From Planctomycetota bacterium (GTDB lineage: Bacteria > Planctomycetota > DG-23 > DATKVD01): a stretch of 64,000 nucleotides of DNA. The notes under the pieces were generated by a model. The model did not search any database and had not been told where the DNA came from. It saw nothing but the letters and a program-made list of their open reading frames with translations. Location: NCBI GenBank assembly GCA_037439485.1, contig JBBIVY010000003.1, forward strand, positions 1,452-65,451, in the 5' to 3' direction. Shown here piece by piece: positions 1-64,000 of this stretch; within the stretch, counting starts at the first letter, position 1, and each line of letters begins with the position of its first letter. Position numbers and translations under genes: made by a program.

Positions 1-1
1 A

Positions 2-160
2 AGGTACGCTTCGAAGGGCGGTATCGTGTGGGCCCCTGCCTATGCGATTTTCCTGAAGGATCAGAAGGTCTACGTGACCCGCTGGAAGGATTGGTGGGAA
101 GAGAACAAGGCCAAGTATATTAAGTCCAGCCAAGACAAGGTTCTCGCGCCGAAAGAATGA
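2..160 (+). CDS. 3' end of an unidentified gene (C-terminal fragment cut by window edge)
   Basis: Frame open from position 2 to TGA at 158-160 (translation ...GIVWAPAYAIFLKDQKVYVTRWKDWWEENKAKYIKSSQDKVLAPKE*); protein-like composition; no start codon inside window; family not recognised. Confidence 0.3.
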   Translation, partial: RYASKGGIVWAPAYAIFLKDQKVYVTRWKDWWEENKAKYIKSSQDKVLAPKE

Positions 161-566
161 TGCGCTCGATCAGTGAAGTCTCACACGTCCTCGCGAAGTG
201 ATTGTCGCCCCACCCCACCGGACACTCTTCGAGCGCCCCCCGACCAACACGACACACCGCTTACTTGGCATGAATATACACAGAGGGAGGCCCCGCTTAT
301 TTCTCCTTTCGCCATCCCGTTTGCCGGCCGGAGGGCAGGGCGCGGACGCGATGGCCGATAAGCGTTTCGATCTTGCTGATGAAACGGTCCGAGCCCAGAG
401 GTCGGCCGCGCGAAGTGTGGCGTCTCAGCGAGCCCACCTGCTTCGCGTCCAGTCCCGCCGCAAGCATCTTGCGCCAGTCGGCCGAGGACCATTCCTCTAG
501 TTTAAGATGAAGGCCATGGCCTTCGCGGGTGCGAGCCCTGTGGGGGAGGGCGTGTCCATGAGCAAG

Positions 567-597
567 GCGGGCCGGAAGCTTGTCGCTTCCGGCCCGC
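567..597. terminator. perfect 13-bp-stem hairpin between convergent genes (possible bidirectional terminator)
   Basis: GCGGGCCGGAAGC-ttgtc-GCTTCCGGCCCGC; sits between + strand fragment ending 160 and - strand gene ending 661; no clear U-tract so weak. Confidence 0.25.
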
Positions 598-660
598 ATG
601 GGACATGGTTACGTCAATCGCCCCCGGAGCGCCCTCATGCGCTCCGGGGTGCCAGGAGCA

Positions 661-3600
661 TCAGTTGCCGAGCTTCACATCGGTGACGAGCCCCACGTCG
701 GTGTTGTTGCCGCCGATCTGCACTCGGGGAGCAAGCCTCGTAATCCAATCGCCCGCCACGGGCGCCGACGTGCGGGCTCCGGGCGTCGCCCCGTGGGATG
801 CCCACGGGTAGTTCACGTACGAGGAGTTGGAGAACAGGTCCCACGTGACGGTGGCCGACGAGCCCGCAGCCACCGAAGACGTGGTCCGGGTGACCAACTT
901 GCCGTCCTCATCGCCGCCGGACGTCGCGCTGGAGTAGCGGGGAGAGTAAGTCTGGTTGCTCTGCCCGCCGGGCAGGTCCAGTTGTTCCACCCAGACCTGG
1001 AAGACGTGGGCCGACGTGTCGTTGTTGTACACGGTGATCGACAGGGTCCCACGGGCCGAAGTGATCTGAACGGCGTTATTCAGCCAGGTGGCGTTGTTGC
1101 CGGTGAGGATCGTCTTGCCATAGTAGTCATACAGATACGTCTTGCCACCGACCGTCGTGGTCGAACCGCGTTCGAGGGTCCAGGCGGTGTTGGCCACGTC
1201 ATCGGTCCTGTCCTGCCGGTCCATGAAGGTCTTGCCGCTGCCGTCCTCGCCCGTGGCGAACGCGGCCGTGGTGCCGTTGAAGATGTAGACGCCCGGCGGG
1301 GCCGGAGTCGTGGCGTTGTCCTCGTTGGAATAGGACGAGTTCGTCCCGTCGGAGTTGCGCGCGCGGACGCGGTAGAAGTACGTCGTCGAGCCCGAGCAGG
1401 TGGTGTCGGAATACGTCGTCACGTCGGCGTTGACCGTGCCGATTTCCGAATAGGTGCCGCCGGAGCCGGTCTTGCGCTCGATGCGGAAGGTGCTCTCGTC
1501 GGTGGAGTAATCCAGCCAGGACAGATTGATCTGGTTGTAAGCGGCGGCCGTGGCCTTGAGCTTGGCCGGCGCGGCCGGAGTGCCCAGCTTGCTGACCTTC
1601 ATCATGATCATCGCCTCGGCCTGACGGAGGCTGAAGCTGGTTACGGCATTGCCGGCCGGCATGCCGTTGGAGAACAGTTGCTTCCAGGTTTCGCCGCCGG
1701 GCAGGTTGACGGTCACGGCCGTGCTGTCATCAAAGTACTGAGGAGTGTCCCAGCCCTGGCTGGGGCGATAAAGGACCAGGGCCTTGTCGAAATCGCGGGC
1801 GTAGACGGTGTAGCCACGGCCGCGCGGGTCCGTGCCGGTCTGATACGTGTACCGCGCCGCCTGTGGAGCGCCCACGTTGACTTCGATGGCCTTAATCCAC
1901 TGGGGGGGATCAAACGGAGTATCGATGAAGTAGGTGAACGCCATCTTGGTGCAAGGAGTCGGCACGGCCATGTAGTAGCTGGCCAGTTCGGCCATGCGCA
2001 TGCGGCCGTACTGGTTGATCTCGTTTCCTGCGGGGAAATCGGTCATGCCGACGATGGCCCCATAGGTATAGGGACTCACGGCTTCAACAATGGCTGCCCC
2101 TCCGGCCACGCACCCCTCCTGGAAGGTCCACACTGTGGGTTGGGATGATGCCCAGCGCGGATCGTCCGACAACTCCATATGGGTGCCGCCGGCGGCGAGC
2201 ACGCAACGCTTGTCCAGGTCCGCCGTGTACTGGGAGGTGTTGATCTGGAGTATCTTGCCCAGCGACACGTGCAGGGCGGACAACAGGGACACTTCGTCGT
2301 TTTCCAGATTTGTCAGCACGGGATATTCATCGCTGCCGGCGTAGCTGTCTATTTCGCTCGACCCGTACTCATCGATGAACTCGAAGTCGTCATTGGCGGC
2401 GAAACGCCCGAGACGGTCCTTGTCATAGGCAATCAGGCCCGGATCGCCCGGATTCATGATCCAGCGATCGGAACCCCAGATCGTCTTCGTCATCCGCGCT
2501 CCGCTCTTATGCAGGAAGGCGTTTTCAAGGGTGTACTGCGGATGGGCGGCGTACCACGTCTGCATGTCGGGATAGTACGAGCCCGAGAGATCGTTGCCCG
2601 CCTGTATCACCGTCAGAATCAGGGCGTACTGGGACCACATGATATTCGCATTGCGGGTGTGATACGCGGTCCTGCCGTTTCCGTCAAAGACCCAGTCGTA
2701 ATGGCCGGCGAGCCAGTCATACTCGGCGGACGGCCGGTCATGCGCGTCGTCCACCAGTTCCATGACGATATGATGCGAGTGAGGCACGGTGCCCGTGCTG
2801 TAATCATAGAAGTTGGCCGTCGTCGCCGTATAGGTCGTGGCGTTGGCCTCATTGGAATAAGACGAGTCCCCGCTGGAGTTGCGCGCGCGGACGCGATAGT
2901 AGTACGTCGTCGCGCCCGAGCAGGTGTTGTCGGAATACTCCTGCATATCGGAGCCGGTCGTGCCGATTTCCGAATAGGTGCCGCCGGAGCCGGTCTTGCG
3001 CTCGATGCGGAAGGTGCTCTCGTTATTGGAGTTGTCCTTCCAGCGCAAATTGACCTGAGTGGCGCCGGCAGCCGTGGCCGTGAGGTTGGTCGGCGCCGCC
3101 GGAGTGCCGCTGGTGCTGTTGAGCTGCACATCGGTGATCGGTCCCGCGCCGGTGTTACTGCCGGGGAGATACACTCGGACGCAGAACCTCGACAACCAGT
3201 CGCCCGCAACCGGAACGCGGCGGGTTCCCCCATTATGCGCCGACATAGGCAGAGTCGCCCAGGAGTTGGTGTCGAACAGGTCCCATGTGAATGTTTGAGA
3301 CTCACCAGGATTCAATAGAGCCGACGTCTTCGTGATCAACTGGCCGTCATCGTAAGTCGTGGTAGAGTAGCGAGGGGAGTAGGTCGGGTTGCTTTGCGCA
3401 GCGGGGTAGGCGGTCTGGTTAACGTAGATCAGGAAATTGACCCCCGTCGTGCCGTTGTTATAAACCGTGATGGACAGGCCCCGACGGGCCGAGGTGACCT
3501 GAATGGCGTTCTTGAGCCATGTGCCGGAGACGTCGGCGAGGGTCACGTAGCCGTCGGCGGCATACAGGTACTTCTTGCTTCCGATTGTAATGATCGAGCC

Positions 3601-3795
3601 CTGCGTGACGGTCCAGGTGGTGTTGGCCACGTCATCGGTTATGTCCTGTCTGTCCTGAAAGGTCTTGCCGCTGCCGTCCTCCCCGGTGATCAACGCACCA
3701 CTGGTGCCGTTAAAGATAGAATCCCCCCATCCCGTCGCGCACGCCACGGATACCAGCGCCATAACGGCCACCCGCATCACCCCTGTCGTCCTCAT
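661..3795 (-). CDS. large secreted multidomain protein (1044 aa) with signal peptide, two fibronectin type III repeats, a duplicated ~220-aa beta-sandwich-like module at both termini and a central hydrolase-like domain
   Basis: ORF track; N-terminus MRTTGVMRVAVMALVSVACATG (signal peptide); FN3 signatures NLTATAAGATQVNLRWKDNSNNESTFRIERK...YYYRVRARNSSG and AKLKATAAAYNQINLSWLDYSTDESTFRIERK...YFYRVRARNSDG; terminal blocks share GEDGSGKTF.DRQD.TDDVANT.WT / YSPRYS / TWDLF; SD AAGGGGG 7 nt upstream of ATG. Confidence 0.8.
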   Translation of the reverse strand: MRTTGVMRVAVMALVSVACATGWGDSIFNGTSGALITGEDGSGKTFQDRQDITDDVANTTWTVTQGSIITIGSKKYLYAADGYVTLADVSGTWLKNAIQVTSARRGLSITVYNNGTTGVNFLIYVNQTAYPAAQSNPTYSPRYSTTTYDDGQLITKTSALLNPGESQTFTWDLFDTNSWATLPMSAHNGGTRRVPVAGDWLSRFCVRVYLPGSNTGAGPITDVQLNSTSGTPAAPTNLTATAAGATQVNLRWKDNSNNESTFRIERKTGSGGTYSEIGTTGSDMQEYSDNTCSGATTYYYRVRARNSSGDSSYSNEANATTYTATTANFYDYSTGTVPHSHHIVMELVDDAHDRPSAEYDWLAGHYDWVFDGNGRTAYHTRNANIMWSQYALILTVIQAGNDLSGSYYPDMQTWYAAHPQYTLENAFLHKSGARMTKTIWGSDRWIMNPGDPGLIAYDKDRLGRFAANDDFEFIDEYGSSEIDSYAGSDEYPVLTNLENDEVSLLSALHVSLGKILQINTSQYTADLDKRCVLAAGGTHMELSDDPRWASSQPTVWTFQEGCVAGGAAIVEAVSPYTYGAIVGMTDFPAGNEINQYGRMRMAELASYYMAVPTPCTKMAFTYFIDTPFDPPQWIKAIEVNVGAPQAARYTYQTGTDPRGRGYTVYARDFDKALVLYRPSQGWDTPQYFDDSTAVTVNLPGGETWKQLFSNGMPAGNAVTSFSLRQAEAMIMMKVSKLGTPAAPAKLKATAAAYNQINLSWLDYSTDESTFRIERKTGSGGTYSEIGTVNADVTTYSDTTCSGSTTYFYRVRARNSDGTNSSYSNEDNATTPAPPGVYIFNGTTAAFATGEDGSGKTFMDRQDRTDDVANTAWTLERGSTTTVGGKTYLYDYYGKTILTGNNATWLNNAVQITSARGTLSITVYNNDTSAHVFQVWVEQLDLPGGQSNQTYSPRYSSATSGGDEDGKLVTRTTSSVAAGSSATVTWDLFSNSSYVNYPWASHGATPGARTSAPVAGDWITRLAPRVQIGGNNTDVGLVTDVKLGN

Positions 3796-3966
3796 TACAC
3801 GCCCCCTTAGAAAGGTAGAAAGCCAACAACATGCACGTGGAACATCATTAGCGTATCCCTGACATCGTCTCCAGGCCGGGACCTGCCGGGACCTCGGCCC
3901 CGCTCCAGCGAGTGCAGCATCACATATCGATGCGCCACACTGAGCATGAATGCGCGCTTCACAAAC

Positions 3967-3989
3967 CGGCGCATCTTAAAAAGATGCGC
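3967..3989. promoter_or_regulatory. perfect 10-bp-arm palindrome in divergent AT-richer intergenic region (candidate operator)
   Basis: GGCGCATCTT-aaaa-AGATGCGCC; ATGCGCC motif occurs a third time 25 bp upstream; located between divergently transcribed 661-3795(-) and esterase 4339(+). Confidence 0.3.
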
Positions 3990-4338
3990 CGAAATCAAAA
4001 CTACACTATGTGCAGCAAAACCCGTGCCAATCGGCGGCCCCGGCCGCGTTTTTTCAGGCCCCGTGGCCGTAATCAGTTGTGGGCGGCAGAGTTGCGTCGT
4101 ATGAAGAATATTGTCCATGCGAGTATCCACATCATTCGCGGTGTGCGGATTTCTCAACACGGGGAGGCGAGTCCGGCGTCTGTCGTTCGCAGGGAGTGCG
4201 GCGGGGTTCCGGGGGCGGGAAGTCCGAGGCTGGACGGCGGGCTTTTCTGGTGGCGGGGGCTCGGGGCGCGAGATACAATCTCGGGCGATGTCATCCCCGG
4301 CGCGGGGGAGGGGGAGGAAACAGGATCGGAGGATCGGA

Positions 4339-5079
4339 ATGGCCTTCTGCGAGGTGAGTTTCTGGGGCGGGGCGGTCGGGAAGCAGTGCTCGATGAACGT
4401 CATCCTGCCGGAGTCCGACAAGGTGAAGCCGCCGTACGGGCTCCTGATTCAGCTTCACGGGCTTTCGGACGATCATTCGATCTGGGCCCGGCGCACGAGC
4501 CTCGACCGCTATGTTGCGGGGCGGCCGCTGGTCGTCGTGATGCCCGACGGCGGGCGGAGCTTCTACTGCGACGCGGTGGCCGGGCCGGCCTACGAGCGGC
4601 ACATCATGAAGGACGTGCTGGGCTTCGTGGAGAAGAACTTCCCCGTGCGGCGTGACCGTCGGGCGCGGGCGATCGGCGGGCTTTCGATGGGCGGGTACGG
4701 CGCCATGAAGCTCGCCCTCAAGTTCCCGGGCGTCTTCGCGAGCGTCGCGTGCCATTCGAGCGCGTTCGATTTCGGCCACGCGCCGAAGTGCTGGGACAAC
4801 GAGGAGTGGACGCGCATCCTGGGCGCCGCCGTGCCGGGCGGAAAGGACGATGTCTACGCCGCCGCGGAGAAGATCGACCGGCGCAAGGCCCCCGCGATCC
4901 GCTTCGACTGCGGCACGGACGACGGGCTCCTCGGATCGAGCCGCAGCTTCCACGCGCATCTGAAGAAGCTCGGCATCAAGCACGAGTACCGCGAGTTCCC
5001 CGGCAATCACAACTGGGCCTTCTGGGACGAGCATGTGCAGGAGGCGATCAAGTTCCACATGAAACACCTCGACGTGTGA
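4339..5079 (+). CDS. esterase-D / putative-esterase family alpha/beta hydrolase (S-formylglutathione-hydrolase-like)
   Basis: ORF 4111-5079 trimmed to ATG 4339 (MAFCEVSFWGG...), which aligns with start of paralog at 5156 and has SD GGAGGATCGG upstream; motifs LHGLSDDH, GLSMGGYGA (GxSxG), HEYREFPGNHNWAFW. Confidence 0.85.
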   Translation: MAFCEVSFWGGAVGKQCSMNVILPESDKVKPPYGLLIQLHGLSDDHSIWARRTSLDRYVAGRPLVVVMPDGGRSFYCDAVAGPAYERHIMKDVLGFVEKNFPVRRDRRARAIGGLSMGGYGAMKLALKFPGVFASVACHSSAFDFGHAPKCWDNEEWTRILGAAVPGGKDDVYAAAEKIDRRKAPAIRFDCGTDDGLLGSSRSFHAHLKKLGIKHEYREFPGNHNWAFWDEHVQEAIKFHMKHLDV

Positions 5080-5155
5080 TTGTGCGACGCGCGAGGGCGG
5101 CCTCGTGATGACGCGCTGAGGGACCCGAAAGCACGGAACGAACAGGAGGATTGCC

Positions 5156-5869
5156 ATGGCTTTCTGCACGATGCAGTTCTGGGGCGCCGCGCTCAAGAAG
5201 CAGTGCTCGATGAACGTGATCCTGCCGGAATCGGAGAAGTTCAAGCCGCCTTACTGCCTGCTCATCCAGCTTCACGGAATGAGCGACGACCACACGATCT
5301 GGCTGCGCCGGACGAACATCGAGCGATACGTCTCGGAGCTGCCGCTGGTGGTGGTGATGCCCGACGGCGCCCGGGGCATTTACTGCGACACGGTGCTCGG
5401 GGCGTATGAGAGGCACATCATGGAGGACGTGCTGGGGTTCGCCGAGAAGTATTTCCCCGTGCGCCGGGACCGGATGGGCCGAGCGATCGGCGGGTTGTCG
5501 ATGGGCGGGTACGGGTCGATGAAGCTGGCGCTGAAGTACCCGCAGAAGTTCGCGAGCATCGTCAGCCATTCGGGCGGGTTCCGGGTTCCCGATCCGACGA
5601 AGGTCGGCACGCCCGACCAGCCCGTCATCCACCGGGACGACGTCTACGACATCGCGGCGAAGCTCGACGTGCGCAAGGCCCCCGCGATCCGGCTCGATTG
5701 CGGGAAAGACGACTTCCTCATCGACGCCAACCGCGGCTTCCACCGCCACCTCGTGAAGCTCGGCATCAAGCACGAGTACCGCGAGTACCCCGGCGCCCAC
5801 GAATGGTCCTACTGGGACGAGCACGTGCAGCAGGCGCTCAAGTTCCACATGAAGCACCTGAAGGTCTGA
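5156..5869 (+). CDS. esterase-D / putative-esterase family alpha/beta hydrolase, tandem paralog
   Basis: 237-aa ORF, ~65% identical over its length to upstream gene (MAFCTMQFWGAALKKQCSMNVILPESEKFKPPY..., GLSMGGYGS); SD AGGAGGA before ATG. Confidence 0.85.
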   Translation: MAFCTMQFWGAALKKQCSMNVILPESEKFKPPYCLLIQLHGMSDDHTIWLRRTNIERYVSELPLVVVMPDGARGIYCDTVLGAYERHIMEDVLGFAEKYFPVRRDRMGRAIGGLSMGGYGSMKLALKYPQKFASIVSHSGGFRVPDPTKVGTPDQPVIHRDDVYDIAAKLDVRKAPAIRLDCGKDDFLIDANRGFHRHLVKLGIKHEYREYPGAHEWSYWDEHVQQALKFHMKHLKV

Positions 5870-5895
5870 ACGCGCCGGGAAAGCGTGTCAATGAA

Positions 5896-5929
5896 AAGGG
5901 CCGTCCCGAATGAACCCGGGACGGCCCTT
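5896..5929 (-). terminator. intrinsic terminator downstream of ppdK (13-bp perfect stem), possibly bidirectional
   Basis: AAGGGCCGTCCCG-aatgaac-CGGGACGGCCCTT followed on - strand by TTTTCATT; lies between convergent esterase (+) and ppdK (-). Confidence 0.6.
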
Positions 5930-5958
5930 GGCTTATGGCTGCGCGTTGCGGCAACCGG

Positions 5959-8697
5959 CTACTTCTTCGCCTTCTTCGCGGCCTGTTCGACGACGGCCTG
6001 GGCCGCGGCGAGGCGGGCGATCGGGACGCGGAACGGGGAGCAGCTCACGTAGTTCATGCCGACCTTGTGGCAGAACTTGACGGAGCTCGGCTCGCCGCCG
6101 TGCTCGCCGCAGATGCCGACCTTGAGCTTCGGACGGACTGCGCGGCCGCGTTCGATGCCCATCCGGATCAGCTCGCCGACGCCGAGTTGGTCGAGGATCT
6201 GGAACGGGTCGTCGGGCAGGATCTTCTTCTCGATGTAATCGGGCACGAACGCCCCGATGTCGTCGCGGGAGAACCCGAACGTCATCTGGGTGAGGTCGTT
6301 GGTGCCGAAGGAGAAGAACTCCGCCGGGCCCGCGAAGTCCCCGGCGCGCAGCGCCGCGCGCGGGATCTCGATCATCGTGCCCACCATGTGCGGGATGGCC
6401 TTCATCTTGTATTTCGCGGCCACCTCGTCATGCACCCGCTTGATGATCGCGGCCTGGTGCTCGATCTCCTTCACCTCGCAGGTGACGGGGATCATGATCT
6501 CGGGCGTCATTTTCTTGCCGGCCTGGATGATCTCGGCCGCCGATTCGAAGATCGCCCGCACCCACGTCTCGCTGATTTCCGGATAGGTCACGCCGAGGCG
6601 CACGCCGCGGTGTCCCATCATCGGGTTGGTCTCATGCAGCCCGTCGGCGCGCGCGGCGAAGTCTTCCATCGTGATGCCCAGCGACGCGGCCAGGCGCTGC
6701 CGCTCGTCCTCGCGCTGCGGCACGAACTCGTGCAGCGGCGGGTCCAGCAGGCGGATGGTGACCGGGAACCCGGCCATCGCCTCGAGCGTCGCCTTGATGT
6801 CGCCCTTGATGTGCGGATACAGCTCGTCGAGGGCCTTCTTGCGCTCGCCCAGCGTGGTCGAGAGGATCATCTTGCGCAGCTTGAAGAGGGGCTCCTCCGC
6901 TCCCTTGCCGTAGAACATGTGCTCCGTGCGGAAGAGGCCAATGCCCTCCGCGCCGAACGCCCGCGCCTTCGCCGCGTCCGCCGGCGTGTCCGCGTTCGCC
7001 CGCACGCCCAGCTTCCGCACCGCGTCGCACAGCTTCATGAACGCCGTGAAGTCCGGGTTCTCCTCGCTGCCGACGACCATCGGGAGTTGCCCGGCGTAGA
7101 CCACGCCCTTCGTGCCGTTGAGGGAGATCCAGTCGCCTTCCTTGACGGCGTGCTCGCCCATGATGACGTGCTTGTGCGCGACGTCGACCTCGATGCCGCC
7201 GGCGCCGACGATGCAGCACTTGCCCCAGCCGCGGGCCACGAGCGCCGCATGGCTCGTCATGCCGCCGCGGGCCGTGAGGATGCCCTGCGCCGCGCGCATT
7301 CCTTCCACGTCCTCGGGGTTCGTCTCCTCGCGCACGAGAATCACCTTCTTGCCCGTCTTCGCCCACGCCACCGCGTCCGACGCCGTGAAGACCACCTGGC
7401 CGCAGGCGCCGCCCGGACCGGCCGGCAGGCCCTTGGCGACGACCGTCGTCTTCTTCTCGGCGGCCGGGTCGAGGATCGGGTGTAAGAGCTCGTCGAGCTG
7501 GCTCGGCGTCACGCGCGTGACGGCCTCGTCCTTCGTGATGAGCTTTTCCTTCGTCATCTCCACGGCCATGCGCACGGCGGCGGGGCCGTTGCGCTTGCCG
7601 GAGCGCGTCTGAAGCATCCAGAGGCGGCCTTCCTGGATGGTGAACTCGATGTCCTGCATGTCGTGATAGCTCTTCTCGAGCCGCGCGCGGATGGCGGCGA
7701 GTTCCTTATACGTCGCCGGCATCGCCTTCTCGAGGGAGAGGAGGTGCTCGGTGCCGGAGGGCCGCGTCGCCTCGTTCAGCGGGTTCGGCGTGCGGATGCC
7801 CGCGACGACGTCCTCGCCCTGCGCGTTCGCCAGCCACTCGCCGTAGAACTTGTTCTCGCCCGTCGCCGGGTTGCGCGTGAACGCCACGCCCGTCGCCGAG
7901 GTGTTGCCCATGTTGCCGAACACCATCGCCTGCACGTTGACCGCGGTGCCCCATTCGTCCGGGATGCCCTCGATCCAGCGGTAGGAGATGGCGCGCCGGC
8001 CGTTCCACGACTGGAACACGGCGGCGACGCCGCCCCAGAGCTGCTCCCACGAGTTGTCGGGGAAGGGCTTGCCGAGCACTTCCTGGATCTTGGCCTTGTA
8101 GGCGGCGACGAGGTTCTGCAGGTCCTCGACGGTGAGGTCGGTGTCGGTCTTGTAGCCCTTGGCGGTCTTGATCTTCTGCATCTCGCGCTCGAGCTGCTGG
8201 CGGACGCCTTGGCCCTCGGCGGGCTCGATGCCGGCGGCCTTCTCCATGACGACGTCGGAATACATCTGCATGAGCCGACGGTAGGCGTCGTAGACGAAGC
8301 GCGGGTTCTGTGTCTTGGCGATGAGGCCGGGGATCGTTTTGGAGGTGAGGCCGATGTTGAGGACGGTTTCCATCATGCCGGGCATCGACTTGCGCGCGCC
8401 GGAACGACACGACACGAGCAGGGGATTGGTCGGGTCGTCGAACTTCGCGCCCATGACCTTCTCGACGTGGGTCATCGCCTTGGTGACGTCGGCCTTCAGC
8501 TCGGCGGAGAACTTGCCGCGTTCCTTGAGGTAGAGGTTGCACATCTCGGTGGAGATGGTGAACCCGGCCGGCACCGGGATGCCGAACTTGGCCATGTCGG
8601 CCAGGCCGCATCCCTTGCCGCCCAGGATGTTCCTCATCGACCCGTCGCCCTCGGCCTTGCCGCCGCCGAAGATGAACACGTACTTTTTCTTGGCCAT
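5959..8697 (-). CDS. ppdK: pyruvate, phosphate dikinase
   Basis: ORF 5959-8811 trimmed to ATG 8697 (MAKKKYVFIFGGGKAEGDGSMRNILGGKGCGLADMAKFGIPVPAGFTISTEMC... ) matching canonical PPDK N-terminus; phosphohistidine region GGMTSHAALVARGWGKCCIVG; C-terminal PEP-utilizer domain; ~913 aa. Confidence 0.95.
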   Translation of the reverse strand: MAKKKYVFIFGGGKAEGDGSMRNILGGKGCGLADMAKFGIPVPAGFTISTEMCNLYLKERGKFSAELKADVTKAMTHVEKVMGAKFDDPTNPLLVSCRSGARKSMPGMMETVLNIGLTSKTIPGLIAKTQNPRFVYDAYRRLMQMYSDVVMEKAAGIEPAEGQGVRQQLEREMQKIKTAKGYKTDTDLTVEDLQNLVAAYKAKIQEVLGKPFPDNSWEQLWGGVAAVFQSWNGRRAISYRWIEGIPDEWGTAVNVQAMVFGNMGNTSATGVAFTRNPATGENKFYGEWLANAQGEDVVAGIRTPNPLNEATRPSGTEHLLSLEKAMPATYKELAAIRARLEKSYHDMQDIEFTIQEGRLWMLQTRSGKRNGPAAVRMAVEMTKEKLITKDEAVTRVTPSQLDELLHPILDPAAEKKTTVVAKGLPAGPGGACGQVVFTASDAVAWAKTGKKVILVREETNPEDVEGMRAAQGILTARGGMTSHAALVARGWGKCCIVGAGGIEVDVAHKHVIMGEHAVKEGDWISLNGTKGVVYAGQLPMVVGSEENPDFTAFMKLCDAVRKLGVRANADTPADAAKARAFGAEGIGLFRTEHMFYGKGAEEPLFKLRKMILSTTLGERKKALDELYPHIKGDIKATLEAMAGFPVTIRLLDPPLHEFVPQREDERQRLAASLGITMEDFAARADGLHETNPMMGHRGVRLGVTYPEISETWVRAIFESAAEIIQAGKKMTPEIMIPVTCEVKEIEHQAAIIKRVHDEVAAKYKMKAIPHMVGTMIEIPRAALRAGDFAGPAEFFSFGTNDLTQMTFGFSRDDIGAFVPDYIEKKILPDDPFQILDQLGVGELIRMGIERGRAVRPKLKVGICGEHGGEPSSVKFCHKVGMNYVSCSPFRVPIARLAAAQAVVEQAAKKAKK

Positions 8698-8724
8698 CGG
8701 ATGCCTCCATAATGGGGGGTGTCT

Positions 8725-8750
8725 TGTAGGACAGGCATTCTTGCCTGTCC
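8725..8750. repeat. REP-like element: TGTAGG + imperfect palindrome GACAGGCATTCTTGCCTGTC (family 1)
   Basis: Palindrome recurs at ~61546-61565, ~61574-61593, ~62155-62174, variants at ~62128-62145 and 36770-36789; conserved GTAG tetranucleotide as in RAYT-associated REPs; in 5' leader of ppdK. Confidence 0.6.
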
Positions 8751-9075
8751 GGTCTCTCGGAAGGGTATTCCGAAACATCCCGATTGTATCGACGCTCCGC
8801 CGGAGTGTCAACGCCGTTTTCCGCCGCCCGGCCGCCGTTTTTTCCGCGAATGCCCTTGCCTTCCGCGTGTCCCGCGGGTTGTGTGAAACCTCCCTTTGTC
8901 ACTAAACCTCTCAAGCTGTTGAATGCATTTTTGCGCTGATAATCTCTACAATCACTGAATCCGCGAACTAATGGCTCCCTTGGTGTTTCTTGGGTGGGCA
9001 GTCGAGTGGATGCGGTCCGAGACGGCCTTCGGAGAAGGGACCAAACAGCGGAATCAGGAAATCCCGTAACGTCGG

Positions 9076-9105
9076 CTTGACAGGAGAGGTAGAGGGGCGA
9101 TAGAA
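9076..9105 (+). promoter_or_regulatory. candidate sigma70-type promoter of the pilus operon
   Basis: TTGACA (9076-9081) - 18 nt - TAGAAT (9100-9105), ~135 nt upstream of pilB start. Confidence 0.5.
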
Positions 9106-9138
9106 TACAATGGTTCAGGCGGGACGGATGCTTCGTTC

Positions 9139-9214
9139 GTAGGGGCACGGCATGCCGTGCCCGGTCTTTGTTCCATTGGCAGAGAAACGCGGGCACGGCA
9201 TGCCGTGCCCCTAC
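9139..9214 (+). promoter_or_regulatory. twin perfect 20-bp palindromes in pilB leader (GTAG-palindrome ... palindrome-CTAC)
   Basis: GGGCACGGCATGCCGTGCCC at 9144-9163 and 9191-9210, 27 nt apart, flanked by cGTAGg (9139-9142) and cCTACa (9211-9214); between candidate promoter and pilB ATG; operator, attenuator or REP pair. Confidence 0.5.
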
Positions 9215-9239
9215 AGACGGATCGCAGGGGGAACGCCCG

Positions 9240-10961
9240 ATGACGACCGACCATCGCAAGGGTTTCGCGCAGATCCTCATCGAACAGGGCCTCTGCACCA
9301 AGAGCCAGATCAAGGAGGCCTTGGGCATCCAGAAGGAGAAGGGCGGCAAGCTCGGCGACATCCTCGTCGAGCGCGGCTACCTCTCCGAGACGGACAAGGC
9401 CCAGGTGCTCGGCAAGCAGTTCGGCCTGGAGGTCATCGACCTCGACACCTACACCATCGACCCGATGGTGGTGGACCTTCTGCCCCGGGCGCTGGCCCGC
9501 AAACATCAGGTGCTGCCTCTGACCCGAGAGGGCACCCTCGTCAAGGTGGCGATCACCGACCCCCTGGACTTCGAGGCGCTTGACAACCTGCGGTTCATCC
9601 TCAACAGCGAGGTTCAGCCCGTGATCGCGACCCCCGAGGCGGTTCGGAGGTCGATCGACCGGTTCTACGAGACGGAGGTCTCCACCCTCGACCAGGCCGT
9701 CAGCGACTTCACCGACGTGGGCGATGGGGAGTCCGGCGAGTCGTCGCAGAGCTTCGACCTGGGCGCGGCGGGGGGCGAGGACGACGACGCGCCCGTCATC
9801 CGCCTGGTGCGGCTCATCATCTCCGAGGCGGTGAAGTCGCGCGCGAGCGACATTCACATCGAGCCGCTGGAAAACCGTCTCCGCATCCGCTACCGCGTCG
9901 ACGGCGACTGCATCGAGGTCGATTCCCCGCCGAAGCGCCTGCAGAACTCCATCATTTCCCGCGTCAAGATCATGTCGGGCATGCAGATCGAGGAAAAGCG
10001 TCTGCCGCAGGACGGGCGCATCCGCATCCGCATCCGCGGCAAGGAGATCGACATCCGCGTGTCGACGCTGCCGGCGAGCCACGGCGAGAGCGTGGTGCTG
10101 CGCTTGCTGGACAAGGAAAACGTCATGGTCGGCGTCGAGAAACTCGGCTTCCACGAGACCGACCGGATGCGGTTCGAAAAGATCATCAAGCGGCCGAACG
10201 GCATCTTCCTCGTGACGGGCCCCACGGGCTCGGGCAAGACGACGACGCTCTACTCGGCGCTCCAGGAACTCAACCGGCCCGACCGCAAGATCATCACCGC
10301 CGAGGACCCCGTCGAGTACAACATCTCCGGCATCAACCAGTGCGAGGTGAAGGAGCGCATCGGCATGACGTTCGCGCGAATCCTGCGCGCGATGCTGCGG
10401 CAGGCGCCCAACGTCATCCTCGTCGGCGAGATCCGCGACGGCGAAACGGCCGAGATCGCCATCCAGGCCGCGCTCACCGGGCACCTTGTCTTCTCCACGC
10501 TTCACACCAACGACGCCCCGTCCGCCATCACCCGGCTCATCGACATGAAGATGGCCCCGTTCCTCGTCGCCAGCTCCATCCAGGCGATCATGGCCCAGCG
10601 TCTCGTCCGCGTCATCTGCGCGGAGTGCAAGGAGCCCTGGGAGGCAGACCCCAAGCTCTGCTCCGGCATCGGGCTGGGCTCTCAGCAGCTCGAGGGGCGC
10701 ACGCTCTATCACGGCCGCGGCTGCCGCGCCTGCGTCAGCACCGGCTATCACGGCCGTCTTGGCATCTTCGAACTGATGGAAATGACCCGGCAGATCCGCG
10801 AAATGGCCTTCCGCATGGAGCCGACCAACGTCATCCGCGATCAGGCCCGCCGTTCGGGCATGGTGACGCTGCAGGAGGATGGCGTGCGCAAGGTCCTCGC
10901 GGGCATCACGACCGTCGAAGAGATTCTCACCAACGCGTCGCGCGACACGGTCCTCGCCTGA
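9240..10961 (+). CDS. pilB: type IV pilus assembly / type II secretion ATPase, PilB/GspE family
   Basis: ORF 9168-10961 trimmed to ATG 9240 (SD AGGGGG 8 nt upstream); N-terminal T2SSE_N-type domain, Walker A GPTGSGKTTTLY, Asp box and Walker B, tetracysteine CAECKEP...GRGCRAC; 573 aa. Confidence 0.9.
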   Translation: MTTDHRKGFAQILIEQGLCTKSQIKEALGIQKEKGGKLGDILVERGYLSETDKAQVLGKQFGLEVIDLDTYTIDPMVVDLLPRALARKHQVLPLTREGTLVKVAITDPLDFEALDNLRFILNSEVQPVIATPEAVRRSIDRFYETEVSTLDQAVSDFTDVGDGESGESSQSFDLGAAGGEDDDAPVIRLVRLIISEAVKSRASDIHIEPLENRLRIRYRVDGDCIEVDSPPKRLQNSIISRVKIMSGMQIEEKRLPQDGRIRIRIRGKEIDIRVSTLPASHGESVVLRLLDKENVMVGVEKLGFHETDRMRFEKIIKRPNGIFLVTGPTGSGKTTTLYSALQELNRPDRKIITAEDPVEYNISGINQCEVKERIGMTFARILRAMLRQAPNVILVGEIRDGETAEIAIQAALTGHLVFSTLHTNDAPSAITRLIDMKMAPFLVASSIQAIMAQRLVRVICAECKEPWEADPKLCSGIGLGSQQLEGRTLYHGRGCRACVSTGYHGRLGIFELMEMTRQIREMAFRMEPTNVIRDQARRSGMVTLQEDGVRKVLAGITTVEEILTNASRDTVLA

Positions 10962-11025
10962 TACGGACGGCTGTGCCGGCCCCCCGAAAGGGGGTGTCTG
11001 GAGGGAAGAAAGGAACTGCACGTTC

Positions 11026-12189
11026 ATGTCCGAGCAGCGATCTATCCTGATGGAGAAGCTTCTCCAGACGGTCATCGAGCAGGACTCCAGCGACTTGCAC
11101 CTCGTCGTCGGGCGTCCGCCGACCGTCCGGCTCAACGGCCGCCTGGTCTCGCTGAAGACCCGCATCCTCATGCCCGAGGATACGGTCGCCCTGATGAAGA
11201 GCATCACCCCCGAACGCTCGATGCAGGAGCTTCAGGCGGAGGGGACCTGCGACTTCGGCTTCGCCTTCGGCGACCAGGCCCGGTTCCGAGTCTCGGTCTT
11301 CCGCCAGAAGGGGCGGATCAGCCTGGCCCTCCGACTCATCCCGCACAGACTTTTCACTTTTGAAGAAATCGGCCTGCCACCCATCATCAAGTCGCTGCTC
11401 TATCAGCCCCGAGGACTCTTCCTCGTCACCGGGCCCACCGGGTGCGGCAAGACCACCAGCCTTGCCACCATGATTGACTTCATTAATACCCGCATGGACC
11501 GCCACATCATCACGGTGGAAGACCCTATCGAGTACTACCACACCCACAAGCGCGGGATCATCAACCAGCGCGAATTGGGGGTGGATGTGCCCACTTTCTC
11601 CGAGGCGCTGCGCCGCGGAATGCGCGCCGACCCCGACGTGATGATGGTCGGGGAGATGCGCGATCTCGACACAATTCAGGCCGCTATTACTGCGGCAGAG
11701 ACGGGACACCTGGTATTCGCAACCCTGCACACCACCGGCGCCGAGGGCACCTGCAACCGAATCATTGACGCTTTCCCCGTTGAGCAGCAGGAACAGGTCC
11801 GCGTTCAGCTCTCCGTGTCGATTCTTGGCGTGATTTCGCAGCAACTCCTTCCCAAGGCGAGCGGAAAGGGCAGGGTGGCCGCCTACGAGTTCATGGTAAC
11901 TACTCCTGCCGTAAGAAACTTGATTCGCGAAAACAAGACCTACAACATCGACTCCCACATTCAGACCGGCAAGCGATACGGCATGATTCTGTTGGACACT
12001 CACTTGTTTGATCTGTGGGAGCAAGGGGTGATCAAGGCGGAGGATGCCCTTCTCAAGGCCCGCAAGCCGAGGGAGCTGGAGCAGAAGATGAGGCAGTACG
12101 AGCAGTCGAAGGGCCGGGTATTCACGGCGAACATTGCGGGCGACGAAGAGCACGGGATGGATATGACGGAGTTGCAGACACCGGGTTGA
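11026..12189 (+). CDS. pilT: twitching-motility retraction ATPase PilT
   Basis: ORF 10879-12189 trimmed to ATG 11026 (SD GGAGGGAAGAAAGGA upstream); LHLVVGRPP, GLFLVTGPTGCGKTTSLA Walker A, ITVEDPIEY, GHLVFATLHT; 387 aa. Confidence 0.9.
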   Translation: MSEQRSILMEKLLQTVIEQDSSDLHLVVGRPPTVRLNGRLVSLKTRILMPEDTVALMKSITPERSMQELQAEGTCDFGFAFGDQARFRVSVFRQKGRISLALRLIPHRLFTFEEIGLPPIIKSLLYQPRGLFLVTGPTGCGKTTSLATMIDFINTRMDRHIITVEDPIEYYHTHKRGIINQRELGVDVPTFSEALRRGMRADPDVMMVGEMRDLDTIQAAITAAETGHLVFATLHTTGAEGTCNRIIDAFPVEQQEQVRVQLSVSILGVISQQLLPKASGKGRVAAYEFMVTTPAVRNLIRENKTYNIDSHIQTGKRYGMILLDTHLFDLWEQGVIKAEDALLKARKPRELEQKMRQYEQSKGRVFTANIAGDEEHGMDMTELQTPG

Positions 12190-12223
12190 TGGGGCCCTTT
12201 AGGACTCTATAGCGAGGCGTCCG

Positions 12224-13993
<1,770 letters not shown>

Positions 13994-14012
13994 GCCGCCG
14001 AATACGGCGGAA

Positions 14013-14166
14013 TAGCGAATGACAAAGCCCGAATGACGAAACAATGACGAAGCCTGAATGGCGATCCGGCGAACCGTTGAGATCCTCCCGGGTTCGCCTC
14101 TTGTTCGGTCTTCAGTCATTCGGTTCTTGATTCGTTATTCGGGCTTTGTCATTCGTCATTCGCCAT
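14013..14166. repeat. ~150-bp imperfect inverted repeat with arms built of GAATGAC-type motifs
   Basis: Left arm GCGAATGACAAAGCCCGAATGACGAA (14015-14040) pairs with right arm TTCGTTATTCGGGCTTTGTCATTCGTCATTCG (~14131-14162); apex hairpin GGCGAACCG...CGGGTTCGCC (14068-14098); preceded by CCGCCG-aata-CGGCGG hairpin right after pilB2 stop; between pilB2 and pilC. Confidence 0.55.
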
Positions 14167-14281
14167 TGATACGGATTTCCGCACTTGCCGGTTTTGCCCC
14201 CTTGGGTAGAATTTGAACGGACGATAAGGCCGTTCCGTTTCCCCTAACGGGGCCACAGGGCCCCCCGACGGAGGATGGACG

Positions 14282-15541
14282 ATGGGAACCTTCACGTTTC
14301 AGGCGATGAACAGCAAGGGCGACGAGGTCCGCGACGAGATCGAGGCCGGCAGTCAGGAAGAAGCGGTCAATAAGATCCGCGAGCTGGGCCTCTTCCCGAC
14401 GCAGGTGCGCCAGAAGGCGGCGCGCCGGACGGCGGGGGCCGCCGCGGCGCCGACCGCCGCGCGCAAGAAGGGGGCCATGACCCTGGGCGGGGTGTCGAAC
14501 AAGGAGTTGTGCAACTTCACCCGCCAGCTCTCGACCCTTCAGGACGCCGGGCTGCCCCTCGTGCGCTCGCTCAAGATTCTCGAAGGCCAGATGAAGCCCT
14601 GCAAGCTGAAGGACGTCCTCACCGATGTCGCCGACGACGTGGAAAGCGGAAGCACCTTCTCCGAGGCCCTCGCCAAGCACCCCCGCGCGTTCGACCGGCT
14701 CTACGTCAACATGGTGCGCGCCGGCGAGGCGGGCGGCGTGCTCGACACCATTCTCGATCGTCTTGCCGAGTTCAAGGAAAAGGCCCGCGCGTTGCGCCGG
14801 AAGATCATCGGCGCGATGATCTACCCCGTCGTCGTCATCACCATCGCCACGGCCATCCTCATCCTCATCATGACCATCATCGTGCCCAAGTTCCAGGAGA
14901 TCTTCCGGTCGTTCGGCCAGCAGTTGCCCGTCATGACCAAGCTGCTCATCGGCACCGCCACGTGGCTGCAGAATTACATCCTCTTCATCATCATGATCCC
15001 GTTCATCGTCTACATCGCGTTCAAGCTGATCAAACGGACGCGGGGCGGGCGCTACTTCTTCGACAACGTCAAGCTGCACATGCCGATTTTCGGGCAGATC
15101 GCCAGCAAGTCGACGGTCAGCCAGTTCTGCCGCACGCTCGGGACGCTCATCGCCTCCGGCGTGCCGATCCTCGAGGCGCTCAACATCGTCCGCGACACCA
15201 CCGGCAACGAGGTCATTGCCCGCGCCATCGGCAAGGTCCACGACTCGATCCGCGAGGGCGACACCATCGCCGAGCCGCTCCGGGCCTCCGGCGTCGTCGA
15301 CGAGATCGTCGTCAACATGATCGACGTCGGCGAGGAAACGGGCGAGCTGGACAAGATGCTCATCAAGGTCGCCGACACGTTCGACGACGAGGTCGACACG
15401 CTCGTCGCCAGCATGATGAGCCTCATCGAGCCCCTCATCATCGTCGTCCTGGGCGGCGCGGTCGCGTTCATCGTCATCAGCCTCTTCCTGCCGCTCGTCG
15501 CGCTCATGACCAGCGTCAGCAACTCGGCGCAGAACGGTTGA
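14282..15541 (+). CDS. pilC: type IV pilus / T2SS inner-membrane platform protein PilC/GspF
   Basis: 419-aa ORF; two T2SSF-type repeats, three TM segments, typical N-terminal MGTFTFQAMNSKGDEV... Confidence 0.9.
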   Translation: MGTFTFQAMNSKGDEVRDEIEAGSQEEAVNKIRELGLFPTQVRQKAARRTAGAAAAPTAARKKGAMTLGGVSNKELCNFTRQLSTLQDAGLPLVRSLKILEGQMKPCKLKDVLTDVADDVESGSTFSEALAKHPRAFDRLYVNMVRAGEAGGVLDTILDRLAEFKEKARALRRKIIGAMIYPVVVITIATAILILIMTIIVPKFQEIFRSFGQQLPVMTKLLIGTATWLQNYILFIIMIPFIVYIAFKLIKRTRGGRYFFDNVKLHMPIFGQIASKSTVSQFCRTLGTLIASGVPILEALNIVRDTTGNEVIARAIGKVHDSIREGDTIAEPLRASGVVDEIVVNMIDVGEETGELDKMLIKVADTFDDEVDTLVASMMSLIEPLIIVVLGGAVAFIVISLFLPLVALMTSVSNSAQNG

Positions 15542-15616
15542 CGGAGGCGGCGCGGCGCACGGAAGGTGAAGCTCTTTTGGCCCCCGCGGCGGGGCGGAGC
15601 CGGAAAGGAGATCGTC

Positions 15617-16258
15617 ATGACGGACCGTTCGAAGCCGAAGGCGTTCACCCTCATCGAGCTGCTCGTCGTGATGACCATCATCATGTCCCTGGCGGCGCTC
15701 CTCCTGGTCGCCATCACCGGGGCCCGGCGCTACGTCACCAAGGCCAAGACGTCCGGGGACATCTCCAATATGATGACGGCCCTGACGCAGTACTATAACG
15801 ACTTCGCCGCGTATCCGCCGGGCCCGGTCGACACCGCCAAGGACGCCGGGGCCTCGCTGGACGACAGCTCGTGCGGCGCCGGCGCGATTCCCGCGGACCC
15901 GAACAAGCCGCTCGCCACGGAGCTTCAGCTTCGGACCATCGGCGCCAAGCTGACCATCGAAGGCGGCAACCGCACCGTCGGCCCGTACTACTCCCCCAAT
16001 CCGAACCAGGTCGACAGGAACGGACACCTGATCGACGCCTGGGGCAAGTCGTATCGCTACTTCCCCGACGGCCGTAACACGGTGATCGACCCGTCGACGG
16101 GGATGCGGAAGCCCAGCCGCGTCGAGCGCGGGCCCGTCATCTGGAGCCTCGGACCCGACACCAAGCAGGACCCGCTGAACGACAACGTGGACAACGACAA
16201 CGACGGCCACGTGGACAACGGCGCCGAGCTGGTGGACGACATCTGCAGTTGGAACTGA
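15617..16258 (+). CDS. prepilin-type N-terminal cleavage/methylation domain protein (pilin/pseudopilin, 213 aa) with Asp-rich C-terminal motif
   Basis: ORF 15566-16258 trimmed to ATG 15617 (SD GGAAAGGAG); MTDRSKPKA-FTLIELLVVMTIIMSLAALL with Glu at +5; C-terminus NDNVDNDNDGHVDNGAELVDD. Confidence 0.8.
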   Translation: MTDRSKPKAFTLIELLVVMTIIMSLAALLLVAITGARRYVTKAKTSGDISNMMTALTQYYNDFAAYPPGPVDTAKDAGASLDDSSCGAGAIPADPNKPLATELQLRTIGAKLTIEGGNRTVGPYYSPNPNQVDRNGHLIDAWGKSYRYFPDGRNTVIDPSTGMRKPSRVERGPVIWSLGPDTKQDPLNDNVDNDNDGHVDNGAELVDDICSWN

Positions 16259-16304
16259 CGGCGGGGGCCGGCGGCCTCTCCCGCCGGGCGATCGGAGGAC
16301 GGCC

Positions 16305-16901
16305 ATGAAGTCACGGCGTAGCGCGTTTACGCTCCTGGAGCTGATGATCGTCATCGGGATCATCTGCGTGCTGGCGGGGTTCCTCTTCGCCGCCGCGTCG
16401 ATGGCCCAGCAAGCGGCGAAGAAACAGCGATCCTCGGCCGTCGTTCAGCTCCTCGCCGTGGCCTGCGACAACTACTGGAAGGACTACCACGACTATCCGT
16501 ATCCCAACCCGGACGTCGTGGGCGCCGGGACGAACACGCTGGGCGCCAACGCGGCCTTCCGCGCGGCCTATTACAAGAACGGGTCCTGGACGACCGACGG
16601 CATCAACATCGCGCTGGTGTGGATGCTCAGCATTTCGCGCAACCCCGAGCCGTTCCTCGACCTGAACCAGAAGTGGTTCGTGAAGATCCCGGAGGCGGCC
16701 ACGGGGCCGGACGGGCGGACCCTCTACAAGTGCCAGGACGGCTTCGGCAATACCATTAACATCGACCGGCCGGCGCAGTACTACTACACGAACACCTACG
16801 TGCGCATCACCTCCGCCGGGCCGGACGGGAAGTTCGGCGTGCTCGGCTCGACCACCGACACGAACGCCAAGGACAACATCGAGCAGTACCTGAAGCGGTA
16901 A
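16305..16901 (+). CDS. prepilin-type pilin-like protein (198 aa)
   Basis: MKSRRSA-FTLLELMIVIGIICVLAGF N-terminal class III signal and hydrophobic helix; two Cys in C-terminal half. Confidence 0.8.
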   Translation: MKSRRSAFTLLELMIVIGIICVLAGFLFAAASMAQQAAKKQRSSAVVQLLAVACDNYWKDYHDYPYPNPDVVGAGTNTLGANAAFRAAYYKNGSWTTDGINIALVWMLSISRNPEPFLDLNQKWFVKIPEAATGPDGRTLYKCQDGFGNTINIDRPAQYYYTNTYVRITSAGPDGKFGVLGSTTDTNAKDNIEQYLKR

Positions 16902-16948
16902 TCTGCGCCGGGCGGCGCGACGGCACTCGGGGGACGTGGGCTCGGACG

Positions 16949-17671
16949 ATGATGACACGCGACGGCAAACGAGGCTTCACGATCATCGAGCTGCTGATGG
17001 TCATCGCGATCATGATGGTGATCGCGGCCATGGCCCTGCCTTACTTCGTCGCGATGCAGAAATCGCGCAAGTGGACGACCGCCGTCACCAACATCCAGTC
17101 CATGGTCTGGCGCGCCCGGGCCCTGGCCACCAACGTCCGCCGCGACTTCGCCGTCGAGTTCAATTGCCAGGGCGACTGCGGGACCCAGATGGTCGTCGTC
17201 GCCAAGAGCAACCTCCTCCAGCGCCTGCCCGACCTCAACTGGCTAGAGCACAACCTCGGCGACGGCGGCAATATCGCCTGGATCATCTGGGGGGAGTGGG
17301 AGTACGCCGGGGGGCCCATCAACTGGGATGGGAAGTATTACCAGAACCTCTCCCCGGGCGACATCCATCCCAATCCCACGAACTCGACGTTCATCGGCAA
17401 CTATGGCCACAATTCGTATCAGAGCGAGGTCTTGGCGGTCCACCCCGATCTGACCATCGACCCGTCGACGACCGCCAGCCCGAATTTCATCAACTGGGAC
17501 CAGAACTGCTACTACGGGGCCGACACGACCCCGGACATCCGCATCGGGCCCAACGGCGCGCTGGTTCAGACGCAGGACCCGACGCTGTGCATCAAGCAGA
17601 TCCGCGGCACCGAGATGATACGCGTGGAGGTTATCCGCTGCACCGGGCGGCTCAAGCAACTGCAGCGTTAG
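16949..17671 (+). CDS. minor pseudopilin, GspH/FimT-like
   Basis: MMTRDGKRG-FTIIELLMVIAIMMVIAAMALPYF; canonical Gly at -1; GspH-like N-terminal segment. Confidence 0.7.
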   Translation: MMTRDGKRGFTIIELLMVIAIMMVIAAMALPYFVAMQKSRKWTTAVTNIQSMVWRARALATNVRRDFAVEFNCQGDCGTQMVVVAKSNLLQRLPDLNWLEHNLGDGGNIAWIIWGEWEYAGGPINWDGKYYQNLSPGDIHPNPTNSTFIGNYGHNSYQSEVLAVHPDLTIDPSTTASPNFINWDQNCYYGADTTPDIRIGPNGALVQTQDPTLCIKQIRGTEMIRVEVIRCTGRLKQLQR

Positions 17672-17788
17672 AAGCGGTTTTGGGTTTTAGGTTTTGGCTT
17701 TTGGATTGAAGAGCAAACGGCGCCCGGATGGCGGGCCTTGCCGTGAATCCAAAATCCAAAAGCCAAAACAGGAAAAAAGGAGGTCGCG

Positions 17789-18763
17789 ATGATAAACATG
17801 AGGCGCTCCCATAAGAGCGCGTTCTCCCTGGTCGAGCTCCTGATCGCCTTCTTCGTGCTGCTCATCGGCATCCTGGCGGTGCTGGTGCTCTTCCCGCTGG
17901 GGCTGCGCGAATCGAAGACGATGGTGGACGCCTCGATGGCGGCCATCGAGGCCCGCAACGCGCGGAGCATGATGGAGGTCGAGACGTTCAATTACACGGG
18001 CGACGGGATGACGAAGCTTGGCTACGGCACCGCCTCGATGATCCAGGCGAAGTATGGGCCGAAGGGGTCGAACTCGGGCCTCGCGAACTTCCCGGTGATG
18101 TTCCCCTGGGACGTGCTGGGGGGCAACGACGACTCGATCTTTCCGCTGACTTCGCGCCCCATTGACTGCGCGACGACGCACCGCGACCGCGTCATCGACG
18201 TCAATACCCCGCAGTATTCCTGGGACGCTCGGTTCACCGTCGGCGGCGGCCCCGGTCTCACGCCTCCGCCGGGGTTCCTCTATTCCAACGCCGCCGCCTG
18301 GCAGAACGATTACTTCTGGTGGTTCAGCCAGTACTTCAAGTACTACGCCGTCCAGATCTCGGTCTACCGCAACTTCCAGGCCCTCACCGTAGGGCAGGGG
18401 ACCGTCTGGCTGCGCGCGGCGCAGAAGTCCGGGGGCGGCGACTACGACGTGACCGACCCCAACCGCCCGCTCTGGTCGGAAGTCGTCGTCGCCAACCAGC
18501 CGCCGTCGGAGATCGTCGTCGGCTCGGCCATTCGCATCCGCGACGACAAGAGCGACTGGTACAAGGTGACGGGCGTGTCGTACGACGGCTCCCAGTGGCA
18601 TTTCAAGCTCGACCGGCCGTACGCAGGGTTGAACCTCGGGAGCGCCACGTCCACCAGCGCCTCGAAGACCGACGTCATCGCCACGAACACGCTGATCGAT
18701 TCGTTCACGACGCTGCTCGGCTCGCAGCTCGACGACATCGACTCGAGCACGTCGAATTACTAG
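17789..18763 (+). CDS. minor pseudopilin, PilV/GspI-like
   Basis: MINMRRSHKSA-FSLVELLIAFFVLLIGILAVLVLFPLG, PilV/GspI-style N-terminus; SD AAGGAGG upstream. Confidence 0.7.
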   Translation: MINMRRSHKSAFSLVELLIAFFVLLIGILAVLVLFPLGLRESKTMVDASMAAIEARNARSMMEVETFNYTGDGMTKLGYGTASMIQAKYGPKGSNSGLANFPVMFPWDVLGGNDDSIFPLTSRPIDCATTHRDRVIDVNTPQYSWDARFTVGGGPGLTPPPGFLYSNAAAWQNDYFWWFSQYFKYYAVQISVYRNFQALTVGQGTVWLRAAQKSGGGDYDVTDPNRPLWSEVVVANQPPSEIVVGSAIRIRDDKSDWYKVTGVSYDGSQWHFKLDRPYAGLNLGSATSTSASKTDVIATNTLIDSFTTLLGSQLDDIDSSTSNY

Positions 18764-18796
18764 GCCGAGCGGATCGTGTTGCCGGGGAGCGCAGGC

Positions 18797-19669
18797 ATGA
18801 GGCGATCGGGGAATGCCTTCACGCTGCTGGAACTGCTGGCGGCGATCACGCTGCTGGTGATCCTGGGGACGATGCTTTTCCAGGTGTTCCAGCAGGCGTC
18901 AAGCGTCGTGGAGATCGGCAACGCCCGGCAGGAGGTTTACCAGTATGCGCGGGCGGCGCTGGAGTTCCTGCAGCGCGAGCTGGGCGGCTCGTTCACCGGC
19001 GTCGACTCCGATTCCGCCCTGAGCGCCGGCAACGGTATCCGCGGCATGAGGATCTACGCCTCGGGCACGACGATGGGCGCCAACGTGAAGCGGCGCGCCG
19101 CCAGCCAGGGCGTCTTCTTCACCTCCGGCGTCATGGCGCGCGACACCCGCCAGACCTACCCGGACGGCAGCACGAACCCCTTCTTCGGACGCGACGTCAA
19201 CTGCGCCCGCATCGCCTACTACCTGAACGACTGCACGACGAAGCTGACCGATGCGGCGGTCTGCCGCTCGGAAAGCTACATGCTCAACGTGATCGACCCG
19301 GACTGCGGCGGGCCCTTCCTGCGCAACTGCATGTTCTTCACCATTGAGACCATGAGCCCGTTCCCGAACGAGAGCCCGGCTTTGTTCCGCACCGTCGACT
19401 GGGACAGCGAGGGGTACGCGTCGCCGGGCGGCTTTCAGCGCCGGCGCGGGCTGCCCGAGGCGATCCGCATCACGTTCCGCATGACCGACGAGCGACGCGC
19501 GATGCTCTACCGCTGGGACGCCGCGGATACGGACCCGAACACCGGCGCCGCCGGGCAATGGCGCGTTCCCGGGCCGGACGGCACGCTGACGAAGGACTAT
19601 GCTTCTCAGGAGGATCCGATCGCGCAGACGTTCAGGAATATCGTGTTCTTCGGGCGCCGGTCCGACTGA
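18797..19669 (+). CDS. minor pseudopilin, PilW/GspJ-like
   Basis: ORF 18776-19669 (GTG) trimmed to ATG 18797 (SD GGGGAG); MRRSGNA-FTLLELLAAITLLVILGTMLFQVFQQASSVVEIGNARQEVYQYARAALEFLQREL (GspJ/PilW-like). Confidence 0.7.
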   Translation: MRRSGNAFTLLELLAAITLLVILGTMLFQVFQQASSVVEIGNARQEVYQYARAALEFLQRELGGSFTGVDSDSALSAGNGIRGMRIYASGTTMGANVKRRAASQGVFFTSGVMARDTRQTYPDGSTNPFFGRDVNCARIAYYLNDCTTKLTDAAVCRSESYMLNVIDPDCGGPFLRNCMFFTIETMSPFPNESPALFRTVDWDSEGYASPGGFQRRRGLPEAIRITFRMTDERRAMLYRWDAADTDPNTGAAGQWRVPGPDGTLTKDYASQEDPIAQTFRNIVFFGRRSD

Positions 19670-19717
19670 CGGCGCGCCGCGGGACGAGGTGATCTGGGGG
19701 GAGAAAGGCTGGTCGAC

Positions 19718-22700
19718 GTGGCATTTTCAGCGGACGTGCGCTGCGGGGGCTTCGCGGCGGGATGCGCCCGATTCCCTCGCTCCTCCTCGCGCGGCAGCGC
19801 GCTGGTTCTCGTGCTGTCGATGCTCGCGATGCTCTCCGTGGTCGCCACCACGTTCGTGATGCTGACGCGGCTCGACGTGCGCATCACGCAGAACTACGTC
19901 GACGACCAGCGCTGCGATCTCCTGGCCTATGGCCTCGCCAACTACTTCAAGGCCGTTGTCCGCGACGACCTCGACCACACTTGGCGGCTGCCCTACGCCT
20001 TCAGGCACGCCAACCGCACCACGGGCGTCGGCTTCTACTCCAAGGATTACGGAGATCACTCGGCCCCGCGCCGGCAAATCCCCGGCATCGTCGAGTACGC
20101 CTGGGGCACGCCCGTCTCCAACACCTTCTGGTTCAGCGCCCCGTGGACCACGTGGGGCCAGTCCGGCGGCGGTGGCATCTACGCGGCCGGTATCGCCGGC
20201 GGCTACACCTACAACGACGTCACCCAGCAGTCCTTCGCCTGGAGCGACAAGTTCAACCAGGCCAATGGCTTCATCGGGCGCTACGCCGAGGACGCGAACT
20301 ACGAGTGCGACGTCTGGGTGGGCTTGGCGAACAACGCGCGCGATCAGAACGGCCGGCACTGCGCGACCAACTACGTCAACGGCGGCGCCCTCCAGCCCAT
20401 CGACGACGACGCGGACGGCGTCACCAACCCCGACTACGACGGCGCCGGCTTCTCCGGCGAAAACAGCGTCGTGTACGATTACCTTTACGACTCGGTGCCC
20501 CTGGTCATGCAGTCGGGCAAGACGGGTTTTCAGCCCGGCGCGCGGCTCACCGGCGAGGCGGCGATGCCGGGGGGCACGTACTGGCGCTGGGGTGTCAAGA
20601 TCGGCCCGACGCACTCCACCTACGCCAACCTCAACACCGCCGGCAACATGGACGGCATCGACGCGCAGTGGCTCGCGAATATGGGCGCCGGCACCTCCGG
20701 TGCCGTCGGCGCCCTCCGCGCTCAGGACGAGGCCGCCGACACGACCGTCGACGGCTCGCCCAACGCGCACCTCGGCCGCATCGACTGGAACGGCTTCCCC
20801 CCGTCCTACGACTCCGTCATGTTCCATCCGTCCGCCGTCAATCTCGAACGCCTGCTCCACCGGCCCAATTTCGCCGGCGTGACGGGCGGGTCGCTGACGG
20901 GCGACCTGGGCCTCTCCCGCGATTACGCGCGGAAGCTCATCCGCTACCGCATGACGGGCGATCCGAACTACGCGGGCGTCCCGGTGCCGGGCGGCGGCAA
21001 CTCATATCGCGCCGGGTGGCGTCGCGACGGGGCGAGCTACTTCAAGTTCCCCTCGCCCGAGAACCCCTTGGGTAAGGAGCGATACTACGGCGCCAACGAG
21101 GTCATCGAGCACGGTCATTCGCAGGACAATCCCGCGACCAGCGCCGTGGCGGGCATCCTCGGAGACGATCCGTGGCGCGTCCTTCGGCCCTACGTGACGA
21201 TGTGGTCCACGGATACCATCCTGCGCGGAAAGATATTCCCCGGCGAGGGTGGCCCCGGCATGGGCGGCTACACGGCCACCGTCGGCGACTGGCGCAACAT
21301 CAACATCCTGAAGCGCGTGAACGTGAACATCATCGGGGCCAACGGCCAGCCGATCGGCCTCTCCGGCGAGCAGACGGAGCTCAAGGCCCGGTGGGCGGCC
21401 AAGCGCGGCGCCGAGCAGACGCGGCTCTATTACATGCTCAAGGCCGCGCTGAGCTGGGGGGGCTTCAGCGGCGCTACGCAGGCCTGGGGCGGCCAGACCA
21501 ACGGGCCCATGCTGGCTTGCCAGTTCATCGCGGCGCTGTCCGACATGGTGGACACCGATCAGAATGAGACCTGCTTCATCGCGCCCGACGGCTCCGGCGC
21601 GTGGGGGCTGGGATACGAGAAACACCCCGTCATCAACGAGGTCGCGTTCTTCTCCAACTCCGGGGCCAACACCGCCAACTATGCGCTCTTCCGCTTGCGC
21701 GTGGAACTCTACAACCCGTCCGAGCTCATCCCGTGGTACCCGGCCGCCGACCAGGCCTACGACGTGTCGCAGTACGTCCTCCAGGTCGGGACCCACTACT
21801 TCCGTCTCGGCGCGCTGCGCAGGTTCATCACCGTCGGGAACGGCTGGAGCGACGGCGGGACCATCGATGCGTCGCCTAATATCGGGGCCGACGGGATGTA
21901 CGGCATGCCGGTGGCGGGCTATTACCTGGGCGGCACCATCAACCCGGACCCGTCGTGGAGCCGGTACGTGCAGGTGGGATGGATCGGTTCGGGCGGGACG
22001 AGCGGCGAGTTTCCGAACGGCGTGACCTATGAGGAACTTCAGGGAGGCCCGACGCCGGTCACCGGATCGGCCCAGTTCACGGGCGTCACCATCGCGCTCT
22101 GGAAGCCGGTGAACGTCCCGGGCGCCGTGCCCGACACGGCCTATCTCGTGACCGGCCTGGGCGGCTTCGGCGGACGCTATCTGATGGTCGATACCACCGG
22201 ACCCATCCAGCTTGTCCGTCCGTGGAACGTGACCAACGGCGAGAACGGCCCCGGCCAGGTTGTTGAACCCCCGGTCAACCGCAACAAGACCAACTACACC
22301 GGCGTCTACCGTCGCTGGGACCCGATGAACGGCAAGATCTTCACGGGCACCGGCGGCACTGCCGGCGGCAAGAGCGACGTGGGCAATGTCCTCTGGTGCC
22401 CGGGCTGGACGATGGCCCGGGCGGCGACTCTCGGCCGGCCCAACACCGAGTACTGGCCCAACATGTATTCGACCGACGACCCCGGCACCGTCGGCGCTCC
22501 TCCGACCGCGGGGGCCGGAACGTACCGCCGCTATTACGAGCGCAACGTCAAGGTCGTCGACGGCGACATCCCCAGCATCGGCTGGCTCGGCGAGTTGATG
22601 ATGTGGAATCGCGCCGTCAGCGGCCCGCTCACGCAGATCCACGCGACGGGGCAGGACCCGAGCAAGACCATCGGCACCAACGGCAGCGGCACCCGCAGCG

Positions 22701-23575
22701 TTACGGCCAACCAGCTCGACACGCTGGCAAAGTTCGATCTTTACCGGCCGTTCGCCCCCGCAGGCGCCTATGACCCCGACTCCACCAAAGTCGTCTGCAA
22801 GGGATTGCACATTCTCGACATGTTCACCGTGTGGGACCCCTCGAACGACGGCATCGACAACGACGGCGACGGGGCGGTGGACGACGACGACACCGGCCTG
22901 CAGGCCGGCGATAAGTACGGTCCCGAGGTCCGCGTCCACGGGCTCATCGACCTCAACCAGGTGCCCGACCCGGTGATGGCCTCCGTCTGGCCCGACAACC
23001 CCGTCGTCCGCAACGCCAACAAGCAGGGCTACCCGATCGGCTTTATGGCGAACATGCGGCAGAACTCCCGTCAGTCCTCCTACAGCGACGGCATCGGCCC
23101 CTTCGAGACCGTCGGCGACATCCTGCGCGCCGACGCCATTACGCGCTACCCGGGGATCTGGATGTCCGGGAGCTGGTACGGGCCCGGGCCGGGCGCCATC
23201 GACGAGGGCGGTTTCCTCGCCTCCGGCACCGCCACGCATACCGACGACGACGGCGACGGCATCTACGACGAGCGCGACGAACGCGACATGATGTTCACTT
23301 GGATGGCCAACTACTTCACCACCCGCGACAATGTTTTCGACCTCGACCTCAACGTCCAGATCTGCGACCCGCCTTACTATCCGCAGAAGAACGGCGCCAA
23401 CCTCAAGCTGCCGTGGCCGGCCTACAAGACCAAGCGCGTCTACGCCCACAAGCAGTTCCTGGGCATCCTCGACCGCAGCACCTGCCTGCGCATCCGGACG
23501 AACGGCGCCTGCGACTTCACCGGGCCGGTCGACCTCCGTCTCTTCCGATCGAGCGACGACGTGCCGGCTTTCTGA
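19718..23575 (+). CDS. giant GspK/PilX-like minor pilin / putative tip adhesin (1285 aa) with multiple Asp-rich calcium-loop motifs
   Basis: GTG start with SD GAGAAAGG; N-terminus ...RGSALVLVLSMLAMLSVVATTFVMLTRLDVRITQNY typical of GspK; motifs DDDADGVTNPDYDG, DGIDNDGDGAVDDDDTG, HTDDDGDGIYDERDERD; last gene before terminator. Confidence 0.75.
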   Translation: MAFSADVRCGGFAAGCARFPRSSSRGSALVLVLSMLAMLSVVATTFVMLTRLDVRITQNYVDDQRCDLLAYGLANYFKAVVRDDLDHTWRLPYAFRHANRTTGVGFYSKDYGDHSAPRRQIPGIVEYAWGTPVSNTFWFSAPWTTWGQSGGGGIYAAGIAGGYTYNDVTQQSFAWSDKFNQANGFIGRYAEDANYECDVWVGLANNARDQNGRHCATNYVNGGALQPIDDDADGVTNPDYDGAGFSGENSVVYDYLYDSVPLVMQSGKTGFQPGARLTGEAAMPGGTYWRWGVKIGPTHSTYANLNTAGNMDGIDAQWLANMGAGTSGAVGALRAQDEAADTTVDGSPNAHLGRIDWNGFPPSYDSVMFHPSAVNLERLLHRPNFAGVTGGSLTGDLGLSRDYARKLIRYRMTGDPNYAGVPVPGGGNSYRAGWRRDGASYFKFPSPENPLGKERYYGANEVIEHGHSQDNPATSAVAGILGDDPWRVLRPYVTMWSTDTILRGKIFPGEGGPGMGGYTATVGDWRNINILKRVNVNIIGANGQPIGLSGEQTELKARWAAKRGAEQTRLYYMLKAALSWGGFSGATQAWGGQTNGPMLACQFIAALSDMVDTDQNETCFIAPDGSGAWGLGYEKHPVINEVAFFSNSGANTANYALFRLRVELYNPSELIPWYPAADQAYDVSQYVLQVGTHYFRLGALRRFITVGNGWSDGGTIDASPNIGADGMYGMPVAGYYLGGTINPDPSWSRYVQVGWIGSGGTSGEFPNGVTYEELQGGPTPVTGSAQFTGVTIALWKPVNVPGAVPDTAYLVTGLGGFGGRYLMVDTTGPIQLVRPWNVTNGENGPGQVVEPPVNRNKTNYTGVYRRWDPMNGKIFTGTGGTAGGKSDVGNVLWCPGWTMARAATLGRPNTEYWPNMYSTDDPGTVGAPPTAGAGTYRRYYERNVKVVDGDIPSIGWLGELMMWNRAVSGPLTQIHATGQDPSKTIGTNGSGTRSVTANQLDTLAKFDLYRPFAPAGAYDPDSTKVVCKGLHILDMFTVWDPSNDGIDNDGDGAVDDDDTGLQAGDKYGPEVRVHGLIDLNQVPDPVMASVWPDNPVVRNANKQGYPIGFMANMRQNSRQSSYSDGIGPFETVGDILRADAITRYPGIWMSGSWYGPGPGAIDEGGFLASGTATHTDDDGDGIYDERDERDMMFTWMANYFTTRDNVFDLDLNVQICDPPYYPQKNGANLKLPWPAYKTKRVYAHKQFLGILDRSTCLRIRTNGACDFTGPVDLRLFRSSDDVPAF

Positions 23576-23593
23576 CCCTCTGCTGAACCCCCC

Positions 23594-23633
23594 GCGCCCT
23601 GTTCCGATCCGTTCGGAACGGGGCGCTTCTCTG
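23594..23633 (+). terminator. intrinsic terminator of the pilus operon
   Basis: GCGCCCTGTTCCGA-tccgt-TCGGAACGGGGCGC (14-bp stem incl. one G-U) followed by TTCTCTG and a TTTTTC run. Confidence 0.6.
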
Positions 23634-23676
23634 TACCCCCTTGAATTCCGGGCGTTTTTCTGCTAAGAATAGCGGC

Positions 23677-24255
23677 ATGGAACGGCATACCGTCTTCAAA
23701 GGCCGCCGCATCGAGGTCGTCGTCGACCGCATCCCCGTGGAAAACGGGCGCACGGTCGAGCGCGAGATCGTATTGCATCCCGGCGCCGTGGTCATTGCCG
23801 CGGTCCCTTCGCCGGGCCGCGTGCTCATCCTCCGCCAGCACCGCCACGCCGTCGGCGGCGAACTCATCGAGCTTCCCGCCGGCACCCTTGAGCCGGGCGA
23901 AGCGCCCGAGGCGTGCGCCGCGAGAGAGCTGGAGGAGGAGACCGGTTTCGCCTCGCGGCGGATACGCCTCCTGACGTGCTTCTGGTCCTCGCCGGGGATA
24001 CTGCGCGAGAAGATGCACCTGTATCTCGCCGAGGATCTCGTGAAATCCGAGCAGCACCTCGACGAGGACGAAGTCCTCCGCGTCGAGGAGGTCTCGCTCG
24101 CGGACGCCGTCCAGTGGGTCAAGGACGGCCGCATCGCCGACGCCAAGACCGTGGCCGGGATTCTCTATCTCGCGCAGTTCGGGCCATTTCTCCCTCTCCC
24201 TCCGGGAGAGGGTCAGGGTGAGGGCAGTCGCCGACGGGATCGGACTTCCCCATGA
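23677..24255 (+). CDS. NUDIX hydrolase (ADP-ribose pyrophosphatase-like)
   Basis: ORF 23641-24255, likely start ATG 23677 (MERHTVFKGRRIEVVVD...); NUDIX box GGELIELPAGTLEPGEAPEACAARELEEETG; last ~22 codons are encoded by a REP-like element. Confidence 0.85.
   Translation: MERHTVFKGRRIEVVVDRIPVENGRTVEREIVLHPGAVVIAAVPSPGRVLILRQHRHAVGGELIELPAGTLEPGEAPEACAARELEEETGFASRRIRLLTCFWSSPGILREKMHLYLAEDLVKSEQHLDEDEVLRVEEVSLADAVQWVKDGRIADAKTVAGILYLAQFGPFLPLPPGEGQGEGSRRRDRTSP
24190..24224 (+). repeat. REP-like element family 2 (CTCCCTCTCCC-loop-GGGAGAGGG-TCAGGGTGAGGG), copy inside nudix 3' end
   Basis: ctccctctccctccgggagagggtcagggtgaggg; reverse-complement copies at 30756-30793 and ~60714-60751. Confidence 0.6.
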
Positions 24256-25046
24256 GACCCTACTACAACCACGACGACGAGTCGGATTCCAGGCAGGTCC
24301 GGTTCTCCTTCGGGTCGACGAGCACGGTCAAGGCGCTCATCGCCGTCAATGCGCTGGCTTACCTTGCCACGGTCGTCGCCGCCAAGGGGTATCCGAACGC
24401 CGATCTGTGGGTGGGTTTCTACCCCCCGAATTTCCTGCACCACTACGCCTGGTGGCAGCCGATAAGCTACATGTTCGTACACGGCGGCCTCTGGCACCTG
24501 CTTCTGAACATGTTCGGCCTTTTTATCTTCGCGGGGGCGGTCGAGCGCGAAATCGGGCGCGCACGGTTCCTGGTCATGTACTTCCTCTGCGGCATCGCCG
24601 GGGCGGCGCTCTCGTTTTTCGCGCCAAACACGGCAATCATCGGTGCCTCCGGTGGCGTGCTCGGCGTGACCACCGCTTTCGCCGTGCTCTTCCCGAACGA
24701 GCGGATCTGGATGTTCCTGGTCGTTGCGGTGAGGGCACGCTACTTCGCTATCTTCTATGTGTTCGTCACCGTGGCCGGACTCCTCGGCGCCGGCGGATAC
24801 CAGACCGCCTACTGGGCGCACCTCGGCGGCATCGCGGTCGGCTTCCTCTTCGTCGTCTCGCGTCCATGGTTCGAGCGCCTCGGGGGCTTCCTCCGCTTCC
24901 GCCGCGAGCAGGCCCGCGAAAGACGCTCCGCCTCCGAGGAAGCCGAACTCGACCGTATCCTCGACAAGGTCCATCGCGAAGGCATAACGGCTCTCTCCAA
25001 TTCAGAGCGGGAGTTTCTGAACCTCGTCAGCAAACGAAGACGGTGA
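24252..25046 (+). CDS. rhomboid-family intramembrane serine protease
   Basis: 264 aa; GASGGV (catalytic Ser GxSG), downstream AHLGGI (His), 6-7 TM; ATGA overlap with nudix stop. Confidence 0.85.
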   Translation: MRPYYNHDDESDSRQVRFSFGSTSTVKALIAVNALAYLATVVAAKGYPNADLWVGFYPPNFLHHYAWWQPISYMFVHGGLWHLLLNMFGLFIFAGAVEREIGRARFLVMYFLCGIAGAALSFFAPNTAIIGASGGVLGVTTAFAVLFPNERIWMFLVVAVRARYFAIFYVFVTVAGLLGAGGYQTAYWAHLGGIAVGFLFVVSRPWFERLGGFLRFRREQARERRSASEEAELDRILDKVHREGITALSNSEREFLNLVSKRRR

Positions 25047-25061
25047 CAGGGGAATCATTCC

Positions 25062-26456
25062 ATGACGGACAAAGCCTATCAGCAGTGCATCAACCCCGCG
25101 TGCGGAAAGGCATTCGGCATCACGCAGGTCCTCAGCCATTGCCCGTCGTGCGGCAACCTGGTGGATGTGCGATATGACTGGGACCGCCTGAGCGTGCCGA
25201 AGACGCTCTCCGAATTCGACAAGAAGCTCTCGCGGCGCAACCCGCTCGACCTCAGCGGGGTCTGGCGGTTCCGTGCGCTGATGCCCTTTGCGCCCGAGGA
25301 CAAGATCGCGACCATCGGCGAAGGGCAGACGCTCCTCCTCAATTCACCCGCCGTGGCGAAATACGCCGGGATGAAGCCCGAGAAGCTCTTCCTCCAATAC
25401 GAGGGCCTCAACCCGTCCGGGTCGTTCAAGGACAACGGCATGACCGCGGCGTTCACCCACGGGCGGATGGTCGGGGCCCGCGTGGCGGCGTGCGCTTCCA
25501 CCGGGAACACCTCCGCGTCGCTGGCGCTTTATGCCTCGCAGACGGGCGCGATGCGCGCGGTGGTCTTCGTGGGCGGCGGGAAGATCGCCTACGGCAAGCT
25601 GTCGCAGGCGCTCGAATACGGGGCGCTCACGCTCCAGATCGACGGGGACTTCGACGATGCGATGGCACGCGTGCAGGAGGTCTCGGCCGACCGCGGCATT
25701 TACCTCGTCAACTCGCTCAACCCGTTCCGGCTCGAAGGGCAGAAGGCCGTCATGTTCCGCATCCTCGAGGCGCTCGCGTGGGAGCCGCCCGACTGGATCA
25801 TCTGCCCCGGCGGCAACCTCGGCAATTCCTCCGCGTTCGGCAAGGCCTTCATGGAACTCGCCGCGCTCGGGCTGGTGAAGCGCGTGCCGCGCCTGGCCGT
25901 CATCAACTCGTCCGGCGCCCGCACGCTCTATCGCATCGTCGAGGAGAAGCATCTCCGCTGGAACTCCGGCCGCGTCGACGACGCCGCGATCGAGGCCGAT
26001 TACCGCGGCATGGACGCCCGGTGCGAGCGCGCGCACACCGTCGCCTCAGCTATCGAGATCAATCGGCCCGTGAACCTCAAGAAATGCCTGCGCGCCCTCG
26101 AGGCCATGAATGGCGTCGTCCGCGAAGTTCCCGACGACGACATCCTTGACGCCAAGGCGGCCATCGGCGCCGGGGGTCTCGGCTGCGAGCCGGCGTCCGC
26201 CGCGTCGGTGGCGGGGCTCCGGTTGCTCGTCAAAGAGCAGGTCATCTCGCCCACCGACCGCGTCGCGTGCGTGCTCACCGGGCACGTGCTGAAGGACCCG
26301 GACTTGTCGGTCGATTACCATTCGCTCTCGCTCGACGACTTCCGCGCGAAGTACGGGAAGAAGTTCGAGGTGAAGAAGCTCGCGCGGCAGAACGCGCCCG
26401 TCAAGGTTCCGAACGATCTCGGCGAAATCCTGAAGGTATTGGAGGCCAGGCTATGA
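25062..26456 (+). CDS. thrC: threonine synthase with N-terminal zinc-ribbon
   Basis: 464 aa; CINPACG...CPSCG zinc ribbon; PLP-lysine motif [10 protein letters not shown]; fold-type II PLP enzyme signatures. Confidence 0.9.
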
Positions 26457-27271
26457 CCGCGAAATCGAAATCCGCCGTCCGCGTCGGCGTCACCGGCGCC
26501 TCGGGCCGCATGGGCTTCATCGTCATCCGCCTCGTCGCGGAAGACCCCTCGCTCGCGCTCGCCGCGGCGCTCGAAGCGCCGGGACATCCGAGGCTGGGCG
26601 AGGACGCGGGCGTTGCCGCCGGTCTCGGCAAGCCGCTCGGCGTCAAGATCGCCCCGGCGCTTGCCGCGGACTGCGACGTCGTCGTCGATTTCTCGCTTCC
26701 CGCGGGGACGATGGCCGCGCTGCCGGAGTGCGTGAAGCGAGGCATCCCGATGGTCATCGGCACGACGGGTCTCGGCGAGGAGGACCTGAAGAAGATCGAG
26801 GCCGCGGCGAAGAAGATCCCGATCGTCTTCGCGCCCAACTTCTCCGTCGGCGTCAACTTGCTCTTCTCGATCGTCGGCAAGGTGGCCTCGGCCCTCGGCG
26901 ACGACTACGACTGCGAGATCGTCGAGATGCACCACCGCTTCAAGAAGGACGCGCCGTCGGGCACGGCCGCGAAACTCGCCGAGATTATCGCCACGGCCAC
27001 CGGCCGCGATCTCAAGGCCGACGGCGTCTTCGGTCGCGCCGGGTTGGTGGGGGAGCGGAAGAAGTCCGAGATCGGCATCCACGCCGTCCGCGGCGGCGAC
27101 GTCGTCGGCGATCACACCATCACCTTCGCCGGACTCGGCGAACGCATCGAATTCGCGCACAAGGCCGGTTCCCGCGAGATGTTCGCCCGCGGCGCAATCC
27201 GCGCCGTGAGGTTCCTCCTCGACGGTAAGAAGCCGGGGCTCTATTCGATGCTCGATGTGCTCGGATTGTGA
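26453..27271 (+). CDS. dapB: 4-hydroxy-tetrahydrodipicolinate reductase
   Basis: ORF 26267-27271 trimmed to ATG 26453 (ATGA overlap with thrC stop); [14 protein letters not shown](P) motif, [28 protein letters not shown]. Confidence 0.9.
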
Positions 27272-27338
27272 GAAGTTTCTCTTGCCACAGGGCACAGAGA
27301 GCACAGAGAGGAGAAGCCAATTCAGGGGTACAGCAAAG

Positions 27339-27376
27339 AGAAGCAGGAGTCGTTCCTGCTTCTCTTCTTCTTTAAC
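27339..27376. terminator. hairpin terminator between convergent dapB and tgt, embedded in longer imperfect inverted repeat
   Basis: AGAAGCAGGA-gtcgt-TCCTGCTTCT followed by CTTCTTCTTT; flanked by CCACAGGGCACAGAGAGCACAGAGAGG (~27287-27313) and its imperfect complement CTCTGCGCTCTCTGCGCCCTGCTGTGG (~27391-27417). Confidence 0.55.
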
Positions 27377-27436
27377 CCGGATTGCGCTGTTGTTCTCTGC
27401 GCTCTCTGCGCCCTGCTGTGGTCACAGTCTTCGCTT

Positions 27437-28540
27437 CTACTTCTCAACCTGGGAGGCGAGGAAATCCGAAGCGAACTTCTCGAATCGCTTTTCGATAATG
27501 GCCCGCCTGGCGTCCTTCATGAGCCGGCAGAAGAACGAGATGTTGTGGATGGAGACGAGCGTCAGGCCGAGGATTTCACTCGCGCGGAAGAGGTGGCGGA
27601 GGTAGCCGCGGGAGTAATTGCGGCAGGCGGGGCAGGGGCACGCGGCATCGAGCGGCGCGGCGGCGCGGGCGTGCTTGAGGTTCTTCATGCGGAGGATGCC
27701 CGTTGACGTGAACGCGAAGCCGTTGCGCCCGTTGCGCGTCGGCAGAACGCAGTCGAACATGTCGATCCCGCGCGCGATTCCCGCGAGCAAATCCCTCGGC
27801 GGCCCCACGCCCATGAGATATCGCGGACGGTCCTGCGGCAAGTGGGGCGCCGTGGCTTCAAGCATCTCGTTCATCACCTCCGGCCCCTCGCCGACGCTCA
27901 GTCCGCCGATCGCGTAACCGGGGAAATCCAACTCCATCAGCCTCTGAGCGCACTCCCGGCGCAGGTCCGGATACGTCGCCCCCTGTACGATGCCGAAGAG
28001 GGCCTGTGCCTCGTTCGTCCTGTGCTCTCTCGACCGCGCGGCCCAGGCAATTGTTCGCTCCATCGCCTCTTGCGCATAAGGCTTGTCGGCGGGGAACGCG
28101 GCGCACTCGTCGAGCGGCATGATGACGTCGGCCCCGAGCTTCGATTCGATGTCGACGACCGACTCGGGCGTCAACTCGATGGCGTGGCCGTCGATGTGGC
28201 TCTGGAACTTGACCGAGTGATCCGTGACCTTGCGCAACTCCGCGAGCGAGAAGACCTGGAACCCTCCCGAGTCCGTGAGGATCGGCCGCGACCAGTTCAT
28301 GAACCGGTGTAGTCCCCCCAGTGCCGCCACGGTCTCTTCGCCCGGCCGCAGGTGCAGGTGGTAGGTGTTCGCCAGGATCATCGTCGAGCCGGCCTCGGCA
28401 AGCTGGTCGGTCGTCACCGCCTTCACCGTCGCCTGAGTCCCCACCGGCATGAACACCGGCGTCTCCACGACGCCATGAGGGGTCACGAGCTCTCCCGCCC
28501 GTGCGCTTCCGTCCGTTGCCTTCAGTCGAAACTCGAACAT
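27437..28540 (-). CDS. tgt: queuine tRNA-ribosyltransferase
   Basis: ORF 27437-28570 trimmed to ATG 28540 (MFEFRLKATDGSARAGEL...); LTDSGGFQ, zinc site CPCPAC...H; 367 aa. Confidence 0.9.
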   Translation of the reverse strand: MFEFRLKATDGSARAGELVTPHGVVETPVFMPVGTQATVKAVTTDQLAEAGSTMILANTYHLHLRPGEETVAALGGLHRFMNWSRPILTDSGGFQVFSLAELRKVTDHSVKFQSHIDGHAIELTPESVVDIESKLGADVIMPLDECAAFPADKPYAQEAMERTIAWAARSREHRTNEAQALFGIVQGATYPDLRRECAQRLMELDFPGYAIGGLSVGEGPEVMNEMLEATAPHLPQDRPRYLMGVGPPRDLLAGIARGIDMFDCVLPTRNGRNGFAFTSTGILRMKNLKHARAAAPLDAACPCPACRNYSRGYLRHLFRASEILGLTLVSIHNISFFCRLMKDARRAIIEKRFEKFASDFLASQVEK

Positions 28541-28562
28541 ATCACCTCGCAATTCTGATGTT

Positions 28563-29306
28563 TCAGTCACCGAGATCCAAAGCGAGCGACTCGGAATTCG
28601 TTCGCGAGACGACGCGGGCGTCGCGCTGGAGCGCGGAGACCGCGGAAAGGACTCTCTTCAGCCGCTCCCATTCGCCGGGCTCGGTGATCTCGTAGAAATG
28701 TCCCCAGGCGTGCCAGAGGCCGCCGGTGCGCATCGCGTAGTCAAGGTTGGCGAGGGCGAAGTCGTCCCAGGTTCGTCCCCACAATCCGCGGCGGAGGAAG
28801 AACGCGATATAGGCCGGACTTCCGGCGAGCAGGGCTTCCTTGAGGTAGTGCCTGCGCGAATGCGGGCCCATGTGACAGGTCGTGGGCGCGAGCATCGGTT
28901 CGGGCGCGGCGAATCGGCACTCGCGGATGGTGCGGGCATAGGTGAACCCCAGTTCTCTCGCCGCGCCCGGCGCCCAGGCGGGGATCTTGCCGCCGGGATA
29001 GCAGAACGAGGTCACGGGCTTCGAGAGGATTCGCTCTAGGCGCTCCTTGCCGGCGCGGATTTCCTCGCGGCCGTCGGCGGGGGAGAGGCTGTCGAGGTAG
29101 CGGTGGGTGAATCCGTGGGCGCCGATCTCGAAGCCCATGGAATCGAGTTTGCGGATATCGTCTGGCGAGAGCGTCGGCCGGCCCTCGACGTTGGTGACGG
29201 GCACGTAGAACGTTGCGCGGAGGCCCAACTCCGCAAGCAGCCCCGCGACGTCGAGGTCCTTCGGATGGCCGTCATCGAAGCTGAGCGTCACGACCGTTCG
29301 ACCCAT
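28563..29306 (-). CDS. polysaccharide deacetylase (NodB-homology domain)
   Basis: ORF 28563-29330 (TTG) trimmed to ATG 29306 (SD GGGGAG); TLSFDDGH, His motif GAHGFTHR, FCYPGG. Confidence 0.8.
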   Translation of the reverse strand: MGRTVVTLSFDDGHPKDLDVAGLLAELGLRATFYVPVTNVEGRPTLSPDDIRKLDSMGFEIGAHGFTHRYLDSLSPADGREEIRAGKERLERILSKPVTSFCYPGGKIPAWAPGAARELGFTYARTIRECRFAAPEPMLAPTTCHMGPHSRRHYLKEALLAGSPAYIAFFLRRGLWGRTWDDFALANLDYAMRTGGLWHAWGHFYEITEPGEWERLKRVLSAVSALQRDARVVSRTNSESLALDLGD

Positions 29307-29326
29307 GCGCGGCTCCCCGGCGCTCG

Positions 29327-30676
29327 TCAATAGGCCTTGCGGATCTCGGTCTGCGGGTAGTAGAACTTCACGATCGCGTCATAGGTCCTTCCGAGGTCGG
29401 CGAGGCCCTTCGCTCCGTACTGGCACAGGCCGGCGCCGTGGCCCCAGCCGTGGCCGGTGAATTCCCACGACCTGTCGGAGCGCTTGGCGATGAAGAACAT
29501 GCTCTTGAGCACCCCCGGCCCCACGGCGAGGCGGAAGTCATTGCCCTTCATCGTGACGCTCGCGCGCGTGCCGACGACGGTGACGACGTCCATGTGCCCG
29601 TCGCCGTTGGTGTCGGCGAAGACGAGGTCGCGGAGCGCGCCGACGTTCCGTCCCGTCCGGTGCATCGCAGCCTCGATGTCCGCCGACGCGATCGTCTCGG
29701 TCCACTGGTAATACTTGCTCGCCTTGCAGGTGTCGCACGCGACCCCGGCCAGCGGCGGAATCGTCGGGTAATCGTCCCACACCAGGCCGCACGCCTCGGT
29801 GTGCCCGCCGCAGGTGGAGTGGAAATACGTGCGGAAGACCTTGCCGTTCCACGTGAGGATCTGCCCCGCGGTTGCCTGGACGGCCTCGATGCCGCGCGGG
29901 TGTTCGCCGGCGAGGCCCTGGTATTCCTGGTGCGTGAGGCCGGTGGACTCCATGTCCCACTCCGGCCGAGGCGCCGCCTGCTCGTGCTCGAGGAGCAGGG
30001 CGATGGTGTAGGTGCGCGCAATGACGGCCTGGGCCTTGAGCGCTTCGGCGGGCCAGTAGAAGAACATCTCGGCGGTGACGACGCCTGCGAGGTAGTCCTC
30101 GATGGGCAGGTCGTTGACGAGCGTCATGGAGCCGTCGGCGTTGGGGATGATGTCGAGCGATCCGCGGTAGGCGCGCGTGCCGACGACAAGCGTCTCGGGC
30201 TTTTTGGGGACGATCCGCGCGCGGGCTAGCTTCACGTTGCGCTTGCGCCCGGACTTGTCGACCGTGCTTATGATGACGCCGTCGGCAATGCCCTGGATGA
30301 CCGAGCCGCAGGCCGACTGCATCCACGGGCCCTGGGCCACGATCTCGTGCGTCCGCGCGTCCATCAGCTCCCACGGGCCGTTCACGCGGATGGGCATCGT
30401 CGGCCCGCCGCGGGTCTTTTCGGCCAGGAGCACGCGCACTCGCGGTTGATCGGCGAGGAGCGGCGGCGGAGGGGCCGCCGGAGGGGCCGCCGGAGCGGGA
30501 GCGGGCGCCGGAGCGGCCACTGCGGTCACGGTCCCGTCGCCGCAGCCGCCGGAGAGGATGATGATCGTCGCCGGCGCCGCCACGAGCATAATCGCAGCGG
30601 CGGCGATAACCGTCGCGACCCTTCCCGGCCGCAGCCGCGTAAGGGCAGCGCGGAATCGTTCCTGAAGCGTCGGCAT
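29327..30676 (-). CDS. SpoIID/LytB-domain protein (peptidoglycan amidase-enhancer-like), membrane-anchored
   Basis: ORF 29327-30781 trimmed to ATG 30676 (MPTLQERFRAALTRLRPGRVATVIAAAAIMLVAAP... TM anchor); SpoIID motifs VNDLPIEDYLAGVVTAEM, FHSTCGGHTE, GHGWGHGAGLCQYGA. Confidence 0.8.
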   Translation of the reverse strand: MPTLQERFRAALTRLRPGRVATVIAAAAIMLVAAPATIIILSGGCGDGTVTAVAAPAPAPAPAAPPAAPPPPLLADQPRVRVLLAEKTRGGPTMPIRVNGPWELMDARTHEIVAQGPWMQSACGSVIQGIADGVIISTVDKSGRKRNVKLARARIVPKKPETLVVGTRAYRGSLDIIPNADGSMTLVNDLPIEDYLAGVVTAEMFFYWPAEALKAQAVIARTYTIALLLEHEQAAPRPEWDMESTGLTHQEYQGLAGEHPRGIEAVQATAGQILTWNGKVFRTYFHSTCGGHTEACGLVWDDYPTIPPLAGVACDTCKASKYYQWTETIASADIEAAMHRTGRNVGALRDLVFADTNGDGHMDVVTVVGTRASVTMKGNDFRLAVGPGVLKSMFFIAKRSDRSWEFTGHGWGHGAGLCQYGAKGLADLGRTYDAIVKFYYPQTEIRKAY

Positions 30677-30755
30677 CGTGTTCCCCGTGTGCTTACTCTT
30701 CCCGCGCCGGGCCTTTGGCAGGGACTGTCCCGCCCTGTCGTTCGAAACGGCAAGA

Positions 30756-30793
30756 GCCCTCACCCTGACCCTCTCCCCCAAGGGGAGAGGGAG
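30756..30793. repeat. REP-like element family 2, copy in queH 3' flank
   Basis: gccctcaccctgaccctctcccccaaggggagagggag; ~13 nt beyond queH stop (TAA rc at 30806-30808). Confidence 0.6.
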
Positions 30794-30805
30794 AAGGAGC
30801 GGAAC

Positions 30806-31369
30806 TTACCCCTCCCCGCGCCACATCTCGTCGCGGGTGGCCTTGTAGCGATCATACTCGGAAAAGACGCAACCGCAATACTGCTGGCGGAATATGTTGT
30901 ATTTCTTCGCGAACTCGTCGCCGCGCTCGTGGGCGCGGGAGAGGTCAAAATCCTCGAAAGGCACGCCTGTGCGGGCGGATTCCTCTCGGGCGATGCGCCG
31001 GACGAGCGCGAGATCCTGCTCGGGGCTGGCGAGGAGCGTGGTGGAGAATGCATCGAAACCGAGCGTCTTCGCCCGGTCGGCCGCGCGGCCGAGGCGCATC
31101 CGGTAGCACGTCTCGCATCGCCCCGGCGCCTCGTGCCTCCCGGCAATCGCGGCGAGGTAGTCCTCCAGGCCGTATTCCCCCTCGATCACGAGCGGCATCT
31201 TCAGCCGGTCGCACAGCACCTGCGTTGCCTTGATCCGCCGGCGCCATTCGAGCAGCGGATGCACGTTCGGGTTTTGGAAGCACGCCGTCAGCGCGAGCTT
31301 CTTCCCGGCCAGTTCCAGAGCCGTCCCCGCGAGGCATACCGCGCAGCAGGTGTGGAGGAGGAGTTTCAT
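30806..31369 (-). CDS. queH: epoxyqueuosine reductase QueH (DUF208)
   Basis: 187 aa; N-terminal MKLLLHTCCAVCLAG Cys cluster and C-terminal YCGCVFSE typical of QueH. Confidence 0.8.
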   Translation of the reverse strand: MKLLLHTCCAVCLAGTALELAGKKLALTACFQNPNVHPLLEWRRRIKATQVLCDRLKMPLVIEGEYGLEDYLAAIAGRHEAPGRCETCYRMRLGRAADRAKTLGFDAFSTTLLASPEQDLALVRRIAREESARTGVPFEDFDLSRAHERGDEFAKKYNIFRQQYCGCVFSEYDRYKATRDEMWRGEG

Positions 31370-31378
31370 GGCGGGGAG

Positions 31379-31603
31379 CTACCTGCCCTCAAAGGCGGCG
31401 ACGAACTCCTCCGGTGTCACTCCTGCCTGCCGGAGGGCGCTTCGAAGCGTGCCGATGGCCAGTTCTTTGTGGACGGGGATGACACATCCGCGATCATTGC
31501 GGCGAAGGACAACGTGGCTGCCGCGTTGGCGAGGTTGCCGGAAACCGAGGCGCTCGAAGACGCGGATGGCCTCGGCGCCGGAGACCCGAGGCAGTTTAGG
31601 CAT
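31379..31603 (-). CDS. hicA: HicA-family mRNA-interferase toxin
   Basis: 74 aa; FERLGFRQPRQRGSHVVLRR...PVHKELAIGTLRSALRQAGV matches HicA/YcfA fold signature; 8-bp overlap with upstream hicB. Confidence 0.75.
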   Translation of the reverse strand: MPKLPRVSGAEAIRVFERLGFRQPRQRGSHVVLRRNDRGCVIPVHKELAIGTLRSALRQAGVTPEEFVAAFEGR

Positions 31604-31805
31604 GGACCGCGACCTCGAAGGTCGTGATCATGGGATGGGAGGATCCCTCGGTCGGGAATTCCTCGAGGTAGAGTTCGGTGGCCTCCTTGAGGTTGCTCAG
31701 GGCCTCCTCGACCGTCGCGCCCTGACTGACGGTTCCCACCTCGGGGCAGTCCGCGACGAAGAGCTCTCCCTCCTTGTGGAGCACCGCCGTCAATACGCGT
31801 GTCAT
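31596..31805 (-). CDS. hicB: HicB-family antitoxin (UPF0150)
   Basis: 69 aa; VLHKEGELFVADCPEVGTVSQGATVEEALSNLKEATELYLEE typical HicB N-domain; precedes hicA (reversed order). Confidence 0.7.
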   Translation of the reverse strand: MTRVLTAVLHKEGELFVADCPEVGTVSQGATVEEALSNLKEATELYLEEFPTEGSSHPMITTFEVAVHA

Positions 31806-31923
31806 GCGGCTCTCCTCCCGATATTCCGCGAAGTTTCCGAATGAAGTCTACCGCCGCGAACCTTCCGAGTCAAGCGCCGGTGAGATGCGCGATGCAGGAG
31901 GACTCCGGGTCTCCGGCCGCATG

Positions 31924-32967
31924 TCACTTCTTGAACAGCCCCGGTTCCTCCGTGCCCGCCTTGCCGCCGAGGGCCTCGATGTGGTCGAAGGCGGAGCGGG
32001 TGGCCTGGCGGCCGCGGGGGGTCTTCTTGAGGAAGCCGCGGCGGATGAGGTAGGGCTCGTAGACGTCCTCGATGGTGTCCTCGGTTTCGCCGACGGAGAC
32101 CGCGATGGTCTTGACGCCGAGCGGGCCGCCGCCGTGCTGGATGAGGGCGCGCAGGATGCGGCGGTCCATGCCGTCGAGGCCGGCCTCGTCGATGCCGAGC
32201 ATTCGCAGGCCTTCCTCGGCGACCTTGACGTCGACGCGTCCGCCGGTGGTGAGCTGGGCGAGGTCGCGGATGCGGCGGAGGTAGCGGTTGGCCTCGCGCG
32301 GGGTGCCGCGGGAGCGCCGGGCGATAATATGCGCGGCCTCGACCTCGACCTCGATCTTGAGGATGTCGGCGGAGCGCATGATGACCTCGTACAGCTCCTC
32401 GGGCGGGTAGTAGTCGAGTTTTTCGAGGACGCCGAAGCGCGCGCGGAAGGGCTGGGTGAGAAGCCCCTCGCGGGTCGTGGCGCCGATGAGGGTGAAGGGC
32501 GGCACGTCGATCTTGATCGACCGCGCGTGCGGGCCCTGGTCGATGAGGATGTCGATGGAGTAGTCCTCCATCGCGGAGTAAAGGTACTCCTCGACGGCGA
32601 CGTTGACGCGGTGGATTTCGTCGATGAAGAGGACGTCGAACTTGGCGAGCTTGGTGAGGATGCCGGCGAGGTCGGCGGGCTTTTCGAGGACGGGGCCGGA
32701 GGTGGCGCGGAATTCCGTGCCGATCTCTCGCGCGACGATGTGGCCGAGAGTGGTCTTGCCGAGGCCGGGAGGCCCCGAGAAGAGGATGTGGTCCAGCGCC
32801 TCGCCCCGCTCCCGCGCCGCGCGGATGTAGACGCGCAGGTTCTCGACGATCTTCTTCTGGCCGATGAACTCGCCGAACGACTGCGGACGCAGCTTCGGCT
32901 CGTCCTCGATCAGGATCTCGCCGGGAAGGCCCGGCACGAGCGGATTGCGCGTCGCGTCGTCTGTCAT
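31924..32967 (-). CDS. ruvB: Holliday junction branch-migration ATPase RuvB
   Basis: ORF 31924-33063 trimmed to ATG 32967 (MTDDATRNPL...); GPPGLGKTTLGHIVA Walker A, DEIHR, arginine finger region. Confidence 0.9.
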   Translation of the reverse strand: MTDDATRNPLVPGLPGEILIEDEPKLRPQSFGEFIGQKKIVENLRVYIRAARERGEALDHILFSGPPGLGKTTLGHIVAREIGTEFRATSGPVLEKPADLAGILTKLAKFDVLFIDEIHRVNVAVEEYLYSAMEDYSIDILIDQGPHARSIKIDVPPFTLIGATTREGLLTQPFRARFGVLEKLDYYPPEELYEVIMRSADILKIEVEVEAAHIIARRSRGTPREANRYLRRIRDLAQLTTGGRVDVKVAEEGLRMLGIDEAGLDGMDRRILRALIQHGGGPLGVKTIAVSVGETEDTIEDVYEPYLIRRGFLKKTPRGRQATRSAFDHIEALGGKAGTEEPGLFKK

Positions 32968-32998
32968 GAATCCCCCGTCGCGACACTCCAGTCGCGCA

Positions 32999-33265
32999 CT
33001 ACGCCCGGCAGATGTACGTCTCGTCGATCTCGGCGCCCCTATAGGGGCCGTCGCCGCTGCCATCGTCCTGCGGCCGGTCGAAGACTACGTAACAGAAGAC
33101 CATCATCCGCTCGGAGCCCTGAACGAAACGCCGATGGCCTCTCCCACCGTTCGGCTCCGTGAGTTCCAACATGAACGGCTCCGGCAAGGCGAGGGCGCCG
33201 GATATCCCGTCCCCCAACCTGGGGTCGCCAGCAACTATCACTTTGTCGCCAGGCTCGAACGTCAT
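32999..33265 (-). CDS. small hypothetical protein (88 aa) inserted between ruvA and ruvB
   Basis: ATG overlaps ruvA stop as ATGA (translational coupling); moderate-GC codon usage; MTFEPGDKVIVAGDPRLGDGISGALALPEPF...; family not recognised. Confidence 0.45.
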   Translation of the reverse strand: MTFEPGDKVIVAGDPRLGDGISGALALPEPFMLELTEPNGGRGHRRFVQGSERMMVFCYVVFDRPQDDGSGDGPYRGAEIDETYICRA

Positions 33266-33855
33266 GTCGACTTCAGCGCTTCCCGCACGAGCCCCTCGAC
33301 GCCGGCGTCGGTGCCGAGCTTCTTTCGCGCGGCGGCGACGGCCTCTTCGGCCTTGAGGCGCGGGAAGCCGAGCGAGACGAGCCCGGCGACGGCGTCGAGC
33401 GCGCCCCGATCTCCCGGGGGCAACGCGCCCGTTGCGCTATAGTGCAGGCCGAGGCGCGAGATGGGGCCCTTTAGCTCCAGCACCATCCGCTCGGCGGTCT
33501 TGCCGCCGATGCCGCGGATCTTCTTGAGGAGCGCCGTGTCGCCGGTCATGACGGCCTGCTTCACGGTCTCGACGGACGTCCCCGAGAGCACGGCGGTGGC
33601 GAGCATCGGGCCGATGCCGTTGACGTTGATGAGCATCCGGAAGAGTTCGCGCTCCTCGGAGGTGAGGAAGCCGAAGAGCCGGAACCCGTCCTCGCGGACG
33701 ATGAGGTGCGTGAGGAGGAGGACGTTCGAGCCCTCGGGCGGCAGCTTCTCGAAGGTGCTGAGAGGGCAGGTGACCTCGAAGCCAACGCCCGCGACGTCGA
33801 CGACGGCGAGCGCCGGAGTCTTGTGCGTCAGTCTTCCGCTGAGGTGGTGGTACAT
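33262..33855 (-). CDS. ruvA: Holliday junction DNA helicase RuvA
   Basis: 197 aa; MYHHLSGRL N-terminus, helix-hairpin-helix LINVNGIGPMLA / IRGIGGKTAERMVLEL. Confidence 0.9.
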   Translation of the reverse strand: MYHHLSGRLTHKTPALAVVDVAGVGFEVTCPLSTFEKLPPEGSNVLLLTHLIVREDGFRLFGFLTSEERELFRMLINVNGIGPMLATAVLSGTSVETVKQAVMTGDTALLKKIRGIGGKTAERMVLELKGPISRLGLHYSATGALPPGDRGALDAVAGLVSLGFPRLKAEEAVAAARKKLGTDAGVEGLVREALKST

Positions 33856-33871
33856 GAGAAGCCCGGGAAGA

Positions 33872-33975
33872 GGGTTAAAGGTTGAAGGTTGAATGTTGAA
33901 GGCTGGCGGACGGCCCGACGCGCGCCAAGCGCTTTCATCTTTCCGTCAGCGTTCAACGTTCAACCTTCAACCCGT
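33872..33975. repeat. ~100-bp hairpin element with arms of GGTTGAA heptamer repeats
   Basis: Arm GGTTGAAGGTTGAATGTTGAAGG (33880-33902) vs complement CGTTCAACGTTCAACCTTCAACC (33949-33971), 21/23 bp; ~46-nt loop; between TPR gene stop and ruvA start. Confidence 0.55.
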
Positions 33976-33983
33976 TGCATCCG

Positions 33984-35324
33984 TTACTTATCGTCCTTCA
34001 GCTTGAGTCCCATGCCGGCGAGCTTCGAGCGGATCTCGTTGAGCGAGGTCTGGCCGAAGTTCTTGCACTCGAGCAGTTCGGGCTCGGAGCGGTCGCAGAG
34101 GTCGCCGATGGTGACGAGGGCCAGCTTGGACATGCACTTGCGCGAGCGGACGGAAAGCTCGAGTTCGGCGAGCGGCTTGGCTTTGATGGCGTCGAGTTCG
34201 GACTTGCCGCGGGAGCCGAAGGGCGTCGAGCGGGGCTTCGGGGCGTCCTTCTCCATCGCCTGGCCGAGGCGCAGGCCCTTCGAGGTCATCATGCTCTTGA
34301 TCTCGTTGAGCGAGGTCTCGCCGAAGTTCTTGAAGCTCAGGAGGTCCTGTTCGGTGACGCGCGTCAGGTCGCCCAGCGTGTGGACGCCCATCTTGTCCAG
34401 GCAGTTGCGCGAGCGGACGGAAAGCTCGAAGTCCGTGACCGGGATCTCGAGGACCTTGTTCTGGCGGTCCTGCTTGCGCTCGAGCTCCTCGTCGTAATAC
34501 ATCGTGAGGGAACTCTGGGTGTCGCGGAGGAAGAGCTTGGCGCGCTCGTGGGTCGGCTGCCACTTGATCACGCGCTCGAAGCAGCGGGCCGCCTCCTCAT
34601 AGCGCCCGGCGTCCTCGTAGAGGATGCCCAGGTTGATCAGCGCGTTCACGTGAACCGGCCGCACGCCCGCGCACCGCTCGTAGAGATCCAGCGCCTCTTC
34701 GTCGTCCCCGCGCAGGTCCGCGTTGTAGGCCAGGCGGAAGAGCGAATTCGCGTGCGACGGGTTGATCTCGATCGCTTTCGAGTATTCCTCGATGGCGCCG
34801 TCGTAGTTCTGGGCCACGTCGTGCATCATGCCCATCTGGTAGTGATATTCGGCGTCGCCGTCGTGCTTCTTGCCGAGCGCCAGCAGGGCCTTGTCGGCGT
34901 CCGCATGCTCGCCGCAGCCGCGAAGCGCCGCGACCTTGCCCAACTCGTAGGCGAGCTTCGATTCCTTCTCGGCGAGCTTCGCATAAAGCTTCAGCGCCGA
35001 GCGGAACTGCCCGGCGGCCAGCGCGCACTCGGCCTCCAGCTCGCGCGCGAAGTCGTCGCGCTTCACCTCGGCGAGGCTCTCCGCCGCGCCTTCGAACCGC
35101 GAGAGCACCCACTGAAGCGCCCCGAGCTGGTAGTAGAGGTCGTGCGACTTGTCGGTGTTGCGGGCCTTCTTCGCCTTCTCCGCCAGGTCCGCCACGGCCG
35201 TCGCAATCTGCCGGCGTAGCGGGGCGTCCACCGACGCCTTCATCTTCAGCTCCGCCAGCTTCGCGCCGGCCAGGTCCTCGATCTTGATCTCTCCGAGCCC
35301 TTCGATGGTCAGTGCTTCGCTCAT
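33984..35324 (-). CDS. TPR-repeat protein with two tandem RNA polymerase alpha-subunit C-terminal-domain-like (alpha-CTD) modules
   Basis: 446 aa; N-terminal ~280 aa TPR-like; two copies of alpha-CTD-like motif ELSVRSRNCLDKMGVHTLGDLTRVTEQDLLSFKNFGETSLNEIKSMMTSKGLRLG and ELSVRSRKCMSKLALVTIGDLCDRSEPELLECKNFGQTSLNEIRSKLAGMGLKL. Confidence 0.75.
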   Translation of the reverse strand: MSEALTIEGLGEIKIEDLAGAKLAELKMKASVDAPLRRQIATAVADLAEKAKKARNTDKSHDLYYQLGALQWVLSRFEGAAESLAEVKRDDFARELEAECALAAGQFRSALKLYAKLAEKESKLAYELGKVAALRGCGEHADADKALLALGKKHDGDAEYHYQMGMMHDVAQNYDGAIEEYSKAIEINPSHANSLFRLAYNADLRGDDEEALDLYERCAGVRPVHVNALINLGILYEDAGRYEEAARCFERVIKWQPTHERAKLFLRDTQSSLTMYYDEELERKQDRQNKVLEIPVTDFELSVRSRNCLDKMGVHTLGDLTRVTEQDLLSFKNFGETSLNEIKSMMTSKGLRLGQAMEKDAPKPRSTPFGSRGKSELDAIKAKPLAELELSVRSRKCMSKLALVTIGDLCDRSEPELLECKNFGQTSLNEIRSKLAGMGLKLKDDK

Positions 35325-35417
35325 CCGAGCCTCCGTTGATGGGTCAGTAGAACGCGCCTTAGGCCAAGTATTATATCAGATGCTGCGGGCTTGTCAAGCC
35401 AACCTGATGGGCGACGC

Positions 35418-35536
35418 AAGTGTCACGTAGCCATGAACTTACGACTGACACATGACAACTGACGAGCAAGGGCCTTGAGACGCGCGGGGTGCTTCCGGAG
35501 TCGTTGCCTGTCAGTTGTCACGTGTCAGTTATCAGC
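35418..35536. repeat. ~120-bp inverted-repeat MITE-like element (copy 1) with CACGTG-containing termini
   Basis: left AAGTGTCACGTAGCC...CGACTGACACATGACAACTGACGAG, right CGTTGCCTGTCAGTTGTCACGTGTCAGTTATCAG; second copy 41257-41378 (right arms 31/36 identical); overlaps MFS stop codon. Confidence 0.55.
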
Positions 35537-36712
35537 GCCGGAGGCCCGATCGATGCCCCGTCCCAGGACCCAGCAGGCGACCAGTCCCGCCGCCGCGACG
35601 GCGAGGGCGATGAGGAGTCCCGGGACATAGCTCTTCGTGACGTCGACGAGATGCCCGTTGAGGCTCGGGGCGAAGGACGAGATTCCCTGCGCGGCCATGA
35701 CGAGCGGGTAGACCGTGCCGAGGACGTGCGGGCCGTAGAGTCGCGCGACCGCGGCGGGATAGATCGCGAAGTTGCTCCCGTAGCAGAAGCCGACGCCGCA
35801 GGCCGCGACGAGGAACACGGCCGGGTGCCGCTGTCCCGCGACGACGAGCGCGAGGACGAGCGTCGTGAGCAGCGCCAGGGCGCCCACCAGGGATCGACGG
35901 ATGCCGAAGCGGTCGGTGGCGTGTCCCCAGGCGATTCGTCCCACGGCGTTGCCCGCGGCCATGACTCCGACGCCGATGGCCGCCGCGGCGCCGACGCCGA
36001 AGGCGAGGGCCATGCTCTTGACGGTGCCCATGATGGTGAGGAAGGGGAGGGTGCCGGCGAGCATGCCGACGGCGAGAGCCCAGAAGCGCCGGTCGCGCAA
36101 AAGCCTGCGGCGGTCGAATGCCTCGGCCTCGTCGGCGCCGGCCTCGCCGGGCCTGGCGGGAGGATTGACGAGGCACAACGCGAGCGCGAGGATGACGGGC
36201 GTATAGACGAACCCGACGACGCGGAAGACCTCAAGCACGCGCCAGCCGCGCTGGAAGAGCGCCTCGGCGATGAGCGACAGCACCAGCGGCCCGCAGGCGT
36301 AACCGGCCGCGGCGATTCCGCTGATGAGGCCGCGGCGTTCCGGGAACCATTTCACCGCGACGGCCAGCGGGCAGACGTAGCCGATGGCCGAGCCCGAGCC
36401 GAGGAGCACTCCGACCGCGAGCCAGAGCCACCCATAATGGTAGCCGAGGTACGTCGCCAGAAGCCACCCGCAGCCGACGCACACGGAGCTTGCGAGCGCC
36501 AGCGGCCTCGGGCCCACGCGGTCGTGGATGCGCCCGGCGAAGACGAGCGTGAGGCAGAAGAAGAACGTCAGCGTGTTGAAGACGAGCTGCATCTGGAAGG
36601 AGGTGAAGCCGTATTCCTCGTGGAAGCGCATCGCAAAGACGCTCCACGCCTGCCCGGTGCCCAGGCACACGAGCATCATCACGCACGCGATGAGGATGAG
36701 GTAGCGCTTCAT
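35525..36712 (-). CDS. MFS transporter (oxalate/formate antiporter-like)
   Basis: 395 aa, 12 predicted TM; 6+6 organisation with central hydrophilic loop; MFS-type motifs. Confidence 0.8.
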   Translation of the reverse strand: MKRYLILIACVMMLVCLGTGQAWSVFAMRFHEEYGFTSFQMQLVFNTLTFFFCLTLVFAGRIHDRVGPRPLALASSVCVGCGWLLATYLGYHYGWLWLAVGVLLGSGSAIGYVCPLAVAVKWFPERRGLISGIAAAGYACGPLVLSLIAEALFQRGWRVLEVFRVVGFVYTPVILALALCLVNPPARPGEAGADEAEAFDRRRLLRDRRFWALAVGMLAGTLPFLTIMGTVKSMALAFGVGAAAAIGVGVMAAGNAVGRIAWGHATDRFGIRRSLVGALALLTTLVLALVVAGQRHPAVFLVAACGVGFCYGSNFAIYPAAVARLYGPHVLGTVYPLVMAAQGISSFAPSLNGHLVDVTKSYVPGLLIALAVAAAGLVACWVLGRGIDRASGADN

Positions 36713-36769
36713 GCCGCTTCCGATCCGCTGTGGCAGGCCCCCGATTTATCGCGGGCCTGTCCGAGACGG

Positions 36770-36793
36770 GTCAGACAGGAATGTCTGACCTAC
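36770..36793. repeat. REP-like element family 1 variant whose CTAC provides the stop codon of upstream gene
   Basis: GTCAGACAGGAATGTCTGAC + CTAC; on - strand reads G-TAG-hairpin where TAG is stop of 36790-38469; extra hairpin CAGGCCC...GGGCCTG at 36734-36759. Confidence 0.55.
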
Positions 36794-38469
36794 CCTGCAT
36801 AGTATCGCCGGAGCATCCGCCTGCGGGGCAGGTCGACGGGGAAGCCGGCGCGGTCGGCGTGGTAGATGCGGGCGAGTTCCTCGAAATCCGCGTCGAGGAC
36901 GTCGGTCATCCGGCCGCGGGAGCGGTCGAGTTCGGCGTCGATCTCGGCACGGAGCGCAAGGAGCCGCCAGCGGACGTCCTTCTTCGCGGAGGTCGGCATC
37001 ATCGCCTCGACGGAGCGCGCGGAGGCCAGCGTCTCGGCGGCGCCCGAGAGACTTACGCACTTGAACGCGGCGCTCGCGGGGAAGCCGGGCGGGTTCGATT
37101 TCGCGGCCGCGGGGTCTTCCCTGAGGGCAATGCTCCGCGCGTGCCGTGCTTCCATCCCGGCGACGATGCGCTCGACGGCCTCGACCGACTCCGAGCCGAA
37201 GTAGTTCGAGGCATACTCGCGCACGGTCTCGGCGGCGTCCTGGCCGTCCCAATAATGCCCCAGGCAGATCGCCTTGTTGAGGTCCTCGTAGATCCCCTCG
37301 GAGTAGGGGAACCCGCCGCTGAGCTTCGAGCCCGCCGAGTCCCACAGGCTCTGGATGTGCCGCGGCAGCGGGTTGGCGCCATAACCGCCCCAGGGGAAGC
37401 TCTTATACATGCTGATCTCGGGGAAGTTGAGGAGCTTCGCGCCGCCCGGCGCGCCGTGGGCGAGGGTGTGCGCGGGATAGTTGTCGCCGGAATCGTCGGC
37501 GAGGAGGTACTTCAGCCACTTCGGCGGCGCTTCGTTCGCCGCCTTCGCGAAGCCGTCCCATTCGCCCGAGGTGAAGTGGTCGAAATACCAGGTCGAGAGG
37601 ATGATCTCCGTTCGCGGCATCACCTCGCCAATGACCCCGGCCACGGCGTCCGCGGTGCGCAGGAAGCCGTTTGCCCCCCAGGGCGCACACCGGCCGCACG
37701 TGCATCCGCCCTGGTCGTAGGGCCAGATCCACGTGAAGCGGATGTCGAGGTCGGCGAAGGCCCGGAGCATCTCGCGCCGGGTGCTCGTGATGTAGTCGAG
37801 CCCGCCCGGTTTTGACGGGCAGATTTCATCGTGATAGTGTCCGCCCGGCTCGGAGGTGTAGCCGTCGTGTCCCGCCGTCCAGTCGGCGCGCAACTCCTGG
37901 GGGCTGTCGGCGTAGCCTTCGTTGCCGATCGTGACGAGCGCCCCCGCGATGCCGACCTGTTCCGCGGCGCGCAATATCGAGTGAAGCCGGCGGATCATCT
38001 CCTTTGCGGCGGGGTCGGCGAGGCCGGTGTAATGGTGCATGTCGAACCAGACCGCGAGCGTGTTGCATCCCCAGAGCGCGAGGTCGCGGACGTAGGCGTT
38101 CACTTCGTCGAGGGGGGCATTGTGGTAGAAGTTGTGGAAGTGCGTCGCGAAGTAGATTCCGCGGATAGGCCGCTCCGGGACGGAGGCCCCGCGCCAGCGC
38201 GAGGGATCGAGCCCGGCGTTGGTCCACCGGCTCGTGCGGAGGAACTTCCCCACGCCCGGCATGAGCCCGCCCGGCCTGTGCGCGATGATCTTGATCGGCC
38301 CCCGAGGCGAGCCGTCGATTTCGAACCCGTCGTCCTCGCCGTCCAGGAGGTCCAGCACCACCTCTACCCGCTTCGCCCGCCTCCGCGTCAGTTCCTCCAT
38401 CAACACCTGCGCCGCCGCATCCACCAGCGGCTCGCCTTTCGCTTCCTTCGTCGCGCGGACGCGGATCAT
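36790..38469 (-). CDS. putative TIM-barrel glycoside-hydrolase-like protein (560 aa)
   Basis: ORF 36790-39069 trimmed to ATG 38469 (MIRVRATKEAKGE...) just downstream of SGNH gene stop; segment GIYFATHFHNFYHNAPLDEVNAYVRDLALWGCNTLAVWFDMHHY resembles GH-like TIM barrel; family not resolved. Confidence 0.55.
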   Translation of the reverse strand: MIRVRATKEAKGEPLVDAAAQVLMEELTRRRAKRVEVVLDLLDGEDDGFEIDGSPRGPIKIIAHRPGGLMPGVGKFLRTSRWTNAGLDPSRWRGASVPERPIRGIYFATHFHNFYHNAPLDEVNAYVRDLALWGCNTLAVWFDMHHYTGLADPAAKEMIRRLHSILRAAEQVGIAGALVTIGNEGYADSPQELRADWTAGHDGYTSEPGGHYHDEICPSKPGGLDYITSTRREMLRAFADLDIRFTWIWPYDQGGCTCGRCAPWGANGFLRTADAVAGVIGEVMPRTEIILSTWYFDHFTSGEWDGFAKAANEAPPKWLKYLLADDSGDNYPAHTLAHGAPGGAKLLNFPEISMYKSFPWGGYGANPLPRHIQSLWDSAGSKLSGGFPYSEGIYEDLNKAICLGHYWDGQDAAETVREYASNYFGSESVEAVERIVAGMEARHARSIALREDPAAAKSNPPGFPASAAFKCVSLSGAAETLASARSVEAMMPTSAKKDVRWRLLALRAEIDAELDRSRGRMTDVLDADFEELARIYHADRAGFPVDLPRRRMLRRYYAG

Positions 38470-38495
38470 GATGTTCCTCTTTGGGATCGCGCTCT

Positions 38496-38538
38496 TTGTT
38501 CTTCCCTCTCCGTTGGGGAAGAGGGAAGAGAAGACTAC
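38496..38538. repeat. REP-like hairpin + CTAC overlapping stop codon of SGNH hydrolase gene
   Basis: CTTCCCTCT-ccgttgggg-AAGAGGGAAG then AGAAGACTAC; CTA (38535-38537) is rc TAG stop of 38535-39803. Confidence 0.45.
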
Positions 38539-39803
38539 TTCTTCGCCGCATAGGGCGGCCAGTCGAAGTGGGGCGCGCCGAAGAGGGTTTCGAGTATCTC
38601 GGCCATCATGACGTGGCCCATGATGTCGGGGTGATAGTCGTTGGCGAGATAGGCCCAGGCGTATTTCTCGCCGCGATACATGCTCCAGCGGGTGATGTCG
38701 GCGAAGGCGACCTTCTCCGCCTTGGCGAAGGCGCGGAGTTTCTCGCTGATTTCCTTGGAGAGCTTTGGGATGCTGCCGCCGGTGGTGGGGGACATGACGA
38801 CGATCTGCGAGGTCTTCTTCTTCAGCGTATCGACGAGGACCTTGACGTTCGCGAGCCACTGGTCGGGGGACTTGCCCGCCCAGCCCATGTCGTTGGCGCC
38901 GAACTCGATGAGGACAACATCCTCCGTGCCCGTCTCGGCGAGCACCTCGGGCAGCTTGGACTTCGCCTGTTCCGCCTGCCAGCCGCCCCAGCCCTTCTGC
39001 ACGGGGGTGATGCCCTTGTAGCCGTAGCGCGTTTCCAGACCGCGCGCGAGGTCGGAGAAATAGAGGCACGGCATGATGTCCGCGGGTTTCAGGCCCCAGT
39101 TGCCCCGGTTCGCCTGCGCGCCCGCCGTGACGGAATCGCCGAACCCGATGATCTTGAACGGCTTCTTCTCCTTCAGCCGCGCGACCGTGGGCGCCAGCGC
39201 CTCGGCCCCGCCCACGAGGTCCTTCGTGTTGATCGTCTCATCCGGCCCCGCCGTGGGCGTGATCGCCGGGCTTGAGTCGAACGCCGGGCCTTCGGTGCCG
39301 AGGCGGTCGATGATGAACCACACGTCGTGCTCGGCGGGTTTGGCCAGGCCTATGGCGAACATGTACCCGAGGTCGGGCTTGTCGGCCTTCGTGCCCAACT
39401 GCTCCCACGTGAGGTCAATCTTCTTCCACTCGGGCGTCACCTTAAAGGTCGCCTTGCCCTTGATCGTCATCTCGAGCGGCTCCGACGACTTGGCATAGAG
39501 CGTGATTCCTGCCATGCCGGTCGGCCACGCGTCGTTCTCGTAGGTGAGCGTGCCCTTCTCTCCCGCCTTCACGTCGACGCGAAGGGCGACGCCGTCGGTC
39601 ACGGAGTCTTTCGTCGCGTAGCGCCGCGCCCCGACCGGCAGCACCTTGCCCGGGCCGCCGAGCTGCACGCAGAACCAGAGGCCCGTGCGGTTCTCGGAGG
39701 AGTCTCCGCCCTTCTTGAACGGCTTGAAGTCGCCGCGCGCGAGCGCGGGGGCCAGCATCACCGCGACGGCCGCGGCGAGACACAGGGCTCTTCGCGTCGT
39801 CAT
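38535..39803 (-). CDS. secreted SGNH/GDSL hydrolase
   Basis: ORF 38535-39827, best start ATG 39803 (SD AGGAGG 7 nt upstream; MTTRRALCLAAAVAVMLAPALA signal); GDS motif IIGFGDSVTAG, catalytic DYHPDIMGH. Confidence 0.8.
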   Translation of the reverse strand: MTTRRALCLAAAVAVMLAPALARGDFKPFKKGGDSSENRTGLWFCVQLGGPGKVLPVGARRYATKDSVTDGVALRVDVKAGEKGTLTYENDAWPTGMAGITLYAKSSEPLEMTIKGKATFKVTPEWKKIDLTWEQLGTKADKPDLGYMFAIGLAKPAEHDVWFIIDRLGTEGPAFDSSPAITPTAGPDETINTKDLVGGAEALAPTVARLKEKKPFKIIGFGDSVTAGAQANRGNWGLKPADIMPCLYFSDLARGLETRYGYKGITPVQKGWGGWQAEQAKSKLPEVLAETGTEDVVLIEFGANDMGWAGKSPDQWLANVKVLVDTLKKKTSQIVVMSPTTGGSIPKLSKEISEKLRAFAKAEKVAFADITRWSMYRGEKYAWAYLANDYHPDIMGHVMMAEILETLFGAPHFDWPPYAAKK

Positions 39804-39902
39804 CTTCATTCCTCCTCGTGTGGGCAATGGGGTTTGCGCATATCAGCCTATCCATCCCGCGGCGGCAGTCAAGCACCATCCGCAGGGCCGGGCGGAGAAT
39901 TC

Positions 39903-39931
39903 TTGACAAAACGCCCGAAAATCGCCATAAT
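39903..39931 (+). promoter_or_regulatory. near-consensus sigma70 promoter for gene 39985-40488
   Basis: TTGACA (39903-39908) - 17 nt - CATAAT (39926-39931); SD AAAGGAGAGAGGG precedes ATG 39985. Confidence 0.65.
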
Positions 39932-39984
39932 ATGAGACCTTTACGGGACGGGGTGTCGCATACGTTCTACCAAAGGAGAGAGGG

Positions 39985-40488
39985 ATGAAGACGTTTGCGA
40001 AGTGGCTGCTCGTGGGTTCGTGCGCAGCGATGGTGATGGGTTTCGCCTATTGGGCGAGTGCTGCGGGCGATGCTCCGAAGGCCGTTGAGGGCAAGGCTGC
40101 GGACACCAAGGCCGTGGACTCCAAGGCGGCCGAGGGCAAGGCGGATACGCCCGTTGTCATCGGCAAGTCCGGCAAGAAGTATCACGTCGAGGGATGCAAG
40201 CAACTCAACGACGACGTCACCAAGCTCACGCTGGGCGAGGCGACCGTCAAGGGCTACACCCCGTGCGGCTCGTGCAAGCCGCCGGTGCTCACGGTCTACG
40301 TGACGAAAAGCGGCAAGAGCTATCACAACGACGGCTGTGCGTCGCTCGCCTCCAGCAAGACCGCGATGACCTTCGCCGACGCCATCGCCCAGGGCTATGA
40401 GCCGTGCAAAAAGTGCAACCCGCCCGCGATGCCGAAGGAAGACACGACGGCCACGGACAAGACGGACAAGAAGACCGACAAGAAGTAA
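39985..40488 (+). CDS. small secreted Lys-rich protein with two ~45-aa H/C-containing repeats (putative metal-binding)
   Basis: 167 aa; signal MKTFAKWLLVGSCAAMVMGFAYWASA; repeats GKSGKKYHVEGCKQL...GYTPCGSCKPP and TKSGKSYHNDGCASL...GYEPCKKCNPP (H-x3-C...C-x2-C each); own promoter and terminator. Confidence 0.7.
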   Translation: MKTFAKWLLVGSCAAMVMGFAYWASAAGDAPKAVEGKAADTKAVDSKAAEGKADTPVVIGKSGKKYHVEGCKQLNDDVTKLTLGEATVKGYTPCGSCKPPVLTVYVTKSGKSYHNDGCASLASSKTAMTFADAIAQGYEPCKKCNPPAMPKEDTTATDKTDKKTDKK

Positions 40489-40515
40489 GCGCAAATCTCA
40501 AGGCGTGCCACTCCA

Positions 40516-40558
40516 GGGGCGACGGTGCTGTTTGGCCGTCGCCCCCGTGTTTTTGTGT
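40516..40558 (+). terminator. strong intrinsic terminator
   Basis: GGGGCGACGG-tgctgtttgg-CCGTCGCCCC followed by CGTGTTTTTGTGTGG. Confidence 0.75.
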
Positions 40559-40571
40559 GGCTTATGTGGCA

Positions 40572-40587
40572 TCCCGACGCGTCGGGA
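40572..40587. repeat. small palindrome TCCCGACGCGTCGGGA (family 3)
   Basis: near-identical TCCCGACGTGTCGGGA at 54562-54577 inside composite REP; both intergenic. Confidence 0.4.
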
Positions 40588-40830
40588 CGGATTTCGAGAG
40601 GTTCCACTACTGGAACCTCTGCTTCCCAAAAAGGGGTCAAAAACGGCCGAAATACTCGAGGTTCCGGGGTTCCAGTGATTGTGCCTCCACTGGTGCCCTG
40701 TGGACTGGAAGCTGATTTTTGTGGTTGCTTGTCGAGCCGACCACAATCTGTAGTGGTGGCGTCCGCCGACGGAATAGAGGTCGCGATCTTCAATGATGAT
40801 ACGGTAACGCTCTCTTTGCGTTGAATTGGC

Positions 40831-40858
40831 TTGCGTTAGGGCCGGGGATTGCTATACT
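40831..40858 (+). promoter_or_regulatory. candidate promoter upstream of yajC
   Basis: TTGCGT - 16 nt - TATACT; followed by small hairpin CCGGGTCTAACCCGG; weak -35. Confidence 0.3.
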
Positions 40859-40912
40859 GCCGGGTCTAACCCGGGAAGGCCGGGCGTCACGCTTTGGATA
40901 ACGGAGGCTCAA

Positions 40913-41260
40913 ATGGGGTTTCTGCTTGCTGACGGCGCCGCGCAAGGCAGTAATGGATGGGCGATGGCCCTCCAGTTCCTGCCTTTTGTCGCGATCATCC
41001 TCATCTTCTGGTTCCTGGTCTTCCGGCCCGAGCGCCAGAAGCAGAAGAAGCGACAGGAGCTCATCGAGTCCATCACCAAGAACGACAAGATCATCACCAT
41101 CGGCGGCATGCACGGCGTCGTGAAGTCGATCAACGACACGGAACTGGTGCTGCTGGTGGACGAGAAGACGGGCGCGCAGATCAAGTTCAACCGCTCGGCG
41201 ATCTTCACCAAGGTCACCGGCGACGAGCAGAAGGGCGAGTTGGAGCCGCCTCAGAAGTGA
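40913..41260 (+). CDS. yajC: preprotein translocase subunit YajC
   Basis: ORF 40826-41260 trimmed to ATG 40913 (SD GGAGG 5 nt upstream); single TM LQFLPFVAIILIFWFLVFRPERQKQKKRQE..., 115 aa. Confidence 0.85.
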   Translation: MGFLLADGAAQGSNGWAMALQFLPFVAIILIFWFLVFRPERQKQKKRQELIESITKNDKIITIGGMHGVVKSINDTELVLLVDEKTGAQIKFNRSAIFTKVTGDEQKGELEPPQK

Positions 41261-41378
41261 CACGTGACAACCGAATTCGTGACGACTGGCGACTGACGAC
41301 TGACAAGTGAAAGAGGAGATCCTGCGCCGCGCACTCTTTTTCGTTGTCTGTCAGTAGTCACGTGTCAGTTGTCAGTCC
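41257..41378. repeat. MITE-like inverted-repeat element (copy 2) inserted between yajC and secDF
   Basis: AAGTGACACGTGACAACCGAATTCGTGACGACTGGCGACTGACGACTGACAAG ... CGTTGTCTGTCAGTAGTCACGTGTCAGTTGTCAGTCC; begins at yajC stop codon; homologous to 35418-35536. Confidence 0.55.
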
Positions 41379-41415
41379 GCACGGACCCCAGGAAAAAAGG
41401 CAGAGGAGCTCTCAG

Positions 41416-44400
41416 ATGTCCGACAGCAGCCTTCGCTGGAGAATCCCGTTCATCATCGGCCTGACGCTGGTCGGGGCGTTCGTGGTGTGGTACGGCGCGC
41501 GGCATCCGGAGAACGGGCTGAAGCTGGGGTTCGACCTGAAGGGCGGCGTGGAGTTGACGTACCGCGTCGAGGGCGCGCTGACGCCCGAGATGGCGGCGAA
41601 GATGACGCCCGATCAGATCAAGAAGTACAAGGAATCCGTTGCCGGCCGCACTGAGGAAGTCATCAAGGTCGTATCCAAGCGTCTCGACCCGACCGGCGTG
41701 AAGGCCCCCGACATCCGCAGCGAGTCGACCGGCGAGATCATCATCCGCCTGCCGGGGTTGACGGTGGAGGAGGTGGCCTCGATCCAGCGGCGCGCCGAGC
41801 AGATGGGGCGGCTGGAGTTCCGCATCGTGGTTTCCCCGGACGAATACGCGAAGATGTCGTCCGAGCAGAAGGCCGGCGTCAAGAAGATGCTGATGCCCGA
41901 AAAGCACCGGGGCGGCGCCAATCTCCCCGGCGATTGCGTGACCTACACCCCCGTGTACATCCTGATGCACGACAAGTATGAAGTCACCGGCGAGATGCTG
42001 AACCGGGCCTATCCGACGAGCGACGAGATGGGCATGCCGGCGGTCGGGTTCACGTTCAACTCCGAGGGCGCCCGGCGCTTCGGGGAGATGACCGGCGCGC
42101 TCGCCGGCAAAGGCTCCATCGCCATCATCCTCAACGACACGCTGAAGAGCGCCCCCAACGTCAAGTCCCGCATCACCAGCTCCGGCATCATCGAGGGCAG
42201 CTACACCCAGGACGAAGTCAACGAGATGGTCACCGTCCTGCAGGCCGGTTCGCTGCCGGCGTCGCTGACCCTGCAGAGCAAGACCTTCGTCGGCCCCGAG
42301 CTGGGCGCCGACAGCTATGACCGCGGGTTCCATTCCTGCGAGCTGTCGCTTCTCATCGTCGTCGCCTTCATGCTGTGCTACTACCTCGTCGCCGGGGCCA
42401 TCGCCGACCTGGCGCTCACGCTCAACCTCCTCTTCCTCATCGCCGCCATGATGCTCACCGGCGCCGTGCTCACGCTGCCCGGCATCGCCGGCATCGTGCT
42501 GACGCTGGGCATGGCCGTCGACGCCAACATCCTGATCTACGAGCGCGTCCGCGAGGAGCAGGCCCAGGGGCAAAGCCTGCGCATCGCCGTCAAGAACGGC
42601 TACGCCCGCGCCTTCTGGACCATTTTCGACTCGCACGTCACCACCCTCATCTCCGGCATCGTCCTCTACTGGCTCGGCACCGGCTCCGTCCGCGGCTTCG
42701 CCGTCACGCTGTGCATCGGCATCATCCTGAGCCTGTTCACCGCGCTCTTCGTCACGCGTATCGTCTTCGACGTCCTGATCTCCAAGGGCTGGCTGAAGGA
42801 CCGCGTCGTCATGCTGCACATCTTCCGCAAGCCCCCGAGCGTCCGCTGGATCCGCCTGGCGCCGGTCTTCTTCATCGTCTCCGGCATCGCCATCACGCTG
42901 GGCATGATCGTCTTCTTCTATCGCGGCCGCGAGAACTACGGCATCGACTTCTCCTCCGGCACCGAGATGCACCTGCGGCTGAAGGGCATCGAGGCGAAGC
43001 CCTCCGAGCCGACGGCCGAGGCCGGCGGCAAGTCGCGCTTCACGATGGCGTTCTACCACCGCCAGCCCGGCGGGCTTGTGCCCGTCGAGGCGACCGAAAC
43101 GGTCGTCCGCGAAGGCATCCAGCGCCTGGTCGACTGGAAGGACCCCAAGGACCCGATCCCGCCGATCGCCATCAAGGACGTCTCAAAGGACGTGACGCTG
43201 ACGTGGCCGGCGGGCAAGAAGGACTCCGGCACCGGCGTCACCGTGACTGTTGTCGAGCCCAAGGGCGGCTCGGCCGTCGCCCAGGCCCTCGTCGCGGGCA
43301 TCGAGAAGGCCGGCTTCAAGGTCTTCCGCGACCGCATGGACATCGAGGCGGTGCGGAAGATGGTCACCGCCGCCGGCTACCCGACCGCCAACGTGCAGAC
43401 TTCGTTCGGTAACGAGGCGGCCGTGGGACGCCATGACAGCGACCAGTTCACCTTCCGCATCTCCGGGAAGTCCGACAACGAAACTCAGGAGCAGCGCGAG
43501 GCGGTCCCGACCGATATCGAGAACGGGTTCCGCGACGTCGTCGACTTCAAGAGCGTCAAGACGGACGTCCTCACGGATGACGATGCGGCGAAGAAGATGT
43601 GCCACGTGACGCTGACCTTCCGCGACCCGGTCGACAACGGCCTTCTGGGCCTGCGGCAGGTCCACGTGGAGCGCTCGCTCGAACATCTCAATATCCGCCT
43701 GCCCGACGGGAAATTCCTGCCCGGGGTGAAGGTCGACTTCCCCTCGGAGCGCAAGTACTTCGAGACCATCACCATCGACGTGCCCCTCGACCGCAAGGCC
43801 GACATCGAGAAGAAGCTCGTCGTGAAGGACGCCTTCGCGTTCCCGGACGCGTTCACGGGCTATTACTTCGTCAACCCCGGCCAGGCGCGGTCCATCGCGT
43901 GGTCCGCGGTGTGGGCGGCCCTGTTGAGCTTCCTCGGCATCTGCGTCTACGTGTGGCTCCGGTTCGGCGGGTTCAAGTACGGCCTCGGCGCGGTCGTGTC
44001 GCTCGTCCACGACGTGCTCTACACCCTCGGGTTCCTCGCCTGCATGGCGTGGCTGGCGGAGACGCAGTTCGGCGAGAAGCTGGGCATCGGCGACGTGAGG
44101 CTTTCGCTCGACGTCGTCGCGGGCGTGTTGACCCTCATCGGCTACTCGATCAACGACACGATCGTGGTCTTCGACCGTATCCGCGAGAACCTGCGCAAGC
44201 GCGCCCGCGAGATGCGCGGCAAGCGCCAGATCGGGAACATCCTCACCCCGGAGCTGATCGACCGGTCCATCAACCAGACCATGGCGCGAACGGTGTTGAC
44301 GAGCTTCACGGTCTGGATCGTGTGCGTGACGCTCTACTTTGGCGCCGGCATGACGCTGCGCGGCATGTCGCTGGCCCTTATCTTCGGCGTCGCCGTCGGA

Positions 44401-44544
44401 ACCTTCTCCTCGTTCGCCATCGCGTGCCCGATTCTGGTGATGACGTACATGCGCGAAGAGCGCAAGGCGCACGCGAAGGGAGAACTGACCGCTATCGAAC
44501 AGGAGGTCGCCGAGGAGGCCGAGAAGCCCGAAGAAGAAGCGTGA
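41416..44544 (+). CDS. secDF: fused protein-export membrane protein SecD-SecF
   Basis: ORF 41344-44544 trimmed to ATG 41416 (SD GGCAGAGGAG); 1042 aa; N-terminal SecD with periplasmic domain and 6 TM (GxxxD...), C-terminal SecF half with second 6-TM bundle. Confidence 0.9.
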   Translation: MSDSSLRWRIPFIIGLTLVGAFVVWYGARHPENGLKLGFDLKGGVELTYRVEGALTPEMAAKMTPDQIKKYKESVAGRTEEVIKVVSKRLDPTGVKAPDIRSESTGEIIIRLPGLTVEEVASIQRRAEQMGRLEFRIVVSPDEYAKMSSEQKAGVKKMLMPEKHRGGANLPGDCVTYTPVYILMHDKYEVTGEMLNRAYPTSDEMGMPAVGFTFNSEGARRFGEMTGALAGKGSIAIILNDTLKSAPNVKSRITSSGIIEGSYTQDEVNEMVTVLQAGSLPASLTLQSKTFVGPELGADSYDRGFHSCELSLLIVVAFMLCYYLVAGAIADLALTLNLLFLIAAMMLTGAVLTLPGIAGIVLTLGMAVDANILIYERVREEQAQGQSLRIAVKNGYARAFWTIFDSHVTTLISGIVLYWLGTGSVRGFAVTLCIGIILSLFTALFVTRIVFDVLISKGWLKDRVVMLHIFRKPPSVRWIRLAPVFFIVSGIAITLGMIVFFYRGRENYGIDFSSGTEMHLRLKGIEAKPSEPTAEAGGKSRFTMAFYHRQPGGLVPVEATETVVREGIQRLVDWKDPKDPIPPIAIKDVSKDVTLTWPAGKKDSGTGVTVTVVEPKGGSAVAQALVAGIEKAGFKVFRDRMDIEAVRKMVTAAGYPTANVQTSFGNEAAVGRHDSDQFTFRISGKSDNETQEQREAVPTDIENGFRDVVDFKSVKTDVLTDDDAAKKMCHVTLTFRDPVDNGLLGLRQVHVERSLEHLNIRLPDGKFLPGVKVDFPSERKYFETITIDVPLDRKADIEKKLVVKDAFAFPDAFTGYYFVNPGQARSIAWSAVWAALLSFLGICVYVWLRFGGFKYGLGAVVSLVHDVLYTLGFLACMAWLAETQFGEKLGIGDVRLSLDVVAGVLTLIGYSINDTIVVFDRIRENLRKRAREMRGKRQIGNILTPELIDRSINQTMARTVLTSFTVWIVCVTLYFGAGMTLRGMSLALIFGVAVGTFSSFAIACPILVMTYMREERKAHAKGELTAIEQEVAEEAEKPEEEA

Positions 44545-44827
44545 TACTCGTCACGAAACGCGACGTTCTTTAAAGATTCCGCGCGAATTTGTGAATTTTC
44601 CTTGCAGCACCCTACCCCTCTCGCCGATAACACACATGGGTAAGGGAGGGGTCCCTCCGAAAGAGCAACGCTTCATCCACTGTACGAGTCATCATACGAC
44701 TACGCATCCCAACTCCGACCGATCGGGGACCGCTTGACGGGCGAGGGTGCGCGGGTGAAGCTCCGGTTCGACCCCAGGGGTTAATCACGTCGGGCGCAAG
44801 CGGGCCCATGTTCTGAAGGAGAAGGCG

Positions 44828-46156
44828 ATGAACCGGGATGTGAAGATTGGTCTGGCGATCGGGTTGCTGCTGCTGGTGGGTCTCTTCGTGTGGTTCGCTG
44901 TGAAGGCGAGCCGCAACAACAAGTCGACCGAAACCCCCGTGGCGACCAACACGGGTGCGGACACGACGACCACCGGTGCGGACAAGACAGGCGACGTCCC
45001 GGGCGTCGGCGGCGACTACTTCGCCGGCGACTGTGGCACCACGGGCACCTACAACCTCGGCAAGCCGGGCGACACCACGAAGCCCGGCGACGTCACCCCC
45101 GACGGCATGGGGTACCTCGACGGGCTGAAGAAGCCCGGCGTGACGGCGAAGCCCGGCGACACGACCGGTCCGGTCGCGAAGCCGACGACGAAGCCGACCA
45201 CGAAGCCGGATACCGGCACGGCGTCGAACCCGCCGGCGACCTACGTGGTCAAGGACGGGGACACCCTAAGTACCATCAGCCGCAAGGTTTACGGCTCGGC
45301 GCGCTACTGGGAGAAGATCGCCGACGCCAATAACCTGGGTGACGGCAAGGGCATCCGCAAGGGTCAGACGCTGAAGATCCCGGCACTGGCCGGCGACGAG
45401 CGCGCCCATGTCACCGCGCACCATGTGACCCCGGCGCCGGCCCCCACGGCGGAAGTTTCGCTGCCGGCGGACGGCTTCATCCGGCACAAGGTTGCCAAGG
45501 GCGACACGCTCGAAGGACTTTCCATGAAGTACTTCGGCGACAAGAAGCACATCAAGGCGATCATGGAGGCCAACAAGCTGACGAACGACAAGTTGCGCGT
45601 CGGCAGCACGATCCTCATCCCGAAGAGCTCGTCGACCGTGACGGCCCACGTCGTCACCCCGACGCCGCCGGCGCCGCTGCCGTTGCCCGCGACGGCCTCG
45701 GTGACTCCGGTTGAGCCGCCGAAGAGCGAGTACGTGGTGCAGGAAGGCGACACGCTGGAGAAGATCGCCATCAAGTTCTTCGGAACGCCTCGGCACTACC
45801 TGGCGATCATGCAGGCGAACAACCTCGAGGACCCGCGCTCGCTCCAGATCGGCACCAAGCTCCACATCCCGGCGAAGCCTGATACCGCCGCCGCTTCGGG
45901 TGCGTTCCTGCCCGCCACCACGACGACCGTCTCCATGGACGCCGGGCTTGTGGCCGGCGAGAAGAAGTACACGGTGAAGGAGGGCGAGACGTTCGCCATC
46001 ATCGCCGCCGAGCAGCTCGGCAGCTCGCGCTACGCCGAGGACGTGATGAAGCGCAACAGGATGACCGAGGCCGATACGCTCCGCCCCGGCGACGTCCTCA
46101 TCCTGCCGGCGCATACGAATCTCCACTCGCTCACCGCGGTGACGCGAGGTCGGTAA
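44828..46156 (+). CDS. membrane-anchored protein with four LysM peptidoglycan-binding domains
   Basis: 442 aa; TM anchor IGLAIGLLLLVGLFVWFAV; Thr/Pro-rich linkers; LysM units YVVKDGDTLSTISRKVYG, HKVAKGDTLEGLSMKYFG, YVVQEGDTLEKIAIKFFG, YTVKEGETFAIIAAEQLG. Confidence 0.85.
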   Translation: MNRDVKIGLAIGLLLLVGLFVWFAVKASRNNKSTETPVATNTGADTTTTGADKTGDVPGVGGDYFAGDCGTTGTYNLGKPGDTTKPGDVTPDGMGYLDGLKKPGVTAKPGDTTGPVAKPTTKPTTKPDTGTASNPPATYVVKDGDTLSTISRKVYGSARYWEKIADANNLGDGKGIRKGQTLKIPALAGDERAHVTAHHVTPAPAPTAEVSLPADGFIRHKVAKGDTLEGLSMKYFGDKKHIKAIMEANKLTNDKLRVGSTILIPKSSSTVTAHVVTPTPPAPLPLPATASVTPVEPPKSEYVVQEGDTLEKIAIKFFGTPRHYLAIMQANNLEDPRSLQIGTKLHIPAKPDTAAASGAFLPATTTTVSMDAGLVAGEKKYTVKEGETFAIIAAEQLGSSRYAEDVMKRNRMTEADTLRPGDVLILPAHTNLHSLTAVTRGR

Positions 46157-46183
46157 CCGGCAATTTCTGCCTGCCGCATCCAT

Positions 46184-46229
46184 CGGCCTCCTCTCGATGA
46201 ACTCGGGAGGAGGCCGTTTTCATTTCTCT
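46184..46229 (+). terminator. intrinsic terminator after LysM gene
   Basis: CGGCCTCCTC-13 nt loop-GAGGAGGCCG followed by TTTTCATTTCTCTC. Confidence 0.6.
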
Positions 46230-46330
46230 CGACAGGCTGATGCCAAAGGGATAGCGGGTCGGGCGACGGAAGCCCCAAGGGGTTGTGGTTGCCGACGTGT
46301 GTGCGAGGCCTGTCGCTTCAGGGCGGGCGT

Positions 46331-48346
46331 CTACGGCTTCGGCAGCGGGGCAGGGGTCGAAGGCGTGGTGGGCTCGAGCTCCGGTTTGGGCGGGGTCTTT
46401 TCGGGGCCGAACCACATGAGTTTGTCGTCGAGCTTCCAGTTGATGTCGAAGTAGCCGGCGACCCTGTAATTATTGGTGCCGCCCGCGGCGGCGAACGTGT
46501 CGTCGTAGACGATGTAGTCGGGCAGCAGATCGAGCTTGTGGTTTCTCGAAAGCCCGGCGCCCCACGCCAGGCCGCTGTGGACGACAACCAGCTTCTCGGG
46601 GTTCAGCGGGTTCGGGTAGCAGAGCACCATCCCCAGGTTCTCGCCCTCGAACGTGTTCTTGCCCACGGTGAACTTCCCTTCGCCGATTGTCACGGGCAGC
46701 TTTTCCGCGATGCGTTTCACCACGGAGTTCGTCGCCGGGGTGCCGTAGAGGACGAGGTTATAGAGCTTGATGTCCTCCTCGGTGATCTCCTCGTCCTTCT
46801 TGACGCGCGGGATTCCCGCCGCGAATTCATACCATTCGACGACGCCGGTGGAAATCGCCTTGCGCGAGGCGAGCTTCGTCTCCTCGCTTCCCTGCGAGCC
46901 GTAGACCATCATGAACGGCTGCTGGTAGGCCTCGTAGGCCGGGCCCGAGAGTTCAGCGCGCTTGCGCAGGCCCTCCGCCGGCACCGTGTCGAGCAGGAAG
47001 GTGAGGGCGCCGGCCTTGTTCGCGACGGGCTTGATGAGCTTCCCATCCGGCATCCGCGCCTGGAGCAGCGTCGGCTGGAAGATGGCCTTGGCGCAGTCGA
47101 GCGTGAACTTCGCGACGTTCTCAGCCTTCACCACGACGACCACGGGCGACTCGTAGCGCACGTCGATCTCGGCGGGCTTGCCGTAGGCCGTGAAGTCGTC
47201 GATCGTCACCCAGTAGGCCCGGTTGAAGCGCGGGTGATAGGTGCGGTAGGTGACGCGCAGGGGCGTCCGGTTGAGGCGCTTTGCGGGCGTCCAGCCGTAG
47301 AAGAGGTCGCTTTCGTAGGCGTCAAAGCAGGTCCAGTGGTCGCCCTTGGGGAAGATGTGGAGGATGGCCTCGAAACCCGCCGCCTGAAGGGCCTTGACCA
47401 TCGACTTCGACTGCTCCGGCTGCACCAGCCAGTCGTCCTCGCCGTGGAAGGCAAAGACCGGCAGGTTACGGAAGTTGGGCACGAGGGTGATCGCGAAATC
47501 GCGGTCGATGTTGAGCTGCTTGTACTCGGCCAGCGTCCCGCGCGGCACGTTCTGCCAGAGGTTGTAGTCGGTGCGCCCCGAGGCCGGGATCGCCGCGGCG
47601 AAGCGGTCGGGATAGTGTGAGCCGACCGTCCAGACGCCGCTGGCGCCCATGGAGCACCCGGCGAGCCACACGCGGTCGGGGTCGGCATGGGTTTCGCGGA
47701 TCGCCAGATCGATGGTCTTGAGGACGTCGCGTTCGCCGAGGCCCTGGAAGTCGGTGTTGCTCCGCGCGAACGGCGCCACCAGCACCGCCCCGAGCCGGTC
47801 GGCCGAGCGTTTGCACCCCTCGGGCATCGTCGTCTCCAGCCAGTTCACCTTGTCGAGGCTGCCGACGTAGCCGTGCAGGAAGAGAAGCACCGGCGGCGGC
47901 ACGCCCGGCGGGAGCTTCTCGGGCACATAGAGGTAATACGGCTGCGCGGAGCCGTCGACGTCGGAGAGATAGGCGTGCTCGACGAGTCCGGTCGCCGGCA
48001 GCGCGTATTTCTTTCCGGCCGCAAGCGACGCGAGCACGTCGCGCGCCTCGGCGAGGGTCTTGCGGAAGGCCTCGTCGCGCGCGGGGCCGGGGGTGTAGCG
48101 GCCCGTAAGGAGCGCGCACTTCTCGACCTTCAGCGAGGCGAGGGCGAAGTCGTCGCGGAAGTCGTGGCAGGCGGAGGCGTGCTCCTTGACGACCTTCTGA
48201 TATTCCTGGGCGAGGGCGCCCATCTCCGCGCGGAGTTTGTCCTCGATCGGGTCGGCGCCGGGCGCCTGCTGGGCGGCGAGCGGCGCCGACAGCGCCAAAG
48301 CCGCGGCGAGGGCGGCGGTTATCCACAGAAGGTCAAGTCGTCGCAC
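46331..48346 (-). CDS. secreted alpha/beta hydrolase (S9-peptidase/esterase-like) with long C-terminal extension; last gene of glycolipid-like cluster
   Basis: ORF 46331-48373 (TTG); better start GTG 48346 with SD AAGGAAA; signal peptide RRLDLLWITAALAAALALSAPLAAQ; LLFLHGY, nucleophile elbow GCSMGASG, HGEDD; start overlaps stop of upstream Wzy_C gene. Confidence 0.75.
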   Translation of the reverse strand: MRRLDLLWITAALAAALALSAPLAAQQAPGADPIEDKLRAEMGALAQEYQKVVKEHASACHDFRDDFALASLKVEKCALLTGRYTPGPARDEAFRKTLAEARDVLASLAAGKKYALPATGLVEHAYLSDVDGSAQPYYLYVPEKLPPGVPPPVLLFLHGYVGSLDKVNWLETTMPEGCKRSADRLGAVLVAPFARSNTDFQGLGERDVLKTIDLAIRETHADPDRVWLAGCSMGASGVWTVGSHYPDRFAAAIPASGRTDYNLWQNVPRGTLAEYKQLNIDRDFAITLVPNFRNLPVFAFHGEDDWLVQPEQSKSMVKALQAAGFEAILHIFPKGDHWTCFDAYESDLFYGWTPAKRLNRTPLRVTYRTYHPRFNRAYWVTIDDFTAYGKPAEIDVRYESPVVVVVKAENVAKFTLDCAKAIFQPTLLQARMPDGKLIKPVANKAGALTFLLDTVPAEGLRKRAELSGPAYEAYQQPFMMVYGSQGSEETKLASRKAISTGVVEWYEFAAGIPRVKKDEEITEEDIKLYNLVLYGTPATNSVVKRIAEKLPVTIGEGKFTVGKNTFEGENLGMVLCYPNPLNPEKLVVVHSGLAWGAGLSRNHKLDLLPDYIVYDDTFAAAGGTNNYRVAGYFDINWKLDDKLMWFGPEKTPPKPELEPTTPSTPAPLPKP

Positions 48347-49682
48347 CCGGTTTCCTTTCGGCAATCGTCGCAACGGCCGCGGCGAGCGCGAGGAGCAGGA
48401 CGGTCGCCGGCCCGGTGCCGTGCACGAGCGTGTTGGTGAAGAGGTTGGTCACGATGAGCGAGGCGAGCGCCCCGATGCAGCCGAGGAGCAGCCCCTTGAG
48501 GACCTTGTCGTCGGTCGCCAGGTACCCCTTCGCCGCCCGGCGCAGGTGCGCGACGATGAGCCACAGGAAGACGAGCCCCGCCGGGATTCCCGCCTCCACC
48601 GCCAGCACCAGGTAGAAGTTCTCGGTATTGGGCTCGGTGGTGTTCTTGTTGGGCTTGGGCAGCGTGCCGTAATACTGGTCGATGTTGAGTTGGTAATTGC
48701 CGATGCCGACGCCGATGAGGAGCTGCCGGATGTGCCGGTTTTCGCCGATGCCCAGTTCGCGGAATGCCCCGGGCGTCAGCGGCTTCATCGCCGCCTGCCA
48801 CTGGAGATACCGCGCGTTGGGCCCGGGCTGGGCGGACGCGTCGCTCACGCTGCCTTCGTCGTAGAGCTGGATCGACTGGCGGACGATCTTCGGGTTGTCG
48901 TGCTGGAGCTGCGGCGTTCCCCAGATGAGGAGCCCGACGAGCCCCGCGGCGAAGAGCGCGAAGCCCCAGTGCCAGCGGATCACGAGGATCACCGCGATGC
49001 CGACGAGCGCCCCGAGGAGCGGCCCCCCCGCGAGCATCGTCGCCAGGCCCAGCCCCACGAGCACCGTCCCGTAGGCCACCGCCCGCCAGCCGTTCGGCCA
49101 GACCGTCATCCCGAACGCCAGCGGCAGCACGAGCGCCAGGTAACCGCTGTAGACGTTGCGGTCGGCGAACGGCCCGGAGACCTTCACGGGGTCGTAGTCC
49201 ATCAGGTAATCGACGAGGCCCCAGATGCCGACCGCCGCCGCAACCAGCGTCCAGATCGTCACCGCCGTCTGCACGCGGTCGAGGGAGTTCATCAGCGTCG
49301 TGAAGACGAGGTAGAGGAGGATGAAATACTCGACGTATTGCACACTCTTGGCGACGGCGGTCAACCGGTTTCCGGCGACGAAAGCGGAAGCCACGGCGAG
49401 AGCGGCGAGGAGGATCCCGGGGAGGGTGAGCCGCCGGAGTTGCTTCCAGTCGCCTTCGACGACGACGCGCACCAGGAGCAGCGCGCCCGCGAGCCAGATG
49501 AGGATGTCGGCCAGGGCGAGGTGCGGGGCCTTGGCGACGGTCTTCTCGTCCAGGCGGAGGAGTTTCCCCAGCCAGTCGAGCGGGAGCGCCCAGGAGGTCG
49601 CGTGGACCAGGAGGATGAGCGCGGCGAGAAGCATGACGCTCATTCCCAGCACGTCGCGGCGGGGGGGCTTAGCGTCGCTCAT
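48333..49682 (-). CDS. O-antigen ligase / Wzy_C-family polysaccharide polymerase-ligase-like membrane protein
   Basis: ORF 48333-49847 trimmed to ATG 49682; ~11 TM; large periplasmic loop and Wzy_C-type core (...AHNSYLqvlaE-like VEAGIPAGLVFLWLIVAH...); start overlaps upstream GT4 stop. Confidence 0.7.
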   Translation of the reverse strand: MSDAKPPRRDVLGMSVMLLAALILLVHATSWALPLDWLGKLLRLDEKTVAKAPHLALADILIWLAGALLLVRVVVEGDWKQLRRLTLPGILLAALAVASAFVAGNRLTAVAKSVQYVEYFILLYLVFTTLMNSLDRVQTAVTIWTLVAAAVGIWGLVDYLMDYDPVKVSGPFADRNVYSGYLALVLPLAFGMTVWPNGWRAVAYGTVLVGLGLATMLAGGPLLGALVGIAVILVIRWHWGFALFAAGLVGLLIWGTPQLQHDNPKIVRQSIQLYDEGSVSDASAQPGPNARYLQWQAAMKPLTPGAFRELGIGENRHIRQLLIGVGIGNYQLNIDQYYGTLPKPNKNTTEPNTENFYLVLAVEAGIPAGLVFLWLIVAHLRRAAKGYLATDDKVLKGLLLGCIGALASLIVTNLFTNTLVHGTGPATVLLLALAAAVATIAERKPGATT

Positions 49683-50829
49683 GATGGACCTCGCAATAGA
49701 TGTCCTCGATGCGGCGGATGGACGGGGCCAGGCGATAGTCGCGCGAGACGATTTCGCGCGCGGCGCATCCCATCGCGGCGCGGCGGGCGGGATCCGCCAG
49801 CAGGCGGAGCGTTTCGCGCGCGAGCGCGGGCACGTCCTCGCGCTCAATTATAGCGCCGGCGCGGCCGTTTTCCAGCACGCTTTCGAGTCCGCCGATGCGC
49901 GTCATCACGATCGCCCGGCCCGCGCCCATCGCCTCCAGCAGCGCGTACGGCATCGCCTCCCACCGCGAACTCATGACGAAGACGTCCAGGAGCGCAAAGA
50001 GGTCGAGCACGTCGTCGCGCTCGCCGGCGAAGTGGAAGACGTCGTCGAGCCCCTGCTCATGGGCCAGGGCCTTGAGTTGCCCCTCGTACGAACCCTTGCC
50101 CACGAGCAGGAAGTGTACGCCGGGGGCCGATTCGCGGATGAGCTTCGCCGCGCGGATGAAGACGTCGTATCCCTTCTGTCGCCCCAGCCTCCCGATGCTG
50201 CCGACGATGGGCGCCCCCTCGGGCAGGCCCAGTTCGCGCCGAAGGGACGCGCTGGGCGGGCGCAGGGCGAGTTCGTCGTCGCTGAGCCCGTTTACGATCG
50301 TCACGACCTGGTGCGGAAGCGCGGCGCCGCTCTGAATGGCGACCTCGCGTTCGTGCGGGCTGACGGCGATGAGCCTGTCGGTCACGCGCCCGGCGAGGAA
50401 TTCGAGCGACTTGTAGCACCACCCCGTGAACCTGCCGAACCCCGCGGTGAACGAGAAGCAGTGAGGCGTATAGACGACCCACGGCCGCCCCGTGAAGAAC
50501 GCGGCCATCCGGCCCAGAAAGCCGGCCTTGGAACTGTGGCAGTGGACGACGTCGTAGTTGGCGCGGTGGAAGAGACGGATGAGGCGGATGAGCGCCCGCA
50601 GGTCGGCGACGGGCGAGACCTGGCGCGTCATCGGGATGATGTGGACGACGAACCCCTCCGCGCGCAGTGCGTCCACGTCGCGGTGAAAACCCTTCGGGTC
50701 GCGCAGGTCCGAGGCCACCAGCTCCAGCTCGAACCGCGAGCGGTCGATGCGCCGCATCAGCTCCAGCACGTGTTTTTTCGTGCCGTTCTCGGTTGCCTCC
50801 ACCACCTCCGCGACGCGCAGTCGTTTCAT
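49669..50829 (-). CDS. glycosyltransferase family 4
   Basis: ORF 49669-51273 trimmed to ATG 50829 (MKRLRVAEVVEATENG...; ATGA overlap with upstream gene); GT-B fold, EX7E-type region FAGERDDVLDLFALLDVFVMSSRWEAMPYALLEAMGAGRAIVMT. Confidence 0.85.
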   Translation of the reverse strand: MKRLRVAEVVEATENGTKKHVLELMRRIDRSRFELELVASDLRDPKGFHRDVDALRAEGFVVHIIPMTRQVSPVADLRALIRLIRLFHRANYDVVHCHSSKAGFLGRMAAFFTGRPWVVYTPHCFSFTAGFGRFTGWCYKSLEFLAGRVTDRLIAVSPHEREVAIQSGAALPHQVVTIVNGLSDDELALRPPSASLRRELGLPEGAPIVGSIGRLGRQKGYDVFIRAAKLIRESAPGVHFLLVGKGSYEGQLKALAHEQGLDDVFHFAGERDDVLDLFALLDVFVMSSRWEAMPYALLEAMGAGRAIVMTRIGGLESVLENGRAGAIIEREDVPALARETLRLLADPARRAAMGCAAREIVSRDYRLAPSIRRIEDIYCEVHHERR

Positions 50830-52511
50830 GATCGCTTGAGCTTTCTCCTCGCCCATCCGAGCGCGTCGTGCCATTCCTCGATGTGGAGGAGGTGGACGCC
50901 GAGCGCGAAGACGGCCGCGCCGACGCCGGAGACGATGACGAGCCCGGCGATGCCCTTCATGCTGCGGCCGGCGGGCACGACGAGCATGAGCGCCCGGATC
51001 GCGAGGCCCATGGCCGCGGTGGCGAGCGCGACTTTGCCCACCGTCGGCAGCGCGTGCGCGAGCATCGTCTTCCACAGGCGCGCGTCGCGATAGACCCGCG
51101 CGAGGAGCACGAAGAGCAGCAGCACCTTCAGCGCCTTGGAGGCCGCGTAGGCGAGGTTGAACGCGCCCGCCATGTGCAGCGCTCCGGCGCGGTTGAAGTC
51201 GTCCGCGGGCAGCCAGAGGATGACACACGCGAGGAGCAGCAGGTTGACCAGCGACGCGACGATGCCGGTCCACGTGGGGGTCCAGGTCTCGCGCGCGGCG
51301 TAGAAGAATTGCAGGAGCACGATCTCAAGCCCGAAGAAGACGTAGCCGAGCGCGTACCACCGCACCGCTTCGGCCGTCATCGCCACGTCGGCCGGAGTGA
51401 ACTTGCCGCCGCCGAAGATCACCTCGACGATCGGCCGGGCGAGGAGCGTCATCGCCACGGTAAGCGGGAGGAAGACGAGGAAGATGATGCGCACCGCCTT
51501 GGCGAGGATGTCGAAGAGCGGCTCGATCTGCTTTTTGGCGAAATACTCGCTGAGGAACGGAAAGATGGCGATGGAGAGCGCCACCGGGAAGAGTTGGATG
51601 GGGATGTCGACCGGCGCGCGGGCGTAGGGGACGATGGTCATGGCCTTGCCGCCCAGGACGGCGGAGAGGAGCACGTCCTCGCCGCGGTTGCGCAGGAAGG
51701 AGACGAGCACGCCCGCGACCAGCGGCAGCATCAGGAAGCCCAGCCCTCGCATGGCCGGGGTGTTGAGCTTCATCTCGAAGCGGAAGCGGCGGATTTCGCC
51801 CCGCAGGCCCCACGCGTAGAGGGCGAGCTTCGCCGCGGCCCCGAGGACGATGCCCGCGATGAGTCCCCAGACGATGTACCGGTCGACGTGATCGACCGGC
51901 GCGTGCGTCGCCCGGCCCCAGGCCTTGAACCCCGCCCACGCCACCACGAGCGCGAGGCACGGCACGACCTTCACGAACACCTGGTCGCCGAAGGCGGCGA
52001 GCTGAAAGCGCTTGTACGAGTTGAGAAGCATGTAGCCCGTCACCGCGAGCGTGAGGAACAGGATCGCGGGCGCGAGCGCGATGAGATACTTCGCCGATAA
52101 CGCCTCGTCCTCCGGGCCGAAGCTCGTGAGCGTCGCCACGATGGGCCGCGAGAAGAACATGCACGCCGCGGCGAGGAGCACGAGGAACACGACCTGCACG
52201 TTGATGATCGAGTTGATGAACCGCCACGCGCCGTCCTCGCCCACGCGCTTCTTCTCCGCGGCAAGCTCCGGCAGAAACGTTGGCCGGAGCAGCTTGTCCC
52301 ACGTGCGGAAGATGTCCTGCGTGAGGCGATAGACGTAGTTGAACGCGTTGGCCGTCGCCTCGGTACCGAGGAGGCGCGAGAGGATCATCTTCATGACGAT
52401 GCCGGTGAGATACCCGGCGGCGGTCAGGATGCCTATCCCCGCGGCGGCCTTGGCCATCTTCCGGCCGTCGGAGGCGTTCGTCGCAGGGGCAGGTGCGATG
52501 TCGTCAGCCAT
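50826..52511 (-). CDS. MurJ/MviN-family MOP-superfamily flippase
   Basis: 561 aa, ~14 TM; MviN-like N-terminal region GIGILTAAGYLTGIVMKMILSRLLGTEATANAFNYVYRL; start overlaps upstream GT4 stop. Confidence 0.8.
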   Translation of the reverse strand: MADDIAPAPATNASDGRKMAKAAAGIGILTAAGYLTGIVMKMILSRLLGTEATANAFNYVYRLTQDIFRTWDKLLRPTFLPELAAEKKRVGEDGAWRFINSIINVQVVFLVLLAAACMFFSRPIVATLTSFGPEDEALSAKYLIALAPAILFLTLAVTGYMLLNSYKRFQLAAFGDQVFVKVVPCLALVVAWAGFKAWGRATHAPVDHVDRYIVWGLIAGIVLGAAAKLALYAWGLRGEIRRFRFEMKLNTPAMRGLGFLMLPLVAGVLVSFLRNRGEDVLLSAVLGGKAMTIVPYARAPVDIPIQLFPVALSIAIFPFLSEYFAKKQIEPLFDILAKAVRIIFLVFLPLTVAMTLLARPIVEVIFGGGKFTPADVAMTAEAVRWYALGYVFFGLEIVLLQFFYAARETWTPTWTGIVASLVNLLLLACVILWLPADDFNRAGALHMAGAFNLAYAASKALKVLLLFVLLARVYRDARLWKTMLAHALPTVGKVALATAAMGLAIRALMLVVPAGRSMKGIAGLVIVSGVGAAVFALGVHLLHIEEWHDALGWARRKLKRS

Positions 52512-53712
52512 GGGGCGTCCTCAGGATGCGTTCCAGCGCGCTCAGCGTCGATTCGAGCGCGAATTCCCTGTCTATTAGAGCGCGGGCGCGGGCGGTTATG
52601 TCGTTTGCGCGCGCGGGATTCGCAAGCGTCTCGCGGGCTGCCGAGGCAAGCGCGAGGGCGTCGCCGCTCGGGACGAGCCGGCCCGTCTCGCCGTCTTTGA
52701 CCACCTCGGCGATACTCCCCGCGTCCGACGCGATTACCGGCACGCCCACGGCCATCGCTTCGAGGACGATGTTGGGGATGCCGTCGCGGTCGCCCGCGCG
52801 ATCGACCACGCTCGGCACGACGACAATCTCGGCGCGCGCGAGCAGGTCCATCAGCGCGTCGTGGCGCATCCATCCGCGAAGCTCGACCGGGGCCGCGGTC
52901 TCGGCGATGAGCTGTTCAAGCCGCACGCGCTCGGGGCCTTCGCCCACGATGACGCCTCGGAGGGCGGGCGCGTCCTTCGCAAGCTCGGCGTACGCGCGTA
53001 TAAAGAGATCGAAGCCCTTCTTGCGCTCGAGCCGCCCGGCGGCCAGCAGGAATCCCTTGCTTTGGGCGCGGCGGGGGAGGGTGGCGCGGTCGATGCCGTG
53101 GTGGATGAGCGTCACCTTCGGCGCACGGCACGGGCCCGCGACCTCGCGCAGGCGGTCCGCCGCGGCGCGGTTGCACGTCACCACGGCGTCCGCGAGCGCG
53201 GCCTTTTCCCGGAGCATCCGCCCCTCCACGAATACGTCCCGCGCGTGCGCGGCGAAGGAGAATTCCATGTCGAACGCGCGGGCGATGATCCAGCCGATGG
53301 TCGCCGGAAGGCTGGCCCAGAGGGCGTGGACTCGGCGGACGCCGAGTTTCCGCAGTTCATATCCGACGGCGAGGGCGCGCGGGACGTTCCGCATCGCCTG
53401 GAACGTATCGCGTCCGTGGCGCCCGTGTCCGCGGTAGAGCGTCCAGAGGATGGCGAGCCACTTCAGCGGGTGCGTAAAGGCGAAGCGGACCTCGGCCGAA
53501 AGCGCGCGCCAGGTGAAGTACCCCGGCCGCAGGAGGACGGTCGCGTCGATGCCGGCGGCCTCCGGCGCATCGGGCAGTTTCTTTGTGGCGACGATGACGA
53601 AATCAAGCCCGCGCGCGCGGAGTTCCCGAAGCTCGCGCAGGAGGAACGTCTCGCTCGGTTTCGGGTATTCGCCGGCGATGAACGCTACCCGGACTCGGGG
53701 CTCATCCGCCAT
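52504..53712 (-). CDS. glycosyltransferase family 4
   Basis: 402 aa; GT-B; C-terminal EAMAVGVPVIASDAGSIAEVVKDGETG motif; overlaps neighbours at both ends. Confidence 0.85.
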   Translation of the reverse strand: MADEPRVRVAFIAGEYPKPSETFLLRELRELRARGLDFVIVATKKLPDAPEAAGIDATVLLRPGYFTWRALSAEVRFAFTHPLKWLAILWTLYRGHGRHGRDTFQAMRNVPRALAVGYELRKLGVRRVHALWASLPATIGWIIARAFDMEFSFAAHARDVFVEGRMLREKAALADAVVTCNRAAADRLREVAGPCRAPKVTLIHHGIDRATLPRRAQSKGFLLAAGRLERKKGFDLFIRAYAELAKDAPALRGVIVGEGPERVRLEQLIAETAAPVELRGWMRHDALMDLLARAEIVVVPSVVDRAGDRDGIPNIVLEAMAVGVPVIASDAGSIAEVVKDGETGRLVPSGDALALASAARETLANPARANDITARARALIDREFALESTLSALERILRTPHG

Positions 53713-54538
53713 GGTTCTTCACCCGCTCGACGGTCAGATCGATCGCCCGCCGCTCCCACGCGAGCGAGTAGTAGTCGTGGTTGGCCCCCTCGACGGTGAC
53801 GAACTCCGCGGGAATGCCGTGCTTCGAGGTGAATGCGGAGTAATGTTCGCCCGCGCCCCCGGCCTCCTTGTCGGCGCCGCCATAGACGAAGAGCGCGCGG
53901 CCCTTGAAGCCGCGGAACGCCGCCATCACGTCGCGGGATGAATCCTTCGGATCGCGTTCACCCGCGGCGCGCTTCTCGCCGAAGAGGGCCTTCTTCACCG
54001 CGCGGAAATTCACCGCGCCCGTGACGAGCTTCTTCCACGTCGCCAGGCGGAAGAGCTTGCGCGCGTAGTTCCCGGCCTGGTCCTTCGTCCGCGCGATCTT
54101 CTCGGCGGCCTTCTTCTCGGGGATGAAGGGCAGAGTTGAGAGAAGCACGAGGTCGCGCACGTCGGAGGCGAGCGTCGCGGCGCCGATGGCGACGTTTCCC
54201 CCGGAGCAGAGGCCCCAGAGGACGATGCGGTTCCCCGGCGCGCGCGTCTTCGCCAACTCGACGGCGCGGCAGGCGTCCTCGATCATCGTGTCGAGCGTCG
54301 CGGAGCCTTGCGCCCCGGTCGAGTCGCCTCGCCCGCGGAAGTCAAACCGCAGCGACGCCGCGCCTTCGCGAGCGAGCGAGCGGGCGAGCTTCACCATGAA
54401 CCGATGCGGCCCGATGCGGTACCCGCCCCAGCCGTGCAGCGTGATCACCGTCACCCCGAGAGGCGCTGCTCCCTCCGGCTCGGTCCAGACGCCGAGGAGC
54501 CGGTCGTTGCCGCTTGGGATGTGGACGAATTCTTCCAT
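53702..54538 (-). CDS. alpha/beta hydrolase (first of tandem pair)
   Basis: ORF 53702-54625 trimmed to ATG 54538 (MEEFVHIPSGNDRLLGVW...); HGWGGY, nucleophile elbow GLCSGG, FVYGGADKE, C-terminal His region. Confidence 0.75.
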   Translation of the reverse strand: MEEFVHIPSGNDRLLGVWTEPEGAAPLGVTVITLHGWGGYRIGPHRFMVKLARSLAREGAASLRFDFRGRGDSTGAQGSATLDTMIEDACRAVELAKTRAPGNRIVLWGLCSGGNVAIGAATLASDVRDLVLLSTLPFIPEKKAAEKIARTKDQAGNYARKLFRLATWKKLVTGAVNFRAVKKALFGEKRAAGERDPKDSSRDVMAAFRGFKGRALFVYGGADKEAGGAGEHYSAFTSKHGIPAEFVTVEGANHDYYSLAWERRAIDLTVERVKNHGG

Positions 54539-54552
54539 GGTTTCTCTCTTTT

Positions 54553-54641
54553 GTAGGGGGCTCCCGACGTGTCGGGATGGCCCCGTGCTCCTTCTTCTCG
54601 ACAAAGAAGAAGAGCGGGCGGACACATGGGTCCGCCCCTAC
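54553..54641. repeat. composite REP-like element (GTAG - three hairpins - CTAC) filling the gap between the two hydrolase genes
   Basis: GTAG(54553-54556), TCCCGACGTGTCGGGA, CTTCTTC-tcgacaaa-GAAGAAG, GGGCGGAC-acatgg-GTCCGCCC, CTAC(54638-54641); CTA is rc TAG stop of 54638-55453. Confidence 0.55.
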
Positions 54642-55453
54642 AGAGAATAGATCCAGTCAACAGTCGCCGTGATCAGTTCCTTCGCCTCGACCCGTTCGAC
54701 CCGGTCCCAGATGACCTGTTCCTTGACGCCGACGGCTTCCGCCTTCGCCCCCGCGGCGCGCAGGGTCGCGGCAAGCTCTTCGAGGGCCGGGGAAACCTTG
54801 GCATTGAAGGCGATCTGGACGAGCAGCGCCCGGCCGGCAAACCTTCCGGCGAGCGCCTTCGCGTCGAGCGAGGAAATGCCTTCGATGAGCTTCTTGCCGA
54901 TGGCGAGGCCGTCGAGGTCGAGGAATCCGTCCGCCTGAATCTGCGCGAGGACCGCGTCGCGGCCGGTGGCCTTCTTGCCGGTCGTCATCATCTCCTTGAT
55001 CATCCGTCGGCGGAGGATTTCGTCGACGTATTTCGCGCCGGAGAGAATCGGTTCCCAGAGGACGACGGCCGCGGTAGGTGACTGCGCCACGGAGGCGAGC
55101 GCCAGCGTCGCGCCGAGCCGGAGGCCGAGGAGCGTGAGCGCCGCGGCGGGGAACCGTTTCGCAAGCTCCGCCCGCGCGGCGGCGATATCTTCGAGCCATG
55201 CGTCGAGCGTCGCGTCCTCGGATTCACCCGAGGAGTCGCCTTCGCCTGAAAGGTCGAACCGGAGCGTCGCGATGTCTTTGGAGGCAAGCGCCCGGGCCAG
55301 CTCGACGAGCACGCGGTGGGAGAACTTCTTCTCTTCGGCGAAGGGATGGACGACGAGGACGGCCGAGCGCGGCGACGCCGGGGCGTGCAGGATGCCGGTG
55401 AGTTCCCGCCCGGCGGCTCGAAAGCGGATCGGCTCCTCGGTCGGCATGGTCAT
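54638..55453 (-). CDS. alpha/beta hydrolase (second of tandem pair)
   Basis: 271 aa; VLVVHPFAEE, GLRLGATLAL, C-terminal catalytic region; ATGA overlap with upstream ACP stop. Confidence 0.75.
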   Translation of the reverse strand: MTMPTEEPIRFRAAGRELTGILHAPASPRSAVLVVHPFAEEKKFSHRVLVELARALASKDIATLRFDLSGEGDSSGESEDATLDAWLEDIAAARAELAKRFPAAALTLLGLRLGATLALASVAQSPTAAVVLWEPILSGAKYVDEILRRRMIKEMMTTGKKATGRDAVLAQIQADGFLDLDGLAIGKKLIEGISSLDAKALAGRFAGRALLVQIAFNAKVSPALEELAATLRAAGAKAEAVGVKEQVIWDRVERVEAKELITATVDWIYSL

Positions 55454-55707
55454 TTGCCCAGTTTGCCCCGCACGAGCTCGGCGATGTGCGCGACGGTGTC
55501 GAACCGCGACGGGTCGAAGTCGTCGTCCTCGAACGTGATGCCGAACACCGCCTCCGTTCCGACCACCAGCTCCGACACCTGCACCGAGTCGATCCCGTAG
55601 GCCTCCGCCAGCTTCGCGTTGACGTCGATCTCTTCGGGCTTGAGCTTGAGGAAGAGGCGCTCGACCATCATCTCGCGCAGCGCGTCCTCAATCGATTTCT
55701 CCGTCAT
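55450..55707 (-). CDS. stand-alone acyl carrier protein
   Basis: 85 aa; phosphopantetheine-attachment motif LAEAYGIDSVQVSELV (DS*V), acidic helix II; overlaps neighbours (operon-coupled). Confidence 0.8.
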   Translation of the reverse strand: MTEKSIEDALREMMVERLFLKLKPEEIDVNAKLAEAYGIDSVQVSELVVGTEAVFGITFEDDDFDPSRFDTVAHIAELVRGKLGK

Positions 55708-56552
55708 GGCCGCTCCGTTTCGTTTTTCGCGAACCTGCCGAGGGGTTTCCAGACGATGTCCTTATCGTCGGGGCCGGACTCCTTTTCGAACATCTGCCGC
55801 CAGCGTTCCTTGAACAGCATCCCGTGCTTGATGATCGTGTAGGCGTTCCGGCTCCTGCGGACGCCCGCGGTCGTCGCGCTCTCGTCGTGCAGCATCGTCA
55901 CCGACGGCTCGTAAAGGATCCGCCAGCCCTTCGAGCGCGCCCGGTAGCACCAGTCGATGTCCTCGTACTGCACCGGATTGAACGCCTCGTCCAGCCCGCC
56001 GATCTCGCGGACCACCGCGCGCTTCAGCATCAGGCAGGCCGAGATGCCGAACTGCACCTCGCGCGGCTCGTTATAGCGCGGATCGTTGGCGCGTTCGCCT
56101 CGGCCGATGTACTGCACCCGGCCGGTGCGCGAGATCGCCCCTCCTGCGAATTGTATCATATCGGGATTGCCTGCGAATACCAACTTCGGCGCCACAATTC
56201 CGACGCGATCTCCGCCCTCCAGTGTCCGGCGCAGCTTTCCCAGCCAGTCCGGATCGCCCACCGCGACGTCGTTATCCATGAATACGAGGAACTCGCCCGT
56301 CGTGTTGGCGATTCCCTGGTTCCTTCCGGTCGAGCACCCGACGTTCCGGTCGTTGGCGATCGCCGTCATTCGCCGCCCGGCCTCTCTGTACTGGGTGACC
56401 GAGATGGCGAGAAGCCCCCTCGTTCCGTCCGTCGAGGCGTTATCGATGACGCACAGTTCCCAGTCTGCATCGCGCGATTCGAGCAACGTCGCGAGGCAGT
56501 TCTTCGTCAGCTCCGCGTTGTTGTGCGTCAGCACGATGATGGAGTAAGTCAT
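55704..56552 (-). CDS. glycosyltransferase family 2
   Basis: ORF 55704-56558 (GTG) best start ATG 56552 (SD GGAGG; ATGA overlap with E1-beta stop); GT-A motifs IVLTHNN, DNASTDGT, DNDV, QYEDIDWCYRA. Confidence 0.85.
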   Translation of the reverse strand: MTYSIIVLTHNNAELTKNCLATLLESRDADWELCVIDNASTDGTRGLLAISVTQYREAGRRMTAIANDRNVGCSTGRNQGIANTTGEFLVFMDNDVAVGDPDWLGKLRRTLEGGDRVGIVAPKLVFAGNPDMIQFAGGAISRTGRVQYIGRGERANDPRYNEPREVQFGISACLMLKRAVVREIGGLDEAFNPVQYEDIDWCYRARSKGWRILYEPSVTMLHDESATTAGVRRSRNAYTIIKHGMLFKERWRQMFEKESGPDDKDIVWKPLGRFAKNETERP

Positions 56553-57526
56553 CCGCACAACCTCCGCGCCGCCTCGGCGATGCTCTTGCGCGAGGGCAGC
56601 GCCGCCTGCTCCAGCACCGGCGAGCAGGGGACCGGGATATCGGGCATGGTGACGCGCGTCACGGGGCCGTCGAGGTAATCGATGGCCTCTTCCGCGATGC
56701 GCGCGGCGAGCTCGGCCATGACGCCACAGGTGCGCGGGCCTTCCTCGACGAGCACCGCGCGGCCGGTCCGCTTCACCGATTCCATCACGTGCGGCGAATC
56801 CATGGGCGAAAGCGTCCTCAGATCAATGACCTCCGCCTCGATTCCTTCCGTCGAGAGCGCCTCGGCCGCGGCGAGCGACTCGTGAACCATGCGCGAATAT
56901 CCGACGATCGTGACGTCCTTCCCGGCGCGGACGGTCGCGGCCTTGCCGAGCGGGATGGCCTCGGCGCCCTCGGGCACTTCGCCCTTCTGCGGATAGAGGA
57001 CGCGGTTCTCGATGAAGATCACGGGGTTCGGCTCGCGAATCGCGGCGAGCAGCAGCCCCTTCGCGTCCGCCGGGGTCGAAGGCGCGACGACCTTGATCCC
57101 GGGCGTATGGACGAAATACGCCTCGACCGCCTGCGAGTGCGTGGGCCCATAGGCCCGCCCGGCGCCGCCCACCGCGCGGACGACGAGCGGGACGGTCGAC
57201 TTCTCGCCGTAGACGTAGCGGAACTTGGCCGCGTGGTTGACGAGCTGATCCATCGCGAGCAGGATAAAGTCGCTGAACATGATCTCGACGACGGGCCTGC
57301 GCCCCATGAGAGACGCGCCGACCGCGACGCCCACGAAGCCCGCCTCGCTGATGGGCGTCTCGACGACGCGCTCCGGGCCGAACTTGTCCTGCATCCCGCG
57401 CGTCACGCCGAAGGCGCCGCCATAGAGGCCGATGTCCTCGCCCATGAGGAACACGCGCTCGTCGCGCTCCATCTCTCCGGTGAGCGCCTCGCGGATGGCT
57501 TCGCTGGTCGAGAGGATTCGAGTCAT
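56549..57526 (-). CDS. 2-oxoacid dehydrogenase (pyruvate/acetoin/BCKDH-type) E1 component beta subunit
   Basis: ORF 56549-57817 trimmed to ATG 57526 (MTRILSTSEAIREALTGEMERDERVFLMGEDIGLYGGAFGVTRG...), transketolase-like Pyr and C-terminal domains; ATGA overlap with E1-alpha stop. Confidence 0.85.
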   Translation of the reverse strand: MTRILSTSEAIREALTGEMERDERVFLMGEDIGLYGGAFGVTRGMQDKFGPERVVETPISEAGFVGVAVGASLMGRRPVVEIMFSDFILLAMDQLVNHAAKFRYVYGEKSTVPLVVRAVGGAGRAYGPTHSQAVEAYFVHTPGIKVVAPSTPADAKGLLLAAIREPNPVIFIENRVLYPQKGEVPEGAEAIPLGKAATVRAGKDVTIVGYSRMVHESLAAAEALSTEGIEAEVIDLRTLSPMDSPHVMESVKRTGRAVLVEEGPRTCGVMAELAARIAEEAIDYLDGPVTRVTMPDIPVPCSPVLEQAALPSRKSIAEAARRLCG

Positions 57527-58482
57527 TCGAACACCCCCTCGGTCAGCCGGGCGACGTCGGCCAACGGGGACGACCGGGCGAAGTCCTCGGCCTCTTTCAC
57601 CTCCTTCGCGGCGGTCTCGGCAATCGCGTCGAGTTCGGATTCCGTTGCAGCGCGCTTGTCGAGGAGGACGCCGCGGAGCAACTCGATGGGGCAGCGGGCC
57701 TTCCACGCGGTCTCTTCGTCGCGCGTGCGGTAGAGGCACTGGTCGGAGCGGGAATGCCCGCAGAAGCGATAGGTCATGCACTCGAGGAACGCGGGCCCTC
57801 CGCCCGAACGCGCCCATTCCACCGCGCGACCGGCGGCCTCCGCGACGGCGAGCACGTCGTTGCCGTCGACGGTCTCAACGCCGAGGCCGAACCCGCGCAC
57901 GCGGTCGGAGAGCTTCGACACGGCGCAGCTTTCCTGGAAAGGCGTGCTCATCGCGTAGAGATTATTCTCGCAGACATAGACGACCGGAAGCTTCCAGATC
58001 GCGGCGAGGTTGAGGCATTCGTGAAAGACGCCCTGGTTGGCGGCGCCGTCGCCCATCATGCCGACGACGACGTTGGGAATCTTGCGCTGTTTGAGCGCGA
58101 GCGCCGCGCCGGTGGCGATGGGAAGCCCGCCGCCCGTGATGCCGTTCGAGCCGAGAAAGCCGACGTCGAAACAGGCCATGTGCTGGCTGCCGCCTCGGCC
58201 TTTGGCATAGCCCGTTTCGCGGCCGAAGATCTCGGCCATCATGAGTCTGGGGTCGCCGCCCTTGGCGAGGAAATGCCCGTGTCCGCGGTGGGTGCCGTTC
58301 ATCCAGTCGCCGTCGCGCAATACGGACGCCACGCCGACCGGCACGGCCTCCTGCCCGATGCAGAGGTGACAGGTCCCGGCAACCTCGCCCTTGAGGAAAA
58401 GGTCGCTCAGCCGCTCCTCGAAGCGCCGGATGAGGAGCATGTCGTGGTAGAGTTTCTTCAGGCGGTCGGCGTCGAGGTTCAT
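57523..58482 (-). CDS. 2-oxoacid dehydrogenase E1 component alpha subunit (TPP-binding)
   Basis: ORF 57523-58647 trimmed to ATG 58482 (MNLDADRLKKLYHDMLLIRRFEERL...); TPP motif GDGAANQGVFHECLNLAAIWKLPVVYVCENNLYAMS; 1-nt gap to upstream KS-like stop. Confidence 0.85.
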   Translation of the reverse strand: MNLDADRLKKLYHDMLLIRRFEERLSDLFLKGEVAGTCHLCIGQEAVPVGVASVLRDGDWMNGTHRGHGHFLAKGGDPRLMMAEIFGRETGYAKGRGGSQHMACFDVGFLGSNGITGGGLPIATGAALALKQRKIPNVVVGMMGDGAANQGVFHECLNLAAIWKLPVVYVCENNLYAMSTPFQESCAVSKLSDRVRGFGLGVETVDGNDVLAVAEAAGRAVEWARSGGGPAFLECMTYRFCGHSRSDQCLYRTRDEETAWKARCPIELLRGVLLDKRAATESELDAIAETAAKEVKEAEDFARSSPLADVARLTEGVFE

Positions 58483-58483
58483 G

Positions 58484-59461
58484 TCAACTCGCGATCCTGC
58501 GGAGGACGACAGCGGCGGCCCCGGACTCGTCGGCGCTGACGACGGCGGCGGCGACGGGCGATTCGGCGAGGCCCAGTCGCGCGGGCGGAGTCGTGGCGTC
58601 GAGGACGAGCGCGGCGAGGGCGACGCCCGTGAGCGCGCCCGCGGCACCGCAATCGCCGACCGCCTTGACGAAGTCCACGGCCTTCAGGCCCGCCGAGACG
58701 GCAAGACCGTCCGTCGGGGCGTCGACGAGGAGCCAGTCGAGCTGCGGGCGGCCGAGCGACGCCTGCGCCAGCGCCCGCGAGAGCGCCTCGTCGGCCGTGC
58801 GGGCCAGGCCGCATCCGGCGACCTCCGCCATCCCTCGCGCGCCACGCTTCAGGACGTCAAGTTCGCGCTCCAGCACCAGCGTCGCCGCAGCGTCAAACGC
58901 CTGAGCGGAGGCTCCCCGGCGCGTCGTCTGAGTATACGTATCTCCAGCGCCCGCAAGCATTACGGTCATTTTTCCGGCGCGCAATTCGTCGAACGCCTGC
59001 GCCAGCGCCTCGACCCCGGCGGCCCGTCCCGAGTTGAAGTTGAAGCTCGTCCCCATCAGCTTGAACTCGATCGCCGCGAGACTCAGCGAGGTGTTGGGAT
59101 AGGCGTGGATGAAGAGCAGGGGGCTCGCCAGTTTCGCGCCCTGCTCGCGCAGCATCTTCAGATACGATTCCTGCGTCGCGATGTTGCCGAACTTGGTGCC
59201 GAAGCTCATGCCGACGGCGTCGCGGCTTGCGCTTTCCGGCGTCAGCTTGGCGTCGCGCAGCGCCAGCGAGGTCGCGGCGAGGACCATCGCGCTCGTGGGG
59301 TCGAGGTAGGTCTTGGCCCCGGTGACGAAGTCCTCGATGCGCAGCGCGGGCGCTGCGACGGGCTCAAACCCCTTGGCGAGCGTCGCGGCAAGGCTGTCGC
59401 GCCCGATGCCCAGCGGCCCGACCGTGCCGATTCCCGTGACGAAGATGCGCGAGGCGGTCAT
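58484..59461 (-). CDS. beta-ketoacyl synthase-like protein lacking the active-site Cys (chain-length-factor-like KS partner)
   Basis: ORF 58484-59527 trimmed to ATG 59461 (MTASRIFVTGIGTVGPLG..., ATGA overlap with KS stop); thiolase fold; position of catalytic ACSS occupied by GTSFNFNSGRAAG; no His-His pair. Confidence 0.7.
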   Translation of the reverse strand: MTASRIFVTGIGTVGPLGIGRDSLAATLAKGFEPVAAPALRIEDFVTGAKTYLDPTSAMVLAATSLALRDAKLTPESASRDAVGMSFGTKFGNIATQESYLKMLREQGAKLASPLLFIHAYPNTSLSLAAIEFKLMGTSFNFNSGRAAGVEALAQAFDELRAGKMTVMLAGAGDTYTQTTRRGASAQAFDAAATLVLERELDVLKRGARGMAEVAGCGLARTADEALSRALAQASLGRPQLDWLLVDAPTDGLAVSAGLKAVDFVKAVGDCGAAGALTGVALAALVLDATTPPARLGLAESPVAAAVVSADESGAAAVVLRRIAS

Positions 59462-60678
59462 GGCATTCTCCTCAGCACGACGGCGGAGTTGGATCCGCCC
59501 AGACCGGAGGAGTTGGAGATCGCGCATCGGACGTCATGTTTCTCCGCCCCCGCGGTGCAATAGTGCAGGTCGCAGTCGGGGTCGGGCGTCTGGTAGTTGA
59601 TCGTGGGCGGAACGATGCCCGTCTCGATCGTCCGCGCCGTGACGAGCGTTTCGACGATGGACGCCGCGCCCATGAGGTGGCCGATCATCGACTTGATGCC
59701 GTTGACGGGGATCTCCGAGGCGCGCTTCCCGAGCACGGCCTTGATGGCGGCGGTCTCGGAGGCGTCGTTATACTTTGTGGAGGTCGCGTGGGCGTTGACG
59801 TGGTCCACCTCGCCGGGGCCGACGCGGGCGTCTTCCAGGGCGCGCATCATCGCGCGGACGATGGACGACCCGTCCTTGTCCGGGGCGGTGAGGTGGAACG
59901 CGTTGTTGTTCGTGTGATGCCCGGCCAGCTCGACGCGCGCTTCGCGGCCGCGGGAACGCGCGTGCGACTTCGTCTCCAGCACGATCGCCCCGGCGCCTTC
60001 GCCGAAGATCGTGCCGCTGCGGTTCTTGTCGAACGGTCGTACCTTGTCCGTCGTCATCGTCCGAAGTGCGAGGAGGCCGCTCCAGCAGTATTCGCTGATG
60101 ACGTCGTATCCGCAGACGACGGCCACCTTCGCCCGTCCCGCGCGCACGAGGTCCGTCGCGTAGCCGAGCGCGGCGTTGCCCGAGGCGCACGAAAGCGACA
60201 GCGTCACCCGCGGCCCCGCGATGCCCCAGAGGTTGCCGAGGCAGGCCGTCGCGTGGCCGAGCAGGCTTTCGCGGATGGCCTCCTCGTCCGGCTCGGTGCC
60301 ATAGGCGGCGGAGGCGTACATCTCTTCGCACGCCTCGGCGGGGCCGAAGTTCGTGGCCATGACGAGCGCGGTGTCGGCGGGGGGCAGGTCGCTCTGAGTG
60401 AGTCCGGCGGAAGTCAGCGCCTCGCGGACGGCCCAGGCGCTGAAGCGTAACCCGAGATCGGCGGAGCGGAGCGTCGGGTCCTCGGGGAAGTCCATCGCGG
60501 CGACGGCCGATTCGGGGACCATCCCGGCGACCTTCACCCGGTGCTCGGCGGGGTCGAACCGCTCGATGGGGTGGATGCCGTCCTTGCCCGCGACGAGGCT
60601 CTCCCAGAGGAGATCCACGCCGAGGCCGAAGGGCGACACGCACCCGAGACCCGAGATGACGACCGGCTCGCTGCTCAC
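59458..60678 (-). CDS. beta-ketoacyl-ACP synthase (FabF/KAS II-like), catalytically complete
   Basis: ORF 59458-60684; GTG 60678 preferred (SD GAGGAG 8 nt upstream); active-site LSLSCASGN, His motifs HVNAHATST and IGHLMGAAS. Confidence 0.85.
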   Translation of the reverse strand: MSSEPVVISGLGCVSPFGLGVDLLWESLVAGKDGIHPIERFDPAEHRVKVAGMVPESAVAAMDFPEDPTLRSADLGLRFSAWAVREALTSAGLTQSDLPPADTALVMATNFGPAEACEEMYASAAYGTEPDEEAIRESLLGHATACLGNLWGIAGPRVTLSLSCASGNAALGYATDLVRAGRAKVAVVCGYDVISEYCWSGLLALRTMTTDKVRPFDKNRSGTIFGEGAGAIVLETKSHARSRGREARVELAGHHTNNNAFHLTAPDKDGSSIVRAMMRALEDARVGPGEVDHVNAHATSTKYNDASETAAIKAVLGKRASEIPVNGIKSMIGHLMGAASIVETLVTARTIETGIVPPTINYQTPDPDCDLHYCTAGAEKHDVRCAISNSSGLGGSNSAVVLRRMP

Positions 60679-60713
60679 AATCACCGCTCCTCGTGGCCTG
60701 CGCTATCGCACAG

Positions 60714-60751
60714 CGCCCTCACTCTGACCCTCTCCCCCAAGGGGAGAGGGG
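60714..60751. repeat. REP-like element family 2, copy in fabG-like gene 3' flank
   Basis: gccctcactctgaccctctcccccaaggggagaggggaa; 38-bp near-identical to 30756-30793. Confidence 0.6.
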
Positions 60752-60760
60752 AATGGGGAA

Positions 60761-61522
60761 TTACATCCTCAGCCCCCCGTCGACGACGAACACCTGTCCT
60801 GTAATATAATCGGCCCAGCCGGACGAAAGGAATAAGACGATTCCGGCGACGTCCTCGGGCACGCCGAATCGGCGCATGGGAATGAGGTCGAGGAGGCGTT
60901 CGCGCGTCGAGATCGGGGTGTCCTTGACGAAGTCGGTGTCGATGACGCCCGGGGTGACGGCGTTGACGGTGACGTTGAAGGCGGCCAGGTCGCGGGCGGC
61001 GGCATGGGTGAAGCCGATCATCCCGGCCTTGGCGGCGGCGTAGTTCGCGCGTTTGACGTCGCCGGTGAGCCCCGCGACGCTGGAGATGTTGATGATCCGG
61101 CCGGACTTCCTGTGGGTCATCACCCGCGAGGCGGCCTTCGCGCAGAGGAACGCGCCCTTGAGGCTCACGTCCACCACGTCGTCCCAGTCGGATTCCTTCA
61201 TGAACGGGAGGAACGTGTCGCGCGAGATGCCGGCGTTGTTGACGAGGATGTCGAGGGCGCCGAACGCCTCGGCGGAGGCCTTCATCATGGCCGAGACGGC
61301 CTCGGCGCTGCGGACGTCGCAGCCGTAAGCCAGGGCGGAGCCGCCGAACGCCCGGATCTCCCCGACGACCGCCTCGGCGGCCTCGCGGTGGTTCGTGTAG
61401 TTGACGAGCACCCTGGCCCCGGCCTGCGCGAGCGTCAGGGCGATCCGGCGGCCGATGCCGCGCGACCCTCCCGTGACCACGGCCGACTTGCCCTCCAGCC
61501 ACCTCGGAACCGATGCGCTCAC
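60761..61522 (-). CDS. 3-oxoacyl-ACP reductase (FabG-type SDR ketoreductase)
   Basis: ORF 60761-61555; GTG 61522 preferred (SD AAAGGAGGGGGG upstream; the alternative ATG lies inside a REP palindrome); GKSAVVTGGSRGIG Rossmann motif, NNAG, catalytic Y..K region. Confidence 0.85.
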   Translation of the reverse strand: MSASVPRWLEGKSAVVTGGSRGIGRRIALTLAQAGARVLVNYTNHREAAEAVVGEIRAFGGSALAYGCDVRSAEAVSAMMKASAEAFGALDILVNNAGISRDTFLPFMKESDWDDVVDVSLKGAFLCAKAASRVMTHRKSGRIINISSVAGLTGDVKRANYAAAKAGMIGFTHAAARDLAAFNVTVNAVTPGVIDTDFVKDTPISTRERLLDLIPMRRFGVPEDVAGIVLFLSSGWADYITGQVFVVDGGLRM

Positions 61523-61541
61523 CGCAGGCCCCCCTCCTTTT

Positions 61542-61600
61542 TGTAGCACAGGCATTCCTGCCTGTGATGCTTATGACAGGCAAGAATGCCTGTCCCACAA
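61542..61600. repeat. REP-like element family 1, double-hairpin copy (GTAG + two palindromes + CCACAA)
   Basis: tGTAGcacaggcattcctgcctgtg atgcttat gacaggcaagaatgcctgtc ccacaa; coordinates +/-1; intergenic between fabG-like and lipoyl-protein genes. Confidence 0.6.
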
Positions 61601-61607
61601 TGAGCGC

Positions 61608-62102
61608 TCACGATCGACCCTCCTCGACCTGCTGCTGGACGTGCTCTTCGGTCACGACGTCGACGCCGAGGCGCTTTCCGAGCGCCGCGATGTCGATGCC
61701 GCGTTCCTTCGCCAGCCGCCGGGCGCGGGGCGTTGCCCGGACTCGGTCTTCCGCCGGCATCGCCGGGGCTGCGGGTTTCGAGGGCGCCGCCGCGCGGCCG
61801 GTCGCGGTTGCGAGATACTCCGCCATCATCCGCGCGTTCTCCTCCGACACGTCGAGGAGCGGCTCGTCCGGTTCGCCCACGAGCGCCACGACGTAGCCGA
61901 GCGGCACTTCGCTCTTCTCGGGGGCGAGGATATGCCGGAGCGTCCCGGCCGCCTCGGCTTCGAGTTCGAAATTCGCCTTGTCGGTGATGACGTCGACAAG
62001 GACGTCGCCCTTTTCGACGCGGTCGCCGACGCTCTTGTGCCAGGGGCCGAGCGTGGCTTCGAGCGTGTTCGCGTCGAATTTGGGCAGCGCGACCTTGAAC
62101 AC
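61608..62102 (-). CDS. lipoyl-domain + E3-binding (peripheral subunit-binding) domain protein lacking the E2 acyltransferase catalytic domain
   Basis: ORF 61608-62180; preferred start GTG 62102 (SD GGAGA, gives M-FKVALPKF...), alternative ATG 62135 lies in a REP hairpin; lipoyl-lysine motif VDVITDKANFELEA; PSBD motif ATPRARRLAKERGIDIAAL; ends after linker (no catalytic DHRxxDG domain). Confidence 0.75.
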   Translation of the reverse strand: MFKVALPKFDANTLEATLGPWHKSVGDRVEKGDVLVDVITDKANFELEAEAAGTLRHILAPEKSEVPLGYVVALVGEPDEPLLDVSEENARMMAEYLATATGRAAAPSKPAAPAMPAEDRVRATPRARRLAKERGIDIAALGKRLGVDVVTEEHVQQQVEEGRS

Positions 62103-62127
62103 GGTGTTTCTCCGTGGCTTTGGTGGG

Positions 62128-62180
62128 GCAGACATTCCTGTCTGCCCCCCGAATGACAGGCAGGAATGCCTGTCCCACAA
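62128..62180. repeat. REP-like element family 1, second double-hairpin copy
   Basis: gcagacattcctgtctgc cccccgaat gacaggcaggaatgcctgtc ccacaa; same architecture as 61542-61600; lies between lipoyl-protein start and GT4 stop. Confidence 0.6.
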
Positions 62181-62188
62181 ACTTCATA

Positions 62189-63388
62189 CTAACGTCCGCG
62201 CGCGCGCTCCGCAAGCACCTCGTCGTAGACGCGCTCGATTCCTTCGGCGGTGAGCCCGGCGTCGAACCTCGATGCGGCCGCCGCGGCCCGCGAGCCCATC
62301 GACGCGCGAAGGGCGCTTGAGCCGAGCAGGTCCGAAAGCGCCCCGGCCAGGGCCGGCACGTCGCCGAACGGCACCAGGAGGCCCGTTTCGCCGTGCTCGA
62401 TGATCTCCGGCAATCCCCCGGCGCGCGTGCCGACGACGGGCTTGCCCATCGTCATGGCCTCCACCGCCGCGCGGCCGAACGGCTCGTTACGCGAGGGGAG
62501 TACCACGACGGTGCTGTCGATCAGGCATGAGGCGACGTCGTTCCGCCGGCCGGCGAAGATCACGACGCCCTCGAGGCCGAGCGTGCAAACGAGCTTGCGC
62601 AGGTGCGCCAGGTGCGCGGCGTCGTCGGGCGACATCGCTTCGCCGACGAAGAGCACTCGCAGCGAGGGGAACTTCTGGCGCGCCGCGCCCAGGGCGGCGA
62701 TGAGAAATTCGTGCCCCTTCCAGGGCGTCATCTGCCCGACGAGCGTGACAAGCGGAGCCTCGGGCGGAATGCCGAACTCGAACCTCACGCGGTCGGGCCG
62801 GGCGGAGGCGAGAAGCGATGCGCGGTCGATGCCGTTCATGACGAGGCGCACTTTCCCGGCGCCGGCGCGGCCGGCCCGAGCGAGCACGCTCTTCTCGACG
62901 GCGCCGCTGATGCAGATGACTCGGTCGGCAAACCGGAGCAGCGTTCGAGCGCCCGCGCCGAGATCGACGAGGTCCCGCACGTGCCACACCGAGCCCGTGC
63001 GCCGGAGCGCCGCGGCGGGTCCGGCCGAGAGGAACGCCGTGGTCGTGTTCGCGTGGACGATGTCGATCCTGCGTTCGGCGATGATGCGCGAAAGGCTGAG
63101 CGTGGAGAGCCCGACGTCGGCGAGCCCGGCCGCGACGGCGGGGATGGCCCTCGCGCGGCGGATGCGGCGGAGGCGGACGGTGATCTGCTCGATGCCGGCG
63201 ACGCGCACGGCGTCGGCGAAGGGGCCTTCGGGGCAGGCGACGACGGGACGGAACCGCCGGCGGTCGATGCGCGCGAGGACCTCCAGCAGGCTTATCTCGG
63301 CGCCCGAGATTCTTGCCGAGTGATCCACGCAGAGCACATTGGCCGGGCCTTCCCGTCCCGATGCATCGGGACCCGCAGGCGGGTTCAT
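62189..63388 (-). CDS. glycosyltransferase family 4
   Basis: 399 aa; GT-B; EAMTMGKPVVGTRAGGLPEIIEHGETG; ATGA-type overlap with upstream lipoprotein gene. Confidence 0.85.
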   Translation of the reverse strand: MNPPAGPDASGREGPANVLCVDHSARISGAEISLLEVLARIDRRRFRPVVACPEGPFADAVRVAGIEQITVRLRRIRRARAIPAVAAGLADVGLSTLSLSRIIAERRIDIVHANTTTAFLSAGPAAALRRTGSVWHVRDLVDLGAGARTLLRFADRVICISGAVEKSVLARAGRAGAGKVRLVMNGIDRASLLASARPDRVRFEFGIPPEAPLVTLVGQMTPWKGHEFLIAALGAARQKFPSLRVLFVGEAMSPDDAAHLAHLRKLVCTLGLEGVVIFAGRRNDVASCLIDSTVVVLPSRNEPFGRAAVEAMTMGKPVVGTRAGGLPEIIEHGETGLLVPFGDVPALAGALSDLLGSSALRASMGSRAAAAASRFDAGLTAEGIERVYDEVLAERARGR

Positions 63389-63975
63389 TCCATGCCTTGG
63401 GGGGTATAATCCATGTCGCGCGTGACGATCAATTTATCCAGCTTCACGCCCGCCTCGCGGTTGAGCACTTCGAGCATGTTCTCGCCCTTCTTGAGGTCGT
63501 AGAGCGCCGGGGCGGCCTTCCAGTCCCATCGGTCGTAGGTGCCGTCTCCGCCGAACTGCACGGGGGCGCCGCCGTTGACGACGAAGGTCCACGAGTTGCC
63601 GCAGCCGTCGCGCCAGAACTTCCGTCCCCAGATGCGGTACTGGCCGTCCTCGGGAACATTGAACTTGTAGATCGCCGCGCCCCAGCGCGCCGGATACTTC
63701 TTGCCGTTCTCGCCCGCGACTTCCCCGTTGGGCTTGCCGGCGTCGCCTTCCACCTTGATGCACCTGCCGCCCGACGCCGTGGCGTCGTTGTCGACCTCCA
63801 CGGGTTTCTCGAACATGCCGGCGCTTTCCGCCTCGATGACGATGCGCGCGGTCGCGGCCGTCTCGTGCTCGTGCACCTTCGGGACCGCGGGGGCCGGAGT
63901 GTCGTTATTGCCGCCGCCACAGCCGGCGAGGGCGAGGGCGAAGACGGCGGCGAAGGCTGATTGGGTGCGCGTCAT
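63385..63975 (-). CDS. lipoprotein with beta-sandwich (carbohydrate-binding-module-like) domain; first gene of cluster in window
   Basis: 196 aa; lipobox ALALAGC; IVIEAESAGM...GGRCIKVEGDAGKPNG...WGRKFWRDGCGNSWTFVV region resembles CBM-like folds (family unresolved). Confidence 0.6.
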   Translation of the reverse strand: MTRTQSAFAAVFALALAGCGGGNNDTPAPAVPKVHEHETAATARIVIEAESAGMFEKPVEVDNDATASGGRCIKVEGDAGKPNGEVAGENGKKYPARWGAAIYKFNVPEDGQYRIWGRKFWRDGCGNSWTFVVNGGAPVQFGGDGTYDRWDWKAAPALYDLKKGENMLEVLNREAGVKLDKLIVTRDMDYTPQGME

Positions 63976-64000
63976 GGGGTTTCTCTCCTTCGGGTCACTT

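Follow-up and report, generated by a model that had tools for sequence, protein, structure and literature searches.

To our knowledge, the study of REPs and RAYTs has so far been almost confined to Gammaproteobacteria. REPs are palindromes of 20-50 nt that are preceded by GTAG and occur in inverted pairs, with a single-copy tnpA_REP gene in a REPtron (PMC8266576). Of the two strands, the E. coli and S. maltophilia enzymes recognize the REP strand alone, as single-stranded DNA in its folded form, and do not bind its inverse; they need both the tag and the orientation of the loop, whose reversal abolishes binding, and they cleave at a nearby CT (PMC8266576). Di Nocera et al. 2013 (PMC3733652) distinguished 24 families of GTAG REPs, including those of Opitutus terrae (mostly GTGG) and Rhodopirellula baltica; head-to-head dimers are favored, and the TAG of the tag often serves as a stop codon. 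According to Quentin et al. (PMC6006769), the tnpA_REP genes of subclasses that occur in scattered phyla are surrounded by canonical GT[AG]G REPs.

Here, we analyzed a 64-kb stretch of planctomycetotal DNA (hereafter the window; 65.8% GC), in which the original prediction had placed a family of at least eight loci of GTAG-associated REP-like palindromes. The window was scanned for perfect stems of 7 bp or more that are preceded by GT[AG]G, and genes were mapped by codon statistics, in agreement with Pfam checks of the flanking genes. ARAGORN detected no tRNA genes in the window, and no Rfam family matched it at the gathering score. The scan resulted in 12 tagged hairpins, compared to 1.1 on average and 4 at most in dinucleotide shuffles; control tetranucleotides in place of GT[AG]G gave 2-5 hairpins. 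REP-like units between genes account for nine of the 12, and the remaining three (14804, 17924 and 53326) lie inside coding sequence and look like chance hairpins. Depending on which are counted, the 64-kb window holds 9 to 11 units, all of them intergenic. The 18-mer core ACAGGCATTCYTGCCTGT has four exact copies (8731+, 61548+, 61576- and 62156-), where 0.06 would be expected. Recurrent GTAG-associated palindromes are thus real by both counts. These GTAG-flanked intergenic hairpins are genuine members of a known REP class, and it is very likely that they are REPs of the GTAG-tagged superfamily that were spread by a dedicated RAYT. According to the gene map, all loci that had been named are intergenic, and the list comprises seven of them:

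8726-8749, plus strand: single REP unit, GTAG + GACAGGCA + TTCT + TGCCTGTC, a core copy found by the tagged-hairpin scan
9139-9214, no strand assigned: head-to-head dimer of a second REP family, GTAG-GGGCACGGCATGCCGTGCCC at 9139-9162 (plus), a 28-nt spacer and GGGCACGGCATGCCGTGCCC-CTAC at 9191-9214 (minus)
36770-36793, minus strand: single REP unit, GTAG + GTCAGACA + TTCC + TGTCTGAC, found by the tagged-hairpin scan
38496-38538, minus strand: doubtful member, imperfect hairpin CCCTCTCC..GGGAAGAGGG directly after the TAG stop of a GDSL-lipase gene (38535..39809, minus)
54553-54641, no strand assigned: composite element of three hairpins in a GTAG...CTAC frame, namely a GTAG-tagged imperfect hairpin at 54553-54584 (plus), a central hairpin at 54591-54612 and a GTAG-tagged perfect hairpin at 54616-54641 (minus)
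61543-61598, no strand assigned: core-family head-to-head dimer, GTAG-CACAGGCATTCCTGCCTGTG at 61543-61566 (plus), an 8-nt spacer and GTGG-GACAGGCATTCTTGCCTGTC at 61598..61575 (minus)
62123-62178, no strand assigned: head-to-head heterodimer, GTGG-GGCAGACATTCCTGTCTGCC at 62123-62146 (plus) and GTGG-GACAGGCATTCCTGCCTGTC at 62178..62155 (minus)

Six units carry the core, each consisting of 5'-GT[AG]G, an 8-bp stem NNCAGRCA, a TTCY loop and the returning stem. Since all six share this tag-stem-TTCY-stem order, the orientation of the loop is fixed relative to the tag. The unit is 24 nt long, within the size range of 20-50 nt given for REPs, and its palindrome, which had been called imperfect, is a perfect stem of 8 bp closed by a 4-nt loop. 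The degenerate core CAGRCATTCYTGYCTG matches the window six times, each time with 0 mismatches, and no further copies were found in the window at up to 3 mismatches (1.87 expected). The variant GCAGACATTCCTGTCTGC is exact at 62128 and has a second copy with 2 mismatches at 36771. Adjacency of GTAG was borne out in so far as a GT[AG]G tag is present on all nine intergenic units of the window, but half of the tags of the six core units are GTGG, the rest being GTAG. The assumption of one shared core also needs narrowing: it fits the six core units, but 9139-9214 (for which a different core had already been stated) and 54553-54641 have other stems in the same GTAG/CTAC frame and are other REP families. 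The tagged 24-mer of the dimer 9139-9214, with the second core of the window, GTAGGGGCACGGCATGCCGTGCCC, recurs in an Acidobacteriota contig (L054), where it again forms head-to-head dimers. None of the fetched comparison loci contained the stems of 54553-54641 or 38496-38538.

The membership of 38496-38538 did not stand up well. What had been taken for its 'GTAG' spans two codons, AAG TAG, and its stem CCCTCTCC/GGGAAGAGGG is similar to those of a separate set of hairpins, CCCTCTCCCC..GGGGAGAGGG, located at 24192, 30769 and 60728. Judged by sequence, this locus probably belongs to a different hairpin family and should be dropped from the REP family. The second hairpin family has the form CCCTCTCCCC-CAA-GGGGAGAGGG and is present at 24192-24224, 30758-30791 and 60717-60750, and loosely at 38504-38525. 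The copy at 24192 reads CCCTCTCCC-TCC-GGGAGAGGG, those at 30769 and 60728 are intergenic, and a flank conserved on one side reads TCAGGGTGAGGG or its reverse complement CCCTCAC(C/T)CTGA.

All four two-unit loci (9139-9214, 54553-54641, 61543-61598 and 62123-62178) are head-to-head with their tags outside, and the two hairpins that had been reported at each of ~61542-61600 and ~62128-62180 are indeed the dimers 61543-61598 and 62123-62178. Spacers measure 6, 8 and 28 nt and the partner units vary by locus, so that the fixed doublet with conserved spacer of a REPIN was not seen and fixed-doublet replication is not evident in the window. The Pseudomonas fluorescens SBW25 REPINs (Bertels and Rainey 2011, PMC3116915) are similar in that inverted units with a short spacer form one long hairpin, as at 9139-9214 and 61543-61598, but differ from the window's loci, in which spacers and partners change from locus to locus and heterodimers such as 62123-62178 occur.

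The GTAG-tagged superfamily (PMC3733652), including the PVC families GTAG-17 to -21 of Opitutus terrae and Rhodopirellula baltica, shares with these elements a GTAG or GTGG that is left unpaired on one side only, stems of 6-9 bp, short loops, a preference for head-to-head pairs, intergenic positions mostly downstream of genes, use of the tag TAG as a stop codon, several families per genome and RAYT genes flanked by their own REPs. Unlike the families described there, the core repeat of the window spans many more phyla. The NNCAGRCA/TTCY stem-loop is absent from the text and supplements of that paper (the consensus sequences of its Figure 1 lay outside the search) and, as a string, from searchable papers; the peptides encoded by the repeat were not found in its supplements either. 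The Stenotrophomonas maltophilia/Pseudomonas Group 3, or subclass 2.5, system (Corneloup et al. 2021, PMC8266576) has a similar unit of 23-24 nt with GTAG, an 8-bp perfect palindrome and a short loop, although the loop there is 3 nt and here 4 nt (TTCY). Loop orientation is essential in that system and one strand is the substrate, and by analogy we propose the same for the elements studied here. Its enzyme differs from the RAYT described below, which has about 150 aa and an RRHLPHW motif and belongs to a clade known from sequence alone. E. coli REP/BIME elements with RayT (YafM), of group 2, share the GTAG foot, the HUH and Tyr residues, the REPtron layout and the inverted pairs; however, E. 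coli REPs are longer, and their enzyme depends on an imperfect stem with a bulge, whereas the stems here are perfect.

The core repeat is not restricted to this genome. A scan with the 18-mer, with one genome per species, yielded at least 120 contigs. Among the contigs listed, Planctomycetota labels are Phycisphaeraceae, Tepidisphaerales, Gemmataceae and Thermoguttaceae, and Acidobacteriota labels are Bryobacteraceae, Solibacteraceae, Pyrinomonadaceae, Blastocatellia and Thermoanaerobaculia; further labels include Verrucomicrobiota, Lentisphaerae and Bacteroidetes/Ignavibacteria. Single contigs in the list are labeled Aquificaceae, Calothrix, Chromatiaceae, Eisenbacteria and Moduliflexus, and the lone MAG matches named Aquificaceae, Calothrix or Chromatiaceae may result from wrong binning.

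These comparison loci, which were chosen by the core sequence itself, provided 143 copies in 120 contigs that could be oriented by the TTCY loop. Their tags are GTAG in 61, GTGG in 47, GGAG in 10 and GTGA in 8 copies, and some lineages have GGAG or GGGG in place of GT[AG]G. By position, there is G at -5 in 140, T at -4 in 125, A or G at -3 in 142 and G at -2 in 125 of the 143 copies. The tag was found solely 5' of the TTCY loop, and the 3' side is unconserved. The closing pair -1/+1 covaries (G:C 72, C:G 54). When tag and loop were the sole criteria, at least 7 of 8 stem positions were paired in 201 of 344 matches, compared to 3 of 147 in a reversed-loop control. Compensated stem variants include GACAGGCA (79 copies), CACAGGCA (63), GACAGACA (21), GGCAGACA (5) and GTCAGACA (4). 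Neighboring units across all loci are head-to-head in 55 of 77 pairs, with 11 tail-to-tail and 11 head-to-tail. Moreover, 30 of 111 GTAG units end an open frame of 100 codons or more with the TAG of their tag, versus 7.4% of all TAG triplets. The orientation statistics suggested in the original prediction are thus available from other genomes, with head-to-head pairs dominant and the tag on one side of the loop only.

These data also bear on the reading that the palindromes are operators of a dimeric DNA-binding regulator with its own regulon, which might be suggested by their palindromic form and by their location near promoters at 8726 and 9139. The compensated changes preserve the hairpin rather than the sequence, the asymmetric tag and loop keep a strict polarity, most copies lie at gene 3' ends or between cistrons instead of at promoters, and the neighboring genes are unrelated in function. 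We consider operators extremely improbable and rejected this reading on the compensated stems and the strict polarity of tag and loop.

Searches of six-frame ORFs by phmmer with E. coli RayT, by jackhmmer and with an HMM of 121 RAYTs found no RAYT in the window, as had been predicted. No RAYT was detected in 31 viral contigs with the core. Among the 120 fetched contigs there was one RAYT only (88.1 bits on NF047646; cut-off 80), in the Acidobacteriota locus L054. It was rejected as the cognate enzyme because the repeat that flanks it is a different one, GTACCGCTGGCCTCCGGCCGGCGC; its relatives have N-terminal extensions that are translated from other repeats, e.g. RRPEASGT and SAGVPPAV. This gene (L054:7331-7999), together with its homologs P0001-P0120, represents a second RAYT clade of about 199 aa, with at least 7,903 clusters and an N-terminal motif RGKLPHWE. 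Members are flanked by other repeats such as GTACCGCTGGCCTCCGGCCGGCGC, and miscalled extensions (RRPEASGT, AGGTPAV and SAGVPPAV) reveal each flanking repeat. JGI names some of them 'menaquinone-specific isochorismate synthase'.

Metagenome contigs were also scanned for the repeat followed, 48-78 nt on, by codons for P-H-W-E/D, an N-terminal RAYT motif. Ten loci were obtained, and in three of them (L160 and L162 included) a RAYT ORF adjoins the repeat. The L160 protein has 164 aa, scores 84.2 bits on NF047646 (REP_Tyr_transpos; cut-off 80), matches Pfam Y1_Tnp and is flanked by arrays of nine and five units. The L162 protein has 154 aa, scores 81.3 bits on NF047646 against the same cut-off of 80, also matches Y1_Tnp and lies between two head-to-head dimers in a genome with 40% GC. 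The stop codon of both genes is the TAG of a tag, and the unit that comes after the L162 gene, GTAGGTCAGACATTCCTGTCTGAC, has the same sequence as 36770-36793 of the window. This low-GC REPtron (L162:10267-10899) is directly 3' of an ORF that by eye resembles Cas4 in its cysteine pattern and a RecB-like motif. In L159 (577-2781, minus strand), a whole REPtron lies in frame and stop-free within an ORF of 735 codons for a CCA-adding tRNA nucleotidyltransferase. The insert of about 247 aa is in the HD-domain region and consists of a RAYT domain between two REP dimers; with 67.4 bits, the RAYT domain falls short of the NF047646 cut-off of 80, and the flanking loop variant is CTCT.

A homology search with the L160 protein retrieved 355 clusters, and source names in this clade are Phycisphaeraceae, Phycisphaerales, Isosphaera, Aquisphaera insulae, Planctomycetota, Chlorobi, Zixibacteria, Bacteroidota and Acidobacteria. 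In 16 of the best 120 of the 355 clusters, the ORF call runs into repeat-encoded peptides (VGQAFLPV, DRQECL, TGIPAC, QTGMSV), whereas none of 120 did so in the L054 clade. Six more members are flanked by the repeat (L164, L165, L166, L167, L170 and L171). The units beside the RAYT of Phycisphaeraceae D3-23 are the same as 62123-62146 of the window, sharing the 24-mer GTGGGGCAGACATTCCTGTCTGCC of locus 62123-62178; one Phycisphaeraceae MAG and one Acidobacteria MAG among the six inspected have the repeat on their flanks; a Chlorobi MAG (L166; 39% GC) has it solely on the downstream side; Aquisphaera insulae has nine units nearby with GGAG or GGGG tags; and a Zixibacteria MAG (L171) has units with the loop variant CTCC. 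Overall, eight of the eight RAYT loci of the clade that were examined, among them loci from Phycisphaeraceae, Isosphaeraceae, Acidobacteria, Chlorobi and Zixibacteria, have the repeat or a variant of its loop on their flanks. The clade proteins are about 150 aa long, have the N-terminal motif RRHLPHW and are 18-27% identical to E. coli RayT, whose H59, H61, Y115, N119, W94 and R104 are invariant in the clade alignment; the L160 and L162 proteins possess the HUH motif, the catalytic Tyr and the YxxxNP motif, and the subclass is possibly 2.4 (Bertels group 4). A RAYT flanked by these REPs, which the original prediction had proposed to look for, is therefore found in other genomes, with Y1_Tnp and NF047646 matches. 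Because the RAYT gene adjoins exactly the core repeat of the window in several phyla, the repeat is an apparently undescribed member of a known repeat class. Its assignment to the RAYT-mobilized type agrees with the polar tag in 143 copies, the dominance of head-to-head dimers and the eight flanked loci.

We infer that the source genome carries the RAYT and that its copies are or were mobile. Alternatively, the units could be inert relics of a RAYT that was once present and is now lost, the copies decaying or co-opted, as would fit the window, which holds no RAYT, and REP-bearing genomes reported as having lost the gene (PMC3733652, PMC6006769). Decayed copies at up to 3 mismatches are nevertheless absent from the window, where six of six core units match the consensus, and related Phycisphaeraceae retain the RAYT; we regard relics as unlikely. 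In the favored reading, spread by a dedicated RAYT, the 24-nt unit would fold into a hairpin as single-stranded DNA and would be recognized, cut and rejoined by the HUH/Tyr enzyme RAYT (TnpA_REP). By analogy with the E. coli and Stenotrophomonas enzymes, this protein may bind the single strand in its folded state, depend on the GTAG foot and on how the loop is oriented, and cleave at a CT close by. Copies would thereby spread into intergenic DNA, mostly as head-to-head pairs.

Several units are closely associated with the ends or starts of genes. Three units supply the upstream gene with its stop codon through the TAG of their tag (36790, 38535 and 54638): the TAG of 36770-36793 (36792..36790) ends a gene at 36790..38469 (minus), and that of the hairpin 54616-54641 ends a hydrolase gene at 54638..55453 (minus). 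The dimer 61543-61598 lies between a lipoyl-domain gene and an SDR gene, and the heterodimer 62123-62178 between a GT4 glycosyltransferase gene and the lipoyl-domain gene, all on the minus strand. The unit 8726-8749 is antisense to the gene for pyruvate phosphate dikinase (PPDK), 28 nt upstream of its start codon (8697, minus strand), which is backed by an identical 912-aa NCBI protein. A promoter-like TTGACA-17-TACAAT is at 8811..8783 on the minus strand, and the unit follows about 25-50 nt downstream on the PPDK side. Likewise, TTGACA-18-TAGAAT at 9077..9106 precedes the dimer 9139-9214, which lies downstream on the side of a pilB/T2SSE-like gene (ATG at 9240), inside its predicted 5' UTR. 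Both promoter-like sites match 11 of 12 positions, so 8726-8749 and 9139-9214 should be in 5' UTRs.

The predicted RNA folds of the elements range from -21 to -79 kcal/mol (z -2.9 to -9.6); as RNA, the dimers 9139-9214 (-79.4 kcal/mol, z -9.6) and 61543-61598 (-42.3 kcal/mol, z -7.0) are each predicted to form one long hairpin. None of the six core units was called as an intrinsic terminator and none has a T-run, and this reading of the core units was dropped on those grounds; weak T-rich tails are present in the window only at 9143/9191 and 54616. RNA transcribed from the units would form very stable hairpins directly at stop codons, within operons between consecutive genes, and in two 5' UTRs, where they probably alter the mRNA stability or translation of neighboring genes.

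The same positions (stop codons, gaps between co-directional genes and 5' UTRs after promoters with 11 of 12 matches), along with very stable predicted RNA folds and six of six perfect core units, would suit host regulatory RNA elements, i.e. stabilizers, attenuators or terminators kept by selection at their sites rather than made by a transposase. However, unrelated genes in unrelated phyla, some in genomes with 39-40% GC, have the same 24-mer beside them; the repeat borders RAYT genes at eight of eight loci; the nearest relative has no intact unit at the orthologous PPDK site; and core units lack a T-run and are not called intrinsic terminators. Regulation fits as a secondary role that leaves the origin of the units unexplained, and as their primary nature it appears quite unlikely.

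The closest named relatives of the window's PPDK are in Planctomycetes/Planctomycetota MAGs (76-80% identity), followed by Phycisphaerae (72-74%). The nearest relative compared at this site, L168, has a PPDK 86% identical to that of the window and has retained the ribosome-binding site as well as the promoter hexamers with the GTTTCGGAATA after them. In this one orthologous comparison, no intact hairpin is present at the site corresponding to 8726-8749. The aligner set a partial match, GGCAAGAGTCCGTTT of L168, opposite part of the unit, so that insertion in the window and decay in L168 are both possible. Mobility of the unit is suggested here by a single orthologous sequence comparison. The combination of TTGACA-17-TACAAT with GTTTCGGAATA is common to 8783-8811 (minus) of the window and to about 2160-2190 of L168.

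For the 64-kb window alone, the finding is ordinary genome content. Beyond it, the same 24-nt unit occurs with a small matching RAYT clade in Planctomycetota, Acidobacteriota, Chlorobi/Bacteroidota and Zixibacteria. The repeat of 18-24 nt is identical across phyla, even at 39-40% GC, while the RAYT proteins have drifted: they are about 50-60% identical, and a small unbootstrapped NJ tree groups them roughly by phylum. We tentatively raise the possibility, itself rather doubtful, that repeat and RAYT clade have been co-inherited since before the split of Planctomycetota, Acidobacteriota, the Bacteroidota/Chlorobi group and Zixibacteria. If true, this would be the most deeply conserved REP-RAYT pair known and would imply extreme co-constraint of enzyme and hairpin. 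The system could also be used to ask if REP-RAYT pairs are maintained by vertical inheritance over very long periods. The cultured carriers Phycisphaeraceae D3-23 and Aquisphaera insulae offer a test system for how a RAYT reads a perfect hairpin, its foot and its loop. For genome annotation, the units give stop codons, spurious ORFs and N-terminal extensions (VGQAFLPV, DRQECLS, TGKNACPT), and they break assemblies.

Besides the REPs, the window contains six long intergenic inverted repeats, at 14010-14167 (in the gap 13994-14281), 17677-17769, 27288-27415, 33872-33973, 35444-35529 and 41255-41377. Their arms are 74-90% complementary, lie 31-82 nt apart and consist of short tandem motifs (CGAATGAC, GGTTTT/CCAAAA, CACAGAGAG, GGTTGAA and GACTGAC/GTCAGT). 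In addition, a palindrome TCCCGA-YGYR-TCGGGA recurs at 40572-40587, 54562-54577 and 63355-63372, and the PPDK terminator hairpin of L168 (about 5050-5085) contains GTCCCGACGCATCGGGAC, which may be compared with it.

Follow-up and report, generated by a model that had tools for sequence, protein, structure and literature searches.

Genes of the operon

The stretch of DNA analysed here (the window, 64,000 nucleotides) contains a conserved operon, read on the + strand, in which PilB/GspE, PilT, PilB/GspE and PilC/GspF genes are followed by five pilins in G-H-I-J order and, as the last gene, by a giant pilin gene. The first PilB/GspE-type assembly ATPase (9168..10961, +; Pfam T2SSE, MshEN) carries an MshE-type c-di-GMP-binding N-domain; its NCBIfam PilB (636 bits) and GspE (627 bits) scores are both slightly below cutoff, and NF053729 scores 56.5 against a cutoff of 38. 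The PilT/PilU-family retraction-type ATPase (10879..12189, +; Pfam T2SSE) passes the NCBIfam TIGR01420 cutoff, with 440.7 bits against 319.1. A second PilB/GspE-type assembly ATPase, again with an MshE-type N-domain, lies at 12224..13993 (+), and the platform protein PilC/GspF at 14282..15541 (+; Pfam T2SSF; NCBIfam GspF 403.7 and PilC 403.3 bits, both sub-threshold).

The probable major (pseudo)pilin (15614..16258, +; 213 aa, KA/FTLIELLVV; Pfam N_methyl) matches the GspG model at its N-terminus only, and its C-terminus is GspG-like in sequence. Four further pilin-like proteins are encoded downstream, whose model matches lie at their N-termini: one of 198 aa (16305..16901, +; SA/FTLLELM; Pfam N_methyl, GspG/GspH), one of 240 aa in the GspH position (16949..17671, +; RG/FTIIELL; GspH and Verru_Chthon cassette protein D), one of 324 aa in the PilV/GspI position (17789..18763, +; SA/FSLVELL; Pfam N_methyl, PilV and Verru_Chthon cassette protein B), and one of ~290 aa in the GspJ/PilW position (18776..19669, +; NA/FTLLELL; GspJ, ComGE and Verru_Chthon cassette protein C). 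Among the scanned window ORFs we detected neither a secretin nor PilMNOP, GspCLM or a prepilin peptidase; by gene content, the machine could therefore be either a pilus or a secretion pseudopilus.

The last gene encodes a GspK-class prepilin

The ORF list and translation place the giant pilin gene, which has 37 homologs, at 19718..23575 (+), with a GTG start preceded at 9-15 nt by the purine-rich GGAGAAAGG and a product of 1285 aa plus stop. P0001, the corresponding public gene model (1251 aa), begins at Met35; this start falls inside the hydrophobic helix, and the model is probably truncated. The predicted prepilin-type leader, residues 1-26 (19718..19795, +), ends in SSSRG ahead of a cleavage site that the motif places at G26/S27. 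The N-terminus, ...SSSRG/SALVLVLSMLAMLSVVATTFVMLTRLD, aligns residues 25-89 with positions 2-66 of NCBIfam T2SS_GspK (E 2.4e-6; its 27 bits fall well short of the cutoff of 130) and weakly with Pfam PilX_N (E 0.015), a weak match also seen in 9 of 22 family members. At the junction, RG/SALVLVL, residue +5 is Leu and Glu5 is absent; the pattern (R/N)GS(A/G)L(I/V) recurs in family members and distant giants. The alpha1 helix, residues 27-88 (19796..19981, +), delimited by T2SS_GspK, PilX_N and AF2 helices, consists of a hydrophobic alpha1-N without Glu5 and an amphipathic alpha1-C; in the AF2 model of homolog P0014, predicted helices correspond to residues 28-59 and 65-88 of the window protein.

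None of the curated GspK, T2SSK and PilX models reached its cutoff on the 1285-aa protein, profile searches against PDB sequences did not retrieve GspK, and an hhalign comparison with one E. coli GspK gave no significant score. GspK and XcpX were the best non-trivial fold matches (references: PDB 3CI0 chain K and 5VTM chain X; NCBIfam NF037980; Pfam PF03934). The initial annotation had described the 1285-aa ORF as a minor pilin of GspK/PilX type with some four times the usual length, and the T2SS_GspK and weak PilX_N matches agree with that description: the product is a GspK-class prepilin of unusually large size. Like GspK/XcpX, it has a Glu5-less prepilin-like N-terminus, is encoded by the final gene of a G-H-I-J-K pilin block, and has an extra domain within the pilin fold, HhH-like 'INxNTA' motifs and C-terminal strands of its own. 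Unlike them, it falls far below every curated cutoff, and its insert comprises ~1100 residues, against ~150 for the inserted alpha-domain of GspK/XcpX.

A large Planctomycetota family of giant pilins

The 37 close homologs, full-length or partial, are 40-63% identical to the window protein; all come from metagenomes or MAGs, and every named one is from Planctomycetota. An exhaustive profile search retrieved 343 related 50%-identity clusters at E<=1e-3, about 13 of them full-length family members and more than 60 other giants (850-1550 aa) with the same N-terminus, central module and C-terminal ~340 aa. The distant giants have the GSALIL N-terminus in common with the window protein, and some giant relatives match Pfam T2SSK/HhH and NCBIfam GspK at borderline scores, the GspK model at both the N- and the C-terminus. 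These giant, putative tip pilins form a large, unannotated Planctomycetota family. Several paralogous giants occur per genome, each accompanied by minor pilins of its own, an arrangement suggestive of exchangeable tips. One satellite cassette adjoins a GH123-like glycosidase gene.

The curated, uncharacterised Verru_Chthon cassette A-D (NCBIfam TIGR02600, TIGR02596/8/9) likewise combines one ~1300-aa protein with small pilin-like proteins. Models B, C and D are matched by the N-termini of the window pilins, and model A weakly by the N- and C-terminal ends of distant giants; the window giant has no match to TIGR02600 at E<=0.1, and the remaining Verru_Chthon scores are far below their cutoffs.

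Modular architecture of the giant pilin

The most conserved family-specific block, residues 426-575 (20993..21442, +; GWRRDG..SPENP..GANEV.EH..WSTDTILRGK..ILKRVNxNIIGA; conservation 0.69-0.84), has many invariant residues, low AF2 confidence up to ~530 and, in a profile comparison with the distant giants, no match beyond the family. It is followed by a central module shared with distant giants, residues ~565-668 (21410..21721, +), to which about half of the distant giants match at profile positions 512-613. Here two long helices (553-580 and 586-611, within the better-predicted span of the AF2 homolog model) lead into an acidic motif, L-x-D609-M-V-D612-x-D614-x-x-E617-T, with D609, D612 and E617 invariant in the family, and then PVINEV. 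The acidic motif resembles GspK 'DYIDVDD' at the pattern level only, a likeness that we note as a lead. Residues ~636-760 (21623..21997, +; boundaries approximate) probably form a lamin-tail (LTD)/Ig-like beta-sandwich. The longest variable stretch, residues 701-925 (21818..22492, +), has a conservation of 0.41-0.60 per 25-aa block and indels among homologs; it is a candidate specificity-determining surface that may bind a ligand.

The C-terminal module, residues ~945-1285 (22550..23572, +), is common to the whole superfamily, with profile matches in more than 60 distant giants, and hhalign of this region against a Phycisphaeraceae protein at locus L009 gave a probability of 97.5%. AF2 modelling of residues 925-1285 from an 88-sequence alignment (mean pLDDT 72) predicts a helix and three confident strands. 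The helix, residues 1186-1202 (RDERDMMFTWMANYFTT; 23273..23323, +; H262-278 of the model; 10-residue blocks at pLDDT ~79-76), is present also in the full-length homolog model and runs into the C-terminal sheet, whose strands are 1206-1216, 1241-1252 and 1272-1278 (23333..23551, +; E282-292, E317-328 and E348-354; blocks at pLDDT ~81-93). Their motifs TTRxNVFxVxL, ILDRST and VxxRxLR are kept in family and superfamily. We propose that these strands close the pilin sheet in cis, by analogy with the cis strand of GspK (PMC13533445).

Within the same module, GLIDLNQVPDPVMASVWPD at residues 1075-1093 (22940..22996, +) is a degenerate counterpart of the GspK/ComEA-type helix-hairpin-helix (HhH) motif 'GRININTAPWYVIAQLPW', aligning column for column with ININTAP of the distant giants. 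Their ININTAP region matches Pfam T2SSK at 25.4 bits in P0147 (cutoff 24.2) and 23.7 bits in P0097, and matches HHH_3 too. Such matches, which in relatives include HHH_3 and ComEA-type HhH models over ININTAP...AIVAYRD, could speak for a competence-type pilus with a DNA-receptor tip, in which the HhH and the LTD-like sandwich would bind extracellular DNA, as in ComZ or other DNA-binding minor pilins; the PilT of the operon would suit such a retractile system. We regard this as very unlikely. The HhH of the window family is degenerate (GLIDLNQVPDPVMASVWP), with no HhH model matching the window protein or 22 members, the same HhH-like motif occurs in canonical GspK, where a DNA role is not known, and com genes are absent nearby among the scanned window ORFs.

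Conserved DxDxDG loops and the relation to PilY1

A motif search located three 12-residue DxDxDG loops, at residues 229-240, 1047-1058 and 1176-1187, whereas 20,000 composition-preserving shuffles gave a mean count of 0.07 and never reached three. Loop 1 (20402..20437, +; DDDADGVTNPDY) has D229 and G234 invariant within the family; DxDGDG is also present in the N-terminal part of the superfamily consensus A8 (88 sequences), and a sub-alignment of distant giants shows ADADGDG just ahead of the hairpin IIDNGGMLNVNTA. Loop 2 (22856..22891, +; DNDGDGAVDDDD) is a complete EF-hand-like 12-mer, conserved superfamily-wide, with D1047, N1048, D1049, G1050, D1051, G1052, A1053, D1055, D1058, T1059 and G1060 invariant; sub-threshold matches liken it to a PDB teneurin-4 fragment and a deseasin protease motif. 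Loop 3 (23243..23278, +; DDDGDGIYDERD; AF2 block pLDDT ~76-79) runs into an invariant ERD: D1176, E1188, R1189 and D1190 are invariant, D1178, G1179, D1180, G1181, E1185, R1186 and D1187 are at least 90% conserved, and the superfamily consensus is gDG..DDfEERD. Loops 2 and 3 are ancestral to the whole superfamily, and loop 1 probably is too.

The three Asp-rich stretches were quoted exactly in the initial annotation, and all hold a conserved, EF-hand-like DxDxDG. They are not the low-complexity linkers without conserved spacing that the annotation named in its counter-scenario: all three loops keep the same register across 18 homologs (44-54% identity). Judging from their sequence, the loops probably bind Ca2+, and calcium probably stabilises the giant pilin. 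Canonical GspK binds two or three Ca2+ ions, at two canonical sites with a third in XcpX (PMC6211770). The sequence motifs of the GspK calcium sites differ from the DxDxDG loops of the giant.

The same annotation suggested that the protein might be a GspK/PilX priming pilin fused to a PilY1-like adhesin, a model in which calcium would gate extension and retraction against PilT. As it stated, no PilY1 gene lies in the operon, nor is there one among the scanned window ORFs. Also in favour of the model, a true PilT-family ATPase is in the operon, the loops are conserved and EF-hand-like, and large tip proteins (PilY1, MshQ, CpaL) in general either attach to PilK-class pilins or take their place (PMC13533445). 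Like PilY1/PilC adhesins of type IVa pili (~1000-1200 aa), the giant is very large, has a presumed tip site and EF-hand-like calcium motifs, and belongs to a PilT-containing system. PilY1, however, is a non-pilin with a C-terminal beta-propeller that joins the tip in trans, donating its last strand to PilX/PilK (PMC13533445), while the giant has a pilin N-terminus and no sequence or fold similarity to it. At E<=1, neither the window protein nor any of 22 family members matched the Pfam models Neisseria_PilC (the PilY1 propeller), VWA, Calx-beta or TSP_3, and no beta-propeller was among the fold matches. Loops 2 and 3 sit in the C-terminal module common to the superfamily of GspK-like giants and, probably together with loop 1, are ancestral to that superfamily. 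Calcium sites already exist in canonical GspK and GspG (PMC6211770), and the major pilin of the operon has a DxDxDG-type loop of its own (DNDNDG). Together these points favour a structural role of the calcium sites in filament subunits, a simpler reading than a PilY1-type retraction switch. At the level of homology the PilY1 fusion with a calcium switch is unsupported, and we consider it improbable; of the proposed combination of priming and adhesion, the GspK-class pilin stands and the PilY1 homology does not. It is plausible that the cap subunit itself carries the tip effector, with PilY1 not needed.

A probable self-capping tip subunit

The product might instead cap a non-adhesive type II secretion pseudopilus, with an insert that makes contact with the substrates of secretion or with the channel in the outer membrane, and not with ligands outside the cell. 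The T2SS order of the pilin block (G-H-I-J-K), a major pilin that is GspG-like at both ends, ATPases and a platform protein that score equally well with the GspE and GspF models, the best fold matches being the T2SS proteins GspK and XcpX, and the glycosidase gene beside a satellite cassette all point this way. We nonetheless hold this reading to be unlikely. Unlike GspK/XcpX systems, the conserved operon includes a PilT-family ATPase, which T2SSs are without, and lacks GspC, D, L and M, which are absent from syntenic loci as well; a cap domain of ~1100 residues and enlarged I/J/H pilins do not sit easily with a periplasmic piston, and several paralogous caps per genome better suit diversified external binding.

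We favour, as the likely interpretation, that this Planctomycetota bacterium builds a retractile type IV filament and that the gene product is the self-capping, GspK/PilX-class cap subunit of it, with ~1100 residues inserted in the pilin fold of the product. Based on the sequence motifs, prepilin peptidase would cut at G26/S27, leaving alpha1 (27-88) as membrane anchor. The giant and the enlarged GspH/I/J-position pilins (16949, 17789, 18776) would form an initiation complex that serves as template for the polymerising major pilin (15614); the giant would therefore be the outermost subunit. Its own C-terminal strands (1206-1278) would close the pilin sheet, as in GspK and CpaL, so that no strand-donating PilY1-type partner would be needed. 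The ~1100 residues that separate alpha1 from these strands, with helical/HhH remnants, the LTD/Ig-like sandwich and the variable stretch 701-925, would be displayed at the tip, where the three EF-hand-like loops may take up Ca2+ and make the extracellular module more rigid, an effect that calcium has in GspK and GspG. The variable stretch could bind a ligand such as a surface, polysaccharide or other polymer, making the giant probably a ligand-binding tip, and paralogous giants with their own minor pilins would be alternative tips.

CpaL/TadG of Tad pili, S. sanguinis PilB, Thermus ComZ and ETEC CofB are also large, minor-pilin-like tip subunits with a grafted or inserted effector module (PMC13533445, PMC8179133); CpaL completes its N-terminal pilin sheet with its very C-terminal end, and its middle region is partly dispensable (PMC13533445). 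We found no sequence relationship of the giant to these proteins. Their modules are vWA, beta-solenoid and lectin folds, whereas the giant carries HhH remnants, an LTD-like sandwich and unassigned folds.

Gene start and N-terminus of the giant pilin

An unbroken ORF runs on the plus strand from a GTG at 19718 to a stop codon at 23573-23575, and its translation yields the uninterrupted 1285-aa protein claimed in the initial annotation, here called the giant pilin and used for all residue numbers. The purine-rich GGAGAAAGG lies 9-15 nt 5′ of this GTG. In the public entry with the same protein sequence (P0001, 1251 aa) the start is set at Met35, midway along the hydrophobic helix, so that the region at 19718-19822 loses the prepilin leader. 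Since the public start falls within the hydrophobic helix, that gene call is probably truncated; the GTG at 19718, with GGAGAAAGG upstream, restores the predicted leader that P0001 is missing. This leader ends in RG and is followed by SALVLVLSMLAML, so that a hydrophobic α1 is present with Leu at position +5 and no Glu5. Cap pilins of the GspK class are known for having no Glu at this position. The stretch SSSRG followed by SALVLVLSMLAMLSVVATTFVMLTRLDVRITQNY aligns with the initial 66 positions of NCBIfam's model for GspK (NF037980, E 2.4e-6), and together with the leader and α1 this bears out the GspK/PilX-type N-terminus proposed at the outset, at scores far below cutoff: 27.3 bits against 130 for NF037980 and a weak 15.7 bits against 25.5 for PilX_N (PF14341, E 0.015). 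T2SSK (PF03934) had no match in the giant by Pfam scan, and none of the three curated cutoffs was reached. The giant pilin probably works like GspK and is distantly related to it, but is fourfold larger and lies below every curated membership threshold.

An operon for a probable PilT-equipped type IV filament

The giant pilin gene is the last of a co-directional plus-strand block with the order E-T-E-F, five pilins and giant, and the order is identical in a related metagenomic contig (L002/L003). The block contains a PilB/GspE-type ATPase (9168-10961), a PilT/PilU-family ATPase (10879-12189; its TIGR01420 score of 440 bits exceeds the cutoff of 319), another PilB/GspE-type ATPase (12224-13993) and PilC/GspF (14282-15541). 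Both PilB/GspE-type ATPases carry an MshE-type c-di-GMP-binding N-domain above cutoff, which suggests that filament assembly may be under c-di-GMP control. These two ATPases are paralogous and lie on either side of the PilT gene. As listed, some 80 nt are shared between the ORF of the first of them and the PilT ORF, so one of the two starts is probably further downstream.

The platform gene is followed by the probable major pilin in the G position (15614-16258), which has KA followed by FTLIELLVV at its N-terminus and a GspG-like end (...DDICSWN). Prepilin N-termini are likewise found in the pilins of the "extra" position (198 aa, start 16305), the H position (240 aa, start 16949), the I position (324 aa, start 17789) and the J position (about 290 aa, start 18776). 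The window pilins (198-324 aa) are all larger than their classical counterparts. The giant pilin gene stands last after a major pilin and H/I/J-type pilins, beside ATPase and platform genes. The N-termini of the minor pilins (16305-19669, plus strand) weakly match proteins D, B and C of the Verru_Chthon cassette.

The window ORFs scanned include neither a secretin nor PilMNOP, GspCLM, a prepilin peptidase or PilY1, in agreement with the earlier remark that the operon has no PilY1 gene; nor does the operon contain a separate PilX/GspK-like gene. Cap pilins decide the assembly and tip contacts of type IV filaments, and the best-supported reading makes the giant pilin such a subunit, in a type IV filament equipped with PilT. 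Gene order and the GspG and GspK affinities would also suit a cap for a T2SS pseudopilus; however, the PilT gene is conserved in the operon, the GspC/D/L/M genes are missing from the operon and its syntenic loci, and the cap is of sheer size, and we regard a T2SS cap as quite unlikely. Upstream of the operon is the gene of a pyruvate phosphate dikinase, on the minus strand (5959-8808), and downstream are NUDIX, PLP enzyme and DapB genes. Two long plus-strand ORFs at 5935-7485 and 7663-8712, whose translations are rich in Arg, Ala, Asp and Leu, were rejected as operon genes because they are shadow ORFs of the dikinase gene.

Searches for known domains

Pfam and NCBIfam scans of the giant pilin and 22 family members returned only weak N-terminal PilX_N and GspK matches, with no match to PilY1, VWA, Calx-beta, TSP3 or HhH; the thrombospondin type 3, Calx-beta and VWA models had no Pfam match even at E<=1. 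The C-terminal PilY1/PilC beta-propeller model (PF05567) has no match in the giant pilin. Neither homology nor fold lends support to the proposal that the protein combines a minor pilin with a PilY1-like adhesin and a calcium switch. PilY1/PilC is a non-pilin adhesin that donates its C-terminal strand to PilX/PilK, whereas the giant itself has a pilin-type N-terminus and its operon lacks a separate PilX/GspK-like gene, which argues against docking of the PilY1 type.

Profiles of the full family, of its C-terminal region and of the superfamily C-terminal region did not recover GspK from the PDB, and gave motif-level matches only (teneurin-4, EEP-family HhH and subtilase). Alignment by hhalign to the single sequence of E. 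coli K-12 GspK found nothing significant, the best lead being residues 277-324 against E. coli GspK 184-239 at 8% probability. Plasmid sequences yielded hardly any GspK other than EtpK of E. coli. The only curated family of like layout is the Verru_Chthon cassette, which is uncharacterised and comprises a protein A of ~1300 aa and the pilin-like proteins B, C and D. Its models are matched weakly, and at termini only, by the window pilins and some distant giants: protein A (TIGR02600, cutoff 332 bits) had no match to the giant pilin at E<=0.1, and distant giants reached up to 17 bits at the model ends only. Our literature search turned up no account of GspK-type giants from Planctomycetota.

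A family of giant pilins in Planctomycetota

Word-indexed searches identified 37 close relatives, all from metagenomes or MAGs and all named ones from Planctomycetota; a repeat search of this kind found no further relatives. In a scan of species-representative genomes, one Planctomycetota MAG proved to carry three paralogs and another a full-length relative with 30% identity, and a Phycisphaeraceae protein matched residues 1032-1207 only. An exhaustive HMMER search with the family profile against 1.84 billion representatives showed that the giant pilin is not a one-off: at E<=1e-3 we observed 343 related clusters, including about 13 of the full-length family and >60 other large proteins of 850-1550 aa. 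Nearly all of these clusters are unannotated and every named one is from Planctomycetota. The distant giants have the GspK-type N-terminus ((R/N)GSALIL...), also without Glu5. About half of them share a central module (residues ~565-668), and a C-terminal module (residues ~945-1285) is common to the distant giants, with the consensus YLTVFDPxxDgIDNDGDG ... PExKVPGRININTAPWYVIAQLPW ... AIVAYRD ... GFxSIGEL, continuing as DDFEERDvIFxRISNLVTVRSDVFTAYILVRi ... KRviAILDRS ... VkvxAlhpVPDpR.

The ININTAP...AIVAYRD stretch of distant relatives matches Pfam T2SSK, whose cutoff of 24.2 bits is approached or reached by distant relatives only (25.4 bits in P0147, 23.7 bits in P0097), and also HHH_3. Several relatives match the NCBIfam GspK model with their N-terminus, and the C-terminus of one matches positions 213-283. 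The family C-terminal profile aligns with the Phycisphaeraceae protein at 97.5% probability over 200 columns (hhalign). From the superfamily matches and the T2SSK, HHH_3 and GspK hits, it follows that the C-terminal region of the giant pilin is homologous to a module which, in relatives that have diverged less, can just be recognised as the HhH region of GspK. In the window family itself the HhH motif has decayed to GLIDLNQVPDPVMASVWP (residues about 1075-1092).

Genomes often have several giant copies, and paralogous giants each come with one or two pilin genes of their own; one MAG carries three copies or more. Examples of these include a tandem array of three giants (1270, 1296 and 1270 aa), every one accompanied by a gene for a 244-278-aa pilin (locus L011, 5013-18701); a second giant, 46% identical, with two flanking pilins directly 3′ of the operon (L002, 13876-19137); and a stand-alone pilin-pilin-giant cassette adjoining a GH123-like glycosidase gene (L010, 5836-11370).

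Conserved calcium-type loops

The three Asp-rich motifs of calcium-loop type reported in the initial annotation were confirmed as DxDxDG cores within 12-residue EF-hand-like patterns: DDDADGVTNPDY at residues 229-240, DNDGDGAVDDDD at 1047-1058 and DDDGDGIYDERD at 1176-1187. Shuffled versions of the giant pilin contain a mean of 0.07 DxDxDG, and none of 20,000 reaches three. We asked of these loops whether they could be low-complexity linkers without conserved spacing, and find that they are not, since their register is kept in an alignment of 18 homologs with 44-54% identity to the giant. Among these homologs loop 2 is near-wholly invariant, and nearly all acidic and Gly positions of loop 3 are either invariant or show conservation of 90% or more. 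Conservation of loops 2 and 3 extends to the whole superfamily. A DxDGDG loop is also found in the N-terminal part of the consensus of an 88-sequence alignment, and in the sub-alignment of distant giants it directly precedes the hairpin IIDNGGMLNVNTA. The DNDGDGxxD of the loop 2 region has a short, motif-level likeness in the PDB to a teneurin-4 fragment (E 0.12) and a deseasin protease motif (E 9.8).

The major pilin at 15614-16258 ends in ...DNVDNDNDGHVDNGAELVDDICSWN, with its own DNDNDG loop near the GspG-like C-terminus, and the calcium-loop theme therefore reaches the main subunit of the filament. Canonical GspK binds two Ca2+ and XcpX three (PMC6211770). Given these ions and the loop in the major pilin, the three loops of the giant are most simply predicted to be structural calcium sites that would stiffen its extracellular module. 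As ancestral features of the scaffold they argue against the calcium switch of a PilY1 fusion; a regulatory role for calcium in the giant pilin is possible.

Predicted structure and content of the insert

An AF2 model of P0014, a 1196-aa homolog standing in for the 1285-aa giant, was built from 22 sequences and has low overall quality, with a mean pLDDT of 51. It contains a long α1 helix at residues 28-88 and has moderate confidence at ~179-252 and ~530-1028. A separate AF2 model of residues 925-1285 places three conserved strands near the C-terminus, in blocks with pLDDT of about 81-93. From these models we infer that α1, the N-terminal strands and the C-terminal strands form a pilin fold with an insertion of ~1100 residues between them, and that the non-pilin module is thus probably inserted rather than appended. 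Apart from beta-sandwich elements, the insertion is without a solved counterpart.

The family conservation profile shows strongly conserved, family-specific blocks at 426-575 (GWRRDG..SPENP..GANEV.EH..WSTDTILRGK..ILKRVNxNIIGA) and a conserved block at 601-700 (ACQFIAxLxDMVDxDxxET ... PVINEV ... RVELYNP), with others at 951-975, 1026-1075, 1176-1200 and 1251-1275. Residues 701-925 form a long variable stretch, and there are indel hot spots besides. An acidic motif, D609-x-x-D612-x-D614-x-x-E617, comes after a long helix and has a pattern-level resemblance to the 'DYIDVDD' region of GspK.

The giant pilin has the layout of a modular pilin, a pilin N-terminus with ~1100 more residues that include a probable lamin-tail (LTD)-like sandwich and HhH remnants. 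The HhH and LTD remnants are the sole basis for reading the protein as a DNA receptor; because they are degenerate in the window family, we consider this highly improbable. CpaL/TadG, ComZ and the 'modular pilins' (PMC8179133) are analogous to the giant, with no detectable homology.

A putative self-capping, ligand-binding tip

As the cap subunit of the filament, the giant pilin would, after prepilin processing, join the pilins of the H, I and J positions in nucleating assembly and then stay at the distal filament tip, where its three loops would bind calcium and stiffen the extracellular module. The PilK/GspK sheet needs a terminal strand for its completion, and this strand is provided in trans by PilY1/PilC or in cis in GspK, some PilK orthologs and the ~600-aa CpaL, which can largely do without its middle part during assembly (PMC13533445). 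The giant pilin would fit the cis class, and this would explain an operon with no need for PilY1. The giant family is a natural test case for this recent model of cis versus trans strand complementation in tip assembly, and it suggests that a GspK scaffold can carry >1000 inserted residues.

The size of the insert, the sandwich domain, the variable stretch and the repeated paralogous giants with their own pilins point to a ligand-binding tip, and make the giants concrete candidates for tip receptors of planctomycetal pili. Cassettes of a giant and its own pilins recall the alternative minor-pilin/PilY1 sets of other bacteria. Dextran-binding, pili-like fibres of planctomycetes have been described without molecular identity (PMC5394234), and a tie between these fibres and the giant family is speculation. 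One joint reading, unlikely when taken as a whole, is that in Planctomycetota the PilX-plus-PilY1 pair was replaced by a single self-capping, calcium-stiffened giant tip pilin that then multiplied, so that several exchangeable tip cassettes per cell, each a giant with its own minor pilins, would give a retractile, c-di-GMP-controlled pilus differing capture specificities; this could be the basis of the polysaccharide-binding fibres (PMC5394234), catching polymers for uptake. The calcium loops and the variable region are defined targets for experiments. For annotation, giants now labelled 'hypothetical' or 'HhH domain protein' can be better annotated, and the public start of the window protein looks truncated.

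Other features of the window

Two further ORFs of the window lie on the minus strand. The ORF at 661-3795 encodes 1044 aa with a fibronectin type III domain and is otherwise unannotated. The ORF at 33984-35321 encodes a 445-aa protein of unusual architecture, with TPR repeats and two RNA_pol_A_CTD domains (Pfam, E 2e-42, two stretches).

Follow-up and report, generated by a model that had tools for sequence, protein, structure and literature searches.

Among the best-studied modules of bacterial transcription, the C-terminal domain of the RNA polymerase (RNAP) alpha subunit (alpha-CTD) is treated as an appendage of that subunit. RpoA joins it to an N-terminal assembly domain, and each RNAP core carries two copies. 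The patch made by D259 and E261 (the "261 determinant") is the one by which alpha touches region 4 of sigma70, and K298 is a key phosphate contact in the binding of UP elements in Escherichia coli. Transcription may also depend on factors peculiar to one lineage: the chlamydial GrgA, the actinobacterial and myxobacterial CarD, and RbpA are lineage-specific essential factors that bind both RNAP and DNA.

Here we describe a protein, referred to as TPR-(alpha-CTD)2, that is encoded in the window (the whole 64,000-nucleotide stretch of planctomycete DNA analysed) and that shares something with each of these systems. Both of its C-terminal modules belong to the same domain family as the alpha-CTD of RpoA (PF03118; structures 1COO and 1LB2), and the two alpha-CTDs per RNAP core are mirrored by two per molecule; it differs from RpoA in carrying a tetratricopeptide repeat (TPR) solenoid in place of the assembly domain, and in having both copies on one chain. 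Its likeness to GrgA, CarD and RbpA is one of analogy: like them, it would be a small cytoplasmic protein, limited to one phylum and probably essential, that combines DNA-binding and protein-interaction modules, with GrgA as a precedent within the PVC superphylum, but these factors are unrelated to it in sequence and domains, and RNAP binding, which is known for them, is predicted here. Peptide-binding TPR scaffolds (the TPR parts of OGT and SPINDLY, PEX5, subunits of the APC/C, and the designed CTPR proteins) match its N-terminal 270 aa with a Foldseek probability of 1.0; the likeness reflects the repeat in general (13-22% identity, TM 0.3-0.45), and none of those named has an alpha-CTD. Alpha-CTDs that are free or multiplied were also found in other proteins, namely P0265 (10 copies), P0390 (5), P0298 (3) and P0383 (an RpoA fragment with 3). 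Together with an alpha-CTD-like segment of the BREX kinase PglW, they resemble the present protein in bearing alpha-CTDs outside the usual context and in tandem, but the four lack TPRs, have other lengths, and mostly keep the canonical K/R at position 298; proteins of the P0265 type are rare singletons among the representatives, nearly all of which belong to the TPR-(alpha-CTD)2 family.

Gene and expression signals

The gene lies on the reverse strand (33984..35324) and is complete, an open reading frame from ATG to TAA with Pfam support that specifies 446 aa. A 100% identical protein (P0001) is held in public collections, and the gene is also called on a Logan contig. A Shine-Dalgarno sequence read directly from the DNA, GGAGG, stands 5 nt before the start codon (GGAGG-N5-ATG; 35330..35334, reverse strand). 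Some 45 nt 5' of the ATG, a motif scan and reading of the sequence locate TTGACA-16 nt-TATAAT (12/12) with a TGn extended -10 (35370..35397, reverse strand), to all appearance a perfect candidate promoter of the sigma70 type; one site scoring at least 9/12 was observed where 0.2 were expected. The ortholog in the closest relative (L001) is likewise preceded by a 12/12 site with TG, and promoter-like sites of at least 10/12 occur in 27 of 80 ortholog loci, a raw count, uncorrected for chance, over a 750-nt search space. The neighbours in the window are a gene for an MFS transporter and ruvA. A search of the gene and its flanks against Rfam gave no match at the gathering score.

Architecture of the protein

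The product is a cytoplasmic protein made of a TPR solenoid, a connector helix and two true alpha-CTDs, the second of which hangs on a disordered tether of about 25 aa. All parts are encoded on the reverse strand. The first 19 residues (35268..35324) form an acidic and variable N-terminus (pLDDT 39 for aa 1-10; entropy 2.81 bits), in which reading of the sequence found no signal peptide or hydrophobic segment. They are followed by the solenoid (aa 20-273; 34506..35267), delimited by Pfam, AlphaFold2 (AF2), Foldseek and conservation: in the AF2 model of the whole protein (pLDDT 89), this region consists of 14 helices in hairpins, and two four-helix modules come after it. Pfam TPR models match aa 87-265 or thereabouts, all above gathering (TPR_2 at 71 bits, TPR_1 at 65 bits, TPR_8 at 53 bits, and others), the top 50 Foldseek matches are TPR proteins throughout, and there are at least three tandem 34-residue repeats with the G8/A20/A27/P32 pattern; the TPR-like N-terminus proposed in an earlier note, which was made from the sequence alone, is thus confirmed. 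Three canonical TPRs can be read at aa 158-191, 192-225 and 226-259; conservation within the solenoid is concentrated in these and in a capping helix. Positions on the concave face of these C-terminal TPRs are conserved (F196, D203, N231, E237 and D238), and neither an asparagine ladder nor a carboxylate clamp is evident in the sequence of the TPR part.

Conservation and the AF2 model define a junction at aa 274-294 (34443..34505), which holds a conserved acidic motif, (T)MYYDEE, and the connector helix (279-292); in the alignment of family members M275, D278 and E279 are conserved in at least 90%. Among the folded parts of the AF2 models the connector region is the least confident (pLDDT 66-81), a separate model of aa 1-358 is weakest at aa 271-290, and the placement of the first alpha-CTD against the TPR part is undefined (pTM 0.65 for the whole protein, 0.69 for aa 1-358).

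Copy 1 of the alpha-CTD occupies aa 295-356 (34257..34442; best PF03118 stretch 284-346; 48% identity to the E. coli alpha-CTD) and copy 2 occupies aa 383-446 (33987..34178). Between them, the variable and disordered tether (aa 357-382; 34179..34256) has pLDDT below 50 at 359-374, an entropy of 2.99 bits, and indels in the alignment. The earlier note was right in placing both copies at the C-terminus, but copies and tether together span about 160 aa rather than the last 140. AF2 helices in copy 1 (303-311, 317-320, 325-329 and 336-348) and in copy 2 (392-400, 406-410, 414-418 and 425-437) have a pLDDT of about 90, and after offsets of 39 and 128 they correspond to the helices of the E. coli alpha-CTD in 1COO (264-273, 278-283, 286-292 and 297-309); both modules are thus modelled as a compact four-helix (HhH)2 fold. 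Searched against the PDB with Foldseek, the whole model returned generic TPR matches only and no solved structure with the same architecture.

Identity of the C-terminal modules

The Pfam model of the RNAP alpha-CTD (PF03118, RNA_pol_A_CTD) matches in two stretches with 143.2 bits against a gathering score of 23.8 (E=2e-42). In a PDB sequence search, aa 280-362 match the E. coli alpha-CTD (1coo, 1lb2; E about 1e-14), and aa 376-445 match the alpha-CTDs of Streptomyces, Caulobacter and Mycobacterium RpoA (E 1e-15 to 1e-12), the alignments being ungapped and the identity to solved RpoA alpha-CTDs 45-48%. Together with the modelled four-helix modules, these matches bear out the two alpha-CTDs that the earlier note had claimed, and the signature that it quoted is present in both (FELSVRSRNCLDKMGVHTLGDL...KNFGETSLNEI in copy 1; LELSVRSRKCMSKLALVTIGDL...KNFGQTSLNEI in copy 2). 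That note had named a generic helix-hairpin-helix (HhH) or RuvA-like motif as the alternative. The search that it proposed with PF03118 and TPR models placed all of them above gathering; PF03118 comes top by a wide margin, no HhH model is among the 25 best, and all PDB matches of the C-terminal region are RpoA chains, so that both identities are rejected.

Three further identities were also discarded. The protein is neither RpoA nor part of a split alpha: the N-terminal assembly domain is absent, there is no match to PF01000 or PF01193, and aa 1-273 are TPR. The NCBIfam rpoA equivalogs match on their last 80 or so positions only (92-137 bits against cutoffs of 228-523), the gene does not lie in the rpsM-rpsK-rpsD-rpoA-rplQ cluster, and tblastn of E. 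coli RpoA against the window found only the two CTD copies. A relationship to PglW is limited to one domain-sized stretch (30.3 bits against an NCBIfam cutoff of 990), and the PADLOC match to PglW (31.9 bits) covers about 100 aa only and is likewise at the level of the domain. An origin in mobile or defence elements was rejected in its turn, as the phage and plasmid matches in tblastn are ordinary rpoA genes in mislabelled records.

Conservation of the alpha-CTD surfaces

Residues were counted per column over 113 family sequences, and E. coli numbering is used for the equivalents. Copy 1 is almost frozen (entropy 0.74 bits; 29 of 62 columns at least 98% identical) in proteins that are only 40-45% identical as a whole; copy 2 is less constrained (1.30 bits). 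Common to both copies is a set of residues: R265 (here R304 and R393), N294 and G296 are each found in 113/113 sequences in either copy, S299 in 113/113 of copy 1 and 112/113 of copy 2, and E302 in 113/113 and 107/113. Elsewhere the copies diverge. Asparagine at 268 is kept in copy 1 (111/113) and replaced by K/R in 108/113 of copy 2, which has Lys in the window protein, whose copy 1 keeps Asn; C269 is kept in 111-113 of 113 in copy 1 and in 96/113 in copy 2. D259 (112/113) and E261 (113/113) are kept in copy 1 only, and copy 2 is variable at E261 (E in 53 of 113, N in 36, G in 10). The Lys seen at 298 in every solved RpoA among the displayed PDB alignments is Thr in 113/113 of copy 1 and 107/113 of copy 2; copy 1 also has Glu in place of K297. 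Of the "265 determinant" (R265, N268, C269, G296, K298 and S299), copy 1 therefore keeps five of six, with K298 changed systematically. The earlier note had suggested checking the DNA-contact residues, and the outcome is mixed: R265 and G296 are retained in both copies and N268 in copy 1, but N268 is lost from copy 2 and K298 from both.

In alpha-CTD genetics R265 is reportedly solvent-exposed and dispensable for folding, and its absolute retention for that reason argues for kept nucleic-acid binding. That both copies retain R265, N294, G296, S299 and E302 speaks for kept DNA binding and against a pure decoy. The invariant K298T, however, truly departs from the contacts made in canonical UP-element binding, and with K297 replaced by Glu in copy 1, UP-type binding of the canonical kind may be weakened or altered.

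Distribution, gene neighbourhood and essentiality

The top 120 matches all have the same architecture and about 436-460 aa; P0002 is 82% identical to the window protein, and more than 110 full-length members are 40-64% identical. Members share this length, a TPR N-terminus, an invariant DFELSVRSRNC...KNFGETSL in copy 1, and a second copy after a variable tether. Clusters at 50% identity that reach E<=1e-30 number 261, and at least 592 GTDB species genomes carry the family. Of the best 80 loci, retrieved with the patterns KNFGETSL and DFELSVR[SA]R, 78 are labelled Planctomycetota (Planctomycetia, Phycisphaerae and Brocadiia) and two "uncultured bacterium". This is one coherent family, which occurs in every class of the Planctomycetota, is universal in the phylum and is apparently restricted to it. 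Databases name its members [quoted passage not shown] or "tetratricopeptide repeat protein", often with the misnomer "DNA-directed RNA polymerase subunit alpha", and a literature search found no paper discussing the family. PF03118 has served as a single-copy phylogenomic marker (PMC3663571); each TPR-(alpha-CTD)2 gene adds two matches to it per genome, which is relevant to that use.

The gene usually heads a spoIID/tgt-yajC-secDF string. In 42 of the 80 loci, the start of spoIID or tgt on the same strand lies no more than 400 nt beyond the stop codon, and in 20 loci spoIID is the immediate downstream neighbour; spoIID and/or tgt families lie downstream in 52 loci (63 loci hold at least 3 kb of downstream sequence), and in 28 of the 80 neither does. 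Only 8/80 loci have ruvA in the corresponding position, so its adjacency is specific to a lineage and a functional link to ruvAB was rejected, the earlier note's remark that the gene is unrelated to ruvAB being broadly right. None of spoIID, tgt, yajC, secDF and ruvAB is a transcription gene.

Transposon mutagenesis (TraDIS) of Planctopirus limnophila found Plim_0602 to be essential and reported it in Planctomycetes only (PMC10632474); in that paper the gene appears in the supplementary tables only. Its insertion index implies 451 aa, and a gene for SpoIID (about 433 aa) is found two genes from it, so Plim_0602 fits the family in size and synteny. It is the probable ortholog by name, inferred length, synteny and phyletic pattern rather than by sequence comparison, and through this orthology the family is probably essential. 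Homology searches from Planctomycetaceae members, with look-ups of clusters and contigs, did not find the P. limnophila protein by name; they revealed a 451-aa subgroup and orthologs in cultured Symmachiella. The rpoA of P. limnophila is a separate gene (Plim_0499) beside rplQ, essential and of full length (its index implies about 336 aa), and the TPR-(alpha-CTD)2 protein therefore acts in addition to a normal alpha.

Discussion

We tentatively hypothesize that the protein is an essential, phylum-specific, DNA-binding accessory factor of transcription, a free pair of alpha-CTDs on a TPR adaptor; this reading of the sequence is plausible, if somewhat short of probable. The earlier note had offered a DNA-binding scaffold, a decoy for alpha-CTD-dependent activators and an RNAP-associated factor, with no choice among the three. 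The two modules would grip DNA as the pair in RNAP does, with the R265 equivalent in the minor groove and the HhH hairpin (N294, G296 and S299) alongside, and the hold on DNA would then be bivalent and flexible. Since copy 1 retains D259/E261, we propose that the protein works at promoters or next to them, together with the RNAP holoenzyme, its patch touching sigma region 4, and the concave face of the C-terminal TPRs may recruit another protein partner. It would then assist transcription in general, with a TPR platform supplying a pair of alpha-CTDs in trans. An intramolecular contact, or a different conserved partner, would explain the invariant surface of copy 1 equally well. A more specific version, in which Planctomycetota possess a second alpha-CTD pair in trans, with copy 1, beside the TPR platform, at sigma region 4 and promoter-proximal DNA and copy 2, by way of its flexible tether, on upstream DNA, we consider unlikely.

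Less likely than the accessory factor, and still deserving of attention, is a scaffold of the nucleoid, chromosome or cell cycle, whose (HhH)2 modules would bind DNA with little sequence specificity while the TPR part oligomerises or tethers the DNA to other machinery, such as that of segregation, division or envelope remodelling, with no direct role in transcription initiation. The kept DNA-contact residues fit non-specific HhH binding to backbone and minor groove, the loss of K298 argues against the canonical UP-element mode, and the next gene downstream is spoIID (for the remodelling of peptidoglycan) in 20 loci and ruvA (HhH DNA repair) in 8/80; essentiality confined to the phylum would also suit the cell biology of the planctomycetes, which are FtsZ-less bacteria (PMC10632474). 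However, the domain is specifically an alpha-CTD and not a generic HhH, and a pure nucleoid protein would not need the sigma-contact patch that is invariant in copy 1. The spoIID linkage is weakened in its turn: SpoIID is non-essential in P. limnophila, where Plim_0602 is essential (TraDIS; PMC10632474), and as tgt-yajC-secDF is a housekeeping string without DNA function, the synteny may be no more than a relic of an old gene order.

The modules might instead have lost useful DNA binding and offer their alpha-CTD surfaces to regulators, or to sigma or NusA-like partners, which they would sequester or hand on to a ligand of the TPR part. TPR domains are indeed protein-protein modules, copy 1 conserves the protein-facing equivalents of D259, E261, T285 and E286 besides the DNA-facing ones, and the changes at 298 in both copies and at 297 in copy 1 strip positive charge from the DNA-contact hairpin. 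Such a decoy or adaptor is nevertheless improbable: it has no need of a minor-groove arginine, yet R265 is present in 226/226 domain copies; N268 is kept or is K/R, and further positive charge near the DNA-facing side comes from R267 and K/R293; and a decoy is seldom essential or kept throughout a phylum. Finally, a local regulator of the downstream operon (spoIID or tgt-yajC-secDF; ruvAB in the lineage of the window) would explain the kept gene order seen in the 42 loci with a close spoIID or tgt, the 8 with ruvA, and the 52 of the wider count, but it is very improbable given the 28 loci without spoIID or tgt, the candidate promoter of its own and two long hairpins that bracket the gene in the window, an extreme constraint and phylum-wide retention unusual for such a regulator, and the dispensability of the adjacent spoIID in P. 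limnophila, where the probable ortholog is essential.

In this family the alpha-CTD has left the polymerase, been duplicated and become joined to a scaffold for binding proteins, and a whole phylum keeps the arrangement under very strong constraint; the probable ortholog cannot be disrupted in the one planctomycete with a genome-wide map of essentiality. Should the protein act on transcription, model organisms would lack a general factor that this phylum of very divergent cell biology has, and promoter reading there could be approached through it; were the in-trans reading true, promoter recognition in the phylum would hinge on a factor without counterpart in model bacteria, one that would found a novel class of general transcription factors in bacteria, descended from a domain of an RNAP subunit. 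An action on the nucleoid or on division would instead offer a clue to biology that does without FtsZ. In both cases, the protein is among the few Planctomycetes-specific and probably essential proteins for which there is a clear domain-based hypothesis.

A TPR protein carrying two RNA polymerase alpha-CTDs

The earlier note placed a TPR protein with two tandem RNA polymerase alpha-CTD-like domains at 33984-35324; the six-frame ORF list has there an ATG-initiated, 446-aa ORF on the minus strand, and Pfam, PDB matches and AlphaFold2 modules all bear the domain reading out. Against Pfam RNA_pol_A_CTD (PF03118) the protein scores 143.2 bits (E = 2e-42, gathering score 23.8) over two separate stretches (copy 1 and copy 2), and TPR_1, TPR_2, TPR_8 and several further TPR models exceed their gathering scores at about aa 87-265. 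In a PDB sequence search, the E. coli alpha-CTD (1coo, 1lb2; E ~1e-14) gives an ungapped alignment with aa 280-362, and RpoA alpha-CTDs from Streptomyces, Caulobacter and Mycobacterium match aa 376-445 (E 1e-15 to 1e-12). Over 66 aligned residues, copy 1 is 48% and copy 2 45% identical to E. coli, and the copies are 47% identical to each other. The PF03118 score and the PDB alignments to RpoA alpha-CTDs rule out a generic HhH or RuvA-like motif, the alternative that the earlier note had raised against itself. The protein is a true alpha-CTD pair on a TPR scaffold, separate from the normal rpoA; it belongs to PF03118, with one of six DNA-contact residues systematically changed, and to the TPR families. 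RpoA itself is excluded: the protein lacks the N-terminal domain that defines RpoA, and its genomic context does not fit either; NCBIfam rpoA equivalog models match over their last ~80 positions only, far under their cutoffs (e.g. 137 vs 302 bits). An identity as PglW or a BREX component was likewise rejected.

An AlphaFold2 model built with a 113-sequence alignment is confident (mean pLDDT 89.3, pTM 0.65) and predicts a disordered N-terminus (aa 1-19), a TPR-type solenoid of fourteen helices (aa 20-273), a connector helix (aa 279-292) with the conserved acidic motif MYYDEE just before it, and two four-helix modules (copy 1: helices 303-311, 317-320, 325-329 and 336-348; copy 2: helices 392-400, 406-410, 414-418 and 425-437) separated by a disordered stretch (aa 359-374, pLDDT < 50). 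Less 39 and 128, respectively, the helix limits of copies 1 and 2 equal what we take to be those of the E. coli alpha-CTD (1COO). A shortened model (aa 1-358) has a pTM of 0.69, with confidence lowest at aa 271-290, and thus gives no firm placing of copy 1 on the solenoid. Foldseek of the model against the PDB gave generic TPR proteins only, and hence no solved structure with the TPR-(alpha-CTD)2 architecture. Read directly from the sequence, the N-terminus is acidic and without a hydrophobic segment, and we therefore read the protein as cytoplasmic.

Conservation and DNA-contact residues

Conservation was computed over 113 full-length members, which are overall only ~40-45% identical. Copy 1 is under extreme constraint, with a mean column entropy of 0.74 bits and 29 of 62 columns at least 98% identical; the corresponding values are 1.30 bits and 7/61 for copy 2, 1.73 bits and 8/117 for the three canonical TPRs, 2.55 bits and 0/137 for the N-terminal half of the solenoid, and 2.99 bits and 0/26 for the tether. 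In the last two TPRs the concave-face positions F196, D203, N231, E237 and D238 are conserved, the look that a ligand-binding groove would be expected to have.

By E. coli RpoA numbering, the equivalents of R265 (Arg), N294 and G296 are kept in 113/113 members in each copy, S299 in 113/113 (copy 1) and 112/113 (copy 2), and E302 in 113/113 and 107/113. At position 268, copy 1 has Asn in 111/113 and copy 2 has Lys/Arg in 108/113; the Cys at 269 is kept in 113/113 (copy 1) and 96/113 (copy 2), and in copy 1 Glu replaces K297 in 112/113. The systematic change is at K298, which is Thr in 113/113 (copy 1) and 107/113 (copy 2); this lysine is reportedly a key phosphate contact in the E. coli alpha-CTD, and Lys stands at 298 in every solved RpoA alpha-CTD with a displayed alignment in the PDB search. 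Arg at 267 and Lys/Arg at 293 are common to both copies, and because the copies share derived states, the sequences suggest that one alpha-CTD was captured and then duplicated in tandem before the phylum radiated. The acidic D259/E261 pair, which in alpha touches sigma70 region 4, is invariant in copy 1 (112/113 and 113/113), but copy 2 varies here (at position 261, E 53, N 36, G 10 among 113 sequences).

Family and distribution

The best 120 matches from a search of 5.8 billion proteins are 436-460 aa long, apart from a handful of shorter pieces and the odd longer call, have the same Pfam content and are 41-82% identical; the few named members among them come from Planctomycetes, Phycisphaerae or Gemmata, and further homology searches also found members in cultured Symmachiella species. 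With two peptide patterns specific to the family, a scan of GTDB, one genome for each species, confirmed at least 592 relatives. The best 80 of these (78 labelled Planctomycetota, 2 'uncultured bacterium') span Pirellulales, Gemmatales, Isosphaerales, Planctomycetales, Kolteria, Phycisphaerae (Phycisphaerales, Sedimentisphaerales and Fontivita) and the anammox class Brocadiia, and the family is universal across the sampled Planctomycetota. When the tandem alpha-CTD region was run by exhaustive phmmer against 1.84 billion representatives, 261 clusters reached E <= 1e-30; nearly all of the best 150 clusters listed have the same ~440-aa architecture, matched at the C-terminus. Phage and plasmid collections do not contain the architecture; their matches were ordinary rpoA genes.

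Outliers from the representative search (P0265, P0354, P0390, P0298 and P0383) have no TPR; their tandem PF03118 domains number from 3 to at least 10, with 10 copies in P0265, 5 in P0390 and 3 in P0298. In P0265, P0390, P0298 and P0383, position 298 is mostly still K/R, and these proteins show that multiplied alpha-CTDs occur outside the TPR-(alpha-CTD)2 family. P0265 has 1031 aa, its alpha-CTDs preceded by a seemingly hydrophobic N-terminus (by eye); P0383 resembles a cyanobacterial-type RpoA C-terminal fragment with three alpha-CTD copies.

The family is already in databases under names ('DNA-directed RNA polymerase subunit alpha C-terminal domain-containing protein', 'tetratricopeptide repeat protein'), and both its parts are known domain families; our literature search found nothing describing or characterising it. 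JGI, UniRef and some NCBI records often misname members, which have no alpha N-terminal domain, 'DNA-directed RNA polymerase subunit alpha'. Members contribute two extra PF03118 matches per planctomycete genome, and this domain has served as a single-copy phylogenomic marker (PMC3663571).

Gene neighbourhood and expression signals

We clustered the ORFs of 80 loci and the window, ranked families by recurrence and named them via Pfam. A same-strand string, spoIID (PF08486)-tgt (PF01702)-yajC (PF02699)-secDF (the last named by eye only), is conserved downstream, preceded in some lineages by ruvA-ruvB-queH; its order is kept across Planctomycetota classes. Twenty-two loci have tgt as the next gene downstream (within 400 nt), 20 have spoIID and 8 have ruvA; spoIID and/or tgt families lie downstream in 52 of the 80 loci, 63 of which extend for 3 kb or more on that side. 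The earlier note's remark that the gene is unrelated to ruvAB is a reasonable one. Housekeeping genes make up the recurrent partners, and any functional link between them and the target protein would be uncertain. Upstream, no neighbour is conserved across the 80 loci and the window.

The window runs MFS / TPR-(alpha-CTD)2 / ruvA / 88-aa ORF / ruvB / hicB-hicA / queH / spoIID / polysaccharide deacetylase / tgt. The 88-aa ORF (32999-33265, -) overlaps the ruvA stop by 4 nt (ATGA). It matches no Pfam family and has no counterpart in any of the 80 loci, but gene calls on the matching Logan contig include it. RuvB homology starts at about residue 46-58, so the annotated start of the long ruvB ORF (33063) is probably too far upstream. 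A HicA toxin (PF07927, E = 8e-18) and HicB-like antitoxin (31379-31805, -) lie between ruvB and queH, a pair found in 0/80 related loci. At 27437-31369 (-), two peptidoglycan-modifying genes, spoIID and polysaccharide deacetylase (PF01522), are flanked by two queuosine genes, queH (PF02677) and tgt. Four long ORFs near the locus (36790-39069, 21002-23449, 26315-27304 and 24213-24974, all -; 759, 815, 329 and 253 aa) have no Pfam family at E <= 1e-3, and some may be shadow ORFs of high-GC sequence.

A predicted promoter, TTGACA-16 nt-TATAAT (a 12/12 match with a TGn extended -10), lies ~45 nt upstream of the target ATG and stands out against the ~66% G+C of the window; GGAGG lies 5 nt before the ATG. 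The closest relative among the matches listed (locus L001, protein 62% identical) also has a 12/12 site with TG upstream. RNA folding places one hairpin at 35440-35533, within 35430-35540 (MFE -48.1 kcal/mol, z = -3.9), right after the MFS gene stop at 35525 and upstream of the target promoter, for which Rfam gave only sub-threshold miRNA-precursor-like matches; it has a 20-bp perfect stem (ACUGACACGUGACAACUGAC / GUCAGUUGUCAUGUGUCAGU) with an internal ~7-nt periodicity. Another, at 33874-33973, within 33858-33990 (MFE -56.5 kcal/mol, z = -5.1; 0/200 shuffles as stable), separates the stop codon of the target (33984) from the ruvA start (33855) and has no U-tract. It is long and imperfect, its arms being tandem heptamers (GTTGAAG GTTGAAC GTTGAAC) and their reverse complement, a motif with 4 matches against 0 expected and confined to this site within the window; it is absent in L001, where ruvA starts after 15 nt. 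This hairpin could be a terminator, an insulator or a protein-binding site upstream of ruvA. Because two long hairpins bracket it, the gene looks like an independently transcribed unit in its source genome.

Essentiality in Planctopirus limnophila

In the TraDIS study of Planctopirus limnophila (Rivas-Marin et al. 2023, PMC10632474, Supplementary Data 2 and 6), Plim_0602 is flagged essential in the supplementary table and is not discussed in the main text. Its homologs occur in 42/45 Planctomycetes, 42/79 PVC genomes (therefore in none outside Planctomycetes) and 0/4655 other prokaryotes. By arithmetic on the published index, 1/1355, Plim_0602 took a single insertion in a gene of 1356 nt, which encodes 451 aa, and a 451-aa subgroup of the family is present in Planctomycetaceae. 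Plim_0600, a non-essential SpoIID/LytB protein, likewise comes to 433 aa, the median of the SpoIID family from the compared loci. The canonical rpoA, Plim_0499, is essential, adjoins rplQ and comes to 336 aa, i.e. full length. Since name, size, synteny and phyletic pattern agree, Plim_0602 is very likely the ortholog of the target protein, and it is through this orthology that we infer the family to be essential.

Possible function

Both modules would still bind DNA, because conservation is absolute at the minor-groove arginine, a solvent-exposed residue, and at the HhH hairpin, and folding alone would not need it; with copy 2 on a tether, binding could be bivalent and flexible, like that of the two alpha-CTDs of RNAP. 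As copy 1 also keeps the sigma-facing acidic patch, the most economical reading would be action at promoters together with the holoenzyme, the TPR groove perhaps recruiting a further partner. From these sequence features we tentatively favour, at rather less than an even chance, a trans-acting alpha-CTD pair, that is, a phylum-specific general transcription factor. What speaks most against canonical UP-element binding, from the protein's own sequence, is the systematic K298T. A nucleoid or cell-cycle scaffold, in which the conserved arginine and hairpin would serve DNA binding of another kind, seems unlikely. That the pair is a decoy or adaptor for alpha-CTD-binding proteins is more doubtful again, and local regulation of the downstream operon, a string of housekeeping genes, is very improbable.

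The nearest functional analogies to a general transcription factor of this kind are chlamydial GrgA, CarD and RbpA, lineage-specific essential RNAP/DNA-binding factors with no homology to the target protein. An essential, phylum-wide free alpha-CTD pair, its essentiality taken from the probable orthology of Plim_0602, would be notable to specialists in transcription and in planctomycetes, and is directly testable.
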